DNA from: a virus
Lineage: Duplodnaviria > Heunggongvirae > Uroviricota > Caudoviricetes
DNA: 43,006 bases
Virus record (IMG/VR): IMGVR_UViG_3300031555_002904
Strand: one strand, 5' to 3'
Part shown: piece after piece, positions 1 to 43,006 of the stretch
How positions within the stretch are numbered: position 1 is the stretch's first letter
Layout of the letters: every line of letters begins with the position of its first letter
Translations under genes and position numbers: made by a program
Notes under the pieces: generated by a model
The model's database searches: none
What the model was told of the DNA's origin: nothing
Seen by the model: the letters and a program-made list of their open reading frames with translations, nothing else

Positions 1-268
1 TAGTCTCGGCGAACTGCATATAAGCCATTTCAACCTTCTTAGGCAGAACCTCGTCCAAAGTCTCTTCGATAACAGAGAAAATCAAATTCTTGTTATCACG
101 ATATAAAGAATAAGTACCAGCCAACTCATTGAACTCACGACGTAGAGTCTCGTTCAAAGCGGCATAACTAAAGTTTTCACCGTTAAAGCTATAAGACACA
201 GAAGCAGAAGGGTCAGCCTTTGCAACAGTCTTAGCCAACTGTACTAAATTATTTCTATCTAAAGCCAT
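1..268 (-). CDS. Probable major capsid protein, N-terminal 89 aa (runs off window start; not in ORF track)
   Basis: ATG at 268 with upstream GGAG; open to position 1 (MALDRNNLVQLAKTVAKADPSAS...MQFAET); last gene of the terminase-portal-scaffold-decoration series. Confidence 0.65.
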   Translation of the reverse strand, partial: MALDRNNLVQLAKTVAKADPSASVSYSFNGENFSYAALNETLRREFNELAGTYSLYRDNKNLIFSVIEETLDEVLPKKVEMAYMQFAET

Positions 269-285
269 TACTCTTCTCTCCTTTC

Positions 286-1170
286 TTACGCAATACGTAG
301 AATCTTAACGCCCTTTTGATGGTCGGGCATAGTATAAACCTTAACAACCTGCCATTTCATAGCCTGGCTGTTATCCTTAGCCAAGATACCCTTAGCATTA
401 GGTGCCAAAATATCACCAACAGCCAATTCAGACTCAAGAATCATGTTAGTAGTATAATGGTCACCAACATTAGTCTTGAATACACGAGGTACCATAGTAG
501 TGCCAGTAGGCATCATCTTCTCAGGATGCTTAACAGCACGCAGCTTCATAAACAAACGACGACGATAATCTTCCTTAATTTCAGGATTGTTAATATCGTT
601 CATCTCATATGGGTCATAAACAGTAGAAGCGACACCAAAATCGTCAACGCCAGGATAACTTACTTTACCAGTCTCTTCATCAACAACTGGCGCAACAACA
701 TTACCATTAGCGTCAAAAACAGGTCTTGCTTCAAAAGAGCCATTCTTATACACTTCGCTAACACCCTGTAGCAAACGAGTAGGTCCATATAGCTCCTCAG
801 CCATCTTGCTGTTATCGCCATCCAATGGACTATAAACACGGGCCTGATAGTTGCCCTTAATCATTGCGAATTCGCAATCCAACTGATGCTCACGATACAA
901 CTTAGTTTCGTTGTAAACCAGCATCCATTCACCAGTATCATGGTCATCAGAACCAAAGTTTACAAGGCCAGCTGCATAGTCATACTTAACAAACTGTCCC
1001 TGCTCCAGAACCTCAATAGAGGGGTCTGCAGGTAACTGAGCATAAATCTGAGCAGTGCGCTGTGCAGACAAGTGGTTAGGCTCAACCTGGCCGTAGCCCA
1101 GTTCAACATATCCGCCATTCTTCACAGAAGCCTGACTAGTAATATGCTTACTTAAAAACTCTTTAAGCAT
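286..1170 (-). CDS. Head-associated structural protein (capsid decoration-like), 294 aa
   Basis: GGAGG RBS, TAA stop, lies between scaffold and capsid genes; function from position only. Confidence 0.55.
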   Translation of the reverse strand: MLKEFLSKHITSQASVKNGGYVELGYGQVEPNHLSAQRTAQIYAQLPADPSIEVLEQGQFVKYDYAAGLVNFGSDDHDTGEWMLVYNETKLYREHQLDCEFAMIKGNYQARVYSPLDGDNSKMAEELYGPTRLLQGVSEVYKNGSFEARPVFDANGNVVAPVVDEETGKVSYPGVDDFGVASTVYDPYEMNDINNPEIKEDYRRRLFMKLRAVKHPEKMMPTGTTMVPRVFKTNVGDHYTTNMILESELAVGDILAPNAKGILAKDNSQAMKWQVVKVYTMPDHQKGVKILRIA

Positions 1171-1197
1171 TTCTATATTTCCTCCTTTTAGTTTTTA

Positions 1198-2736
1198 TTA
1201 CATTTCACTCGCAACAGAACGAATAGCTTTAATCCAAGCTGGAGCATCATCATTCATGCCACCATTTAAACTAAAGGTCATTGGGTCTTTGCCATCGTTC
1301 TTATCATCATCAAGGTTGAAACTGACCTTGTTGCGAACACATAAAATAGAAAGCTCTGCTTCAATTTCTTTTGGAGAATATTTGTCAATATTTTCTACGA
1401 CATCTTTCTTATCTTCATCAGAAAGCATATAGAAACTTGCAATCATCTTCTCTTTTTCTGCCTTCTCAATACCCTTCTTGAAAGTAGTCAACTCATTTAG
1501 CTGGCTCTGTAGAGTAGTGATAGTGGACTGTGCATTAGCATAATCAGTCTCTAAAGCAGAATATTTATTGCTTAGCTCTACATATTCTTGAATTTCCTCA
1601 AGATTGTATTTTTCCTTTTTGCCCTGCTTTTTCTTTTTCTCGTCCTCATCATCGGAATCGTCGTCATCCTCGCACTCACACTCGGACTTCTTCTTTCCAC
1701 ACTTAGGGCATTTTTCCTCTTCGCCGCCCTCATCATCGTCGTCCTCGGGCTTCTTACCCTCGTCCTTCTTTGACTTAGCATATTCAGCAACTGCGGCTGC
1801 GTCGAACTGTGGCTCTTCAGCTGGAGTATAATCCTCCAATAACTGAGCCTCGGCCGCAAACACAACAGAGCCATCTTCGGCAACGGAGAAATCAAGACGA
1901 TAGTACTTTTCATCGGCAGTTAGAACAGCAAATAGCTTCTGTCCCTCGTCTTCACAGACACTCTCAATGCCGTAAGTACCTTCTACATGGCTATAAAGAG
2001 CGGTCCACAAAGCGTCACCGATTTCAACAGCGTATCTAGTAAACACTTTTTCTCCTCCTTTATTTAGTAATTCTTTCAATTCGTTCATCATAGAGAATAC
2101 TTGCTCTTTAAAACCATCAGCAAAAGCGAATTGAATTACAGGGGCACCAATAGTAGAACCTTCGAAGCAAGGTTCATTATTCACACCCAATGTACAAAGT
2201 TTTGAGATAATTGCTTCATTGATAATGAAAAATTTAGGTTCTCCATTACCATCTTTTGACCAATGTGCATCAATTGTGTCTTCATCGAGTTCCATAGAAT
2301 GATTATTACCCTGGGATAAAATTCTACGACACTCGGGATACTGACCAGTCCATAGCCAGCCTTCAGTCATCATATATTCACGCTCATTCATTCCATCATC
2401 TAAAAACTTTTGAAACCAAACCTTAGCATTTAAATCAACAAATCCATAGGGTCTAGTTGTATCCTTAATTTCAAACTTACCATTTGAAATATCAATAATG
2501 CGGTTATGCTCCTCAAAGTCGCCCTTTTCTTCATTATAAAATCCGACAATAGGGCAGCCGGGGAGGGAGTTTGCCATTTGTTTAGCAGTCTCCTTGGTAA
2601 TAATACTTCTATTACGATTTGGTTCATCACCAACATAACACACTTTAATTTGACATTTAGAAATCAAAGGATTAAGAGGAGTGATATTGATAAATTCAAC
2701 AGGTGTGTCCAATTTAATACTTGTATGCATTGGCAT
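1198..2736 (-). CDS. Prohead protease/scaffold protein, 512 aa
   Basis: N-terminal domain typical of phage maturation proteases (NRNRS motif, SMEL motif), acidic/basic linker, coiled-coil C-terminus; directly downstream of portal. Confidence 0.7.
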   Translation of the reverse strand: MPMHTSIKLDTPVEFINITPLNPLISKCQIKVCYVGDEPNRNRSIITKETAKQMANSLPGCPIVGFYNEEKGDFEEHNRIIDISNGKFEIKDTTRPYGFVDLNAKVWFQKFLDDGMNEREYMMTEGWLWTGQYPECRRILSQGNNHSMELDEDTIDAHWSKDGNGEPKFFIINEAIISKLCTLGVNNEPCFEGSTIGAPVIQFAFADGFKEQVFSMMNELKELLNKGGEKVFTRYAVEIGDALWTALYSHVEGTYGIESVCEDEGQKLFAVLTADEKYYRLDFSVAEDGSVVFAAEAQLLEDYTPAEEPQFDAAAVAEYAKSKKDEGKKPEDDDDEGGEEEKCPKCGKKKSECECEDDDDSDDEDEKKKKQGKKEKYNLEEIQEYVELSNKYSALETDYANAQSTITTLQSQLNELTTFKKGIEKAEKEKMIASFYMLSDEDKKDVVENIDKYSPKEIEAELSILCVRNKVSFNLDDDKNDGKDPMTFSLNGGMNDDAPAWIKAIRSVASEM

Positions 2737-2749
2737 TTTAATCTCCTCC

Positions 2750-4405
2750 TTAGCTCATAGATTCTTTATTTTGGATAGTCTTTTCAGATTTCTCGGAGTC
2801 TGGTTTTTCCGGACGGCCCGCAGATTTCTCAGAAGTCTATCCTCCTGTATTAGTTTGAGTTTTATTTGTTTGAGTCTAATTAGAATTGCCCCCACCTTTT
2901 AAATCTTCCATTTTCATAGTAGAAGACATTAGAGGAGGAATCATAATCTCACTCAACTTCATAACTTCATTCTCAAAGTAAGCAGTATTTAAGATAAAGC
3001 TCTGGGAGTGACCCAACGCAATTTGGGGTAACATTTTTGAATATCCCATTTGGACTTGTTCTTTATACATCTTAGCTAACTCTTTATAATTATATTGTGT
3101 GGTTTCCAGCATATATAATCTGAAGTTATATTTCTTCTTTGCCCCACTCAATGATTGAGTGATTCTATCAAAGAAAATCTCAAATTGTAATAATAATGTG
3201 CGTAAAGCAGCTTCATCATTTAAAATAGATTGAGTTAATGCCAAATTACCATCGGTATTAAACATATTCTGAGAAATACCAAGAGCATTAAACACACTAC
3301 GCTCCACTTTAGCTAAATCATCTTGTGAAGTAGTGGTATTTTTATCTGACATATCAATACTATCAATGTCTGCAAATGTGGTCAACACATCGACGCCGAC
3401 CGCACGCTTTAACATTTGCACAGCATTATTATGAATATCTCTTGCTTCATCAACGTCGAAAATCAAATCTCCATTTTTATCCATTGGTAACTTCTGGACT
3501 ACAATTTTCAACAATTTCTGCATTTGCTTTCTACGGTCCAAATCTTGAGCCGCATCCAAATCCAGAATTGCAGGAATAGCGTTGATAAATAAAGGGATGT
3601 CGGCGGCACCATTGCCACCATTAGCGAAACTGAATTTCACAGTGTTCTGAGGTTCCAGCATCCACCAACCAGAATCGTCCACCCAACGGCTACCCAAGTA
3701 ACCACCAACGGTTGGGTCTTGACCAAGAGACTTCTGTCTACTCAACTTTCCACTCTTGTAAGCGACATAGCCTTTCTTAAACTCGTCAGGGAACATATTC
3801 AATACTTGCATACGGTAAGTGGTGTCTGGAAAAGCCTAATCAAAGAATTTCATATTAAATTCAACAACAGGTAAATTACCTTGGTTGAAACGACTACGAC
3901 AGTAATTAATGGGAAGTTCTTGAATGATTACTCCTTTTGGACTATGAACAATATAGCCATAATAAGCGCCATTCTTCACAACTCCAAGAGCAATATCACC
4001 GCAAACTTTAGCGATGTAAGAATTATCAAGATAATGGAGGACTTTATTCAAATCAGTTAAAATCTTCTCATTTGTCTTAGCAGCCTCGTCAAATACTTCA
4101 GGTACAACATACCAGTCATATCTATACATGGTTGCCGCATAATTACAAACACGTTGATAAATACCGCTAGCCTTATAGAAATAATTAGAAATCTCACGCA
4201 AACGGACAACATCGTTATCCATCAAAGCACGATAAATAATAGCCTTATTAATAACGCCACGGGTAACACCTTGAATCGCGCCAAGATTTAAAACAGCATC
4301 ATCCAAAGTTTTAGTATTGATTTTAATCTTACCATATTCGGTAATTCGATTATCCATCATATTAAAACCTTTTGAACGGATTTCTTCTTGTCTACTCAAC
4401 TCCAA
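2750..4405 (-). CDS. Portal protein, 551 aa, with 3 in-frame TAG codons read through (3836-3838, 2876-2878, 2837-2839)
   Basis: ORF-track pieces 3836..4405 and 2876..3811 are in one frame joined across TAG (FFD*AFPDTTYRMQVL); readthrough ends GRPEKPDSEKSEKTIQNKESMS-TAA just before the scaffold RBS; position between terminase and scaffold. Confidence 0.8.
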
Positions 4406-4419
4406 AACTCCACCTCCTT

Positions 4420-4776
4420 TTAATATCCTGCTAAATTCATAATATAGTCATAGGAGATTAAATTTTCGTCAGTATATGGAATTTCAATCAACTTAAAATC
4501 ATGTAAAGCACAAAAGCGTCGTTTTTGATTATCATTATACTATTGTTGGAAGAAACCTTTTTTACCACCGAATTTCGCACTAGGCTCATAATGTTGCTTA
4601 CCTTGATACTCAATAATAAAATCAATTTTTCCATCATCATCAAAAACGACAAAATCAAATCTTAAAGGGCGACCATTTGGGCTCTTTAAGTCGGGGAAGA
4701 TATACTCCATTTTAAAGGGGAGTTCAGCTTCCTTTAAGATTTCTTCAATCTTAATTTCTCCTCTCGAAGCTCTCAT
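4420..4776 (-). CDS. Small PD-(D/E)xK-type nuclease, 118 aa, one in-frame TAG (4540-4542)
   Basis: RBS AAGGAGG then ATG 4776; motifs LRFDF..IIEYQGKQHY; readthrough gives NDNQKRRFC..LIEIPY matching the C-terminal domain of 11607..12371. Confidence 0.75.
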
Positions 4777-4787
4777 AGTCAACCTCC

Positions 4788-6524
4788 TTAATTGAAGAAT
4801 GCCCAATCAGCGGCATTAAACTTCTTTTTCTTTTTCTTTTTATCTTCTTCTTGCTTAATATAATAAAGACCATATTCAAAAGCGGAAAATTTATCTTTCC
4901 TAATTCCACGATTAGCTTGTTTTAAGATGATATTTACGCCTTCATTTTCTTCACGCAAATTCATCATCTCTTCCTTTAATATGGAAGTTAAGGTAAATGG
5001 TTTTAAATATTCTGCCCTTTCCTCAGGCTTCATATTTTGTCCCATTTTAGTTGCCAATAATTTTTCCTTAGCTCCACGCTCGTCAATAAGGAATTTTACC
5101 TTACCGGCTTGTAGCTGAGTCTGCGCATTTGCGTGACACTCAGTATTAATAGGAGCATTTGCTTTTAGAATATACATAGCATCAAACTCAGTATTTGCAG
5201 TTCGATATTTTTTATAATAACCATCTTCATCATTCTCAACACCAAAGTCTGGGAAGAAGTCACCATTTTCATCTTCTTGAGATTTAATCATATAGTCAAC
5301 TAATCCAATACCAAGACCATTACCGTCGATTACGATTGTGCGGGCTTTATACTTATAATATAATTTCTTAATTCTAATTGCCTGGTCCTCAAAATGTTCA
5401 TCCGCAAAAGTATAAATATTAACCAAAGACTTAATTGCGGGACCTTGTGCTTGAGGGGTTACCTTAAATACACAAACAACAGAGTCACATCCCTTACGAC
5501 CTACGTCAACTGATAGGATATAGTAGGCGTTCGCCGCACTCCTGCCGGAATGCTCATATTCAGGTTTCTGTAACTTACGATTTCTATCAAAGAACTCACC
5601 ATTAAAGAATGCATCTTCAACAGTACCAGACCAACGACTCTCATATTCACGAGCAAAAGAAGCTTCATTGAAAGTTCCGTCATTCTTTAAATCTTTAATA
5701 AAATTCGCATCAAGCAATTTGACCAAAACAGGAATTCGCCAAGTACCACCCATGATAATTGCTTTTTCAGGCTCGGTTACCATACGAACAAGTAAGGTAA
5801 TTAATTTATCATATGGGAAAGTATTTTTCCATCCTGCGGTTGTGACATAAATCTGACTCTTATTCAGCGTCTCTTCTGGATGAACAGTTCCATCTAAACA
5901 TCTACGAGAAACGTTAGTGGTAGGAATAATAACTTCAGAAAGGATGGTACCATCAACGCCAACACATTCCTCAATTAGTCCTCCATGACGACGCTTACCA
6001 CGCGAACTCTCACGAGCCGCAATATTATCGAAATAAGAACCATTTTTAAAGACATATTTACAATAGTCTTTACCCTCTAGTGTTTTACCTCGACCCCAGT
6101 CAATTTCTCGACGGAACGCAGGTACTAGAGTACAAATTTCTTGAACCTTTTCTTTTACGATGCCAGCTGCCTACTCTTTACCACCAGATGTAACAAATAA
6201 CTTTGCCCCTGGATATAAAACACAACGGCACATCAAAACCATAATAGAAAGGAAAGATTTAGAATACGCACGGGGGAATACCATGTAAACATATTTATAT
6301 CGCATTGCCGCACGTAAGAAAACTCGTTGATAGAAATAAAATTTTAATTCCTTCTTAACTTCTGGATTACCACCATCTTGTAAGAAGTCAATAAACATAT
6401 CTGGGTATTCTCGCCAGTAAGCTACATAGTCTCTGGCTACAGGAATTATGGCACGCACTCTTTCTTCAGAAAGACCAACCTTTTTACGAGATTGTGATAA
6501 ATTCAATAAATCCTGCAGTGCCAT
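4788..6524 (-). CDS. terL: Terminase large subunit, 578 aa, one in-frame TAG (6171-6173)
   Basis: Walker A-like FPRAYSKS, GGKE*AAG, Walker B-like GLIEE, TTAG coupling motif, nuclease SVDVGR...D; frame checked open from 6170 to 5783. Confidence 0.9.
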
Positions 6525-6526
6525 AA

Positions 6527-7744
6527 TTATCCACCTAAAATTGATTTTAAGAAAGCTTCATCATCATCCGCAAGCTCATCTTCGAAATCATTAAAAGCAG
6601 TAAAGTCCTCATCATGTAAAACTTTCTCAGCATTATCTTCGAATAGAGAAGCTTCAAATGCATCTTCGTCCTCAGAACCATCATCGGACTCAAGTTTAGC
6701 TTCATTTTCCTTATCTTTTTCAATTTCACGAAGAGCGTGTTCAATCATAGAACTCAAGTTAGTCTCTTCATTAATTAAATCGCGTGTATAACTCTGTAAA
6801 TCTTGTAATGTTCTATCAACTTTATCATTTGGTTCATCAATATAATATCTAGGAATAAATCCCTCTCTCTCACAGAGAGCAACCAATTCACCAATACTAT
6901 CAATAAATTCGCCAGACTCAGCTTTATTCTGAGCCGCAGTAAACTTACCAGACTTCATTAAACTGTCATAAACTTTACTCATCTTCTGGAAGCCCTCAAT
7001 ATCGCCAATGTCGATTAATTGATTCGCCTTGAGAGATGTCTTACATACTAATTTCAAAGTATCAATGTGTCCGGCGCCTTGAATATCATATGATTGCATC
7101 ATTTCTTCATATAACTATTCAAGTCTAATCCACTCTTCTGGCTTATAGGTTTTACCCCATTTCAATCGAAGATATGTTCTATCTTCTTCAGTTAAATCAT
7201 CCACAAAATCGTCTTGGCCTCCACTTTGCTCCGCAAAGTAGTCGTCTCCAGACGACAGGAATGGATTATCATTAGTTTCCTGGTAAACAGGAATTTCAAT
7301 TTCCCCTTGGGGAATCGGAACACTAGCCGTGGCGAGCGCTTGAGCGATTTCCGCAGCTTCATATCCCTAACGCTTCATAGTTTCTTCAATTTTCTTATTT
7401 GCGACTTCTTGTAAGAACTCAGTATCTTTCCAACGATAATCTCTAAACTGCTTTAGTTTCATCTTTGAAAGATAACGACCTACAATAGTCGTACCAGTTA
7501 ATTTAGAACGGTCTTTACCATATGATGCCAGTAACTTGTTCCATTCTTCTGGAACATATGGAACATCACATTCTTGTAAAATCCATAAATAAGTATCTGG
7601 ATTAAAATTATCTACATGCATCGTCGCACACTTCTTACATTTATGCAACTTACCTTCTGGATACTTACTTGTATTATTAGACCCATAGAACTAATCAGCG
7701 TTCATTGTTCGATTACATTTTTCACAATAAAAGCTTTCAGCCAT
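6527..7744 (-). CDS. Zn-finger protein immediately upstream of terL (small-terminase candidate), 405 aa, 3 in-frame TAG (7691, 7367, 7115)
   Basis: MAESFYCEKCNRTMNAD*FYG...CKKC; joins ORF-track pieces 7367..7648 and 6527..7102 in one frame; GGAGG RBS. Confidence 0.65.
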
Positions 7745-7786
7745 AAAAATTCCTCCTTTACTTATAATGAAAATTCAAGGCCGGAA

Positions 7787-8839
7787 TTATGACTTTTTGG
7801 CCTTAGAGTTTCTGCACTTTTTACAAATACTGTAAAAGCCATCTTTTGAAGTCTTATTCTTACTAAAATATTTATTATGTGCTAATTTAATTTCTCCACA
7901 GCGGCTGCACTTCTTATACTTACCTTTCATTTCATTTAAAAAATACCAGTTAAGTAATCTATCTTCCGCCTCGGAAGCTATTAATTTTGGAATTTTATTT
8001 CTCCATAAACTTGAAATATATTCAACACTATGTTTAATCCCAAATTCCATTTGAAGTTTTTCTTGAATGTCAATATTTTGCAACCCATCAACTTTGTATT
8101 CACAAATGCGGTCATATAAAGGATAATCTTTTAAAGCTGCATCCGCAACTTCATCAAATTCCTACATAAGATACCACAAATCCTTTTCAAACTCTCCCCA
8201 ACTTTCTTGCTTCATTAAGGAGTAGTTACATAAGATTGCTGAAACGACTTTCGGGTCACATAAAGAAACACCCTCTGGAATCACATAACCTTCATCGTCA
8301 AAATCAAAGTCGCTTTCTAAAGGTATAAAGTGTTTCGAGCGGGTGATATTTTTGGGGATTATTGGTTTACGATAGGCATCTTTAAGAATATATTGGTCCT
8401 TTCGTAATTCGATAATCGCAGTCTTGATGATAAAAGCATCACGCCCGGAAGTAGTCTTTAACTTCTGTTCCCACATCTTAATGGCTTCTCTTAATTGTGC
8501 TAACCCAGGTATCTCTTCTACATCTTTCTTTGTTATCATTACTTTTGGTTGAAAAATCTAATTCTTATCATTACTAATCATTCCATAAATGCCATCTTCG
8601 CCATTTTCGAGTTGGGAAACAAGACCTTCGAAAGAAGTTTCACGTTTATTGACTGTGGCCATTCGGTTCTCAGTTAATAGCTTACGCTCCTTTTTCTCTT
8701 GTTTCTCCATGCAAAGAACTAGGTAGTCCGCAAGTGTCTCAAGGTACTAGGGAGTAGGATTGGGACACTCTTCTAAAATTTTTTCGACTAACTATTTTCT
8801 TTCTTCTGGAGATTCTAAAGTATAATTTAATTTGGTCAT
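7787..8839 (-). CDS. Conserved phage protein with C-terminal Zn ribbon (CSRC..CKKC), possible late regulator, 350 aa, 4 in-frame TAG (8792, 8747, 8558, 8162)
   Basis: ATG 8839 after GGAGG; joins ORF pieces 8162..8539 and 7787..8083; TAA stop. Confidence 0.65.
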
Positions 8840-8867
8840 TACTTTACCTCCAGTCTTTCATACTTTT

Positions 8868-9007
8868 ATTATACCAGAAAATTTTTCTTGAGTCAAGTTT
8901 TTCCGAAAAATTTTTCCCTAACTTATATTTAAAAATTCTGACAATAAAATAAATTGGATTTGACCTGAAGCAACCGACTTGACAAAAGAAAAATTTTTTG
9001 TTATAAT
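8868..9007. promoter_or_regulatory. Divergent sigmaA-type promoters: leftward TTGACT-17-TATAAT (8896..8868), rightward TTGACA-17-TATAAT (8979..9007)
   Basis: Direct match with 17 bp spacers between the two divergent operons. Confidence 0.75.
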
Positions 9008-9040
9008 ATTTATATAAATAAAAGATAAGGAGCAGTATAT

Positions 9041-9469
9041 ATGATTGTCGCAATCGTTATCCTAAGTATCTTATTGGTCGGCGCAACCGCCTTTATTTTT
9101 TGGTTACTTGGGGTGCTAAAAAACACCTTTGATATTGTTGAAGCCTCTTTAGATATGGCCTCCGGCAAACCTTCCGCGAAATTCGGGAAAGCATATGATG
9201 GTAAATATTATCCCGCAACAGTAATCTCGCAAGTTAAATTCAATTCAGATTCTGAAATGATGATTACAGATTTTTCGATGTATGATGAAAAGAAAATTGT
9301 AGGTTTTACAATATGTACGAAAGAAAGTGAACGAGAATATATCGGTGCGCAAGGTGATGATGTTCCCGATGAAATCCTTGAAGAGGCTTTTGGAACTCCG
9401 ACAATATTTAAGAATGTTGTTGTATATGCTCCTTGGGAAGGAATGTGGACATGGAAACCAGCGGATTAA
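9041..9469 (+). CDS. Hypothetical protein with N-terminal transmembrane segment, 142 aa
   Basis: AAGGAG RBS, hydrophobic N-terminus. Confidence 0.7.
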   Translation: MIVAIVILSILLVGATAFIFWLLGVLKNTFDIVEASLDMASGKPSAKFGKAYDGKYYPATVISQVKFNSDSEMMITDFSMYDEKKIVGFTICTKESEREYIGAQGDDVPDEILEEAFGTPTIFKNVVVYAPWEGMWTWKPAD

Positions 9470-9684
9470 TTATTGCTATTTTATGGGCAATCATGTCACT
9501 CCTGGTGATGATTCAATATGCACCAGCCTGTAAAGATTTAAATTGGAAAGACCAATTAATCGTAGGCATTATCTTTATTATTGGCGGTCCAATATTCGCG
9601 GCCGCAAATGTACTTGAAGCAATTTTAGACTGTATTTTACCGGAAGGGTGGGGGGATGACGACGATGGTCCTTGGAAATATTAA
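9444..9684 (+). CDS. Small two-TM membrane protein (about 77-83 aa; start uncertain)
   Basis: ORF 9433..9684, two hydrophobic segments, overlaps both neighbours. Confidence 0.6.
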
Positions 9685-10468
9685 AGAATATACTAAAGCA
9701 CTGAAAGAACAATTTAAAGACCGCATTACCGCAATTGGTGATGCACCTAAGTTAGCAATTATCCAAGTTGGAAATGTAGAAGCATCAAATCGTTATATCA
9801 AAAACAAAGTGAAAGATTGTGAAGAGGTCGGTATCATTGCTGATGTTTATCAATATCCAGAGGATATTACTGAACATGAGCTATGTGAAAATATCAAGCT
9901 CGACCAGGAACACTATGACGGCGTTATAGTGCAACTACCACTCCCACCTCATATCCGCGAGAAGGTCGTGGTTGCCGCAATCAATCCTTTGAAGGATGTT
10001 GATGGATTTCATCCAGATAGTCCTTATGACCCAGCAACTCCCGCAGGCATCATGAAATATCTTCGTGCTTGCGATTACGACGTTGCGGGACGCGACGTCG
10101 TAATCATTGGTCGCAGTAATATTGTTGGTAAGCCTTTGGCGAGAATGATGACAGACGCAGATGCGACAGTAACTCTTTGCCACAGTAAATCAAAATTGTC
10201 ACATCATTTGTATGGGGCTGACCTGATTGTCACAGCAGTAGGTAAAGCAGGCTTTTTAAATTGCTACCCAATTCATGTGCCTGTTATTGACGTCGGCATT
10301 AACTTTGTAACAGATGCTGAAGGCAGAAGCCGACTTGTCGGCGATGCCTTCAATACAGAAGGACGAGATGTAACACCAGTTCCAGGAGGGGTCGGTCTTT
10401 TGACCAGATGCGCACTTTTGGAGAATGTAATTGATGCGAAAGCAAGGGTGAGTTTAAAACGTGGATAA
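9656..10468 (+). CDS. folD: Methylenetetrahydrofolate dehydrogenase/cyclohydrolase
   Basis: Motifs ASNRYIKNK, GVIVQLPLP, KDVDGFH, PATPAG, VIIGRSNIVGKP, VTLCHS, VIDVGIN, TPVPGGVGLLT. Confidence 0.95.
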   Translation: MTTMVLGNIKEYTKALKEQFKDRITAIGDAPKLAIIQVGNVEASNRYIKNKVKDCEEVGIIADVYQYPEDITEHELCENIKLDQEHYDGVIVQLPLPPHIREKVVVAAINPLKDVDGFHPDSPYDPATPAGIMKYLRACDYDVAGRDVVIIGRSNIVGKPLARMMTDADATVTLCHSKSKLSHHLYGADLIVTAVGKAGFLNCYPIHVPVIDVGINFVTDAEGRSRLVGDAFNTEGRDVTPVPGGVGLLTRCALLENVIDAKARVSLKRG

Positions 10469-10757
10469 ATGGACTTTGATTTTATTAGAAGTTGAAGGTA
10501 TGTGGGAAGCAGATAGCTATGCCGCATATCTAGGGCAAATTGGCTGCGACCCGCAGAAGTATCGGGTAGAACGAGATACTTTTAAAGCTGACCGCATTTT
10601 TGCCCTTTATGGATATGATTATTTCTTGCGATTTGTAGAGCGGTGCCCGCATATCCAAGAGATGATAGAAAAATATAAACCCTGTGACCAGAACGGCGGC
10701 TAGTGCACAATGTTCTGTGCCTACTATAAGGAAGGAGGATGTACATTATGCCAATGA
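10461..10757 (+). CDS. Hypothetical Cys-rich protein, extended through TAG at 10701-10703
   Basis: Readthrough adds CTMFCAYYKEGGCTLCQ and ends at TGA overlapping an ATG of the next gene (ATGA coupling). Confidence 0.6.
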
Positions 10758-10975
10758 GTGATTGGATTAACAACGCGCAATTGATTCCAGAAGGCAGACC
10801 ATATAAGGTTGATAGTTCAAGTCGAATTGTCGTACCTTCTCATTTGAAAGCAAAATTTGGAATTGAAAATGGCGACAATATGGACTATTATACCACCTTT
10901 GTTGATGGCAGATGGTTTATTTGTGTAACTAAGCACGTTGAAGAAGAGGAAGCAAAAAATGAAGAAAATATTTAA
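10748..10975 (+). CDS. AbrB/MraZ-like (SpoVT_AbrB fold) DNA-binding protein
   Basis: KVDSSSRIVVPSHLKAKFGIENGD pattern; AGGAGG RBS. Confidence 0.7.
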   Translation: MPMSDWINNAQLIPEGRPYKVDSSSRIVVPSHLKAKFGIENGDNMDYYTTFVDGRWFICVTKHVEEEEAKNEENI

Positions 10976-11483
10976 ATATAGATTGCCAAGAGATGGCGAA
11001 GTAATTACCATTCATGCGGATGTAATTAAATGGCTAGATATCCAAGAGCAAAATGGCTGGCCTCACATCTGGGCAATCGTCGAAGAAAATGGCAATGCGA
11101 GAAACTATGAGATTGCGGCCTGGGGTACCGGCTGGATGGTTCCCGACGAGTTGATGTTCATGAGCTATCTAGGAACAGCGCAAGACCTGGGTGGTTATGT
11201 ATGGCATTATTTCATGCGCGAGGCTGATTCTATCTATGAGCCTATCACAGTATAGGAATATGACTATAATCCTTACGATTATACTTTGACAACAAAGGGA
11301 CAGCCAGACCCCGGATACAGCATTACGATTTCTTGCGGCGAGGCCGGTTCAGCGGTCTCTGGACTGGAATCAAAAGTGTATAATGATTATACAACAAGTA
11401 TTGACAATTTGCAAGGTGTCGTGGAATATTTAACTGCGGCCGTGGCAACCGGTAAAACGGCATCTGTAAGAGCGTGTACGTAA
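10959..11483 (+). CDS. Hypothetical protein, 174 aa, one in-frame TAG (11253-11255)
   Basis: ORF pieces 10938..11255 and 11286..11483 share a frame with no TAA/TGA between. Confidence 0.6.
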
Positions 11484-11606
11484 AAAATAATTAAAAAATG
11501 GGAAAATATAATAAAAACATATTTTCCCATTTTTCTTTGGACAAAATCCCGAAATATGAGTTTCGGGAAAATTATATATAATAGCATAAAACAAGGAGGA
11601 AATATT

Positions 11607-12371
11607 ATGCCACCATTAAAAATTATACCAGGTATGAAATTTGGAGAATGGGAAGTTATTGAAAGAGATTATCATCCAACTTCTAAGCAGCATTCAACAT
11701 TTTGGTTTTGTAAATGTGGATTATGTGGAGAAGTAATTAGTGTTTCAAGAGATAGCTTAGTAAATGGAAAAAGTGAATGTTGTAATAAATGCAAAGGAGA
11801 AAAGATTAGACAAAAAGCAGAAGAAAGAGGTTTAATTTCTTGGCATAAAGGAGATAGATTTGGCTTATTAGAAATTATAGATAGAGCTGAATCAAAAGGT
11901 AATCACAGTTATGTTAAATGTAAGTGCGAGTGTGGTAACATTATTGATGTCAGAGTTGAGCATTTAAAAGGTCAATTTCATAATCGTACTATTTCTTGTG
12001 GATGCGCTTCTCAATCCAGCGGAGAAATAAAACTTACTCAGCTATTGGTAAAAGCAGGTATTGATTTTCAAACACAGTATAGGATTAAAGAGTTCAATAT
12101 TTTATCACCATTTGATTTCGCCATTTTTAAAGATGGTAAATTATTGGGATTGATTGAATATGATGGTCAGCAACATTTTGAAGCTGTTGAATTATGGGGT
12201 GGAGAAGAACAGTTAAAAATTCAACAAGAGCGTGATACAAGAAAAAATCAATGGTGTAAGGAAAATAATATTCGTCTTATTAGAATACCATATACTGAGT
12301 ATAATAATTTGACAATAGGGTACCTATTATCTTTTTTCCCAGAATTATCGTTTTCCGAAATTGAAAATTGA
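11607..12371 (+). CDS. Free-standing homing-endonuclease-like protein: two Cys-rich repeats plus PD-(D/E)xK domain, 254 aa
   Basis: Repeats G.KFG.WEVI..WFCKCG.CG and G.RFG.LEII..VKCKCECG..SCGC; PFDF..LIEYDGQQHF..LIRIPY; low GC; hairpins on both sides. Confidence 0.8.
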   Translation: MPPLKIIPGMKFGEWEVIERDYHPTSKQHSTFWFCKCGLCGEVISVSRDSLVNGKSECCNKCKGEKIRQKAEERGLISWHKGDRFGLLEIIDRAESKGNHSYVKCKCECGNIIDVRVEHLKGQFHNRTISCGCASQSSGEIKLTQLLVKAGIDFQTQYRIKEFNILSPFDFAIFKDGKLLGLIEYDGQQHFEAVELWGGEEQLKIQQERDTRKNQWCKENNIRLIRIPYTEYNNLTIGYLLSFFPELSFSEIEN

Positions 12372-12385
12372 TTTCAAGATTATAA

Positions 12386-12427
12386 TGCCCAGACAAAAGC
12401 GTTTTGTCTGGGCAAAAAAATTTTTTT
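12386..12427. terminator. Intrinsic terminator hairpin
   Basis: TGCCCAGACAAAA-GCG-TTTTGTCTGGGCA followed by A and T runs. Confidence 0.8.
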
Positions 12428-12774
12428 CCCGAAATAGGCCCCGGGGTTTTATTCACATCTGGGGAAAAACACAAAGTCTATAGTCTGCGTCGCGGCGAGC
12501 GCACACAGCAAAGGTATTGCCAGCCCCGGCAAAGAGGCGCAAAGACACACACAACACATCCTCATACATACACAATAATGTATGTATAATAAACAATACA
12601 CACACAATAATACATACACAATACACACGCTGGGCCGTGCACGTGCGGCGCGGCCCTAGCTGCCATGCAATAATACCCTACACAAAAAAAGTTCTACACA
12701 TTTGTGCATCTTACCTATTGACAAACATCCTGTAATGTGGTATACTGTAGATACAACAAAGGAACAGTGAGGTA

Positions 12775-13056
12775 ATGACAATGAGTGAGAAGGTACTGTG
12801 TGTGCTGTGTGCTATACTACTGGTAGTGACCTTCAATGCACTAGGTCAAGCACAGCTTAATGATAGGTACACAAGAGAAGCTGTGGTAGTAGAGGTAGAG
12901 GGTAACACCATCAGCGCAGAGGACACCACAGGCAATGTGTGGTGCTATGATGTAGAGGGTGACACTGTACCATGTGTAGGCACAAGGGTAGTGCTAACCA
13001 TGCTAGCCATGGGCAGTGATACTATCTATGATGACAGAGTAGTAGATGTAGAGTAA
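12775..13056 (+). CDS. Hypothetical protein with N-terminal hydrophobic segment, 93 aa
   Basis: First gene after promoter 12718; GAGG RBS; hairpin after stop. Confidence 0.7.
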   Translation: MTMSEKVLCVLCAILLVVTFNALGQAQLNDRYTREAVVVEVEGNTISAEDTTGNVWCYDVEGDTVPCVGTRVVLTMLAMGSDTIYDDRVVDVE

Positions 13057-13261
13057 GGTACACAGCCTTACTCTATTATACTATGTAGTAGTAGCCACCG
13101 AGCACAGGCGTCAGGTCCCCTAGTGGGGCATACTGTAGGGGGTGCTAAAAAAAAGTTGCGTAAATAAGCAAAAAAACTCTTGACAAAAAGCTCCCGTAAT
13201 GCTATAATAAAGACACAAAGAGAGAGGGACACAACCTCACAGAGTAAAGGAGATAACAACA

Positions 13262-13417
13262 ATGACCATTTCTAACAACATCGCTATGTGGATTGCTAAC
13301 AGCAACCTTGACAATACTACTACTTGTCCTGAGTGGCTGGGTATCACTCTTGTGGCTCTAGTCGTAGCCTTTGGCGTAGCTGCTATTGCCACTATCATCG
13401 CTGTCAACAAGAACTAA
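13262..13417 (+). CDS. Small TM protein, 51 aa (not in ORF track)
   Basis: AAGGAG RBS, MTISNNIAMW...AVNKN-TAA. Confidence 0.6.
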   Translation: MTISNNIAMWIANSNLDNTTTCPEWLGITLVALVVAFGVAAIATIIAVNKN

Positions 13418-13434
13418 TAGAGGAGGACAAGACA

Positions 13435-13656
13435 ATGAACAAGAGACCTATCAACAAGATGCTGAGCACAGTAAGAGAGCTAAAGCCTGAGGTGCAGGCA
13501 AGCCATCAGTACAAGTACATCATCATGGTACTGAACAAGGACAACGAGGACATCACCTACGCAGAGAAGCTGATGGTGAGAGACAACCTGCGTGTGCTGT
13601 GTAAGGTAGCAGGTGTGTCCTATGAGAGACTGCTGATGAGGGTGTGCCAAGAGTAA
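13435..13656 (+). CDS. Hypothetical protein, 73 aa
   Basis: AGGAGG RBS; stop inside GGGTGTGCC/GGCACACCC terminator. Confidence 0.7.
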   Translation: MNKRPINKMLSTVRELKPEVQASHQYKYIIMVLNKDNEDITYAEKLMVRDNLRVLCKVAGVSYERLLMRVCQE

Positions 13657-13868
13657 GGCACACCCTTTAATTGTGCAATGTGACGAATCCCGCCATAGGC
13701 GCGCCAACGGTCCTGGCGCGCCCTAATTGCCAGTATAACACATCCCAGCCATTTTGTCAAGAGGAAAATTAGAAAAAAAATAAATAATTATTTTTCCCAA
13801 AAGGTATTGACAAATCGGTCTCCGTGTGGTATACTAAGTACAACAAAAGAACAAAGGAGCTAAACACC

Positions 13869-14192
13869 ATGAAGAAGATTACCAAGACTGCCGAAGAGAC
13901 CAAGAGAGACGAACTCGTCATCGCTACTCGCAATGCAAAGGACAAGATTGAGTACTGTGTGAGAGTCATCAACCGCAGACAGAAGGCAATGGCTATGTTG
14001 CCCCAAGAGTCCGCAGAATACAAGATGTTTGCGGGCGATGTAACCGAGGATAAATGGGTACTGGTTTCCGCTCTGCGTAGCTACGACAGAGCAAGGGAAG
14101 AACTGGCTGAGCACTGCCGAGCCTACCACCTCGCAGGAAATACTTTCCTTTCTGGCTATGAACTTTTGGAAATTCTCGCAGAAAAGGCTTGA
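13869..14192 (+). CDS. Hypothetical protein, 107 aa
   Basis: Promoter 13807, AAGGAG RBS; TGA overlaps next -35. Confidence 0.75.
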   Translation: MKKITKTAEETKRDELVIATRNAKDKIEYCVRVINRRQKAMAMLPQESAEYKMFAGDVTEDKWVLVSALRSYDRAREELAEHCRAYHLAGNTFLSGYELLEILAEKA

Positions 14193-14243
14193 CAAAAGCC
14201 TTTCTCTGTGATACAATGTAGGTACAAAAGGAAAGGAACTGAA

Positions 14244-14684
14244 ATGAAAATGATTTACTGTGGCTATCAGGGTAGTGGAAAATCTACCTACTGTAGAAAT
14301 AACCCCAATACTACTGTTGACCTCGACAGCTCCGCATTTGTCAAGGTCGCAGGATGGGAAGAAAACTATGTGCGGACGGCGGTTGCCCTCGCTACTGACA
14401 AGAATGTATTCATCTCCGCTCATCGTGTGGTGATTGAATACTGCATGAACAACAACATTCCCTTTGTTATCCTCGCACCCTCGCAGAGCAAAGAGGCTTG
14501 GCGTGCTCGTCTTGAGTTCCGCTACCACAAGAACCCCATCCTCGCAAACTTTAAGGCAATCGCAGACTTCGAACAAAATTTCGACAACGACCTGCAATAC
14601 TATCGCCTTTTGGAAAGCAAGGGCATTTGCGTGCGGTGGATTGAAGCCACAGTTGTGACAAACATTGGCGAAAAAATTTTTTGA
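14244..14684 (+). CDS. P-loop NTPase/kinase-like protein, 146 aa
   Basis: N-terminal Walker A GYQGSGKS followed by VDLDS; small-molecule kinase architecture. Confidence 0.75.
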   Translation: MKMIYCGYQGSGKSTYCRNNPNTTVDLDSSAFVKVAGWEENYVRTAVALATDKNVFISAHRVVIEYCMNNNIPFVILAPSQSKEAWRARLEFRYHKNPILANFKAIADFEQNFDNDLQYYRLLESKGICVRWIEATVVTNIGEKIF

Positions 14685-14751
14685 AAAGGGGTTGACAAAA
14701 CCCCTTTCCCGTGTTATAATTAAGATACAAAAAGAGAGGAGAGTAAATCAA

Positions 14752-15078
14752 ATGTTAAAGAGCATGAGCATCACCGTGAGTTTCACCGACCACTGCTACA
14801 CCGAACGCAGAGAAAGACTTGTAAAAATGGATAGAGAGTTAGGCTTCGGCGAAATCATTTGCACCACAATTTACAGAGGAAAGAGAAACTGCTTGACTTC
14901 CACTGGTATCTTAATGGTAATGGATGCCAAGAGCAACATTCTTGTCACCGCCTACCCTGCAAGATGGAAGATTGCCTGCAAGATGTTCTACGAAACTACT
15001 GGTGGTTATCCTCCTGCTGGTTACTCTGAAATCATCAGACGGGCAAAAGCATGGGACTGTGAAAATAATTGGATTTAG
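14752..15078 (+). CDS. Hypothetical protein, 108 aa (ends TAG; TAA at 15094-15096 if read through)
   Basis: Promoter 14692, GAGGAG RBS. Confidence 0.7.
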   Translation: MLKSMSITVSFTDHCYTERRERLVKMDRELGFGEIICTTIYRGKRNCLTSTGILMVMDAKSNILVTAYPARWKIACKMFYETTGGYPPAGYSEIIRRAKAWDCENNWI

Positions 15079-15140
15079 GGGTTGACAAATCCCTAAATCT
15101 ATGGTATAATTTAATTACAAAAAGAAAAGAGGTAAACGAA

Positions 15141-15296
15141 ATGAGTAAGAAAAAGAAAAACACAATCGACCGCAGAATGTTCAAGAAAGAGGGAGAAGAA
15201 CTTCAGCAGTATCTCCACTTTCGCAAGCGTGGCTCTGTGGTAGAAAGCAAGAAGAAATACAACAGACAGAAATTCAAAAGGGGTGATAATGGATGA
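15141..15296 (+). CDS. Small very basic protein, 51 aa
   Basis: Promoter 15082, GAGG RBS; MSKKKKNT...SKKKYNRQKFKRGDNG. Confidence 0.7.
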   Translation: MSKKKKNTIDRRMFKKEGEELQQYLHFRKRGSVVESKKKYNRQKFKRGDNG

Positions 15297-15517
15297 TTAT
15301 TAAAGGGGCAGATGGTGAGTACGAAGCCACATGGAAGCTCGGCGAAGACTATGTTCATGTAGTCTATCGAAAGATAATTCATCCCAATTGGCCCATTTTC
15401 CGCACAAAATACTACTATTGCACAGTAATTCACAAAGAAGATTTCAACCAGAAGCGAGTGCGGGATGCTCTCCTTGTTAGAGAACATTACGAAAAAAAAT
15501 GTGCTTGCGGGGGTTGA
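15293..15517 (+). CDS. Hypothetical protein, 74 aa
   Basis: ATGA overlap with previous gene. Confidence 0.65.
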   Translation: MIIKGADGEYEATWKLGEDYVHVVYRKIIHPNWPIFRTKYYYCTVIHKEDFNQKRVRDALLVREHYEKKCACGG

Positions 15518-15562
15518 CAAAATCCCCAAACCATGTTATAATAATGCCAAGAGGTGAGAACA

Positions 15563-15793
15563 ATGAAAACAGCAGCAGAAATAGCACGAGAGTGGCAAGC
15601 ACAATTGCGTGACCCTCGCATTAGATGTCCTAACTGCGGGAGTAGTGCCCAATCCGAACTGGTGTACCAGGACAATACAAGCAACCGCAGAGAGAAAAAA
15701 GACGATTACATTTGCGGGTGCGGGTGTCGGTTCAGGGCACATTTTACACTCATTCAAACCGAGATACTGGAAATCGAAGCGCCTTACTACTAA
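15563..15793 (+). CDS. Zn-ribbon protein, 76 aa
   Basis: CPNC...CGCG; promoter 15514, GAGGTG RBS. Confidence 0.7.
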   Translation: MKTAAEIAREWQAQLRDPRIRCPNCGSSAQSELVYQDNTSNRREKKDDYICGCGCRFRAHFTLIQTEILEIEAPYY

Positions 15794-16088
15794 GGCGCTT
15801 TTTCCATTTTGCTTTTTCGGTCGCGCGCCCACGGCCCAGGCGCGCGTTATTTCCATTATACCACAGCCCCAGCAATTTGTCAATAGGCAATTTGCACAAA
15901 AAATAAATAGTTGTTTTTCCTAAAATTGTGCTTGACTTTCTATTCCGGATGTGATACAATGTTCTTGTGGTTGAGAGAGACCACTAAATCAAAAAAAAGT
16001 TCAAGAAAATGAAAAAAAGTTCTTGACAAACCGGGAAACTGGTGTTATAATTAAGATACAAAAAGGAACTGAAAAGGAGATAATAACA

Positions 16089-16562
16089 ATGACTAAGGGT
16101 AATTTCTTCCGCTACTACAACAAGCTGACTGGCGCTGACCGCACTCTGATTTTCTTCGAGCGCAAGGGTATCATCTACATCTACAACTGCAAGCACATCG
16201 CTCCTCGTTGGGCACACGAAGAATTTGAGTCCTCCAAGAACGGCGGACAGCAGAAATTCAAGATGTACATCAGCGTATCCGAAAAGGATAAGCTGATTGC
16301 CAAGGGTGCAACCCCCATCATGACCAAGGCTGAATTTGAAGCCATTCCTTACAAGAACAAGGGTCACAAGTGCGAAGCCTATCTGCACAAGGCTTGCGGT
16401 CTGGGTGAGTACACTCCCGACCATGTCCGCTTTGACTACTGCGGTGATGTGGAAATCGGTGGCGTTCAGTATCAGGTCAAGTACGAAAACGCAAGCCTGA
16501 CCAATGTGGATGTGCTCCACAAGGCACAGAAGCGGGCAAGAGAAATGAAAAAGGGAAAGTAA
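16089..16562 (+). CDS. Hypothetical protein, possible PD-(D/E)xK nuclease fold, 157 aa
   Basis: GDVEIGGVQYQVK resembles a D..(Q/E)xK motif; AAGGAG RBS. Confidence 0.55.
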   Translation: MTKGNFFRYYNKLTGADRTLIFFERKGIIYIYNCKHIAPRWAHEEFESSKNGGQQKFKMYISVSEKDKLIAKGATPIMTKAEFEAIPYKNKGHKCEAYLHKACGLGEYTPDHVRFDYCGDVEIGGVQYQVKYENASLTNVDVLHKAQKRAREMKKGK

Positions 16563-16652
16563 AAAAAACTTTCCCTTTTTTCAAAAAAGGTATTGACAAA
16601 TCACGGTTTTGGGTGTATAATTAAGGTACAAAAAGGAAAGGAACTGATACAA

Positions 16653-17105
16653 ATGGCAAAGCAGATGAACATCACAATTAACTTCGACATGGACGGCACA
16701 ATCGCTGACCTCTATGGTGTAGAGAACTGGCTCGAATACCTCATCGCAGGTGACACTTTCCCCTACGCAAACGCAAGACCTCTGCTCCACCTCTCCGCAC
16801 TGGCTCGCAAGCTGAACGCACTTCAGCGGAACGGCTACAACCTCGCAGTTATCTCTTGGTTGAGCAAAAGTGGAACTGCTGAATACAACGAAGCAGTTAC
16901 CGAAGTCAAGCTGAACTGGCTGAGAAAGCACCTGCCGAGCGTGAACTGGAACGAAATCCACATCGTTCCCTATGGCACTCCGAAGCAGAACTTCTGCAAC
17001 AATCCTCTCGACATTCTGTTCGACGATGAAGAACGCAACAGAACGAACTGGACAGGCAGAGCCTACGATGTGCAGAACATCTTGGAAATTCTCAGAGAAA
17101 TCTGA
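16653..17105 (+). CDS. HAD-superfamily phosphatase (5'(3')-deoxyribonucleotidase-like), 150 aa
   Basis: Motif I FDMDGTIADL, motif IV ILFDD. Confidence 0.85.
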   Translation: MAKQMNITINFDMDGTIADLYGVENWLEYLIAGDTFPYANARPLLHLSALARKLNALQRNGYNLAVISWLSKSGTAEYNEAVTEVKLNWLRKHLPSVNWNEIHIVPYGTPKQNFCNNPLDILFDDEERNRTNWTGRAYDVQNILEILREI

Positions 17106-17175
17106 GAATTTCCTCTTGACAAACGGCAATTGATGTGCTATAATTAAGACACAAAGAAGAAAGGAACTGATAAAA

Positions 17176-17325
17176 ATGTTAGAAATGATTTGCGCAATCC
17201 CCGAAGAAATCGGCTGGGCATTGGTTGGCTTTGTCGGAGCATTCGCCTTGATGATGGCTGTCAAGGTCGGCAAGATAATCGTTGAAGCAATCAAAGAAAG
17301 ATTGGAGGATGATGAAGAATGCTGA
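17176..17325 (+). CDS. Small TM protein, 49 aa (not in ORF track)
   Basis: GAAAGGAACTGATA leader; MLEMICAIPEEIGWALVGFVGAFALMM... Confidence 0.6.
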   Translation: MLEMICAIPEEIGWALVGFVGAFALMMAVKVGKIIVEAIKERLEDDEEC

Positions 17326-17588
17326 AAACTGGAATTGTAGTTTGCCCCACTTGCGGGGGCGAGGTTGTTGAGTTCGATACTCTCGACATTGAGGTGGACA
17401 ACACCACTGTGACCCTCTTTAAGGTTGGCGAGTGCGACCACTGCGGAAACCATTACCAGTGGCACGAGGAATACACCCTTGCAGGATACCGCGACCTGGA
17501 ACAGACCCAGGGCGAAAGCGAGGACGAGCCCGATGCGGACGAATGCGGGTTCGACCCCTTCGCAGGTTGTTATACTTACGACTGCTGA
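17319..17588 (+). CDS. Zn-ribbon acidic protein, 89 aa
   Basis: CPTC...CDHC; GGAGG RBS. Confidence 0.7.
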   Translation: MLKTGIVVCPTCGGEVVEFDTLDIEVDNTTVTLFKVGECDHCGNHYQWHEEYTLAGYRDLEQTQGESEDEPDADECGFDPFAGCYTYDC

Positions 17589-17758
17589 AAAAGCAGTCGT
17601 TTGTTTTTGGCGGCGCGCTCACGGTCCAGGCGCGCCGATTTTCGTCAGAATAACCAGTTTCAACAATTTTCCGTGCAATTTATTTGTGCAAAATAACAGT
17701 TGACAAATCCCAAAAGGTGTGATACAATAGTATCAACAAAGGAAAGGAACTGATACAC

Positions 17759-18163
17759 ATGAAACTGGTTTACGATTGCGGACAATCCATCTCTCTGTCT
17801 CCTCGCAGAGATTTTGAAGAAACTTCTATTTGGTGGCACCTGCACCTGCTCGATGCGGAAGAATCCCTCGACCGCACCAACCGCACTTACTACGACACTT
17901 TCGAGAGCTTTTTTGAAGCGGTCTGTGAAAACAAGGTAAGAAATGCAGAAGCCTACATCGGTCTGTTCAAGACCCCCAAGGTATTGGTGAAATGTGGCAT
18001 GAACCACTATACTGTCACCAAGAGGAACTTCAAAGAGGTGTGCGTGTGGAACTACACCAAAGAAGTCTCCCACCTGCCCATGTCCACCCTCATGGACAAA
18101 CTTCCTGCGGACGAGTTCGCAGAATACCTGCGTGAAAGGGGAGTAGCCTTACAGCAAGGCTAA
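17759..18163 (+). CDS. Hypothetical protein, 134 aa
   Basis: Promoter 17700 and standard leader. Confidence 0.75.
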   Translation: MKLVYDCGQSISLSPRRDFEETSIWWHLHLLDAEESLDRTNRTYYDTFESFFEAVCENKVRNAEAYIGLFKTPKVLVKCGMNHYTVTKRNFKEVCVWNYTKEVSHLPMSTLMDKLPADEFAEYLRERGVALQQG

Positions 18164-18247
18164 TCCCCGGAAAAATTAAAAAAAGGTATTGACAAATCAA
18201 ACAATCTGTGCTATAATAAATTTATCAAGTGAAAGGAAATGATACCA

Positions 18248-18907
18248 ATGTTTACTGAAAAAACTTTTGCAATTATCGACACTGAAACCCTCGGCGGTGC
18301 TTCTCAGGCGCACTGCCCTACCTACCACTGCGCTGGCATTGCTTTCACCAAGAGAGCAGAAATCAGCAGAATCAACATCGTGGTCATCGGCAACCTACTT
18401 TTGGATTCTGCGTTCTATGGCAAATTCAAAAAAGACTACTACCGCGACCTGCTCCGCGACCCTGCAACTATTATCTGCTACAACGAAGCAGAGGCAAGCG
18501 AAATCTTCTCTGCGTGGCTTGCTGAAAACAATGTGTCCTGCGCCTGCGCCCACAACAGCGGTTTTGACTTCAACAAGACTTTCGTTGCTGAGTGTATCGA
18601 GGGAATGGAATTCATCGACACTTGGCAGGCATTTTTCGAGACCATCGGCAAGTACACCAAGTACAACAAATTCTGCTGTGAAAATGGCTTTGTAACCAAG
18701 AGCGGAAACGTTCAGATGACCGCAGAAATCTGCTACCGCTTCATCAGCGGAGACATTGAGTTCGTCGAGGAACACACCGCCCTCGCAGATTGTGAAATCG
18801 AAATGCAGATTCTGCGTGCGGTTTGGGCAACTCACCGCAAGTTTACTCGCAATGTTCACAAGGGCGATTCCGCCTATCGCTTCCAAGTGGTCAAGGGCAG
18901 ATTCTAA
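18248..18907 (+). CDS. DEDDh 3'-5' exonuclease (DnaQ-like)
   Basis: ExoI IIDTET, ExoII AHNSGFD, ExoIII EEHTALADCEIE. Confidence 0.88.
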   Translation: MFTEKTFAIIDTETLGGASQAHCPTYHCAGIAFTKRAEISRINIVVIGNLLLDSAFYGKFKKDYYRDLLRDPATIICYNEAEASEIFSAWLAENNVSCACAHNSGFDFNKTFVAECIEGMEFIDTWQAFFETIGKYTKYNKFCCENGFVTKSGNVQMTAEICYRFISGDIEFVEEHTALADCEIEMQILRAVWATHRKFTRNVHKGDSAYRFQVVKGRF

Positions 18908-18996
18908 AATCTGCCCTCCCGGGCGAAAAAAGGTATTGACAAATTCAAAATCATGTGCTATAATTAACTCAGAAAACAAGAAAGGAACTGACAGTA

Positions 18997-19404
18997 ATGA
19001 CTTGGGCAGAACATTTGGAAGCTATGCGAAATACTCCCGCATTTATTAACGAAGCAAACCCCCTGCGCTTCTCTGCACCCGAAAGCGAAGGTTTGTACCT
19101 TGTAGGTAGCACCAATTTCAATCCCTTTACCCATGAAGAAATCTATTTGGTAAAGGTTGGTAAAAGCTACAACCTGCAACGCAGAATGAAAGATTATCTC
19201 ACCACCAACCCTGGAATGTTCCACATTGATTTTTGTACCATTCCCCGCCCCATGGTCGGCAAGTCCGAATGGCAGTGCCACGCAATTTTGTATGCAGTTT
19301 GCAAAGGCAAGGTAGAAAAAAGCGAAGAGTGGGTGAGAGTAAGCCGAGAGGTTTATCTCGAAATCTGCGAAAAGGGTTTCAAATATTTTTCTGAAAGAAT
19401 GTAA
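18997..19404 (+). CDS. GIY-YIG-like (T5orf172-type) protein, 135 aa
   Basis: GLYLVG...VKVGKSYNLQRRMKDY...EEW. Confidence 0.7.
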   Translation: MTWAEHLEAMRNTPAFINEANPLRFSAPESEGLYLVGSTNFNPFTHEEIYLVKVGKSYNLQRRMKDYLTTNPGMFHIDFCTIPRPMVGKSEWQCHAILYAVCKGKVEKSEEWVRVSREVYLEICEKGFKYFSERM

Positions 19405-19492
19405 AAAACCCTTGACAAACCCCCAAGAGTGTGCTATAATAAATACAACAAAGGGAAAGGAAAATCCCAAACACCAGAAAGGAAATGATACC

Positions 19493-19735
19493 ATGATGAA
19501 CTACAAGTATGTTGTTGAGAGCTTCTACGATGATGCCAAGGTCACTGTCGAAACCAACGACCCCGAGGTCGCAGTTCTGGAAATGATGCAGAGGGACATG
19601 GATGGTGTCCACGCCCACTGCGTTGATGGTCTGACTGGCGAAGTCCTCGCCCTCGTCAACCACCCCGACCAGTTCGTCCAGTCTGAGTTCGCTCTGATGA
19701 CCCTGGGTGTGCTGATGGCACACCTGGCAAAGTAA
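19493..19735 (+). CDS. Hypothetical protein, 80 aa
   Basis: Promoter 19412, standard leader, terminator 19745-19771. Confidence 0.7.
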   Translation: MMNYKYVVESFYDDAKVTVETNDPEVAVLEMMQRDMDGVHAHCVDGLTGEVLALVNHPDQFVQSEFALMTLGVLMAHLAK

Positions 19736-20044
19736 CAAACCAAGAGCCATCCCGCAAGGGGTGGCTTTTTCATTTCAATTTTTGGGCGCGGCGCCCTCGG
19801 ATGTGGGCGCCGGAATTTCCATTATACCACACCGCCAGCAATTTGTCAAGAGAAAAGTTACACAAAGTTTGATTGATTTGAATTCCTGTTTTTGTGCATT
19901 ATTACCTATTGACTTTTGGTGCGGTCTGTGGTATACTATCATTGTCAAGGGGAGATAGGTGAGCCTGCCCCCAAGGGCGAAAAAAAAATCTCAAAAAAAA
20001 TTGAGAAAACCCCTTGACAAACCCCTTAAAGTGTGATACAATAA

Positions 20045-20280
20045 GGGTACAAAAGGCGAGGGCAAGGCGACCACGAAAAGGTGGGTGCCCACGAGAGCGA
20101 GTAAGACCTTGTTACCAATGACCCGACCGCAAGGTGTTCCTGTTTGCGGAATACAAATGTGAACCAGACCACGCAGGCTGAAAAAATGTCGTGGATACGC
20201 AGGATACAAAAGCCAATTTCTTTGGTGGTGAAAGCGGACTCACCCTAACTGTGGCTTAAAGGCTCAGCCAAGCCAAAGAA
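20045..20280 (+). ncRNA. Putative structured small RNA (unassigned)
   Basis: Promoter 20014, no RBS-led ORF, several stems (GGGCA/TGCCC, CCAC/GTGG, ACC-GCAA-GGT, CCACG/CGTGG, TTTCTTTGG/CCAAAGAAA). Confidence 0.5.
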
Positions 20281-20408
20281 AAAAAAATTAAAAAAAACTC
20301 TTGACAAACAAATCAAGATGTGCTATAATAAGTATGTAAAGAGGAAAACCTCTTACAAATAAATTCATCGACAGGTTCAAGTCGTTAAAACCGAAAGGAA
20401 TTGATACT

Positions 20409-20768
20409 ATGGCTAACAACAAGAAGATGACCAAGGCTGACTACTTCAAGCAGATTTCTGCCAACTACCCTCTGACTGCCGATGAGCAGGCTTTCATCGC
20501 CCACGAACTGGAACTGCTCGCCAAGAAGAACTCTGCGGAAAAGAAGCCGACCGCACAGCAGGTGGCAAACGCAGGTGTCGCTGATGCCATCGTCAATGCG
20601 ATGGAAGATGGTGTCCTCTACACCATCACCGACCTCATCAAGACTGTTCCTGCGTGTGCGGAACTGACCAACCAGCGTGTTTCTGCCATCGTGCGTGGTA
20701 TGATTGGCACCAAGGTTGAGCGTGTCGAGGAAAAGCGTAAGGCATACTTCCGCAAGATTGCGGAGTAA
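20409..20768 (+). CDS. Family A paralog 1 (putative winged-helix DNA-binding protein), 119 aa
   Basis: Shares HELELLAKKNSAEKKPTAQQ and VPACAELTNQRVSAIVRG with 23438 and 24973. Confidence 0.8.
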   Translation: MANNKKMTKADYFKQISANYPLTADEQAFIAHELELLAKKNSAEKKPTAQQVANAGVADAIVNAMEDGVLYTITDLIKTVPACAELTNQRVSAIVRGMIGTKVERVEEKRKAYFRKIAE

Positions 20769-20893
20769 GCCTACTCCCCCAAGGGCAGGGGGTAACCCCT
20801 GCCCACCTTGACCCCGGCGAAAAAATTTTCAAAAAGCACTTGACAAATCCCTCTGTCTGTGCTATACTATAATCACAGAAAGGAAGTGAGTCA

Positions 20894-21253
20894 ATGCTTG
20901 ATGAAAAGTTAATTGCCAAGCACATGGCAAGCCTCGGCATCAGCCGAGAGGAAGCAATCCAGTTGATTGAGGATGACAAAGCAATCGACAGGGGCGCAAA
21001 GATGTTTGAGCTTGACCCCGAACTTGAGAAAGGCGCAAAAAAGGCAAGACAAGCCGAGCGCAAGGTCAGCACCACCCCAGTGAAGCGAGAGAAGAAAGCC
21101 AAGCCTGAAAAGGCTGAAATCTGCTCCGCAATGATGGATGGTCTGCGAGTTTTGGGTGTGGAAGATTTCACCATCAACAACCCCGAACGCGAGTTCTTGT
21201 TCATCCACAATGGAACGAAGTACAAGGTCACACTTGCCTGCCCTCGTTCCTAA
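20894..21253 (+). CDS. Family B paralog 1, 119 aa
   Basis: Shares EEA.Q.I.DDKAIDRG with 23923. Confidence 0.8.
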   Translation: MLDEKLIAKHMASLGISREEAIQLIEDDKAIDRGAKMFELDPELEKGAKKARQAERKVSTTPVKREKKAKPEKAEICSAMMDGLRVLGVEDFTINNPEREFLFIHNGTKYKVTLACPRS

Positions 21254-21577
21254 GGCTCCTAAGGGGTCGAGCCAATCGGCCCCATTCCATTGGCGGTGTG
21301 CTGTCATCGTCTGGAGGTAAACCACTAGGGGGAAGGCGCCCAACCCTGGGGTATGGTACTAAAACAAAACAGCCGAGAAAAGACCCAGGGGGGCGCCCTT
21401 GGGTCTTCGTCATTTTGCACAAAAATTCGGCCGCGCGCTGACGTACGCCAGCGCCGGTTTTTCGGCGAAATAACCAGTTTCAACAATTTTTGGGGCGAAA
21501 TCTTTGTGCAAATTGACTATTGACATTTCCCATTATCGGGTGTATAATAAGGGTACAAAGTCAAGGAGGTAACAACA

Positions 21578-21760
21578 ATGGGTATGACTTACAAGCAGTT
21601 CATGGACTACGCAATGCAGAACTACTGCAACGGCGGTGATTGTGTGGTCGAGTGTTGGGATGAACTCTCTTTCCGCTACTACTGCGAAGAGTTCGGTCCG
21701 ATGACCAAGGAAAAGGCTGACAGTCTCTTCCGCACTTACCGCGGTTGTGGGGGGTACTAA
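21578..21760 (+). CDS. Hypothetical protein, 60 aa
   Basis: Promoter 21520, AGGAGG RBS. Confidence 0.7.
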   Translation: MGMTYKQFMDYAMQNYCNGGDCVVECWDELSFRYYCEEFGPMTKEKADSLFRTYRGCGGY

Positions 21761-21855
21761 TTCCCCACAAAAGAAAAAAAGTTTCAAAAAACCTATTGAC
21801 AAACATCCAAAAGTGTGCTATAATAATTACAGAAAACAAGAAAGGAACTGATACT

Positions 21856-22101
21856 ATGAAAATGTTCAATGAAATGTCCCTCAAGTCCATCCGCAACAAG
21901 CTCAGCAAGGTCGGTGTCACTATGACCGACGAGCAGTTCAACTCCCTCACCTACTCCGAACTCCGCAAGGTGTACAAGAAGTCCAAGAGGGCTTACGCAC
22001 TCTATGAGCAGGTGGATGCCATTATCAACAAGCCAAAGGCTCCCACTCCTGCGGTGCCGATGCCTGCCAAGGACAACGACAAGGATGCCAGGGGGTTCTA
22101 A
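21856..22101 (+). CDS. Hypothetical basic protein, 81 aa
   Basis: Promoter 21796, standard leader. Confidence 0.7.
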   Translation: MKMFNEMSLKSIRNKLSKVGVTMTDEQFNSLTYSELRKVYKKSKRAYALYEQVDAIINKPKAPTPAVPMPAKDNDKDARGF

Positions 22102-22195
22102 CCCCTTTGGCTCCGCCCGGAAAAATAATTTCCAAAAGGGTATTGACAAACAGAGAGATTTGTGCTATAATAACCACAGAAAGGAAGTGAAGTGA

Positions 22196-22675
22196 ATGGA
22201 TACGAAATTGCTGATTGTGTTCATCGCTCTGAACATCGCCAATGTTATCATTCAAACTGTAAAATCTATCGCCACTGTTAAATGCGGAAAGGTGTCTGCC
22301 GCAGTTATCAATGCGGTTGCCTATGGTCTGTACACCATCGTCACTGTTTACTTAATGTGTGAACTTGACCTCTACCTCAAAGCAGGAATTGTGGCTCTGT
22401 GTAATTTGGTGGGTGTCTATGTGGTAAAACTCATTGAAGAAAAGGCACGCAAGGACAAGCTTTGGAAGATTGAAGCAACTGTCTTTGACCCCTACACCAA
22501 AAGCCTGCATTGTGATTTGACCGCAGAAGAAATCCCTTGCAACTACATTCCCAAAATCGGCAAGTGGTCTGTGTTCAACATTTACTGCGACAGCCAAGAG
22601 AAAAGCAAGAAAGTCAAAGCCTTGCTTGAAAAATACGATGCAAAATACTTTGTGAGTGAAAGCAAGACCTTGTAA
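22196..22675 (+). CDS. Membrane protein resembling the UPF0316/DUF5698 family, 159 aa
   Basis: Three hydrophobic segments ending GVYVVKLIEEK, then a soluble C-terminal domain. Confidence 0.55.
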   Translation: MDTKLLIVFIALNIANVIIQTVKSIATVKCGKVSAAVINAVAYGLYTIVTVYLMCELDLYLKAGIVALCNLVGVYVVKLIEEKARKDKLWKIEATVFDPYTKSLHCDLTAEEIPCNYIPKIGKWSVFNIYCDSQEKSKKVKALLEKYDAKYFVSESKTL

Positions 22676-22743
22676 AAAGGTCTTGACAAACTCCACCAAA
22701 TGTGCTATAATTAAGACAATCCAAGAGGAAAGGAACTGATACA

Positions 22744-23022
22744 ATGAAAGCAACTGGAATTATCCGCAGAGTTGATGACCTCGGCAGAGTGGTTATCCCC
22801 AGAGAAATCCGTCGGTCAATGGGCATCCGCGAGGGCGAACCCCTCGAAATCTTCATCGATGGCAGAGATACTGTCTGCTTCCGCAAGTACGAAGCCAATC
22901 TGAATGGCGAAATTGACCATCTGGTGGACACCATCGAAACCTGCGTGGACGACTACGAAAAGATGGCACAAATCAAGAAGCTTCTGGGCGAAGTGCGGAA
23001 GCTGGTGAAAAGCGAGGAGTAA
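22744..23022 (+). CDS. AbrB/SpoVT-family transcriptional regulator, 92 aa
   Basis: MKATGIIRRVDDLGRVVIPREIRRSMGIREGEPLEIF is a near-canonical AbrB/SpoVT N-terminal domain. Confidence 0.92.
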   Translation: MKATGIIRRVDDLGRVVIPREIRRSMGIREGEPLEIFIDGRDTVCFRKYEANLNGEIDHLVDTIETCVDDYEKMAQIKKLLGEVRKLVKSEE

Positions 23023-23437
23023 AACCCTCGCTTTTTGCGCGGCCCGGGCGCGACTGTGCCCGGCCGAATTTACCATTATACCATGCCCCGCACAATTTGT
23101 CAAGAGGAAATGTTGCACAAAATAATCTTTTTAATTTTCCTGTAATTTGTGCAGTTTGCCTATTGCAATTCGCTTTTGGATGTGGTATACTATCTATGTC
23201 AGTAAGGGAGAGACCCAAGCGGACAGACCGAAAAAAAGTTTGAAAAACTTAAAAAAACCTCTTGACAAACCCCCAAAGATGTGATATAATGAATACATCA
23301 AAGGGAGAGAGAAAGCCAAAGGTTCAAAAAAGATTTTCAAAAAAATCAAAAAAACCTCTTGACAAATCGCTCAACCTATGATATAATAAATACACAAAGA
23401 CAAGGACAGTCTTAAAAACCAGAAAGGAATTGATACT

Positions 23438-23806
23438 ATGGCTACTACTCAGAAGATTACCAAGGCTCAGAAGTTTGCAATGCTCAAGGCTATCCCCGCT
23501 GTTGCGGAGAACGCAATGCTCGTGGAGTTCATCGAGCACGAGTTGGAGTTGCTCGCCAAGAAGAACTCCGCTGAGAAGAAACCCACTGCTCAGCAGACCG
23601 CCAATGCTTCCATCGGCGAAGCCATCGTGGCTCATCTCCAGAGCCAGCCCAACCGCCTCTTTACCATCACTGAGGTTATCAAGGAAGTGCCTGCGTGTGC
23701 TGAGTTGACCAATCAGCGAGTGTCCGCAATCGTGCGTGGTCTCATCGGCACCTCTGTGGAGCGTGTGGAAGAGAAGCGAAAGGCTTATTTCAGAGCCATT
23801 CGCTGA
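23438..23806 (+). CDS. Family A paralog 2, 122 aa
   Basis: Same conserved blocks as 20409..20768. Confidence 0.8.
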   Translation: MATTQKITKAQKFAMLKAIPAVAENAMLVEFIEHELELLAKKNSAEKKPTAQQTANASIGEAIVAHLQSQPNRLFTITEVIKEVPACAELTNQRVSAIVRGLIGTSVERVEEKRKAYFRAIR

Positions 23807-23922
23807 GCCACTCCCCAAGGGGGGGCAATAGCCCCCCCAAAATGGGGCACGGAATTTCAAAAAAGGTCTTGACAAACCGCCCAAGATGTGCTATACTGTA
23901 AGTACAGAAAGGGGGTAAACCA

Positions 23923-24294
23923 ATGGCAGAAAGTCAAGTCGAACGCATTATGCGAAATCTGAAATGCTCCAAAGAAGAAGCCGAACAGATTATCGCAGAC
24001 GACAAGGCAATCGACAGAGGTGAGCGAATGGCTTTTGACCTCTCACCTGAAGCCGAAAAGCAAGCCAAAAAATTCGCAAATACTGGCACAAGGCAGACAA
24101 ATGGGCAGAAAACCGAGCGAAAACGCAAGGAAAACCCCACAAAAGCCACGATAATTGCCGAAATTGCTCAGTTTTTGGCTGAAAATGGCTACGAAATGGT
24201 CGAAATCACCAATAAAGAGCGTCAAATCGCCTTAAAAGTTGGTGAAAATGCCTACGAACTGACGCTTGTGCAGAAACGCAAGCCAAAAAGTTGA
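23923..24294 (+). CDS. Family B paralog 2, 123 aa
   Basis: Same conserved block as 20894..21253. Confidence 0.8.
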   Translation: MAESQVERIMRNLKCSKEEAEQIIADDKAIDRGERMAFDLSPEAEKQAKKFANTGTRQTNGQKTERKRKENPTKATIIAEIAQFLAENGYEMVEITNKERQIALKVGENAYELTLVQKRKPKS

Positions 24295-24494
24295 GAAAAT
24301 CGCCCCAAAAGGGCGATTTTTTCGTTATTTTTTCCAAATTAAATTTAAATTTGTGCAATTTGCACAAAAATCGGCCGGCCGCACACAGATGTGCGGCCCG
24401 GTATTCGGCAAAATGCACAAGTTCAACAAGTTTTTTACCCAATTATTTGTACAACATTACCACTTGCATTTTCCTAAAAATCTGCTATAATTAG

Positions 24495-24600
24495 TAGTGT
24501 CAAGGGGATGAAGTAAACCCCCGCAGATGGGTCGGCGCAGAGGGTTGAAAAATGTTGGGCAGAGGGGTTAGATTGTCCCACCAATCAGACCACCGAAACT
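24495..24600 (+). ncRNA. Putative small RNA (unassigned)
   Basis: Promoter at 24464-24491, no plausible ORF, short stems such as GGGG/CCCC. Confidence 0.35.
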
Positions 24601-24659
24601 TTTTCAAAAAACTTTTGAAAAACCACTTGACAAACAGCACAAGATGTGCTATAATGAGT

Positions 24660-24858
24660 ATGTAATCAAGAGGGGAACTCCTTCGAGGCAAGACCGCAAC
24701 AGATGGTGGAAACAGACACAGGCGAATTGAAACTCTACAACTCCTACGCAAGATTCCCCCCTACTAGGGTGAGTGGTGAGCAACGAAAGGGTGCGAGTAG
24801 ACTCAAGGCAGGGGGCAGAAACAAGTCCAGTGAGCGCAAGGATGCTGTGGGAATAAAA
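24660..24858 (+). ncRNA. Putative structured small RNA (unassigned)
   Basis: Promoter 24627, no RBS-led ORF, stems GGGGAA/TTCCCC, CCT-TCG-AGG, CTAC/GTAG, 3' CAG..GCAA..CTG. Confidence 0.5.
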
Positions 24859-24972
24859 AAAATAGTCGCGAATATTTTTTGAAAACCTCTTGACAAACTC
24901 AAAACCATGTGCTATAATAAGTATGTAATCAAGGGAAGGAAAACCCTAAAAAACCAGAAAGGAACTGATACT

Positions 24973-25341
24973 ATGGCAAACACTAAGAAGCTGACTAAGA
25001 AGGACCATTTCAACACCCTGCTGACCCTGGCTGAGGTCAAGTCCAACCTTGCGCTGGTCGAGTTCATCGAGCATGAGCTGGAACTCCTGGCGAAGAAGAA
25101 CTCTGCTGAGAAGAAGCCTACTGCCCAGCAGGTCGCCAATGCTGGTGTGGCAGAAGCCATTCTGTCCCACATGAGCGCAGACCCCAATCGTCTGTTCTCC
25201 ATCACTGAGCTGATTAAGGAAGTGCCTGCCTGCGCAGAGCTGACTAATCAGCGAGTGAGCGCCATCGTGCGTGGCATGATTGGTGTGTCTGTCGAGCGCA
25301 TCGAGGAGAAGCGCAAGGCGTTCTTCAGGGTCATCCAGTGA
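24973..25341 (+). CDS. Family A paralog 3, 122 aa
   Basis: Same conserved blocks as 20409..20768. Confidence 0.8.
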   Translation: MANTKKLTKKDHFNTLLTLAEVKSNLALVEFIEHELELLAKKNSAEKKPTAQQVANAGVAEAILSHMSADPNRLFSITELIKEVPACAELTNQRVSAIVRGMIGVSVERIEEKRKAFFRVIQ

Positions 25342-25530
25342 TGACCCCTTCCTCCCCCTGCCCCCAATTCGTGGGGCAGGGGCTTTTTTGCGCCGTGCGC
25401 CAACGAGTGTGGCGCCCGGAATTCGTCAAAATAACTAGTCCCCGTAAATTTCCAATCGAATTTTTTGTGCAGTTTGTCATCTTGATTTTTCCCGCAATTG
25501 GTGGTATACTAATCCTAAGAGGTGAGGCAA

Positions 25531-25701
25531 ATGACCGCAGAAGAAATGCGCAAGGCTAAAGCTGAATTGCACAAAGTTATTATTGATACTGTTTTATCTT
25601 TTGGGGGAACTCTCCATGACGATGCAACCATGTATCGATACATTATCGAATTAGCGTCTAATGAGCTTTTAGCTTGTGTTCCTTTTTCCAATGAAAATTA
25701 A
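25531..25701 (+). CDS. Hypothetical protein, 56 aa (not in ORF track)
   Basis: Promoter 25482, GAGGTGAGG RBS, MTAEEMRKAKAELHK... Confidence 0.55.
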   Translation: MTAEEMRKAKAELHKVIIDTVLSFGGTLHDDATMYRYIIELASNELLACVPFSNEN

Positions 25702-25787
25702 AAAAGTGCTTGACAAATTATTAAGTCTGTGCTATAATAAGTATGTAATCAAGGGAGCGAGTGCTCCACAAGAAAGGGTAATTTACT

Positions 25788-26393
25788 ATGAGAACCATTA
25801 AACTGTTTGAGCGTGAAATCAATCTGATTGTCAATGAAGACCTGCGTATGGCGGTCAAGTCTTACATGGAAGAAGCCACCCCTGACTACTTCTGGACAGA
25901 TGGTGCTTCCTCTTCTGGCAAGTATCATCCCCAGTTTTCGCAGGGCATCGGCGGTCTGGTTCGTCACACCAAGGCGGTTGTGATGTTCGCTGAAGAACTG
26001 CTCCGCATGAGTTCCTACGCCTACATGAAAGACGAGTACAAGGACTTCGTAATTGCGGCTTGTATCATCCATGATACCGCAAAGTATGGTGTCGATTGGT
26101 TTGACAAGGCAGAATACAAGAACCACGCAAGAAACGCAAGCAAGGCTTTTGCAGGTTGGTGCGAACAGGTGTTCGATTTTACTCCCCATTTTCTTCTGCT
26201 GAACGCAGTTGAAAGTCACATGGGTCAATGGTCTACTGAACGAGAGGACAGACCTTTCACCAGCGTGGACAGATGTGTTCACATGGCGGACTACATGGCA
26301 AGTCGCTCTTTCATCGACATTCCTTCCATCACAGAGGAATACAACAAAATCGCTTGCCAGTGGGCGGCGGAACACCACGAACTGCCTTTCTAA
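25788..26393 (+). CDS. HD-domain phosphohydrolase, 201 aa
   Basis: SSSGKYH..GGLVRHT..IIHD..SHMGQW..VHMADY. Confidence 0.88.
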   Translation: MRTIKLFEREINLIVNEDLRMAVKSYMEEATPDYFWTDGASSSGKYHPQFSQGIGGLVRHTKAVVMFAEELLRMSSYAYMKDEYKDFVIAACIIHDTAKYGVDWFDKAEYKNHARNASKAFAGWCEQVFDFTPHFLLLNAVESHMGQWSTEREDRPFTSVDRCVHMADYMASRSFIDIPSITEEYNKIACQWAAEHHELPF

Positions 26394-26497
26394 AGGCAGG
26401 GAGTGGAAACCCCGGCGAAAAATATTTTTCAAAAACCTATTGACAAATCTCCAAGAATGTGCTATAATGAGTTCATCAAAGGAAAGGAACTGATACA

Positions 26498-26644
26498 ATG
26501 AACTGTCTGAAATGTGATAACTACTGGCGCACCGACATTGACGAAAGCCGATGCGATAGATGCGGATGCCAAGAAGAATCCAACACCAACCCCAAAGAAA
26601 GCGAGGACAAAGGCAATGAGCAAAAAGCATCTGGGCTGTGCTGA
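26498..26644 (+). CDS. Small Cys-rich protein, 48 aa (not in ORF track)
   Basis: Standard leader; MNCLKC...CDRCGC. Confidence 0.55.
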   Translation: MNCLKCDNYWRTDIDESRCDRCGCQEESNTNPKESEDKGNEQKASGLC

Positions 26645-26753
26645 TAGTGGCTGTGGCTACTACTGGCAGGACGAGGACGAAGATTACCCCCGCTGTCATT
26701 TCGATGGCTTCGGCAAAGCACCCTGTGAGGAGGATGACTGGGATGAAGAATAA
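26616..26753 (+). CDS. Small Cys/acid-rich protein, 45 aa
   Basis: MSKKHLGCADSGCGYYW...; overlapping chain of short ORFs. Confidence 0.45.
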   Translation: MSKKHLGCADSGCGYYWQDEDEDYPRCHFDGFGKAPCEEDDWDEE

Positions 26754-26940
26754 GAAAACCCGATTCATTAACCCCAAGCCCACCGCAGAAAATAGATGCA
26801 TGCGGTGTACCCATGTGGGGCAGGAAACCACAGACGATGTGGCTTGCTGTAACTGTTGCGAGGATGGCGAGTTTTTCGATGACATTGCGGAAGTCGAAGA
26901 CCGCTATACGCTGGATGACCTCGGTCCGAATTGGTGGTGA
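26743..26940 (+). CDS. Small Cys-rich protein, 65 aa
   Basis: GAGGAGG RBS; CMRC..CCNC. Confidence 0.55.
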   Translation: MKNKKTRFINPKPTAENRCMRCTHVGQETTDDVACCNCCEDGEFFDDIAEVEDRYTLDDLGPNWW

Positions 26941-27321
26941 GACCCCCGCAGGGGTCTCATTTTTTTTTCATTTTACCACTTGACAAGTGCGGCCCGGTAT
27001 GGTATAATAATGGTGGGGTTCAACGGGCCGCGGACGGAGGCCAAGGCCCGATTTTCCGACCGGTACACCCCATATGCAAATTTTTTGCTACTTCTAGCGA
27101 CTTTTCATATGCACTTAATTTTCCCGTAAAGTGAGCCCCGGTCGGGAGCCGACCGGTCCTACAAAAACCGCCCGCATATACGCGGGCCGACCGGTAAAAA
27201 TATGTTTTTTTAATATTATAACATATTTTTTTATAAAAATCAAGGCCGAACGGCCATTTGATTTTTATAAAATTTTTTTGTATAATAATAATACAATAAG
27301 AAAAGAAAGAGGTATATACCA

Positions 27322-27789
27322 ATGGTTATTGATAAGAATTATTTCCTGACCCGTCTGCAGAATGGTGAGGATATGACTGCTATCGGCAACGAGATTGCCG
27401 CAATGATGAATGCCGCTATCGACGAGCACAATGCTGCTCTAGAGGCCGAGGCCGCAAAGCAGGCTGAGGTAGAGAAGGAAGCCACCAAGAGAGACCTAAT
27501 TGAAGAGATGGTCGATATCATCAAGGAGCTGGCTATTTTGGAGGGTATGGACCCCGATGAGATGACCCTTTCCGACGAGGAAATGGACCAGCTGGTTGCG
27601 GCTTTCACTGAGATGTTTGCGGCCATGCGCGATTTGAAGAAGATGTTTGCGGACCTGGAGGCTAAGCTGGACTCCGACAAGAGCGGCTCAGTGCGTCTTC
27701 ATCACCCTGGTCCTGCGAGCGGCAGAATTACTCCTGTGGCAAAGAGCGACGAGCAAATTCTGGCCGATTTTATCAAGATGTTTAATTAA
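27322..27789 (+). CDS. Hypothetical acidic coiled-coil protein, 155 aa
   Basis: Promoter 27258, GAGG RBS. Confidence 0.75.
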   Translation: MVIDKNYFLTRLQNGEDMTAIGNEIAAMMNAAIDEHNAALEAEAAKQAEVEKEATKRDLIEEMVDIIKELAILEGMDPDEMTLSDEEMDQLVAAFTEMFAAMRDLKKMFADLEAKLDSDKSGSVRLHHPGPASGRITPVAKSDEQILADFIKMFN

Positions 27790-27864
27790 TGTGATGAGAA
27801 AGACGTCTGTTTATTCTATAGCTAGCTACGAAGACCAAGAGCAGGCAAATTGAATTATGAAAGA

Positions 27865-27902
27865 AACTCCCAGATTGTCAAAGGTCTGGGAGTTATTTTT
27901 TT
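27865..27902 (+). terminator. Intrinsic terminator
   Basis: AACTCCCAGA...TCTGGGAGTT plus T run. Confidence 0.75.
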
Positions 27903-28078
27903 ATATGTGAATTTAACGGTGACGGGGACGTGGAAAATACGATTCATATACCTGGGGCCGATCGGCCACCACACTCTCGCAAAACCTCCGCAAAACACAC
28001 AATTTCTTCCAAAAGAGCAAAAAAAGGGGGGAACACCATTACAGTGTTCCCCTAAAGTCACGAGCGAAGCGAAGTGAC

Positions 28079-28609
28079 TTAACCTTTAGCCATTACGCCA
28101 AAATCAACTTCCGGCAAGAATCCCTCCAAGAGGCTCTCAACCGTCATCTCTCTTGCCTTCTTCAATGTGCCTTCAACATCAAGGCCCAGCTTCACATCTC
28201 CCACAGGTCTTTCAGTTCTGTTATATCCAGGAGAGTAAGTACCTCCAGTTCCTGCGGAATCCGCATAGCTTACAGTCATAGTAGCCTGCGGAATGGGTTC
28301 ACTACTGTATCTCATTCCAGAAGTAGAAGCCTTGCGTGCGGCTGCTGCTGTCTCTGCGGGAGTTCTATAAGTGCGGACACTACTGTACTCGCTTACACTA
28401 CCACTCTCACTTACCTCACCATAACTCTTCCATCCGTTGCTGGTCTTGGCGACAATCTTATTCTCATCATCATAGAGAATATAATAAGCACCACTTCCCA
28501 AGTTATCCAATCTACTAGAGGGAGCAGCAAATACAGCCTTACCATTCCAGTTACCTAGTCTTAATCCATCTCTAGCTGCTCTTTTTAAAGTATTATAATC
28601 AAATGTCAT
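28079..28609 (-). CDS. Hypothetical protein, 176 aa
   Basis: Minus promoter 28728..28700; AAAGG RBS before ATG 28609. Confidence 0.7.
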   Translation of the reverse strand: MTFDYNTLKRAARDGLRLGNWNGKAVFAAPSSRLDNLGSGAYYILYDDENKIVAKTSNGWKSYGEVSESGSVSEYSSVRTYRTPAETAAAARKASTSGMRYSSEPIPQATMTVSYADSAGTGGTYSPGYNRTERPVGDVKLGLDVEGTLKKAREMTVESLLEGFLPEVDFGVMAKG

Positions 28610-28724
28610 CTCATTTTTCCTTTCGATTTTCATTTCATTTTTGATTTCAATTTCAGATTTTCAAACGAGATTTTGAAATCAGTTTTTCTTCCTACTATTA
28701 TTATACAAAATTTTATTTTAATTT

Positions 28725-28916
28725 TCAAATTAAAAATGGATTATCTAGCAAAGGTTCAATTTCAATTTTCGATTCATTTTTCTAAATTGGTACTATATAC
28801 ATCTTTGGGTCTCCACTTCGCATATATACCTTCACTTCTACCACATTCTCTGGTAATTTATCATAACTACCCATAGCGAATTTTACTGCTCCCTTAGGTA
28901 TCTCAAAACCTTCCAT
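28725..28916 (-). CDS. Hypothetical protein, 63 aa, one in-frame TAG (28782-28784) (not in ORF track)
   Basis: ATG overlaps TAA of upstream gene; readthrough ends at a TGA overlapping the next -35. Confidence 0.45.
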
Positions 28917-29134
28917 TACTTCACCTTCAATTCTACTTTAATACCATTTTTAATAGTTTCAATTAATCTTTCTTTGAAACTATCAATATCAAACTTAAAT
29001 TTATCTACAATCATATCGATTTCTTGTTCATACCATTCTGGATGTTCAATTGGAGAACTTAATTCCATACCATAATCTTCTCCAATCATCCGAATAGTTC
29101 CATTTCTTAATTTGTTTTCATCTAAGATAATCAC
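28916..29134 (-). CDS. Hypothetical protein, 72 aa
   Basis: GGAGG RBS, TAA stop. Confidence 0.65.
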   Translation of the reverse strand: MIILDENKLRNGTIRMIGEDYGMELSSPIEHPEWYEQEIDMIVDKFKFDIDSFKERLIETIKNGIKVELKVK

Positions 29135-29232
29135 TTCTATACCTCCCTCCGGCCCCGCGTATAGAGGATTTAAATGGCCCGAAGGGACATTTAAAGCCTC
29201 TTACGATTGACAGTTCTCTATTTCTATTTATA

Positions 29233-29298
29233 AGGATACTATTTTTTTAACAAAGTATGTACAAAATTTTAACACTCATGCGTCTAAATTTTTAACAC
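29233..29298. repeat. Three further degenerate iteron-like units downstream of the Rep-like gene
   Basis: CTATTTTTTTAAC, GTACAAAATTTTAAC, GTCTAAATTTTTAAC. Confidence 0.65.
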
Positions 29299-29299
29299 T

Positions 29300-29914
29300 T
29301 TAATTCAACGTATTAGTTAACCAGTCTAATTGATAAATTGTTTTCACATTTTGAAAAGTGTCCGCCTCTTGTTTCATTGTAGTCAATGAATACTTAATCA
29401 GCCCCACCTTTTCTAATACATACAGGATATTCGTTACGGTATCATTATTACTTCTCGTGCTTGTGCTAATTCCAATATAACTCTTTACCTGGTCTAATGT
29501 AAACTAAAACGGACGACACTCATTAGCATAATAACAATTCAATAAATAAATATAAGTTGAAATAGAATTCTCACTTAAAGTGTCTGTAATTAACTTTAAT
29601 GTCCCATATGGAACCAAAGAAGCTAAATCAGCACTTAATTCAACTAATCTATATGTATCTTTTCCTGCTTCAACAACTAAACCCAATTCCTTTAGATTCT
29701 TAAACTTCGTTGAAACCGTCTGTCTCGATAAGTTAAACATCTCACCAAGCTTACTAAAATTTATATCTTTCTTTGAAAAATATCTAGTTCCGCTCTTCTC
29801 ATCTCTTGTTGAGATACACTGAAGATAAGCATAAAGAATATCATAATACTTTTTATTCGAACAAATATCTTTAGCCTTGGGAACCTGTCTTGAATTTGGT
29901 TGAATCTTTAACAC
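29300..29914 (-). CDS. Replication-initiator-like HTH protein, about 204 aa, one in-frame TAG (29504-29506)
   Basis: HTH-like NFSKLGEMFNLSRQTVSTKFKNLKELGLV; second helical domain only after readthrough (to TAA 29300); flanked by direct repeats; alternative GTG start 29920. Confidence 0.6.
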
Positions 29915-29979
29915 AATCACACCTCCCTTCCAACTATTCTTAAGAAAAGTTGTTAACCATTTAACAAGTTTTACCCACG

Positions 29980-30130
29980 ATATAGAAGTCTAAATTTTTA
30001 ACATTTTATATAGATGTACAAAATTTTAACACATTTTTTTAACAAATATATAGATGTCTATTTTTTTAACCAAATACATAGAAGTCTAATTTTTTAACAA
30101 AAATATAGCTGTCTAATTTTTTAACATTTT
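29980..30130. repeat. Five iteron-like direct repeats of about 27-28 bp (candidate origin)
   Basis: Units at about 29980, 30008, 30048, 30076, 30103, consensus ATATAGA(A/T)GTCTAA(A/T)TTTTTAAC. Confidence 0.8.
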
Positions 30131-30409
30131 TCATTTAAAGTTTGCGGCCGGGAGGCTCCAAAGCGCTTTTATGTCAGCTAAACCAATCTCTCGTCTCTGG
30201 ACCCCTAGACACTACGATTCTCCAAACCGCAACTATTTATTTGCTAATTGATTTTATAAAAAATTTATGATATAATATATATGTAAAGTAAAGAAAGAGA
30301 TAAAGATAAAAGATGAAAGATTGCTGACGGACTCCGTAAAAATCGTTTCCCGTCATTTTCTCTCGTCGAAAGAAAAAGGCTGAAAAAATCGACTTTGGAG
30401 GTAAACTAT

Positions 30410-30700
30410 ATGGCTATCGGTTCTGCGGGTTTCACCCCTTCCGCCATTGAAGATGGCATCTACAACTTAATTGACCGTGCGGATTTCATCGTGTCCTCCA
30501 AGGAGTACACCGAGAAGTGTATGCGGGCCGTGGAGTCCTTCCTCCTGTCCTGCCGCGTCAAGTGGAACTGCATCTGGGATTCTTATCCTGATGAAAGCGG
30601 TGCATCCGTATCTTTCGCTTGGATTGAATGCGGCGAGCTCCATCATATCGTACTGAATGTGCGATATGATGCTTTCTGTCCGAAGGAGGATGAAGAATGA
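30410..30700 (+). CDS. Hypothetical protein, 96 aa
   Basis: GGAGG RBS before ATG 30410; first gene of class II operon. Confidence 0.7.
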   Translation: MAIGSAGFTPSAIEDGIYNLIDRADFIVSSKEYTEKCMRAVESFLLSCRVKWNCIWDSYPDESGASVSFAWIECGELHHIVLNVRYDAFCPKEDEE

Positions 30701-30984
30701 AAACAATGAGAATTGGCTCCTCAATCATTCATCTGGACCCGATGTACGATATCAACTGTGAAGAGTGTGATGAGGGTACAATCGTGCGTATTGATTATGC
30801 TCACGCCGAAAAAGAATATCTCGTACCTGGCTTTTTCGTACCGGAAATCGTGGCAGCCGCAATCCAAAGAGGTATGAACGGCGAAGGTGGAAGCCTTGAT
30901 AACTTCGACTTAATGGCAAAACTGCGGGCGCTGGACCGCATATATGGAGGTATCAGAGTAGATGAAACTCGAAACGAAGCATGA
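30697..30984 (+). CDS. Hypothetical protein, 95 aa
   Basis: ATGA overlap, GGAGG RBS. Confidence 0.7.
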   Translation: MKTMRIGSSIIHLDPMYDINCEECDEGTIVRIDYAHAEKEYLVPGFFVPEIVAAAIQRGMNGEGGSLDNFDLMAKLRALDRIYGGIRVDETRNEA

Positions 30985-31429
30985 TGTAATCATTAACTTC
31001 ATCGAGCAGTTCCAGAAGTTCGGGCCGCAAGTCGTAGACTGTTTTTCCAACGGAATGTGTTATCAGTTTATGACTATCCTGCGTAAGCGTTTCGGTCCAT
31101 TCTGCACAACTCCCGTTTACGATGAAGTCATAAACCACTTTGCAACCGAAATTGACGGTCGTATCTACGATATTACTGGTGATATCACCGACGACCCGCA
31201 ATACCATTGGAAACGATGGACTATCGTGATTGCGGAAGACTATAAACACGCCAATAGAATTTGCCGCGATTGTGCTGATAAGGTACCCAGTGATACACTC
31301 ATCTGTAAATATTGTGACAATTCTTTTTACGATGAAGTTTTGAATACGTATCTGTGCGGCCTGGACAATGAGCCGGTTGACCTGGATACCCCCTGTACGA
31401 AAGGAGTAGAGCGTGATGCAGGACTTTAA
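30962..31429 (+). CDS. Hypothetical protein, 155 aa
   Basis: GGAGG RBS; G.CY.F...H....I.G..YDI.G pattern seen in phage proteins; Cys-rich tail. Confidence 0.7.
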   Translation: MKLETKHDVIINFIEQFQKFGPQVVDCFSNGMCYQFMTILRKRFGPFCTTPVYDEVINHFATEIDGRIYDITGDITDDPQYHWKRWTIVIAEDYKHANRICRDCADKVPSDTLICKYCDNSFYDEVLNTYLCGLDNEPVDLDTPCTKGVERDAGL

Positions 31430-31658
31430 TTTTATTTGTATGTTCCGTGTTCTCGTCGTTGACGATGTAGCCAACCAGGATAAAGTTGAACACGGTTTTT
31501 GTTTCGCCAATGATTTTACCAGTGCGGTCCAGTATCTGGAGCAGCATCTGTACGGTGATAACCTGTTGGAAATCCAGCATATGGAACTCTTTGATGCGTG
31601 CCCTATCGTTTCCTTCGAAGTGTGGGAAAAGATTAAGACTTGCTTGGAGGAAGCATAA
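31413..31658 (+). CDS. Hypothetical protein, about 80 aa
   Basis: AAGGAG RBS, operon chain. Confidence 0.65.
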   Translation: MMQDFNFICMFRVLVVDDVANQDKVEHGFCFANDFTSAVQYLEQHLYGDNLLEIQHMELFDACPIVSFEVWEKIKTCLEEA

Positions 31659-32011
31659 TGGATTTCGGAACTTTTGTTGGCGTAGGTTATATTCTCTCTG
31701 AGAGAGAAAGACAAGAGTTAATGGGCCATCTCGAAGACACTAATCCTCAGCGCTATAACGAAATTATGGACGAAATGTTCTGCTACGATATGGACGAGAA
31801 ATGGTTCTTCGGTGAGATGGTCTATGAACTCGACGGTTGGGGCGATGCCAAAAGCCTCGAAACTCTGGCGACTTTGCCTGTTTTACAGGACGACGGCACA
31901 TTTGGTGCCAAGTATGGTGCAATGTTGGTTGACTGCGGCATTAGCATTGAAGAAATCAATACTAAGTGGGGTCATCCAAACATCTATATCGTAACATATT
32001 GTTACTGCTAA
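31658..32011 (+). CDS. Hypothetical protein, 117 aa
   Basis: TAATG coupling, GGAGG RBS. Confidence 0.7.
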   Translation: MDFGTFVGVGYILSERERQELMGHLEDTNPQRYNEIMDEMFCYDMDEKWFFGEMVYELDGWGDAKSLETLATLPVLQDDGTFGAKYGAMLVDCGISIEEINTKWGHPNIYIVTYCYC

Positions 32012-32020
32012 GGAGAAAAT

Positions 32021-32482
32021 ATGGAACGAAAATGCGGCGACTGCGCCCTCAAGGCGCTAAAAAATGGGATGTGCCCGGTCTTTAATGCGAATATGGAGGA
32101 CGAAAGCGGTTGTCCGTATTTTACCACAGAACTCAAAATTTGTGAGATTTGTGGTAATCTCATTCTCAGCAATAGCTACCTCCAAGAGGAAAATGGAGTA
32201 TTCCATCTTTTCTGCCACAATTGCGCGACCGGCCACCCTTGCAAAACTTGCAAGGAAGTAATCCAATGTCGGTTCAATACCGACGAAACCTGCCAGGAGC
32301 CAGCGTATGTGATGGTTCAGCAACGCCAAGGCAATATGGTAGTACAGCAACAAATTCAGAACCCCAAGCGCGTTGAAGCCACCTGCGCGCAAGGTTGCCC
32401 ATGTTATCACGTAGAACATGGTTGTATGCGTGAATATGGGTGTGGCTGCCAAAATCTTAAAATAAATTGGAGGAACAAGTAA
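32021..32482 (+). CDS. Cys-rich hypothetical protein, 153 aa
   Basis: AAGGAG RBS; multiple CxxC. Confidence 0.7.
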   Translation: MERKCGDCALKALKNGMCPVFNANMEDESGCPYFTTELKICEICGNLILSNSYLQEENGVFHLFCHNCATGHPCKTCKEVIQCRFNTDETCQEPAYVMVQQRQGNMVVQQQIQNPKRVEATCAQGCPCYHVEHGCMREYGCGCQNLKINWRNK

Positions 32483-32907
32483 TGATTGTCTGGATTCTGC
32501 TCATTGCCCTCATTATAACCGCTGCAGCCATTTTGCTGGGTGGCGTGTTTGGGCGTCTCAAGACCAAGGCCTACCGTAAAACCATTTATGTCGGCGTAGC
32601 TATCTGCGCAGCCCTCATCACTTTCTGCATGGTACTCGGCGGTATCTACCACAATGAAGTAAGTAACCTGCAGGCACAGTATGATGACATTATGCTGTAC
32701 CATGAAGTCGTAAGTAATTGCGACAATGAGCAGGTGCGCTTCGGCCACTACGAGAAGATTGAAGACTTTAATGCTGAGTATGACAGATTGGCTGTTGTAC
32801 AGGAAGACTTTATGTTCGGCACTCTCTTCCCCAAGAACTGGTCTGAGAACATGGGTCCTATTGAGTTCTACTTCCGCGGTGTAAGTTATGAGCCAGTCTA
32901 CGACTAA
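32482..32907 (+). CDS. Two-TM membrane protein, 141 aa
   Basis: TAATG coupling, GGAGG RBS, two hydrophobic segments. Confidence 0.7.
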   Translation: MIVWILLIALIITAAAILLGGVFGRLKTKAYRKTIYVGVAICAALITFCMVLGGIYHNEVSNLQAQYDDIMLYHEVVSNCDNEQVRFGHYEKIEDFNAEYDRLAVVQEDFMFGTLFPKNWSENMGPIEFYFRGVSYEPVYD

Positions 32908-33241
32908 AATCTATGTCGACCGAGACGAGTTTATGAGTCAAATGCTCAAATGTCTCGGGAGTGAAGAATGGAAGAAAGCCCTTGAATGTACGGAGGCTCA
33001 TGCGGCCTCCGCACAATGGGGAATGGCTTTCTGTGCAAACTATGCGGCGGTCCATACGCCGTATATGACCATGCAAGACCACAAGGACACCTATCCTTGT
33101 AACTACTGCGGCAGCTGTCCCGTTTGGCTAACCGCATTTGAACCAGATACTGGTTTAGATACTCTTGAAAAAGTGATAATCGAGTGTGTGCGGCGAGACT
33201 GCCACCTCGTAGGAAGGAAGGTAGAAAATGCCGAAGTTTAA
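32888..33241 (+). CDS. Hypothetical protein, 117 aa
   Basis: Operon chain, overlaps both neighbours. Confidence 0.65.
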   Translation: MSQSTTKIYVDRDEFMSQMLKCLGSEEWKKALECTEAHAASAQWGMAFCANYAAVHTPYMTMQDHKDTYPCNYCGSCPVWLTAFEPDTGLDTLEKVIIECVRRDCHLVGRKVENAEV

Positions 33242-33599
33242 AATTTATGCCGGCTTGTCTGGTGGTTTTGGAGGCTCACACTTCTGTGAAGTCTATGAGT
33301 GCGGCAGCCAGGCTGAAGCTGAAACATATGCTCGCGAGGTTGCCATTGAGGAATATGAGTCTTACGGTGGTTACCACGGACTCTATACCTGGGATTCTAT
33401 GCGTCAAACCATTGCCGACGATGAATACGATGGAGATATCGAACAGGTTGACCCCGAAGATGTCGACATCGCATTAACCGAGGAAATCGAAGGTTGGATT
33501 ACTTATCACGTAGTCCCCGTAGCCGACGACTTCCCCGATGATTACGACGGTTATGATGATGATTATGACGACGATGACGCAGATTGCTACTGCGAATAA
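33228..33599 (+). CDS. Acidic hypothetical protein, 123 aa
   Basis: AGGAAGG RBS; Asp-rich tail. Confidence 0.7.
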   Translation: MPKFKIYAGLSGGFGGSHFCEVYECGSQAEAETYAREVAIEEYESYGGYHGLYTWDSMRQTIADDEYDGDIEQVDPEDVDIALTEEIEGWITYHVVPVADDFPDDYDGYDDDYDDDDADCYCE

Positions 33600-34156
33600 G
33601 GAATTAAATTACAGCCGATAACATTCCCGGCTGTTGTAAATAAAAGAGCCGCGGATGCTGGGAGTAATATCTTGGTGTCCGCGGCTAAAAACATATATGC
33701 CATATCCGCGACACAATGGTTTGCGCCCAAGAGTATGAACGATGCAACAGAAAGAATCGTAACATATGGCGCCGTTGGATACTGTTTCACTCCGATATAC
33801 ATAAGAATACCACAGAATACACCGAGAATAATATTTTCAAACCACAAATTGGAAATTCTTGTCAGAGTGATTGCGGCTGCCCCTGTTGTGAGAGATGCCC
33901 CCAGTGGAGTTGCCAAAAGCAAGAGTGAGCATAACGCACAGCCAATTAGGTTGCCAATCCATATCGTGGCGAGAGACAAAGGTTTAATCTGGCGCTGCGC
34001 TAGCAGACCGGCTTTGCCGGTAAATAAATTGAATTGGAAAAATAAGATTGTCAACAGACCAATAGAGAACATGAAAGCACCCAACGCTCCACCTACGATT
34101 AAGTAAATGGCTGCGGCGAGAGTAATCATAAAGCCGGCCATGATAGACTTTATCAT
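33587..34156 (-). CDS. Formate/nitrite transporter (FNT) family channel, 189 aa (ends TAG; TAA at 33563-33565 if read through)
   Basis: AG..I..A, GL..I.....LFTG, GN.IG, CG.LM, F...G..HCVADM, GN.IG pattern; own class II promoter. Confidence 0.8.
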   Translation of the reverse strand: MIKSIMAGFMITLAAAIYLIVGGALGAFMFSIGLLTILFFQFNLFTGKAGLLAQRQIKPLSLATIWIGNLIGCALCSLLLLATPLGASLTTGAAAITLTRISNLWFENIILGVFCGILMYIGVKQYPTAPYVTILSVASFILLGANHCVADMAYMFLAADTKILLPASAALLFTTAGNVIGCNLIPYSQ

Positions 34157-34430
34157 ATTTCTTCCCTCCTTTATACTTTCTTACTTTTATTATACCAAAA
34201 TTTTAAACCAAAATCAACTGTCGGATGCGTGCGGTTGAGGGCAAGCTCCATAGCATATAAAAATTAAGATGTGTCCGGGAGCCGTTCATTAAAACTGTCC
34301 GCGTGCCGTTCACTGGAAAAGTCGTACGGTTGGTCGCATCCATCCGTTGATTTTCTGAAAAAATTTTTGTATAATAATAATACAGGGTGAGGCCAAACCG
34401 AAAAACAATTTTAATAAAGGAGTATTTTAA

Positions 34431-34658
34431 ATGGAGAATATTATTAATGTAAATGCGCTGAGAAAAGCGCTTGCTAGCGGCATGAGTTCTGCAACTATTC
34501 ATGACTGGGTGGATGACACTATTGTTGCAATGGGATATTTTAATCAACATTATAGCGATAATTATGTCGCAGTATCAAAAGAAAATATTGAAAAGGTTCA
34601 AAGAGAATTGGACCGATTAGAATGTAAAGTCTGCCAAATGTATTTTAAATATATGTAA
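34431..34658 (+). CDS. Hypothetical protein, 75 aa
   Basis: AAGGAG RBS; terminator 34662-34692. Confidence 0.7.
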   Translation: MENIINVNALRKALASGMSSATIHDWVDDTIVAMGYFNQHYSDNYVAVSKENIEKVQRELDRLECKVCQMYFKYM

Positions 34659-34759
34659 AAAAATAGACCCTCTGGTTTTCAGAGGGTCTATTGATTTTTA
34701 TAAAAAAATATGATATAATATTTATAGAAAGTAAAGGATAAGAAAAGTTCAGAAAGGAA

Positions 34760-35077
34760 TTGATATATATGGAAAATTTGAGAATTCTGGGTCTTGATGA
34801 TGATAATCACTCTCCTTGCTTCCGCTGTGAGGATGGTACTGTGTTTAGTACCTGTAAGGAGCTGGTAGACTTCCTGTCTAAGCCTCACGATTGCCAGGTT
34901 GAAGTTAAGATGTTTGCCATCGTTGATGAATGGGAAGGCGGTCTGGCAGATTTTGAAGAGGAAGAAGTCAATTCTATGTTTGACTATATGACTGGTTATG
35001 GTCGTCTTCCCGAAAATATGATTGGCGATTTGATTTTTGAACTGTTTTGGAATTCTGCCAATCGTCTGTGGTGGTAA
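34760..35077 (+). CDS. Hypothetical acidic protein, about 102-105 aa
   Basis: Promoter 34691; GAAAGG RBS. Confidence 0.7.
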   Translation: MIYMENLRILGLDDDNHSPCFRCEDGTVFSTCKELVDFLSKPHDCQVEVKMFAIVDEWEGGLADFEEEEVNSMFDYMTGYGRLPENMIGDLIFELFWNSANRLWW

Positions 35078-35086
35078 GGAGGAAGT

Positions 35087-35377
35087 ATGGCATATCAAAA
35101 AACTGCGAAAGACTTAGCCTGGGACAGAGAACGAGCTAAGCTACGTCACGAGGCTGAAGAGTGGCGTATGAAATATAATCAATCTCAAGCCATTATAGCT
35201 GCCCAGGAGCAGGAAATGTTGGCATATGAATGCGAAAATCAGAGTTTGCGGGAGGCCATTACTTATCTCACAGAGGGTGCGGCAACTCCCGATGAAGTTC
35301 TGGAGAAAATGAAAAAGCAATCTGAGCTGTGTGATATGATGAAATTCCTTGTAAATGGTACGAGGGGGATGTTCTAA
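35087..35377 (+). CDS. Hypothetical coiled-coil protein, 96 aa
   Basis: AGGAGG RBS. Confidence 0.7.
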   Translation: MAYQKTAKDLAWDRERAKLRHEAEEWRMKYNQSQAIIAAQEQEMLAYECENQSLREAITYLTEGAATPDEVLEKMKKQSELCDMMKFLVNGTRGMF

Positions 35378-35682
35378 TGTGGGAGACAGTCATTATCCCT
35401 ATTGTTGTGGCGAGTATTCTTTTAGGTTCATTTCTTTTCGCTAAGCATATGGATACAATTCGTATGCAGGCTTGGCTAGATAAGAAGATTATCATTGAGA
35501 AATGGATTAAATATCGCCGCATCAAAGACCAGTATGAGACTGGACATGATTTCATTATCTCCATCGAGGAATTAAACGAAGCAGAACAAGATTTGCGGAA
35601 GACTGCTAAGTGGTATAATGATAAGTACCGTTTATACGGGTATTGTTGCCCGCCAGAACTGTTGTTTGATTTGGAGGATTAA
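35377..35682 (+). CDS. Hypothetical protein with N-terminal TM, 101 aa
   Basis: TAATG coupling. Confidence 0.7.
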   Translation: MWETVIIPIVVASILLGSFLFAKHMDTIRMQAWLDKKIIIEKWIKYRRIKDQYETGHDFIISIEELNEAEQDLRKTAKWYNDKYRLYGYCCPPELLFDLED

Positions 35683-35683
35683 A

Positions 35684-35989
35684 ATGAAACGAATAATTGA
35701 TAGACCTCAGATGTCTGACATGGGCAGCGGTTTTGGTCATATCGAAATTGAACAAAATGCTGTTACGCTCGAAGAGGCTCTGAAGTGGCTTCGGGAAAAT
35801 CAAAAAACTTGGGGAACAGTAACCATTTATCGTGGCTCTGATAATATTGTGCGTTGTTTTGATTACGACCTATATAATAATAACATCTTTTATCATCACT
35901 TAAATGGTTGGCAATATGGATATATTGTCAAAAAGATAGAGTTTAATTACTGTTTTATGGGTGAAGATATTGATATTTATGTGAAGTAA
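35684..35989 (+). CDS. Hypothetical protein, 101 aa
   Basis: GGAGG RBS before ATG 35684. Confidence 0.7.
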   Translation: MKRIIDRPQMSDMGSGFGHIEIEQNAVTLEEALKWLRENQKTWGTVTIYRGSDNIVRCFDYDLYNNNIFYHHLNGWQYGYIVKKIEFNYCFMGEDIDIYVK

Positions 35990-35999
35990 GGAGGTTTCT

Positions 36000-36320
36000 A
36001 TGGTAATTGCAAAATGGTCTGGCGAATACCCTTGCCGTTGCTCTGGTGAGTGGTCACTCTTCATCGGAGGAGTGAATTATTCCCATATGATTCCAGAAGA
36101 CCTGCGAACTTCTCATATGAACACTGCCGGCACTTATGAAGAGTGGTGGTTTGATGACGATATGTGCGAACAGTTTGGAAACTACGAGGATGGTCTAGAA
36201 TTTGAGGAGTGGGTTGCGGAGAATCCCTGGGTTCATGACCTGCCGGCTTCTTTGTTCGACATTTATTTGGCGTTTCAAGCCGAGGACTTCCGTCCTGGTG
36301 AATGTGGAGGGTGTATATAA
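36000..36320 (+). CDS. Hypothetical protein, 106 aa
   Basis: AGGAGG RBS; ends CGGCI. Confidence 0.7.
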   Translation: MVIAKWSGEYPCRCSGEWSLFIGGVNYSHMIPEDLRTSHMNTAGTYEEWWFDDDMCEQFGNYEDGLEFEEWVAENPWVHDLPASLFDIYLAFQAEDFRPGECGGCI

Positions 36321-36619
36321 TGAAATATAAAACCGTTCCCTGTTTTTGGGTTGGAGATTTAGAAAATGCTCTTGAAGCTCAATATGGACCTGAATTCATC
36401 CAGGAGATTCGAGCAAAGCACAATGGTATTCGTCGTTTAATGTTTGATAATTTCTACATGAACGATGTGTGCTGCAAATATTACATTGACGAGCTTGATG
36501 AATATGAGGGTCATTCTTGGCAGGATGAAGCCCACATCCGTCTGGAAAATTGCATCAAGACTTTTCTGCGGGATATGTTTCCTGAGTACGACTATGTGGT
36601 CGTTGATGTAATGTGGTAA
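36320..36619 (+). CDS. Hypothetical protein, 99 aa
   Basis: TAATG coupling; terminator 36625-36653. Confidence 0.7.
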   Translation: MKYKTVPCFWVGDLENALEAQYGPEFIQEIRAKHNGIRRLMFDNFYMNDVCCKYYIDELDEYEGHSWQDEAHIRLENCIKTFLRDMFPEYDYVVVDVMW

Positions 36620-36709
36620 AGATAAGAAGCCTACTAGATGCTAGTAGGCTTCTTTGATTTTTATAAAAAAATATGATATAATATATATAGAAAGTGAAAG
36701 AGAAAGGAA

Positions 36710-36901
36710 ATGATAAATATGGTATGGAGTTGGCAGTATGTAGCAACTTTTGTTGAGAGAGATTTCGGTGCTTACGTGGACTGGGATGAAGAGTTCTTCG
36801 AGTGCCCCGAATGTGGCGAGCCTATTTACAAGTGTGATTATCCCTATATCAGCGTCGGTATGATTTGCCCCGTCTGTGAAGCTATGATTGAGGAGGAATA
36901 A
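36710..36901 (+). CDS. Zn-ribbon protein, about 60 aa
   Basis: CPEC..CPVC; promoter 36654. Confidence 0.7.
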   Translation: MINMVWSWQYVATFVERDFGAYVDWDEEFFECPECGEPIYKCDYPYISVGMICPVCEAMIEEE

Positions 36902-36902
36902 T

Positions 36903-37619
36903 ATGGTAGCAAAATCTTTTCAGAGTATGAAACAGTTGGGCGAGCCTTTCTGCGAAAAAGGTAAGATGTATGTAAATGTTCAGAATGAAAAGTCCGGCAC
37001 TGTTCGTAAGGTTCGTTGGTATACTGAAGCTGAGTACGCTAAAATGTATGGCGAAAAAGTAGATGCTCCTGCAAAAGTTTTCAAGACTCAGAAGCAGGTT
37101 CTCGGCTTTGAGAATGGCTATGTAACTATCTTCAAGGGTGATACATATGCTAACCTGGAATGGTTCCAGAAGTCCATCGCAAGATACTGTAAGTGGTGGG
37201 GCTGGTACATTGTATCTACTGAAGCAGTTCCTTTCGACCTGCCTGCTGGCCTTGAGCCTATTGAGCTAAAGTGGGAACTGGTTGGTGAAGAAGAAGGTTG
37301 TCTGAAGCCTGATGCAGATGTTAAGTCTGCGGTTGAGTCTATCCTGTATGACAAGGGCGATTCTACTTTCCAGGGCACTGTAGGTGAAAGACTTGACCTT
37401 GAGGTCGAAGTTATCGTTGCTCATAAGCGTGATGGCTACTATGGTGAGCAGACTATTCACTATATGGTTGATGCTGCTGGCAATCAGTATCTGTGGAGCA
37501 CTGCTTCCAAGAGTTGGGAAGTTGGCGATAAGCGTCATATTAAGGGTACTGTAAAAGACCATAAGGTCATTCGCAATGTGGAAACTACTGTCCTTACTCG
37601 CTGTTCTTTGGTGAAGTAA
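36903..37619 (+). CDS. Hypothetical protein with probable C-terminal OB fold, 238 aa
   Basis: GAGGAGG RBS; G.VGER...GTVKDH......T.LTRC pattern. Confidence 0.65.
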   Translation: MVAKSFQSMKQLGEPFCEKGKMYVNVQNEKSGTVRKVRWYTEAEYAKMYGEKVDAPAKVFKTQKQVLGFENGYVTIFKGDTYANLEWFQKSIARYCKWWGWYIVSTEAVPFDLPAGLEPIELKWELVGEEEGCLKPDADVKSAVESILYDKGDSTFQGTVGERLDLEVEVIVAHKRDGYYGEQTIHYMVDAAGNQYLWSTASKSWEVGDKRHIKGTVKDHKVIRNVETTVLTRCSLVK

Positions 37620-37724
37620 GGACAGCCAGCCACCTGGCGAAAAGAGTTCTCTTTGATTTTTATAAAAAAATATGATATAATATATATGTAAGATAAAGAA
37701 AGACATTAACAGCAATTTCAATTT

Positions 37725-37804
37725 GCCTGTCACGCCGGGGGTTGCAGGTTCGAGTCCTGCCTGGGTCGCCACATGGCCCAGTAGCTCAACTGGTTAGAGC
37801 GACG
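37725..37804 (+). tRNA. Circularly permuted tRNA-Asp(GUC): 3' half 37725-37771, linker CAT, 5' half 37775-37804
   Basis: Joining 37804 to 37725 gives a 77-nt cloverleaf: acceptor GGCCCAG/CTGGGTC, D arm GCTC-AACTGGTTA-GAGC, anticodon loop CT-GTC-AC, T arm GCAGG-TTCGAGT-CCTGC, discriminator G, CCA. Confidence 0.8.
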
Positions 37805-37825
37805 TTATGTAATATGTCTTGTATC

Positions 37826-37930
37826 TTGACCGACAGCAGATGGAGTCGTAAAACTGGCTAGTGAGGTTGTGGGCAGGTAATCCAAAATGACAAAACCTAT
37901 CCCCCTGGGAGTTTGCGGTCTCGCCAGAAT
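37826..37930 (+). ncRNA. Putative structured RNA downstream of the permuted tRNA (unassigned)
   Basis: GACCG/CGGTC, GCAGA/TTTGC and CTGGC/GCCAG pairings; no RBS-led ORF until 37970. Confidence 0.4.
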
Positions 37931-37969
37931 AATATCCAAAACCGCATCACATTTGAAAGGATTGATACT

Positions 37970-38239
37970 ATGTGTAAGAATGTAGATTTCATTGATATGT
38001 CTTGGGACGAGCTGGAGGCTCTGGAAAAGGCTATCCACTTTGAAAAGATGCATCGTAAGGAAAAGCGTTTCAATGAGCTGGCGAAGGCTGCGGCCGAGGC
38101 TCTGACTGCTCTGAAAGATGAGTATCCTTATGTGGAGCTGACTTTCGAAGCTCATTGCGAAGACTGCGGCGAAAGCACCGAAGTAAACCTGTTTGATTAC
38201 TTCAAACACTTCGGAGCGGGTCATTTCTCTATGGGGTAA
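37970..38239 (+). CDS. Hypothetical protein, 89 aa
   Basis: GAAAGG RBS; HCEDC. Confidence 0.7.
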   Translation: MCKNVDFIDMSWDELEALEKAIHFEKMHRKEKRFNELAKAAAEALTALKDEYPYVELTFEAHCEDCGESTEVNLFDYFKHFGAGHFSMG

Positions 38240-38568
38240 TGCGTATGAGTTGGTTTTGTGATGCTCATCGCGCTGAGCATAATGAGTGCGACCACAATAA
38301 TCACGGCGTTCACAGCCATTGTGAATTTGGTCTGTTTGCACCGGACAGACATACTTCAATAAACAATCTGGCATTTTCTGCCTACGCATATCATCAGACT
38401 TGCATTGATGATTATGTTGAAAGGCTTGCGGCAGCTGATGACCCGAATGACAGTGCAACGCAGGCAAATCTGCTATATGCGGTAGGTCTAAGTCCAGATG
38501 CTTTGACCTCCGATGATATAGAATATATCGAGAGAGAGGTAAGTAAAAGATATGCCGACAGGTTCTAA
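38239..38568 (+). CDS. Hypothetical His/Cys-rich protein, 109 aa
   Basis: TAATG coupling. Confidence 0.65.
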   Translation: MRMSWFCDAHRAEHNECDHNNHGVHSHCEFGLFAPDRHTSINNLAFSAYAYHQTCIDDYVERLAAADDPNDSATQANLLYAVGLSPDALTSDDIEYIEREVSKRYADRF

Positions 38569-39841
38569 ACTCTATATGAGTTGGTGGGATTTTTGTGGCT
38601 ATCTATCAGATTTTGAAGATTTCGTCTATGATGGTGTGTTTCATAAGATGGATTACCATATGTGGCGAAAGCTGAAATACAGCAGAGATAATGAAACTCA
38701 AGTTATCATTGAAAAGTGCGGCGATTCCTTTGTCGTGATTATTGGTCACGAAGATGAATATCATCGCTTTTGTCGTGGTGATGAAAGTTTTGGCGACTTT
38801 CTGTTTGAAAATCTGATTGATGTCAAGGAATATGACCACGACTGGAATTATTATAATATGCCTTTGAGTAATGAACTCGAGGTGCCTATTGATGCAACGG
38901 TACAATGCACCTCCAGTAGTGTATATCCTGTTAAGAATTATAAACTGGATATTGCAGCCATTGAGTCTGCAAAAAATATCGCTATTGATTGCGGCGAGGC
39001 TCTAAAGCATTCTTTGGCAATCACAAAAGATAAGCTGGCAGACATTGGTATTTCTGCTATTGCGGCAGATACCGGTCCCACACTTTCTTGCGTAATCGAC
39101 ACCAAGGTCGATAAAGCAGAGTTTGATAAAAGACTGGACGACTTGACCTCCAAGGTTGAGAATGTCTTGAATAAATATGAAAATAAAAAGGAGAATTCTA
39201 CTATGAAGGGTTTCAATTTTGACTTCGGTCCTATGAATAACAATGTCGTCCGTATGTCTGTTTACGGTATGGCTGTGAAAAATAAGGTCGGTACTTGGGT
39301 GTCTTATGATGCCAAGGCTGGCGAGATTATGGACGTCGATGTGTTCAACTTCGAGGGTTCCAAGTTCATGTATAAGATGCCTGTGGCTATCAATGATGTT
39401 GCTGTTGGCGATATCATCGTTCATATGAGCGTTCCTATGTTCGTTGTTGGCAAGGCTGAGGACGGTAAGGCTGTCGTTGCAGTCGACCCTGTTTCTGGCG
39501 AGCGTAAGGAGATTATGCTGACTAAGAGCCCCTTCGGCTTCAATTTCGTTACCAAGGTTGTCAACTTCCTGGGCAATGCTTTCAATGCAGATGCCAATAA
39601 TCCCTTTGGTAATCTGGGTCTGATGATGATGCTGTCTGAGGATGGCAATGGTGTGAAGGATATGCTGCCTCTGATGCTGATGGCTAATGGTGGCAACATC
39701 GATATGTCCAACCCTCTGATGATGTATGCTCTGATGAGCGGTGACAGTAAGATGGGTGATATGCTTCCCTTTATGCTGATGATGAACGCTAATAAGCCCG
39801 CTGGTGCTCATGAGTGCCACTGCGGTGAGCATCACGAGTAA
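38552..39841 (+). CDS. Hypothetical protein, 429 aa, Met-rich C-terminus; likely internal start at 39203
   Basis: Open frame; internal AAGGAG then ATG; repeats of (D/N)(M/P)L(P/M).M.M. Confidence 0.7.
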   Translation: MPTGSKLYMSWWDFCGYLSDFEDFVYDGVFHKMDYHMWRKLKYSRDNETQVIIEKCGDSFVVIIGHEDEYHRFCRGDESFGDFLFENLIDVKEYDHDWNYYNMPLSNELEVPIDATVQCTSSSVYPVKNYKLDIAAIESAKNIAIDCGEALKHSLAITKDKLADIGISAIAADTGPTLSCVIDTKVDKAEFDKRLDDLTSKVENVLNKYENKKENSTMKGFNFDFGPMNNNVVRMSVYGMAVKNKVGTWVSYDAKAGEIMDVDVFNFEGSKFMYKMPVAINDVAVGDIIVHMSVPMFVVGKAEDGKAVVAVDPVSGERKEIMLTKSPFGFNFVTKVVNFLGNAFNADANNPFGNLGLMMMLSEDGNGVKDMLPLMLMANGGNIDMSNPLMMYALMSGDSKMGDMLPFMLMMNANKPAGAHECHCGEHHE

Positions 39842-39949
39842 GGAGCCTTAGGGCTCCCCTCGTGGGAGATAAAAATCTTTCTTGATTTTTTATAAAAAAT
39901 ATGTTATAATATATATGTAAGATAAAGAAAGAGATGAGAGGTAGCCGAT

Positions 39950-41665
39950 ATGAGTATATTTGAAAGGCTCCCGGACGAAGATAAGTCACAATTTAAGTCT
40001 TATATTTCTCACTACGGTGATGAAGGTAACGGAACTCTTCCGTTAGACAAAATGGGATATTTCCTTCGTTTTTGGGACGAAAATAAAGAACCGTTCTTCC
40101 GGGCGTTCGGAGAGCAGTTTATCGTAAAAAAGGAAGTTCGTTTAGTTAAGCCAAAAGATGAACTGTCCAATGATATGTATTCCGCTTTAAACAACGGACA
40201 CCAGATGATTCGTAACTTTATTTCTGCCTATAAGGATGCTGCTCGACATATCGGCAACGAGATGGGCGATATTGATATGACTTATCGCCTCAAGTCCTTT
40301 GTTGAAGATTGGGATATGTTGGTTGACAATATTTATCCCGGTCCTGGTTTCACAATCCCTGGCAAGTTTACTAAGGATGGACGACCTCTTGTGGTTAATG
40401 CTAACTGCAAAGCTGTTAAAATGCTTGGTAAGATTGCGGCGGCTCTTAATGTAGAACTCCCCATCATGTACTGCAGCGGTTGTGGCTGCTACTACACTGA
40501 TGGCGAAACAGAGTGCTGCGGGCCGTTAGAAAAGTCTTCTGGATATGAGCTGTTCCGACAGGCACATTCTCAAGTTCTAAACCAGAAGCAGATTAAAGGT
40601 AATCTTTGCCTGTCTATTCACCCGCTTGATTTTATCACTATGAGTGATAACAACTGCGGCTGGACCTCTTGTATGAGCTGGATGGACGAACCTGGCGATT
40701 ACAGACTGGGAACCATCGAAATGATGAACTCTCCTTGTGTCATCGTGGCATATGTTGAGTCCAAGGAGCCTATGTGGACTCCCGGCGGTAACTGGAATAG
40801 TAAGCGTTGGCGTCAGCTTTACATCGTAACAAGAGAAGTCATTCTTGGAAATCGTCAGTATCCTTACATCAGCGATGATTTGCAGGGTGTAGCGATTAGA
40901 TGGATTCGAGATTTGATGACTCAGATTCCGGGATATGGACCTTATCCCGAAGAAACTATTCAGCTGAAAAATGACAGCTGGAACACTGTCAAGGATAAAC
41001 ACATTCGTTTCAACTTCTACTGTAATTATATGTACAATGATGTCTATGATTATCGTTTAGCATATGTGGCAGACCAGAAGATTGAAGATGATGACCATTA
41101 TTCTTGCAACTTCTCTGGACCTGCAGTTTGCACTGGCTGCGGCGATATTATTGAGCTTGACGAGGTCGATGCTCATGTTGTACAGTGCAGAGCGTGTGAC
41201 GGACACTGGCGTTGCGATTTCTGCGGCGACTGGCACAGCTCATATGATGAGTCCTATACAGTTGACGACGATTATATCGCCTGCGACTGGTGTTACCACA
41301 ATGAACTGAGTGAATGTGAGGTTTGCGGCGACCATCATAGAAATGATTGCGTTGCACACATTTATCTTCAGTTTGCAGATACTGAAAACGAAGAAATTCG
41401 TGATGGATTTAATTACAACTTCTATGTATCTATCTGTGAAGATTGTTTGAACCATCCGGAAGAGTATGAACCTCTATTCGGTCAGTTGTATGATGTTAGA
41501 GATAGCTGGGGTAATAGACGCCAAGCATTTGACATCCGCAATGTTACTGAGGACGGCTTCAATGCCGGCAATTTGAGTCGACGCACCATCGAGTGGCTAA
41601 AGCAAATGCAAGCCACAAAGAGCGATGAAGAGCGTATTGACCTACTCGGGAAAATCGTCTATTGA
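39950..41665 (+). CDS. Large hypothetical protein, 571 aa, with C-terminal CxxC repeats
   Basis: Promoter 39882, GAGG RBS; core motif LSIHPLDFITMS..WTSC; about six CxxC pairs. Confidence 0.75.
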   Translation: MSIFERLPDEDKSQFKSYISHYGDEGNGTLPLDKMGYFLRFWDENKEPFFRAFGEQFIVKKEVRLVKPKDELSNDMYSALNNGHQMIRNFISAYKDAARHIGNEMGDIDMTYRLKSFVEDWDMLVDNIYPGPGFTIPGKFTKDGRPLVVNANCKAVKMLGKIAAALNVELPIMYCSGCGCYYTDGETECCGPLEKSSGYELFRQAHSQVLNQKQIKGNLCLSIHPLDFITMSDNNCGWTSCMSWMDEPGDYRLGTIEMMNSPCVIVAYVESKEPMWTPGGNWNSKRWRQLYIVTREVILGNRQYPYISDDLQGVAIRWIRDLMTQIPGYGPYPEETIQLKNDSWNTVKDKHIRFNFYCNYMYNDVYDYRLAYVADQKIEDDDHYSCNFSGPAVCTGCGDIIELDEVDAHVVQCRACDGHWRCDFCGDWHSSYDESYTVDDDYIACDWCYHNELSECEVCGDHHRNDCVAHIYLQFADTENEEIRDGFNYNFYVSICEDCLNHPEEYEPLFGQLYDVRDSWGNRRQAFDIRNVTEDGFNAGNLSRRTIEWLKQMQATKSDEERIDLLGKIVY

Positions 41666-41758
41666 TTTTTTCAAAAAAATATGATATAATATATATGTAA
41701 GGTAAAGAAAGAAAGCCTTACGAAATAAATAAATTTTTGAAAGGTATAGGTGCAAATT

Positions 41759-42163
41759 ATGGAAAAGATTACTAAGAGAGAGATGTTCGAGGCTATCAAG
41801 GAGACTTTCGAGACTGGTTCTTGCAAGTTCGATGCTGCCACTGTGATGGCATTCTGCGACAAGGAGATTGCTTCCTTGGATTCCAAGGCTGCTAAGGCTA
41901 AGGAGCGTGCCGCTGCTAAGAAGGCTGAGGCCGATGTTCTCATGGACCAGGTCCGTGACGCTTTGACTGGCGAGTTCCAGACTATCGCTGACATCGCCGC
42001 TGCTGTTGCTGAGGTCAACGCAGACGCTACTGTGTCTAAGGTTACTTACCGCTTGACTAAGCTGGTTGAGGCTGGTGACGCAGAGAAGACTGATGTCACT
42101 GTTCCTGGCGTTGATGGCGCCAAGGCTCGTAAGGTAAAGGCTTTCCGCGCAGTGGAAGCCTGA
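41759..42163 (+). CDS. Distant family A member (winged-helix-like), 134 aa
   Basis: N-terminal KITKREMF..F..KEI.LL..K pattern and C-terminal TI.DI...SKV...L.KLV..G...KAFR echo family A. Confidence 0.6.
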   Translation: MEKITKREMFEAIKETFETGSCKFDAATVMAFCDKEIASLDSKAAKAKERAAAKKAEADVLMDQVRDALTGEFQTIADIAAAVAEVNADATVSKVTYRLTKLVEAGDAEKTDVTVPGVDGAKARKVKAFRAVEA

Positions 42164-42188
42164 GCCTAACTCAGATAGCTTAATTCAC

Positions 42189-42218
42189 GGGGGCGGGACT
42201 TCCGCCCCCATTCTTTTT
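42189..42218 (+). terminator. Intrinsic terminator-like hairpin
   Basis: GGGGGCGG-GACTT-CCGCCCCC plus T run. Confidence 0.7.
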
Positions 42219-42235
42219 GAGAGAGGAGGAGTATT

Positions 42236-43006
42236 ATGTTAAGCGAATTTATGTTAAAAGTGAGAGACTTGCACGAGGAAATCAGACAGGTAGCTGAACT
42301 TCTGAAACCTCAAGAGATGAAAGACCGTATGGCTTATCTCGAAGCTAAGTTCAACCACTCAACCTGGAATGAAATTCCAGAAGAGGAGCTGAAGGAATAC
42401 TCTCGCCTCAAAAAGAAATATGATTTATATTTCGGTATCTGGAATATGTATGATGACCTTAAAACTTTAACTGAGTATGCAATAGAGGAAGGCGAAGTCA
42501 ACTATTTGCATGAATTTGAGATGGATTATAATTACCTCGTCGAGGAAATCCAAAAGCTCAAGTTAGAGTTAATGTTCACAGGTAAGTACGATTCCTGCAA
42601 CGCCATTTTAAATATTCATTCTGGTGCCGGTGGTAAAGAAGCACAAGACTGGACCAGAATGTTACTTCAGATGTATGCGGCCTGGGCTAGTAATCATGAT
42701 TTTCAATTCAATATTTTGGATTGGCAAGATGGTGAAGATAGCTCAGTCGTGAAAAGTGTTTCGGTAGAAATCAGAGGAGAGAATGTATACGGCTTGCTGA
42801 ACGCTGAGAATGGCGTCCATCGTTTGGTTCGCGTTTCTCCCTTTGATTCTCAAAATAGACGCCATACTTCATTCGCAGCAGTCGAAGTAATGCCTGAAAT
42901 CGAGGCAGATAACTCTGTGGAACTCGATATGAAAGATGTTAGAGTTGATACTTTCCGTTCAAGCGGAAAAGGCGGTCAGCACGTCAATAAGACTGAATCT
43001 GCGATT
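42236..43006 (+). CDS. prfB: Peptide chain release factor 2 (runs off window end; not in ORF track)
   Basis: AGGAGG RBS; 257 open codons with IHSGAGGKEAQDW, ENGVHRLVRVSPFD (SPF recognition motif) and RVDTFRSSGKGGQHVNKTESAI (GGQ). Confidence 0.95.
   Translation, partial: MLSEFMLKVRDLHEEIRQVAELLKPQEMKDRMAYLEAKFNHSTWNEIPEEELKEYSRLKKKYDLYFGIWNMYDDLKTLTEYAIEEGEVNYLHEFEMDYNYLVEEIQKLKLELMFTGKYDSCNAILNIHSGAGGKEAQDWTRMLLQMYAAWASNHDFQFNILDWQDGEDSSVVKSVSVEIRGENVYGLLNAENGVHRLVRVSPFDSQNRRHTSFAAVEVMPEIEADNSVELDMKDVRVDTFRSSGKGGQHVNKTESAI

What the first reader, a model, noticed from the sequence alone, without database searches (positions are those of the whole stretch)
2750..11483. TAG is read as Gln (code 15) in packaging, portal and neighbouring genes
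Seen: 12 in-frame TAGs across terL, portal, the small nuclease and the two upstream genes, plus 2 in the folD operon and 2 in the 28.7-29.9 kb block. Each joins ORF-track fragments into one frame ending in TAA/TGA beside the next RBS. Gln is supported internally: FFQQ*YNDNQKRRFC (4420 gene) aligns with LKIQQERDTRKNQWC in its homologous domain at 11607, placing * on Q. GGKE*AAG also sits where large terminases usually have QA. Known: TAG-to-Gln recoding occurs in several gut phage groups. The early array and most genes from 30 to 43 kb contain no in-frame TAG, so they translate under either code. This fits a code switch that gates late functions.
Basis: partly seen in the sequence, partly recalled or inferred. 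Interest (0 to 1): 0.75.

Follow-up and report, generated by a model that had tools for sequence, protein, structure and literature searches.

The report
Gut phage reads TAG as glutamine
This large gut phage reads the stop codon TAG as glutamine in its packaging and virion genes, helped by its own TAG-reading tRNAs and a release factor 2 gene. The case is real and well supported, but it is an already described kind of phage code change.

Summary
Five adjacent minus-strand genes (regulator-like, YonG-like, TerL, small nuclease, portal) hold exactly 12 in-frame TAGs, no TAA or TGA, and all end in TAA.

TAG means Gln:
- TerL TAG118 aligns to Q in 5 of 7 GenBank relatives and 73 of 80 IMG/VR relatives; the other 7 IMG/VR relatives have TAG.
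- Across 110 orthologue pairs inside the contig, Q beats every other residue by 180 log-likelihood units.

The rest of the genome supplies the machinery:
- There are two tandem tRNA(CUA) genes with tRNA-Gln-like acceptor ends.
- A release factor 2 gene starts at window 42236.

TAG makes up 15% of Gln codons in the 73 kb structural module. It is absent from the early array (0 TAG against 66 CAA/CAG codons) and almost never ends a gene.

All of this matches published code-15 phages (Borges et al.; phAss-1), and the scan had already reported it for the adjacent window. It is a new member of a known kind.

The idea that TAG gates late genes fits the distribution but is unproven.

Side finding: the 402 kb record is probably two distinct ~200 kb phages joined by the assembler.

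The parts
7787..8839 (-). First gene of the structural/packaging module: 350-aa HTH plus C-terminal zinc-ribbon protein (PHROG 5767, labelled 'sigma factor'). It has 4 in-frame TAGs at 8792, 8747, 8558 and 8162.
   Evidence: The AlphaFold model has pLDDT 70.8. Only weak HTH matches were found (G20C small-terminase HTH Z 7.9, sigma-H Z 6.6), so the sigma assignment is unproven.
6527..7744 (-). YonG-like 405-aa protein just upstream of TerL (possible small terminase). It has 3 TAGs at 7691, 7367 and 7115.
   Evidence: phrog_3314, residues 2-345. All three TAGs are conserved as TAG in the B-half orthologue within identical contexts. Columns 126 and 210 are Q in 53 and 50 of 77 relatives.
4788..6524 (-). 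Large terminase (SPbeta YonF type), 578 aa, with 1 TAG at 6171-6173 (residue 118).
   Evidence: The column is Q in Enterococcus H1, Geobacillus E3, Alicyclobacillus KKP_3916, Bacillus FADO and MT836163, and TAG in phAss-1. Among 80 IMG/VR relatives it is Q in 73 and TAG in 7.
4420..4776 (-). Small homing-endonuclease-like nuclease between TerL and portal, with 1 TAG at 4540-4542.
   Evidence: The column is Q 41, K 21, TAG 16 in relatives.
2750..4405 (-). Portal protein, 551 aa, TTG start with a strong ribosome-binding site. It has 3 TAGs at 3836, 2876 and 2837.
   Evidence: (phrog_2739, residues 15-549). A TAG at 2876 pairs with Q in the B half, and a B-half TAG pairs with Q here.
10938..11483 (+). 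DUF7352 protein with one TAG at 11253-11255.
   Evidence: The alignment to the B-half orthologue continues past the TAG.
29300..29914 (-). HTH/ScpB-like protein with one TAG at 29504-29506.
   Evidence: The PHROG 3396 match covers residues 48-221 of the 234-aa 29300-30004 reading frame and spans the TAG.
12781..27789 (+). Array of about 45 small plus-strand genes (putative early genes). None has an in-frame TAG, and only one ends at TAG, with TAA six codons later.
30410..42163 (+). Plus-strand block without in-frame TAG, leading to the RF2 gene.
42236..43006 (+). Peptide chain release factor 2 gene. The first 257 of 360 codons lie in the window. It has SPF and GGQ motifs, needs no frameshift and contains no TAG.
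   Evidence: TIGR00020 prfB 445.5 bits, cut-off 370; both prfA models fall below their cut-offs.

Best explanation
The window belongs to a ~200 kb tailed phage with an SPbeta/YonF-type terminase, whose cultured relatives infect Bacillota. The phage uses TAG as a glutamine codon. Shown by sequence: TAG, and only TAG, interrupts conserved genes. TAG sits at columns that are Gln in relatives. The genome encodes two tandem tRNA(CUA) genes and an RF2 gene. TAG is concentrated in the virion/packaging module, absent from the small-gene array and hardly ever used as a terminator. Inferred: early after infection, the host's standard machinery translates the TAG-free genes. The phage then supplies tRNA(CUA), which host enzymes charge with Gln because the tRNA keeps the tRNA-Gln acceptor features. 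It also supplies RF2, which keeps TAA and TGA termination going without RF1. Only then can TAG-bearing late genes be translated to full length.
For: - In frame: 12 TAG, 0 TAA and 0 TGA in the five genes.
- Profile matches run through the TAGs.
- Whole-contig ORF cover is 0.80 with code 11 and 0.93 with TAG as sense. The controls give 0.83 (TGA as sense) and 0.88 (TAA as sense).
- Orthologue pairs between the two halves: opposite TAG stand Q 65, E 14 and K 12 of 151. The log-likelihood for Q exceeds that for K by 180. In conserved contexts the counts are Q 49 and TAG 22.
- External columns agree. In 80 relatives the in-frame stops are 1372 TAG against 17 TAA/TGA.
- There are four tRNA(CUA) genes on the contig. 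Each has U1 with a weak or absent 1-72 pair, and G73, like the phage's own tRNA-Gln. The two in half A reach 54.2 and 47.1 bits on Rfam's tRNA model.
- RF2 is confirmed.
- TAG as a share of TAG+CAA+CAG by module: structural 134/873, replication 25/405, early array 0/66, RF2 block 2/131. Fisher odds ratio 17.7, p = 1.5e-10.
- TAG positions lean towards the 5' end of genes relative to CAA/CAG (KS p = 0.002).
- Literature: Borges et al. 10.1101/2021.08.26.457843; phAss-1 PMC10607447; proteomic proof of code 15 in crAss-like phages PMC9523058.
Against: - No proteomic or expression data exist for this phage. The timing, the charging of the suppressor tRNAs and the host are all inferred.
- Some late-type genes carry no TAG: the 777-aa endolysin, a 2683-aa structural-module protein and several virion proteins.
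- Some replication genes do carry TAG: RecJ-like has 2 and PhoH has 1.
- RF2 is missing from the equally recoded B half and from 9 of 10 relatives tested, so it is not essential.
Confidence: 0.9

Rival explanations
1. TAG is Gln, but it has no regulatory role. Once a suppressor tRNA is present late in infection, CAG/CAA-to-TAG changes are simply tolerated in genes expressed late, so the skewed distribution reflects drift and not a gate.
For: TAG columns are less conserved than CAA/CAG columns: 25% against 47-61% Q opposite. TAG load varies widely between close relatives, from 0 to 51 in the same five genes. The endolysin has no TAG.
Against: TAGs are conserved as TAG between halves that differ by about 25% in protein sequence. 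They lean towards gene 5' ends. Homing endonuclease genes are the most TAG-dense, as Borges et al. reported. Early genes avoid TAG completely.
Confidence: 0.35
2. TAG encodes a residue other than Gln (Glu, Lys, Trp, Tyr or pyrrolysine).
For: ARAGORN labels the tRNAs 'Pyl' from the anticodon alone. E and K are the next most frequent partners.
Against: Q is 180 nats better than K or E. TerL118 is Q in 73 of 80 relatives. The tRNA acceptor ends resemble the phage's tRNA-Gln. W and Y are almost absent opposite TAG.
Confidence: 0.03
3. The TAGs are nonsense mutations in a decaying phage, or sequencing or assembly errors for CAG.
For: None beyond the fragmented look of the genes under code 11.
Against: Only TAG occurs in frame. 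There are 490 TAGs in 136 genes. The same TAG sites recur in the diverged B half and in independent metagenome contigs. Matching suppressor tRNAs are present.
Confidence: 0.01
4. The host itself uses TAG as Gln, so the phage merely matches its host.
For: The host is unknown.
Against: Genes of the early array and most replication genes avoid TAG entirely, which is unexpected if the host read it as sense. The phage carries its own suppressors and RF2. Cultured relatives infect standard-code Bacillota. Sister genomes with 76-82% TerL identity to the window's use the standard code.
Confidence: 0.02

Closest known systems
Code-15 (TAG to Gln) recoded gut phages of Borges et al. (Lak, crAss-like, Garnet, Amethyst, Agate, Topaz; bioRxiv 10.1101/2021.08.26.457843)
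   Same: In-frame TAG aligns to Gln. The phage encodes tRNA(CUA). RF2 is present in some TAG-recoded members. Recoding is concentrated in structural genes and homing endonucleases, and replication genes are mostly standard. Standard-code and recoded members are mixed within one clade.
   Different: Clade membership could not be tested because their sequences are not on hand. Here the endolysin has no TAG, whereas in their crAss and Agate sets the lysis genes were the most biased.
phAss-1 / proposed Phassvirus group (OQ749652; Babkin et al. 2023, PMC10607447; NCBI 'Caudoviricetes code 15 clade')
   Same: It has the same terminase family (45% identity), the same gene order around TerL and portal, and TAG in TerL at the same column. 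It carries a large tRNA set with 2-3 tRNA-Sup(CUA), a very long tape measure protein and no dedicated synthetase.
   Different: Its genome is 136 kb against about 200 kb here. Only 45% TerL identity and no nucleotide-level match place it outside the same genus. RF2 is not mentioned in the sections of that paper that I read.
Standard-code relatives: Enterococcus phages H1/VRE9_4/EF1, Geobacillus virus E3, and IMG/VR genomes G001 and G002 (190-195 kb, direct terminal repeats)
   Same: The packaging module is homologous (TerL 50% to Enterococcus phages and Geobacillus E3, 77-80% to G001 and G002) and syntenic.
   Different: They have no in-frame TAG in the five genes and no tRNA(CUA). Code 11 already gives 0.88-0.89 ORF cover.

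Membership tests
TAG-to-Gln (code 15) recoded phages | In-frame TAG, and no other stop, inside conserved genes | tested here: met
   There are 12 TAG, 0 TAA and 0 TGA in five genes. My gene model finds 490 in-frame TAGs in 136 genes on the contig.
TAG-to-Gln (code 15) recoded phages | TAG columns align to Gln in homologues | tested here: met
TAG-to-Gln (code 15) recoded phages | Phage-encoded suppressor tRNA with anticodon CUA | tested here: met
   Two tandem genes lie in each genome half, outside the window. The two in half A also match Rfam's tRNA model.
TAG-to-Gln (code 15) recoded phages | Recoding biased to late/structural genes, with early genes readable under either code | tested here: met
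TAG-to-Gln (code 15) recoded phages | Gln actually inserted at UAG | not testable with these tools
   This needs proteomics. It was shown for crAss-like phages in PMC9523058.
TAG-to-Gln (code 15) recoded phages | Host uses the standard code | not tested
   Inferred from TAG avoidance in early genes and from the hosts of cultured relatives.
Phassvirus (phAss-1 genus) | Genus-level nucleotide similarity to phAss-1 | tested here: not met
   Megablast of 8.7 kb found no phAss-1 match. TerL identity is 45%.
Bacterial-type release factor 2 | prfB model above cut-off, with SPF and GGQ motifs | tested here: met
   TIGR00020 scores 445.5 bits against a cut-off of 370. The motifs are visible.
Sigma factor (for the 7787-8839 gene) | Sigma-70 region 2 and region 4 folds | tested here: inconclusive
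   There is no Pfam hit. Foldseek finds nothing. VIA-align gives only HTH-level matches with Z 6-8.

The most novel reading that the evidence does not exclude
The TAG codons are a positioned translational gate and not a tolerated quirk. They sit preferentially near gene 5' ends. They load the first gene of the late module, an HTH/zinc-ribbon regulator-like protein with 4 TAGs, and they load selfish endonuclease genes. On this reading, the appearance of the suppressor tRNA licenses late gene expression itself. The gate has been gained or lost repeatedly among phages with at least 72% TerL identity to the window's.
Probability: 0.25. Interest if true: 0.45.

Novelty: new member of a known kind. 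Interest (0 to 1): 0.3.

Why it matters
In practice, this record and its many IMG/VR relatives must be annotated with table 15. Otherwise TerL, portal, the tape measure protein (50 TAGs) and about a quarter of all genes come out as fragments; some PHROG 'unknown' families that match halves of TerL are probably such fragments. Biologically, the clade offers complete standard-code and recoded genomes at 72-92% TerL identity to the window's. That makes it a good natural series for asking how a code change starts and whether it times late genes. The mechanism itself is not new.

Tried and rejected
- Pfam gave nothing for four of the five proteins, and only a sub-threshold DUF2726 hit for the nuclease.
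- Megablast against GenBank phages found only a 178-bp match.
- A greedy longest-ORF cover wrongly picked antisense ORFs in the 12-28 kb array. I replaced it with a codon log-odds gene model using dynamic programming.
- No class Ic synthetase (PF00749) is on the contig.
- The first fold job for the 7787-8839 protein failed. The second gave a moderate model with no clear Foldseek match and only generic HTH matches.
- TAG as a real terminator: of 34 candidate TAG-ended calls, most are spurious ORFs in the tRNA array or are better read through. At most about 9 real genes have TAG followed by TAA or TGA within 2-38 codons.
- Relative G005, which is TAG-rich, showed no tRNA(CUA) and only a modest gain in ORF cover. 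It is a linear record that may lack part of the genome, and I did not resolve it.
- Stop-codon use in relatives without TAG in the five genes was not decisive on its own.

Full report
**Observation**

Under the standard code, the minus strand of 2750-8839 is broken into many short ORFs. Frame 0 of these genes holds 12 TAG but no TAA or TGA in about 2000 codons. The other two frames hold 91 and 266 TAA+TGA. Every gene ends in TAA, and each start follows a GGAGG-type ribosome-binding site.

PHROG profiles identify four of the five:
- a portal (phrog_2739);
- a homing-endonuclease-like nuclease;
- a YonG-like protein (phrog_3314);
- a protein of the family labelled 'sigma factor' (phrog_5767).

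TerL matches two 'unknown' families that look like terminase halves. Each match runs across the TAGs.

**What TAG means**

GenBank relatives come first. tblastn against phage records shows an SPbeta/YonF-type terminase. The closest hits are an unannotated human-gut fragment (62%), Enterococcus phages H1 and VRE9_4 and Geobacillus E3 (50%), and phAss-1 (45%). In local alignments to seven such loci:
- TerL TAG118 faces Q in five, TAG in phAss-1 and M in one.
- Nuclease TAG89 faces Q, Q and TAG.

The contig itself gives a second test. Its 402 kb consist of two syntenic halves at about 65-87% nucleotide identity. In 110 reciprocal-best orthologue pairs, the codons opposite TAG are CAA 48, TAG 36 and CAG 29, followed by a scatter. 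Using substitution frequencies from the same alignments, Gln beats the next residue by 180 log-likelihood units. In conserved contexts the partners are Q 49, TAG 22 and E 5.

IMG/VR relatives give a third test. In 80 relatives with 72-92% TerL identity, in-frame stops in the five orthologues are 1372 TAG against 17 others. TerL118 is Q in 73 and TAG in 7. P4 columns 126 and 210 are Q in 53 and 50.

**Machinery**

The window has no tRNA gene. The contig carries about 40 tRNA genes per half just beyond the window's 3' end, including two tandem tRNA(CUA) genes in each half. All four have U1 with a weak or absent 1-72 pair, and G73, like the phage's own tRNA-Gln. The two in half A also match Rfam's tRNA model. 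One of them is 97 nt long.

The last ORF of the window (42236 onward) is a full release factor 2 with SPF and GGQ motifs. It is a 1.1 kb insertion relative to the other half. It occurs in only 1 of 10 related genomes tested, so it is an accessory. No Glx-type synthetase is present.

**Distribution**

A codon-model gene finder genes on the contig. Of these, 136 have internal TAGs, 490 TAGs in all. The counts below are for half A, in genome coordinates:

| Module | TAG | CAA+CAG |
|---|---|---|
| Structural, 73 kb (terminase, portal, virion proteins; tape measure protein with 50 TAGs) | 134 | 739 |
| Replication (NrdD, polymerase, helicases, ligase, topoisomerase) | 25 | 380 |
| Small-gene array | 0 | 66 |
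| RF2 block | 2 | 129 |

Nine of the 25 replication-module TAGs lie in one GIY-YIG homing endonuclease. Comparing the structural module with the array plus RF2 block gives p = 1.5e-10.

TAG is almost never a terminator. It is mildly enriched towards gene 5' ends. This fits a late gate, but drift under late suppression explains much of it too. The endolysin has no TAG.

**Comparison with the literature**

This is the pattern described by Borges et al.: TAG to Q, suppressor tRNAs, occasional RF2, and bias to structural genes and homing endonucleases. It was also described for phAss-1, a distant relative placed in NCBI's 'Caudoviricetes code 15 clade'. Proteomic proof of code 15 exists for crAss-like phages (PMC9523058, abstract seen).

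On a quick TerL tree, lineages with no TAG in the five genes sit among TAG-rich ones. Two complete genomes from TAG-free lineages (190 and 195 kb, direct terminal repeats) behave as standard code and have no tRNA(CUA). Recoded relative G006 and both halves of this contig gain 11-19 points of ORF cover under TAG-as-sense.

An earlier report of this scan reached the same verdict for the adjacent window.

**Side finding**

Bases 1-127 of the contig equal 203511-203637. That is exactly one 127-mer, which I recall is a common top k in SPAdes assemblies. The last 123 bases equal 199524-199646. The two halves fall in different TerL clades, and the B-type TerL recurs identically in three other contigs. 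Complete relatives are 169-195 kb. The 402 kb record is therefore most likely two co-occurring phages joined through a shared ~4 kb segment.

Noticed in passing
Whole contig: G000:C1 1-127 = 203511-203637; 199524-199646 = 402189-402311: The 402 kb record is two syntenic but diverged (~65-87% nt) ~200 kb genomes in tandem, joined at an exact 127-mer. The halves fall in different TerL clades, and complete relatives are 169-195 kb. This is probably a figure-8 co-assembly of two phages that share a ~4 kb identical segment, not a 402 kb genome.
   Followed up: partly
window 42236-43006 (continues to 43318 in window numbering): A phage RF2 gene with SPF and GGQ motifs and no frameshift site. It is a 1.1 kb insertion absent from the equally recoded B half and from 9 of 10 related genomes tested, so RF2 is dispensable for TAG recoding here.
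   Followed up: yes
window 4420-4776; genome 154306-155298 (L016:306-1298, minus strand): Selfish nuclease genes are the most TAG-dense. The GIY-YIG homing endonuclease inside the otherwise TAG-poor replication module has 9 TAGs in 330 codons. The small nuclease between TerL and portal is 94% identical in protein between the halves, against 76% for its neighbours.
   Followed up: partly
window 9656-10468: A phage-borne FolD (methylenetetrahydrofolate dehydrogenase/cyclohydrolase) is an auxiliary metabolic gene at the head of a short plus-strand operon opposite the structural module.
   Followed up: partly
genome 74134-83409 (L011:134-9409) and 104082-112133 (L013:82-8133): The 3091-aa tape measure protein carries 50 TAGs, while a 2683-aa protein in the same module carries none. 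TAG load is very uneven among late genes.
   Followed up: no
L108:3974-4046 (G001:C1:123974-124046): A standard-code relative with no tRNA(CUA) has an ARAGORN-predicted tRNA with anticodon UUA, which would read TAA. This could be a misprediction or an ochre suppressor.
   Followed up: no
window 25788-26393: An HD-domain phosphohydrolase sits among the small TAG-free array genes.
   Followed up: no
L019:2265-2361 (minus strand): One of the two suppressor tRNAs is 97 nt long. Its extra arm has a 7-nt loop identical to the anticodon loop of the phage's tRNA-Gln(CUG). The B-half counterpart lacks the arm.
   Followed up: partly

Follow-up and report, generated by a model that had tools for sequence, protein, structure and literature searches.

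This locus raises the question of which element is repeated at the borders between its gene blocks, and of what it does there. In the window, the 43,006-nucleotide stretch of phage DNA analysed here, a composite intergenic module is found in eight copies at 13.6-25.5 kb, and a degenerate copy lies at 12.6 kb (Table 1). The original prediction described a recurring block-boundary element in this region; every feature it named is present, within a few bases of the position given. The module is real and conserved. It is a repeated control module at the borders between early-gene blocks in uncultured gut phages of about 200 kb. Its parts, read rightward, are a terminator, a GC hairpin, a leftward promoter, TTTGTGCA boxes, and a weaker restart promoter.

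Table 1. Features of the boundary modules in the window.
Position	Strand	Feature	Basis
12630-12746	+	Array entry: degenerate GC hairpin GGGCCG..CGGCCC with CACG in loop; TTTGTGCA box 12701-12708	
12718-12746	+	Array-entry promoter TTGACA-17-TATACT	
13641-13672	+	Element 1: terminator-like hairpin ending upstream block	sequence
13698-13722	+	GC hairpin 1, GGCGCGCC / AACGGTCCT / GGCGCGCC, about -18 to -20 kcal/mol	
13732-13760	-	Element 1 leftward promoter TTGACA-17-TATACT, 11/12, with TG	
13807-13835	+	Element 1 restart promoter TTGACA-17-TATACT, without box	
15776-15808	+	Element 2: terminator ending upstream block	
15822-15846	+	GC hairpin 2, CGCGCGCC / CACGGCCCA / GGCGCGCG	
15855-15883	-	Element 2 leftward consensus promoter, 12/12, TG; predicted start 1-3 nt before hairpin	
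15893-15900	-	Element 2 TTTGTGCA box, 9 bp upstream of leftward -35	
15932-15960	+	Element 2 restart promoter, weak -35, TTGACT-17-TACAAT; preceded by degenerate box AAATTGTGC	
17578-17609	+	Element 3: upstream terminator	
17611-17637	+	GC hairpin 3, 27 nt	
17649-17671	+	Element 3 subtype-B segment AATAACCAGTTTCAACAATTTT; aligns with subtype-A leftward promoter (decayed copy)	
17683-17728	+	Element 3 TTTGTGCA box, 9-bp gap, restart promoter TTGACA-17-TACAAT	
19746-19770	+	Element 4: upstream terminator	sequence
19789-19812	+	GC hairpin 4	
19821-19849	-	Element 4 leftward consensus promoter, 12/12, TG; a box with one mismatch, TTTGTGTA, precedes the -35 by 9 bp	
19891-19937	+	Element 4 TTTGTGCA box, 10-bp gap, restart promoter TTGACT-17-TATACT; then untranslated leader starting GTCAAGGGGAG, two more consensus promoters, and a family A gene	
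21380-21414	+	Element 5: upstream terminator	
21433-21455	+	GC hairpin 5, then GGTTTTTCGG; also scored terminator-like	
21469-21548	+	Element 5 subtype-B segment, TTTGTGCA box at 21503, restart promoter 21520-21548	
23011-23036	+	Element 6: terminator after AbrB/MazE-like gene (22744-23022)	
23041-23065	+	GC hairpin 6	
23075-23103	-	Element 6 leftward consensus promoter, 12/12, TG	
23114-23153	.	Element 6 inverted boxes TGCACAAA (23114) and TTTGTGCA (23146), 32 bp from start to start, with 9-10 bp between each box and its facing -35	
23163-23191	+	Element 6 restart promoter, weak -35, TTGCAA-17-TATACT	
24292-24336	+	Element 7: upstream terminator	
24350-24368	.	Two head-to-head boxes forming a perfect palindrome, TTTGTGCAATTTGCACAAA, immediately before hairpin 7	
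24377-24398	+	GC hairpin 7	
24446-24491	+	Element 7 degenerate box TTTGTACA, 10-bp gap, weak promoter TTGCAT-16-TATAAT	sequence
25355-25392	+	Element 8: upstream terminator	
25397-25419	+	GC hairpin 8	
25464-25510	+	Element 8 TTTGTGCA box, 10-bp gap, restart promoter TTGATT-17-TATACT	

Distribution and Context of the Module

A covariance model of the hairpin gave 19 matches in the 402-kb record. All are inside two homologous early-gene arrays, within about 35 kb, and 19 of 19 are on the array strand. A further 135 matches came from 51 related IMG/VR loci, where the median distance between them is about 2 kb. All copies, from the record and from the relatives, are oriented as the array. Complete relatives of 194-198 kb have a single module cluster apiece, and genomes in this lineage carry 6-9 modules, at operon borders. 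Gene order in the relatives is shuffled around conserved modules, and genes are only about 65-80% identical between lineages.

The small array genes include those for NT5C, HD, T5orf172, and AbrB/MazE-like proteins. Three paralogues of family A, with a C-terminal winged helix, are also encoded in the array. Promoter-like sites number 68, against 22.5 in shuffles. Perfect 12/12 promoters are found 25 times in 15 kb of the window and 65 times in the whole record, almost all of them in the two arrays. The early array is predicted to rely on host sigma-A. A sigma-70-family factor is encoded by the phage, in which the RNAP beta-subunit domain (PF00562) was not found. The T7-type RNAP profile PF00940 matched no control genome and so gives no information on such an enzyme. 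A sigma-70-family factor without the beta-subunit domain would correspond to an SPO1-like early/late logic.

The GC Hairpin

Each GC hairpin in the window follows a terminator, as was predicted; it lies 5-45 nt downstream of a terminator-like hairpin with a T run. The core ACGG(T/C)CC(A/T)GGCGCG, said to be shared by three hairpins, is present in those at 13698, 15822, and 17611. Stems are 8-9 bp and loops are 7-11 nt, and the hairpin is 27 nt long in 68 of 103 copies.

The pairing is conserved, not the sequence. Eight of nine pairs are changed on both sides; none of 500 shuffles equals this, and slid controls collapse. The pairing is almost purely Watson-Crick G:C (670 Watson-Crick and only 5 G.T among 684 pairs in 80 distinct hairpins). 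The covariance-model scan of relatives, proposed earlier as a check, thus found a covarying hairpin conserved in dozens of related phage contigs. Because the element is conserved in relatives and the hairpin covaries, the outcomes named beforehand as refuting it, such as a lack of conservation or covariation, did not arise.

The loop ACG and the flanks GG/AATTT are conserved even in copies without the leftward promoter. The reading favoured below leaves this loop and these flanks unexplained. About 45% of copies have no leftward promoter and an equally good hairpin, and the hairpin therefore also has a function apart from that promoter. In the 9 nt past the hairpin, the mean T count is 3.3 with the leftward promoter and 4.6 without it. 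This tail is only moderately T-rich, and the loop is long for an intrinsic terminator. No Rfam family matches the hairpin element, and the core of hairpin and leftward promoter has no described counterpart.

Promoters Flanking the Hairpin

A leftward consensus promoter is present in 57 of 103 distinct copies, with perfect hexamers in 55. Its full form consists of -35, 17-bp spacer, TG, -10, and GG discriminator. In 53 copies the -10 is 7-8 nt from the hairpin, so that the predicted transcript starts at about the first base of the hairpin. The hairpin, at -15 to -20 kcal/mol, would come 1-3 nt after the predicted starts of the leftward RNAs. Four perfect leftward promoters had been proposed; those at 15883, 19849, and 23103 are perfect (12/12, with TG), whereas the one at 13760 scores 11/12. 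The claim that no gene lies behind these promoters holds, as no ORF was found there; the predicted start is at the hairpin edge. In the leftward direction, this genome shows no consistent terminator and no U-tract directly past the hairpin. Leftward transcripts are a prediction from sequence.

Subtype B is a compact form whose leftward promoter has decayed, as its alignment with subtype A indicates. The first bases of its motif AATAAC(C/T)AG are 17649, 21469, and 25430, so the original coordinates were 4-9 nt too far left.

In relatives, 44 of 103 copies have a rightward promoter directed into the hairpin at a distance of 2-4 nt, and 31 copies have consensus promoters on both sides, face to face. 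The 44 sense promoters are not predicted by a simple order of terminator then insulator and suggest a face-to-face promoter device instead. Of the 103 distinct copies, 33 have no promoter next to them; about two thirds of the copies in this record are in this group. The weak -35 hexamers of the window (TTGACT at 15932 and 19909, TTGCAA at 23163, TTGCAT at 24464, and TTGATT at 25482) all belong to boundary promoters, in agreement with the predicted clustering of non-consensus -35 boxes there.

The TTTGTGCA Boxes

The window contains 12 TTTGTGCA matches against 2.9 expected, and none of 100 shuffles, the control suggested with the original prediction, reaches 12. They start at 12701, 17683, 19891, 21503, 23146, 24350, and 25464 on the plus strand and at 15893, 21416, 23114, 24361, and 25568 on the minus strand. 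Genome-wide, 21 of 26 copies are in the two arrays. The five copies outside, and the in-array copy at 25568, are within coding sequence without a promoter. Paired boxes had been reported upstream of rightward and leftward -35s, and the promoter-linked boxes are indeed there, 9-10 bp upstream of the -35 at 16 promoters of this record. In relatives the gap measures 9-10 or 19-20 bp; for inverted pairs the separation is 22 or 32-33 bp. In this record, a box is present at 5 of 14 rightward promoters with a weak -35 versus 6 of 61 consensus ones.

The boxes are thus promoter- and array-specific with the helical phase kept, which fits a putative regulator bound at a divergent promoter pair. The regulator-bound divergent switch proposed earlier is in line with these gaps and phased inverted pairs. 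Divergent clades keep the hairpin and the leftward promoter, and a TGTTAA-type repeat replaces the box. Such a swap would be expected of operator-regulator co-evolution.

Possible Functions of the Module

We tentatively favour, at somewhat less than an even chance, a boundary and restart node that insulates the blocks of the host-sigma-A early array under the control of a regulator. It would double as a recombination linker like the promoter-early stem-loops (PeSLs) of other phages. The terminator and the hairpin would halt sense transcription. The antisense promoter would load RNA polymerase and yield a short leftward RNA, predicted to be stable because it is capped by the hairpin. Leftward transcription may clear residual read-through via head-on interference or occlusion, and the next block would then be governed by its own promoter. 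The layout of the module, its copy distribution, conservation, and covariation, and its fixed spacing and phase are observed, whereas this role of the hairpin and antisense-promoter core is what we infer. A box-binding protein would tune the antisense and restart promoters and with them the timing or level of the downstream block; candidates for this protein, all encoded in the array, are the AbrB-like protein and the three family A paralogues with their winged helix. As near-identical repeats, the modules may serve as homology linkers for shuffling gene cassettes in the PeSL fashion. The original interpretation as a whole is partly supported.

It is rather unlikely that the module is a plain PeSL-type cassette without special logic, its terminator and consensus promoters spread and rearranged by in-array recombination. 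The leftward promoter would be an inverted standard cassette, tolerated as harmless, and the hairpin a second, backup terminator. PeSLs combine a terminator stem-loop with a near-perfect sigma-70 promoter, lie in hyperplastic regions, and mediate shuffling (PMC2839356, PMC4122927). The mosaic gene order around conserved promoter cassettes, the decay of the leftward promoter in subtype B, the additional T past hairpins without that promoter, and the terminator-like score of 21433 are all consistent with this. However, 55 perfect copies at a fixed 7-8 nt across lineages are unexpected of a neutral by-product, and a phased box upstream of the leftward -35 would not be retained. The constant length, the loop ACG, and the near absence of G.U pairs are unusual in terminators. 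The hairpin RNA itself could be the product. Very short stable 5'-triphosphate RNAs from the flanking promoters would then act in trans; they might serve, for instance, as decoys that occupy a nuclease or a defence sensor of the host, or they might be a sink for RNA polymerase. The face-to-face form would give two RNAs with complementary loops. The predicted leftward start at the hairpin edge, the 31 copies with promoters on both sides, the Watson-Crick pairing kept as if both strands were transcribed, and the lack of ORFs behind leftward promoters and of an Rfam match point in this direction. This product is nevertheless unlikely: stems vary from copy to copy and so cannot all mimic one sequence-specific partner, a third of the distinct copies (33/103) have no adjacent promoter, no U-tract directly follows the hairpin leftward in this genome, and the sense start of relatives would be inside the 5' arm, leaving the stem incomplete.

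It is improbable that the hairpin acts as a signal in the sense (rightward) RNA, such as a nut/put-like antitermination site or a site of processing or 3'-end stability. Its reader would be a phage or host protein, and the flanking promoters would be secondary. The single orientation of all copies, the asymmetric loop with its flanks, and the hairpin retained in subtype B speak for it; yet the hairpin follows a terminator in this genome, so little sense RNA should include it, and the sense promoter of relatives starts within the stem. A strand-specific RNA should also tolerate G.U pairs, which are nearly absent, and no boxA-like partner motif was seen. Strict Watson-Crick symmetry could instead reflect a site that works as DNA, in the form of a cruciform or a single-strand hairpin. 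Its possible uses would be nicking, site-specific recombination, the priming of replication, or a stop to injection. A strong promoter beside a GC-rich segment recalls R-loop origins such as T4 oriF/oriG and ColE1. The cumulative GC-skew minimum of each genome half falls at an array, but gene orientation switches there too, and the minimum is therefore not specific evidence. Extrusion would be poor with stems of 8-9 bp and loops of 7-11 nt, copies occur only at early-array operon borders and are tied to promoters at base-pair precision, and no recombinase or nickase is linked to them. Such a site is highly improbable, and the structured DNA site of the original prediction (nicking, recombination, staged injection) found no support.

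Comparison with Known Systems

The module resembles known phage promoter-terminator cassettes and is an elaborate version of the PeSL kind. PeSLs were described in the T4-type phages RB49/phi1, PST, and nt-1 (Arbiol et al. 2010, PMC2839356; Comeau et al. 2014, PMC4122927). The earlier statement that no standard feature class explains the element is too strong, because the array is built from terminator/consensus-promoter cassettes of this kind. Both are repeated intergenic cassettes with a terminator stem-loop, an A/T-rich stretch, and a near-perfect sigma-70-type promoter, concentrated among small genes of unknown function whose order is shuffled between relatives. Unlike PeSLs, the module has a second, strictly G:C, constant-length hairpin at +1 of an antisense consensus promoter, and in relatives at +1 of a sense promoter too. 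It also has phased TTTGTGCA boxes flanking the promoters and a weakened restart promoter, and it is carried by uncultured gut phages of about 200 kb.

The host-takeover module of Bacillus phage SPO1 was reportedly described by Stewart et al. in 1998. It contains small early genes with strong host sigma-A promoters, followed by phage sigma factors (PMC6873191, PMC13401047). The array is similar in its dense small early genes, strong host-type promoters, terminators, and phage sigma factor for later classes, but no sequence relationship with SPO1 was found. To our knowledge, a hairpin/antisense-promoter module is undescribed for SPO1.

Coliphage 186 pR/pL and P2 Pe/Pc are face-to-face promoter switches, in which convergent promoters show transcriptional interference (PMC6593788). 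The 31 related copies likewise have two strong facing promoters with operator-like boxes beside them; their starts are about 25 nt apart, and occupancy should therefore be mutually exclusive. Unlike in 186 and P2, the device is no single switch between lysis and lysogeny but is repeated 6-9 times per genome in a lytic-type early array. The promoter overlap is occupied by a covarying GC hairpin, and copies in the window have the leftward member only.

The early/late switch region of phi29 has divergent A2b/A2c and A3 promoters with p4 sites. Common to both are a divergent promoter pair, oriented (here putative) protein sites at a fixed upstream distance, and the pairing of a strong promoter with one that is weak in its -35. 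The two differ in that there is no sequence similarity, modules are present in many copies per genome, and the regulator here is only a candidate.

REP/BIME are extragenic palindromes, and like them the hairpins are GC-rich palindromes in 3' intergenic regions of operons; REP has its own conserved sequence and RAYT transposase, neither of which is seen here. Lambda OOP is an antisense RNA. The predicted leftward RNA would also be short and antisense, with a promoter that opposes the main early operon. The hairpin is at the end of OOP but at the start of the predicted RNA of the module.

Boundary elements in the window and in related loci

The original prediction described a recurring element at the borders of early-gene blocks, composed of a terminator, a GC hairpin, a leftward promoter, TTTGTGCA boxes, and a rightward restart promoter. 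All of these features were found in the window. There are eight elements, each with a terminator-like hairpin and a T run ahead of it, and a degenerate element forms the opening of the array. The AATAAC(C/T)AG motif of the compact form (subtype B) exists, although it had been placed 4-9 nt off its actual positions. The window contains 12 occurrences of TTTGTGCA, whereas 2.9 are expected, and none of 100 shuffles reached this count. A scan of related phages with a covariance model was among the checks proposed with the element. With a model built from 32 hairpins, the element was found in related IMG/VR loci; its hairpin covaries.

In the relatives, the hairpin model detected 135 copies in 51 of the loci fetched by the leftward-promoter pattern, on one strand per locus and with a median spacing of ~2 kb. 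The scan of IMG/VR with this pattern returned 88 stretches, ~55 of which contain the module in full, from the GC hairpin and leftward promoter to the inverted boxes and a rightward promoter of lower strength. In these, the leader after the rightward promoter starts with GTCA(A/G)..AGGGAG. Genes of the related loci share 65-80% identity with their counterparts in the window, and their order differs around the conserved modules.

Megablast and blastn searches of GenBank phages revealed nothing similar to the array or to one element. The putative large terminase (571-aa ORF), the one protein searched, had one weak match among GenBank phages by tblastn, with 24% identity over 45% of the query. In IMG/VR, a 15-mer of the shared ribosome-site leader gave nothing beyond single chance matches. 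No tRNA or tmRNA was found by ARAGORN in the window and four related loci. At 560-640 of the related locus L110, the restart promoter drives a putative short RNA, whose 3' part resembles the T-arm and acceptor end of tRNA (GGGGTTCGACTCCCC, then CTCGCTCCA); ARAGORN called no tRNA there.

Coordinates of the boundary elements and associated features (positions in the window unless the 402-kb record, G000:C1, is named)
Feature	Location	Strand	Remark
Degenerate element	~12630		array opening
GC hairpins of the eight elements	13698, 15822, 17611, 19789, 21433, 23041, 24377, 25397		
Head-to-head palindrome of two boxes	24350-24368		perfect
Family A genes	20409-20768, 23438-23806, 24973-25341		three paralogues
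Family B genes	20894-21253, 23923-24294		downstream of two family A genes
AbrB/MazE-like protein gene	22744-23022		candidate box binder
Array-end non-coding stretches	26980-27320; contig 243100-243510		homologous, ~300 nt
Putative large terminase	39950-41665		571-aa ORF
Sigma-70-family genes	G000:C1:190018-190230, 388237-388449	minus	frames of 307 and 309 aa, one per half

The array and its genome

Small rightward genes form the array at ~12.7-27 kb of the window. Almost every gene has its own perfect TTGACA-17-TATAAT promoter, usually with an extended -10 TG, and A-rich stretches are visible upstream of the promoters. The window contains 25 perfect promoters and 68 promoter-like sites, compared with 22.5 such sites in shuffles. 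The ribosome-site leader is nearly uniform across the array; between 12700 and 27000, nearly every gene has a leader rich in purines, together with a common ribosome-site block, (G)GAAAGGAACTGATAC(A/T)ATG. The motif (A/T)TCCCG(A/C)AA is repeated just past the -35 in promoter spacers and also just upstream of TTTGTGCA boxes. The recognizable products (NT5C-type 5'-nucleotidase, HD domain, T5orf172, P-loop kinase-like, and AbrB/MazE-like proteins) represent typical phage early or auxiliary functions.

The window corresponds to the minus strand of bases 23,117-66,122 in a 402,311-bp IMG/VR record. The record contains 65 perfect promoters, nearly all in two arrays (contig 39-52 kb and 243-261 kb), and 19 matches to the hairpin model, all within the two arrays and on the array strand. 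The two halves of the record are collinear at an offset of ~203 kb with ~75% nucleotide identity. Its composition and cumulative GC skew recur with a ~203-kb period, and those relatives that are complete, with terminal repeats, measure 194-198 kb and have one array each. The two arrays thus represent one per ~200-kb genome. The second array does not represent another locus of one phage; its copies are homologues that belong to a related genome. It is probable that the record consists of a duplicated genome or of two phage genomes, related to each other, that were joined during assembly, and that paired features ~200 kb apart, such as the arrays and the sigma genes, are homologues of each other.

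Each half encodes a sigma-70-family protein, and the RNA polymerase beta-subunit domain PF00562 was not found in the record. We infer that the arrays contain the early genes read by host sigma-A, in a phage with a sigma switch later on. A T7-type polymerase was also looked for (PF00940), but this search gave no signal in any control genome and is therefore uninformative.

Minima of the cumulative GC skew are located exactly at both arrays, and maxima near 130 kb and 318 kb (5-kb bins). The arrays themselves show almost no GC skew; on the coding strand A strongly exceeds T, with an AT skew of 0.15-0.27. The non-coding stretch at each array end lies behind a consensus promoter and contains many GC hairpins (CCGGTCGGGAGCCGACCGG, GCCCGCATATACGCGGGC) and a CATATG...CATATG palindrome. 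At its close, immediately ahead of the gene at 27322, two divergent promoters flank a small GGCC..GGCC hairpin. This stretch is also kept in three related loci (L070, L183, and L191) at 72% identity.

The GC hairpin

In the ungapped alignment, both partners vary in eight of the nine stem pairs. Covariation scores 0.42, whereas shuffles give 0.17 (0/500 reach the observed score) and controls with slid partners give ~0.1. Among the 684 stem pairs from 80 distinct hairpins, 620 are G:C, 50 are A:T, and 14 are non-Watson-Crick, including 5 G.T and 3 C.A. The pairing is selected, and it lacks the G.U tolerance usual for an RNA made from one strand. The near-absence of G.U indicates either that both strands matter or that maximal stability is required.

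Of 103 distinct copies, 68 have a total length of 27 nt. The stem is G+C-rich, which an intrinsic terminator would need along with a short loop and a U-tract right behind the stem; three stem positions hardly vary. Loops are 7-11 nt long and carry an almost invariant CG, mostly as ACG, at positions 11-13. The flanks are conserved as GG on the 5' side and AATTT on the 3' side. The T tail is moderate: the nine nucleotides after the stem contain on average 3.3 T in copies with the leftward promoter and 4.6 T in those without it.

A palindromic site for a dimeric protein could do without the concerted C/G swaps observed, and a folded strand is therefore the better reading. A CRISPR-repeat mimic was dismissed because the stems differ between copies and no Rfam CRISPR family matches. 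A lambda-type nut site, with its short boxB hairpin, conserved pentaloop, and boxA downstream of an early promoter, does not fit the 8-9 bp stems with 7-11 nt loops, the lack of a boxA-like motif, and the lack of an Rfam match. Rfam, including the curated CRISPR direct repeats, yielded no match at the gathering score; at E < 1 there were three chance-level matches, none on hairpins or untranslated spacers. Little weight was given to nick sites of the T5 type or to an injection stop, because of the short stems and the placement at operon borders.

Promoters beside the hairpin

The leftward promoter is present in 57 of 103 distinct copies, but 37 copies had been fetched via the leftward-promoter pattern itself, so the unbiased fraction is ~20/66; in the record it is 7/19. 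Both hexamers are perfect in 55 of the 57 copies; 56 have a 17-bp spacer, and in 53 a distance of 7-8 nt separates the -10 from the stem. The leftward RNAs predicted from record copies start 1-3 nt ahead of a hairpin with a folding energy of -15 to -20 kcal/mol. In relatives, 44 copies have a rightward consensus promoter with its -10 ending 2-4 nt ahead of the stem, and in 31 of the 103 copies, all in relatives, both promoters stand face to face across the hairpin. No record copy has a rightward promoter into the hairpin; the window and the record have the leftward one only.

Copies without flanking promoters preserve the hairpin just as well, so capping the leftward RNA cannot be its only role. 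Some variants lack exactly the spacer and -10 of one or the other promoter. In a few record copies, only a box and a -35 are left beside the hairpin. Subtype B aligns with subtype A, the form with the perfect leftward promoter, along that promoter. It follows that subtype B is a compact derivative whose leftward promoter has decayed.

TTTGTGCA boxes and candidate regulators

Of the 26 TTTGTGCA copies in the record, 21 are inside the arrays. The other five are in coding sequence without a promoter, and a second regulon is thus absent. Allowing one mismatch, 16 promoters of the record (11 rightward and 5 leftward) have a promoter-oriented box 9-10 bp upstream of the -35. Among rightward promoters, the box accompanies 5 of 14 with a non-consensus -35 versus 6 of 61 with a consensus -35. 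In relatives, the gap between the box and the leftward -35 is 9-10 bp (n=14) or 19-20 bp (n=7), and inverted box pairs are 22 bp (n=4) or 32-33 bp (n=4) apart. Such steps of one helical turn characterize a protein site obliged to face the polymerase.

Two divergent contigs keep the hairpin and the leftward promoter and have TGTTAA-type repeats in place of the box. Such a replacement is what would be expected if operator and regulator changed together. TGTTAA(A/C)-type boxes replace TTTGTGCA across the whole locus L137, with 24 in 12.9 kb, and in L110:460-4200. Loci of the L158/L192 group have the palindrome TGTTAAAATTTTAACA immediately ahead of a hairpin.

The candidates for the box-binding protein are the AbrB/MazE-like protein and the three family A paralogues, all encoded in the array. 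The predicted structure of family A (mean pLDDT 84) consists of helices followed by a C-terminal winged helix, and its best structural neighbors are ArsR/SmtB, MarR, and TubR-type DNA binders, with weak E-values. Pfam and PHROGs assigned no function to either family A or family B, and for family A a sequence search of the PDB was likewise negative. Each family A gene is preceded by three tandem promoters beginning at the boundary element; as speculation, this arrangement would suit an autoregulated factor. The spacers between these promoters are 100-250 nt long, untranslated, and purine-rich. Those after the promoters at 20014 and 24627 fold no better than shuffles (z of -1.2 and +2.1) and are therefore not regarded as structured RNAs.

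Proposed function of the module

The reading we favor, at somewhat less than even confidence, is that the module is a boundary-and-restart node of the early array. The terminator and hairpin would end the upstream block, and polymerase from the maximal antisense promoter would clear read-through by collision or occlusion. The antisense promoter would also yield a short RNA with a 5'-terminal hairpin. In Firmicutes, 5'-terminal hairpins stabilize RNA against 5'-end-dependent decay. The box protein would tune antisense transcription at its promoter as well as the restart promoter with its weakened -35. The repeated modules may serve at the same time as recombination linkers, a role shown for the promoter-early stem-loop cassettes (PeSLs) of T4-type phages (PMC2839356, PMC4122927).

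The conserved loop ACG with the flanks, the constancy of 27 nt, the hairpins without promoters, and a sense start inside the stem lie beyond the boundary-and-restart reading, and four alternatives were therefore retained. It is unlikely that the module is a plain by-product of cassettes. That hairpin RNAs are the actual product is distinctly unlikely. A signal in the sense RNA is quite improbable; the sense start lies inside the stem in relatives, and the test for a G.U bias that would tell which strand's RNA folds showed none (5 G.T and 3 C.A in 684 pairs). A DNA-level site, put forward originally as the alternative to a divergent switch, is very improbable: the copies lie at operon borders of the early array, and the short stems with 7-11 nt loops argue against cruciform extrusion in duplex DNA.

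A further reading, which is somewhat unlikely, goes beyond the boundary-and-restart node. It takes the antisense promoter as always present and the sense promoter as present in many relatives. In this reading, the conserved 27-nt G:C hairpin, flanked by consensus promoters at distances fixed to the base pair, would be a phage device of a kind not described before. The device would either insulate by polymerase collision or occlusion, in place of termination or in support of it, or produce small RNAs that are capped by hairpins and have complementary loops. Its control would lie with the regulator of the phased boxes, and a widespread lineage of uncultured ~200-kb gut phages would use it 6-9 times in each genome.

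Early-gene arrays are the site of host takeover in large phages, and their wiring is known for few cultured phages. From the module it seems that an abundant lineage of uncultured gut phages splits its early array with a reusable part combining termination, antisense transcription, and protein-controlled restart. If the core of hairpin and antisense promoter insulates or times the blocks, it would amount to a small, naturally occurring insulator or switch of transcription that consists of host-polymerase signals alone; such a core could be tested in Bacillus or E. coli reporters and would be of use in synthetic biology. The hairpin model (R1) and the box geometry provide a signature for early regions and their block structure in related metagenomic phages.

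Comparison with known systems

Terminator-promoter cassettes in phage early arrays are already known. No description of the combined module was found in papers, Rfam, or GenBank phages. The part that we could not find described is the covarying G:C hairpin at +1 of an antisense, sometimes also a sense, consensus promoter, combined with boxes in helical phase and a restart promoter of reduced strength.

In the switches of 186/P2-type phages, an immunity repressor and a lytic regulator flank the promoters, whereas varied small early genes flank the module here. The convergent promoters of those switches have no counterpart in the window or the record, but are present in the face-to-face copies of relatives. 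SPO1 switches sigma after its early class, and the phage carrying the array would follow the same logic. The module resembles PeSLs. Both have an early promoter of the sigma-70 type that is close to consensus and preceded by an A/T-rich stretch. The intergenic stem-loop of PeSLs acts as a terminator or attenuator, and a predicted terminator-like hairpin precedes each element here. Neighbouring PeSLs can also recombine to excise mini-circles. PeSLs mark hyperplastic regions with indels and gene shuffling at the cassettes, and the array is likewise reordered between relatives, whose alignments break at promoter cassettes.
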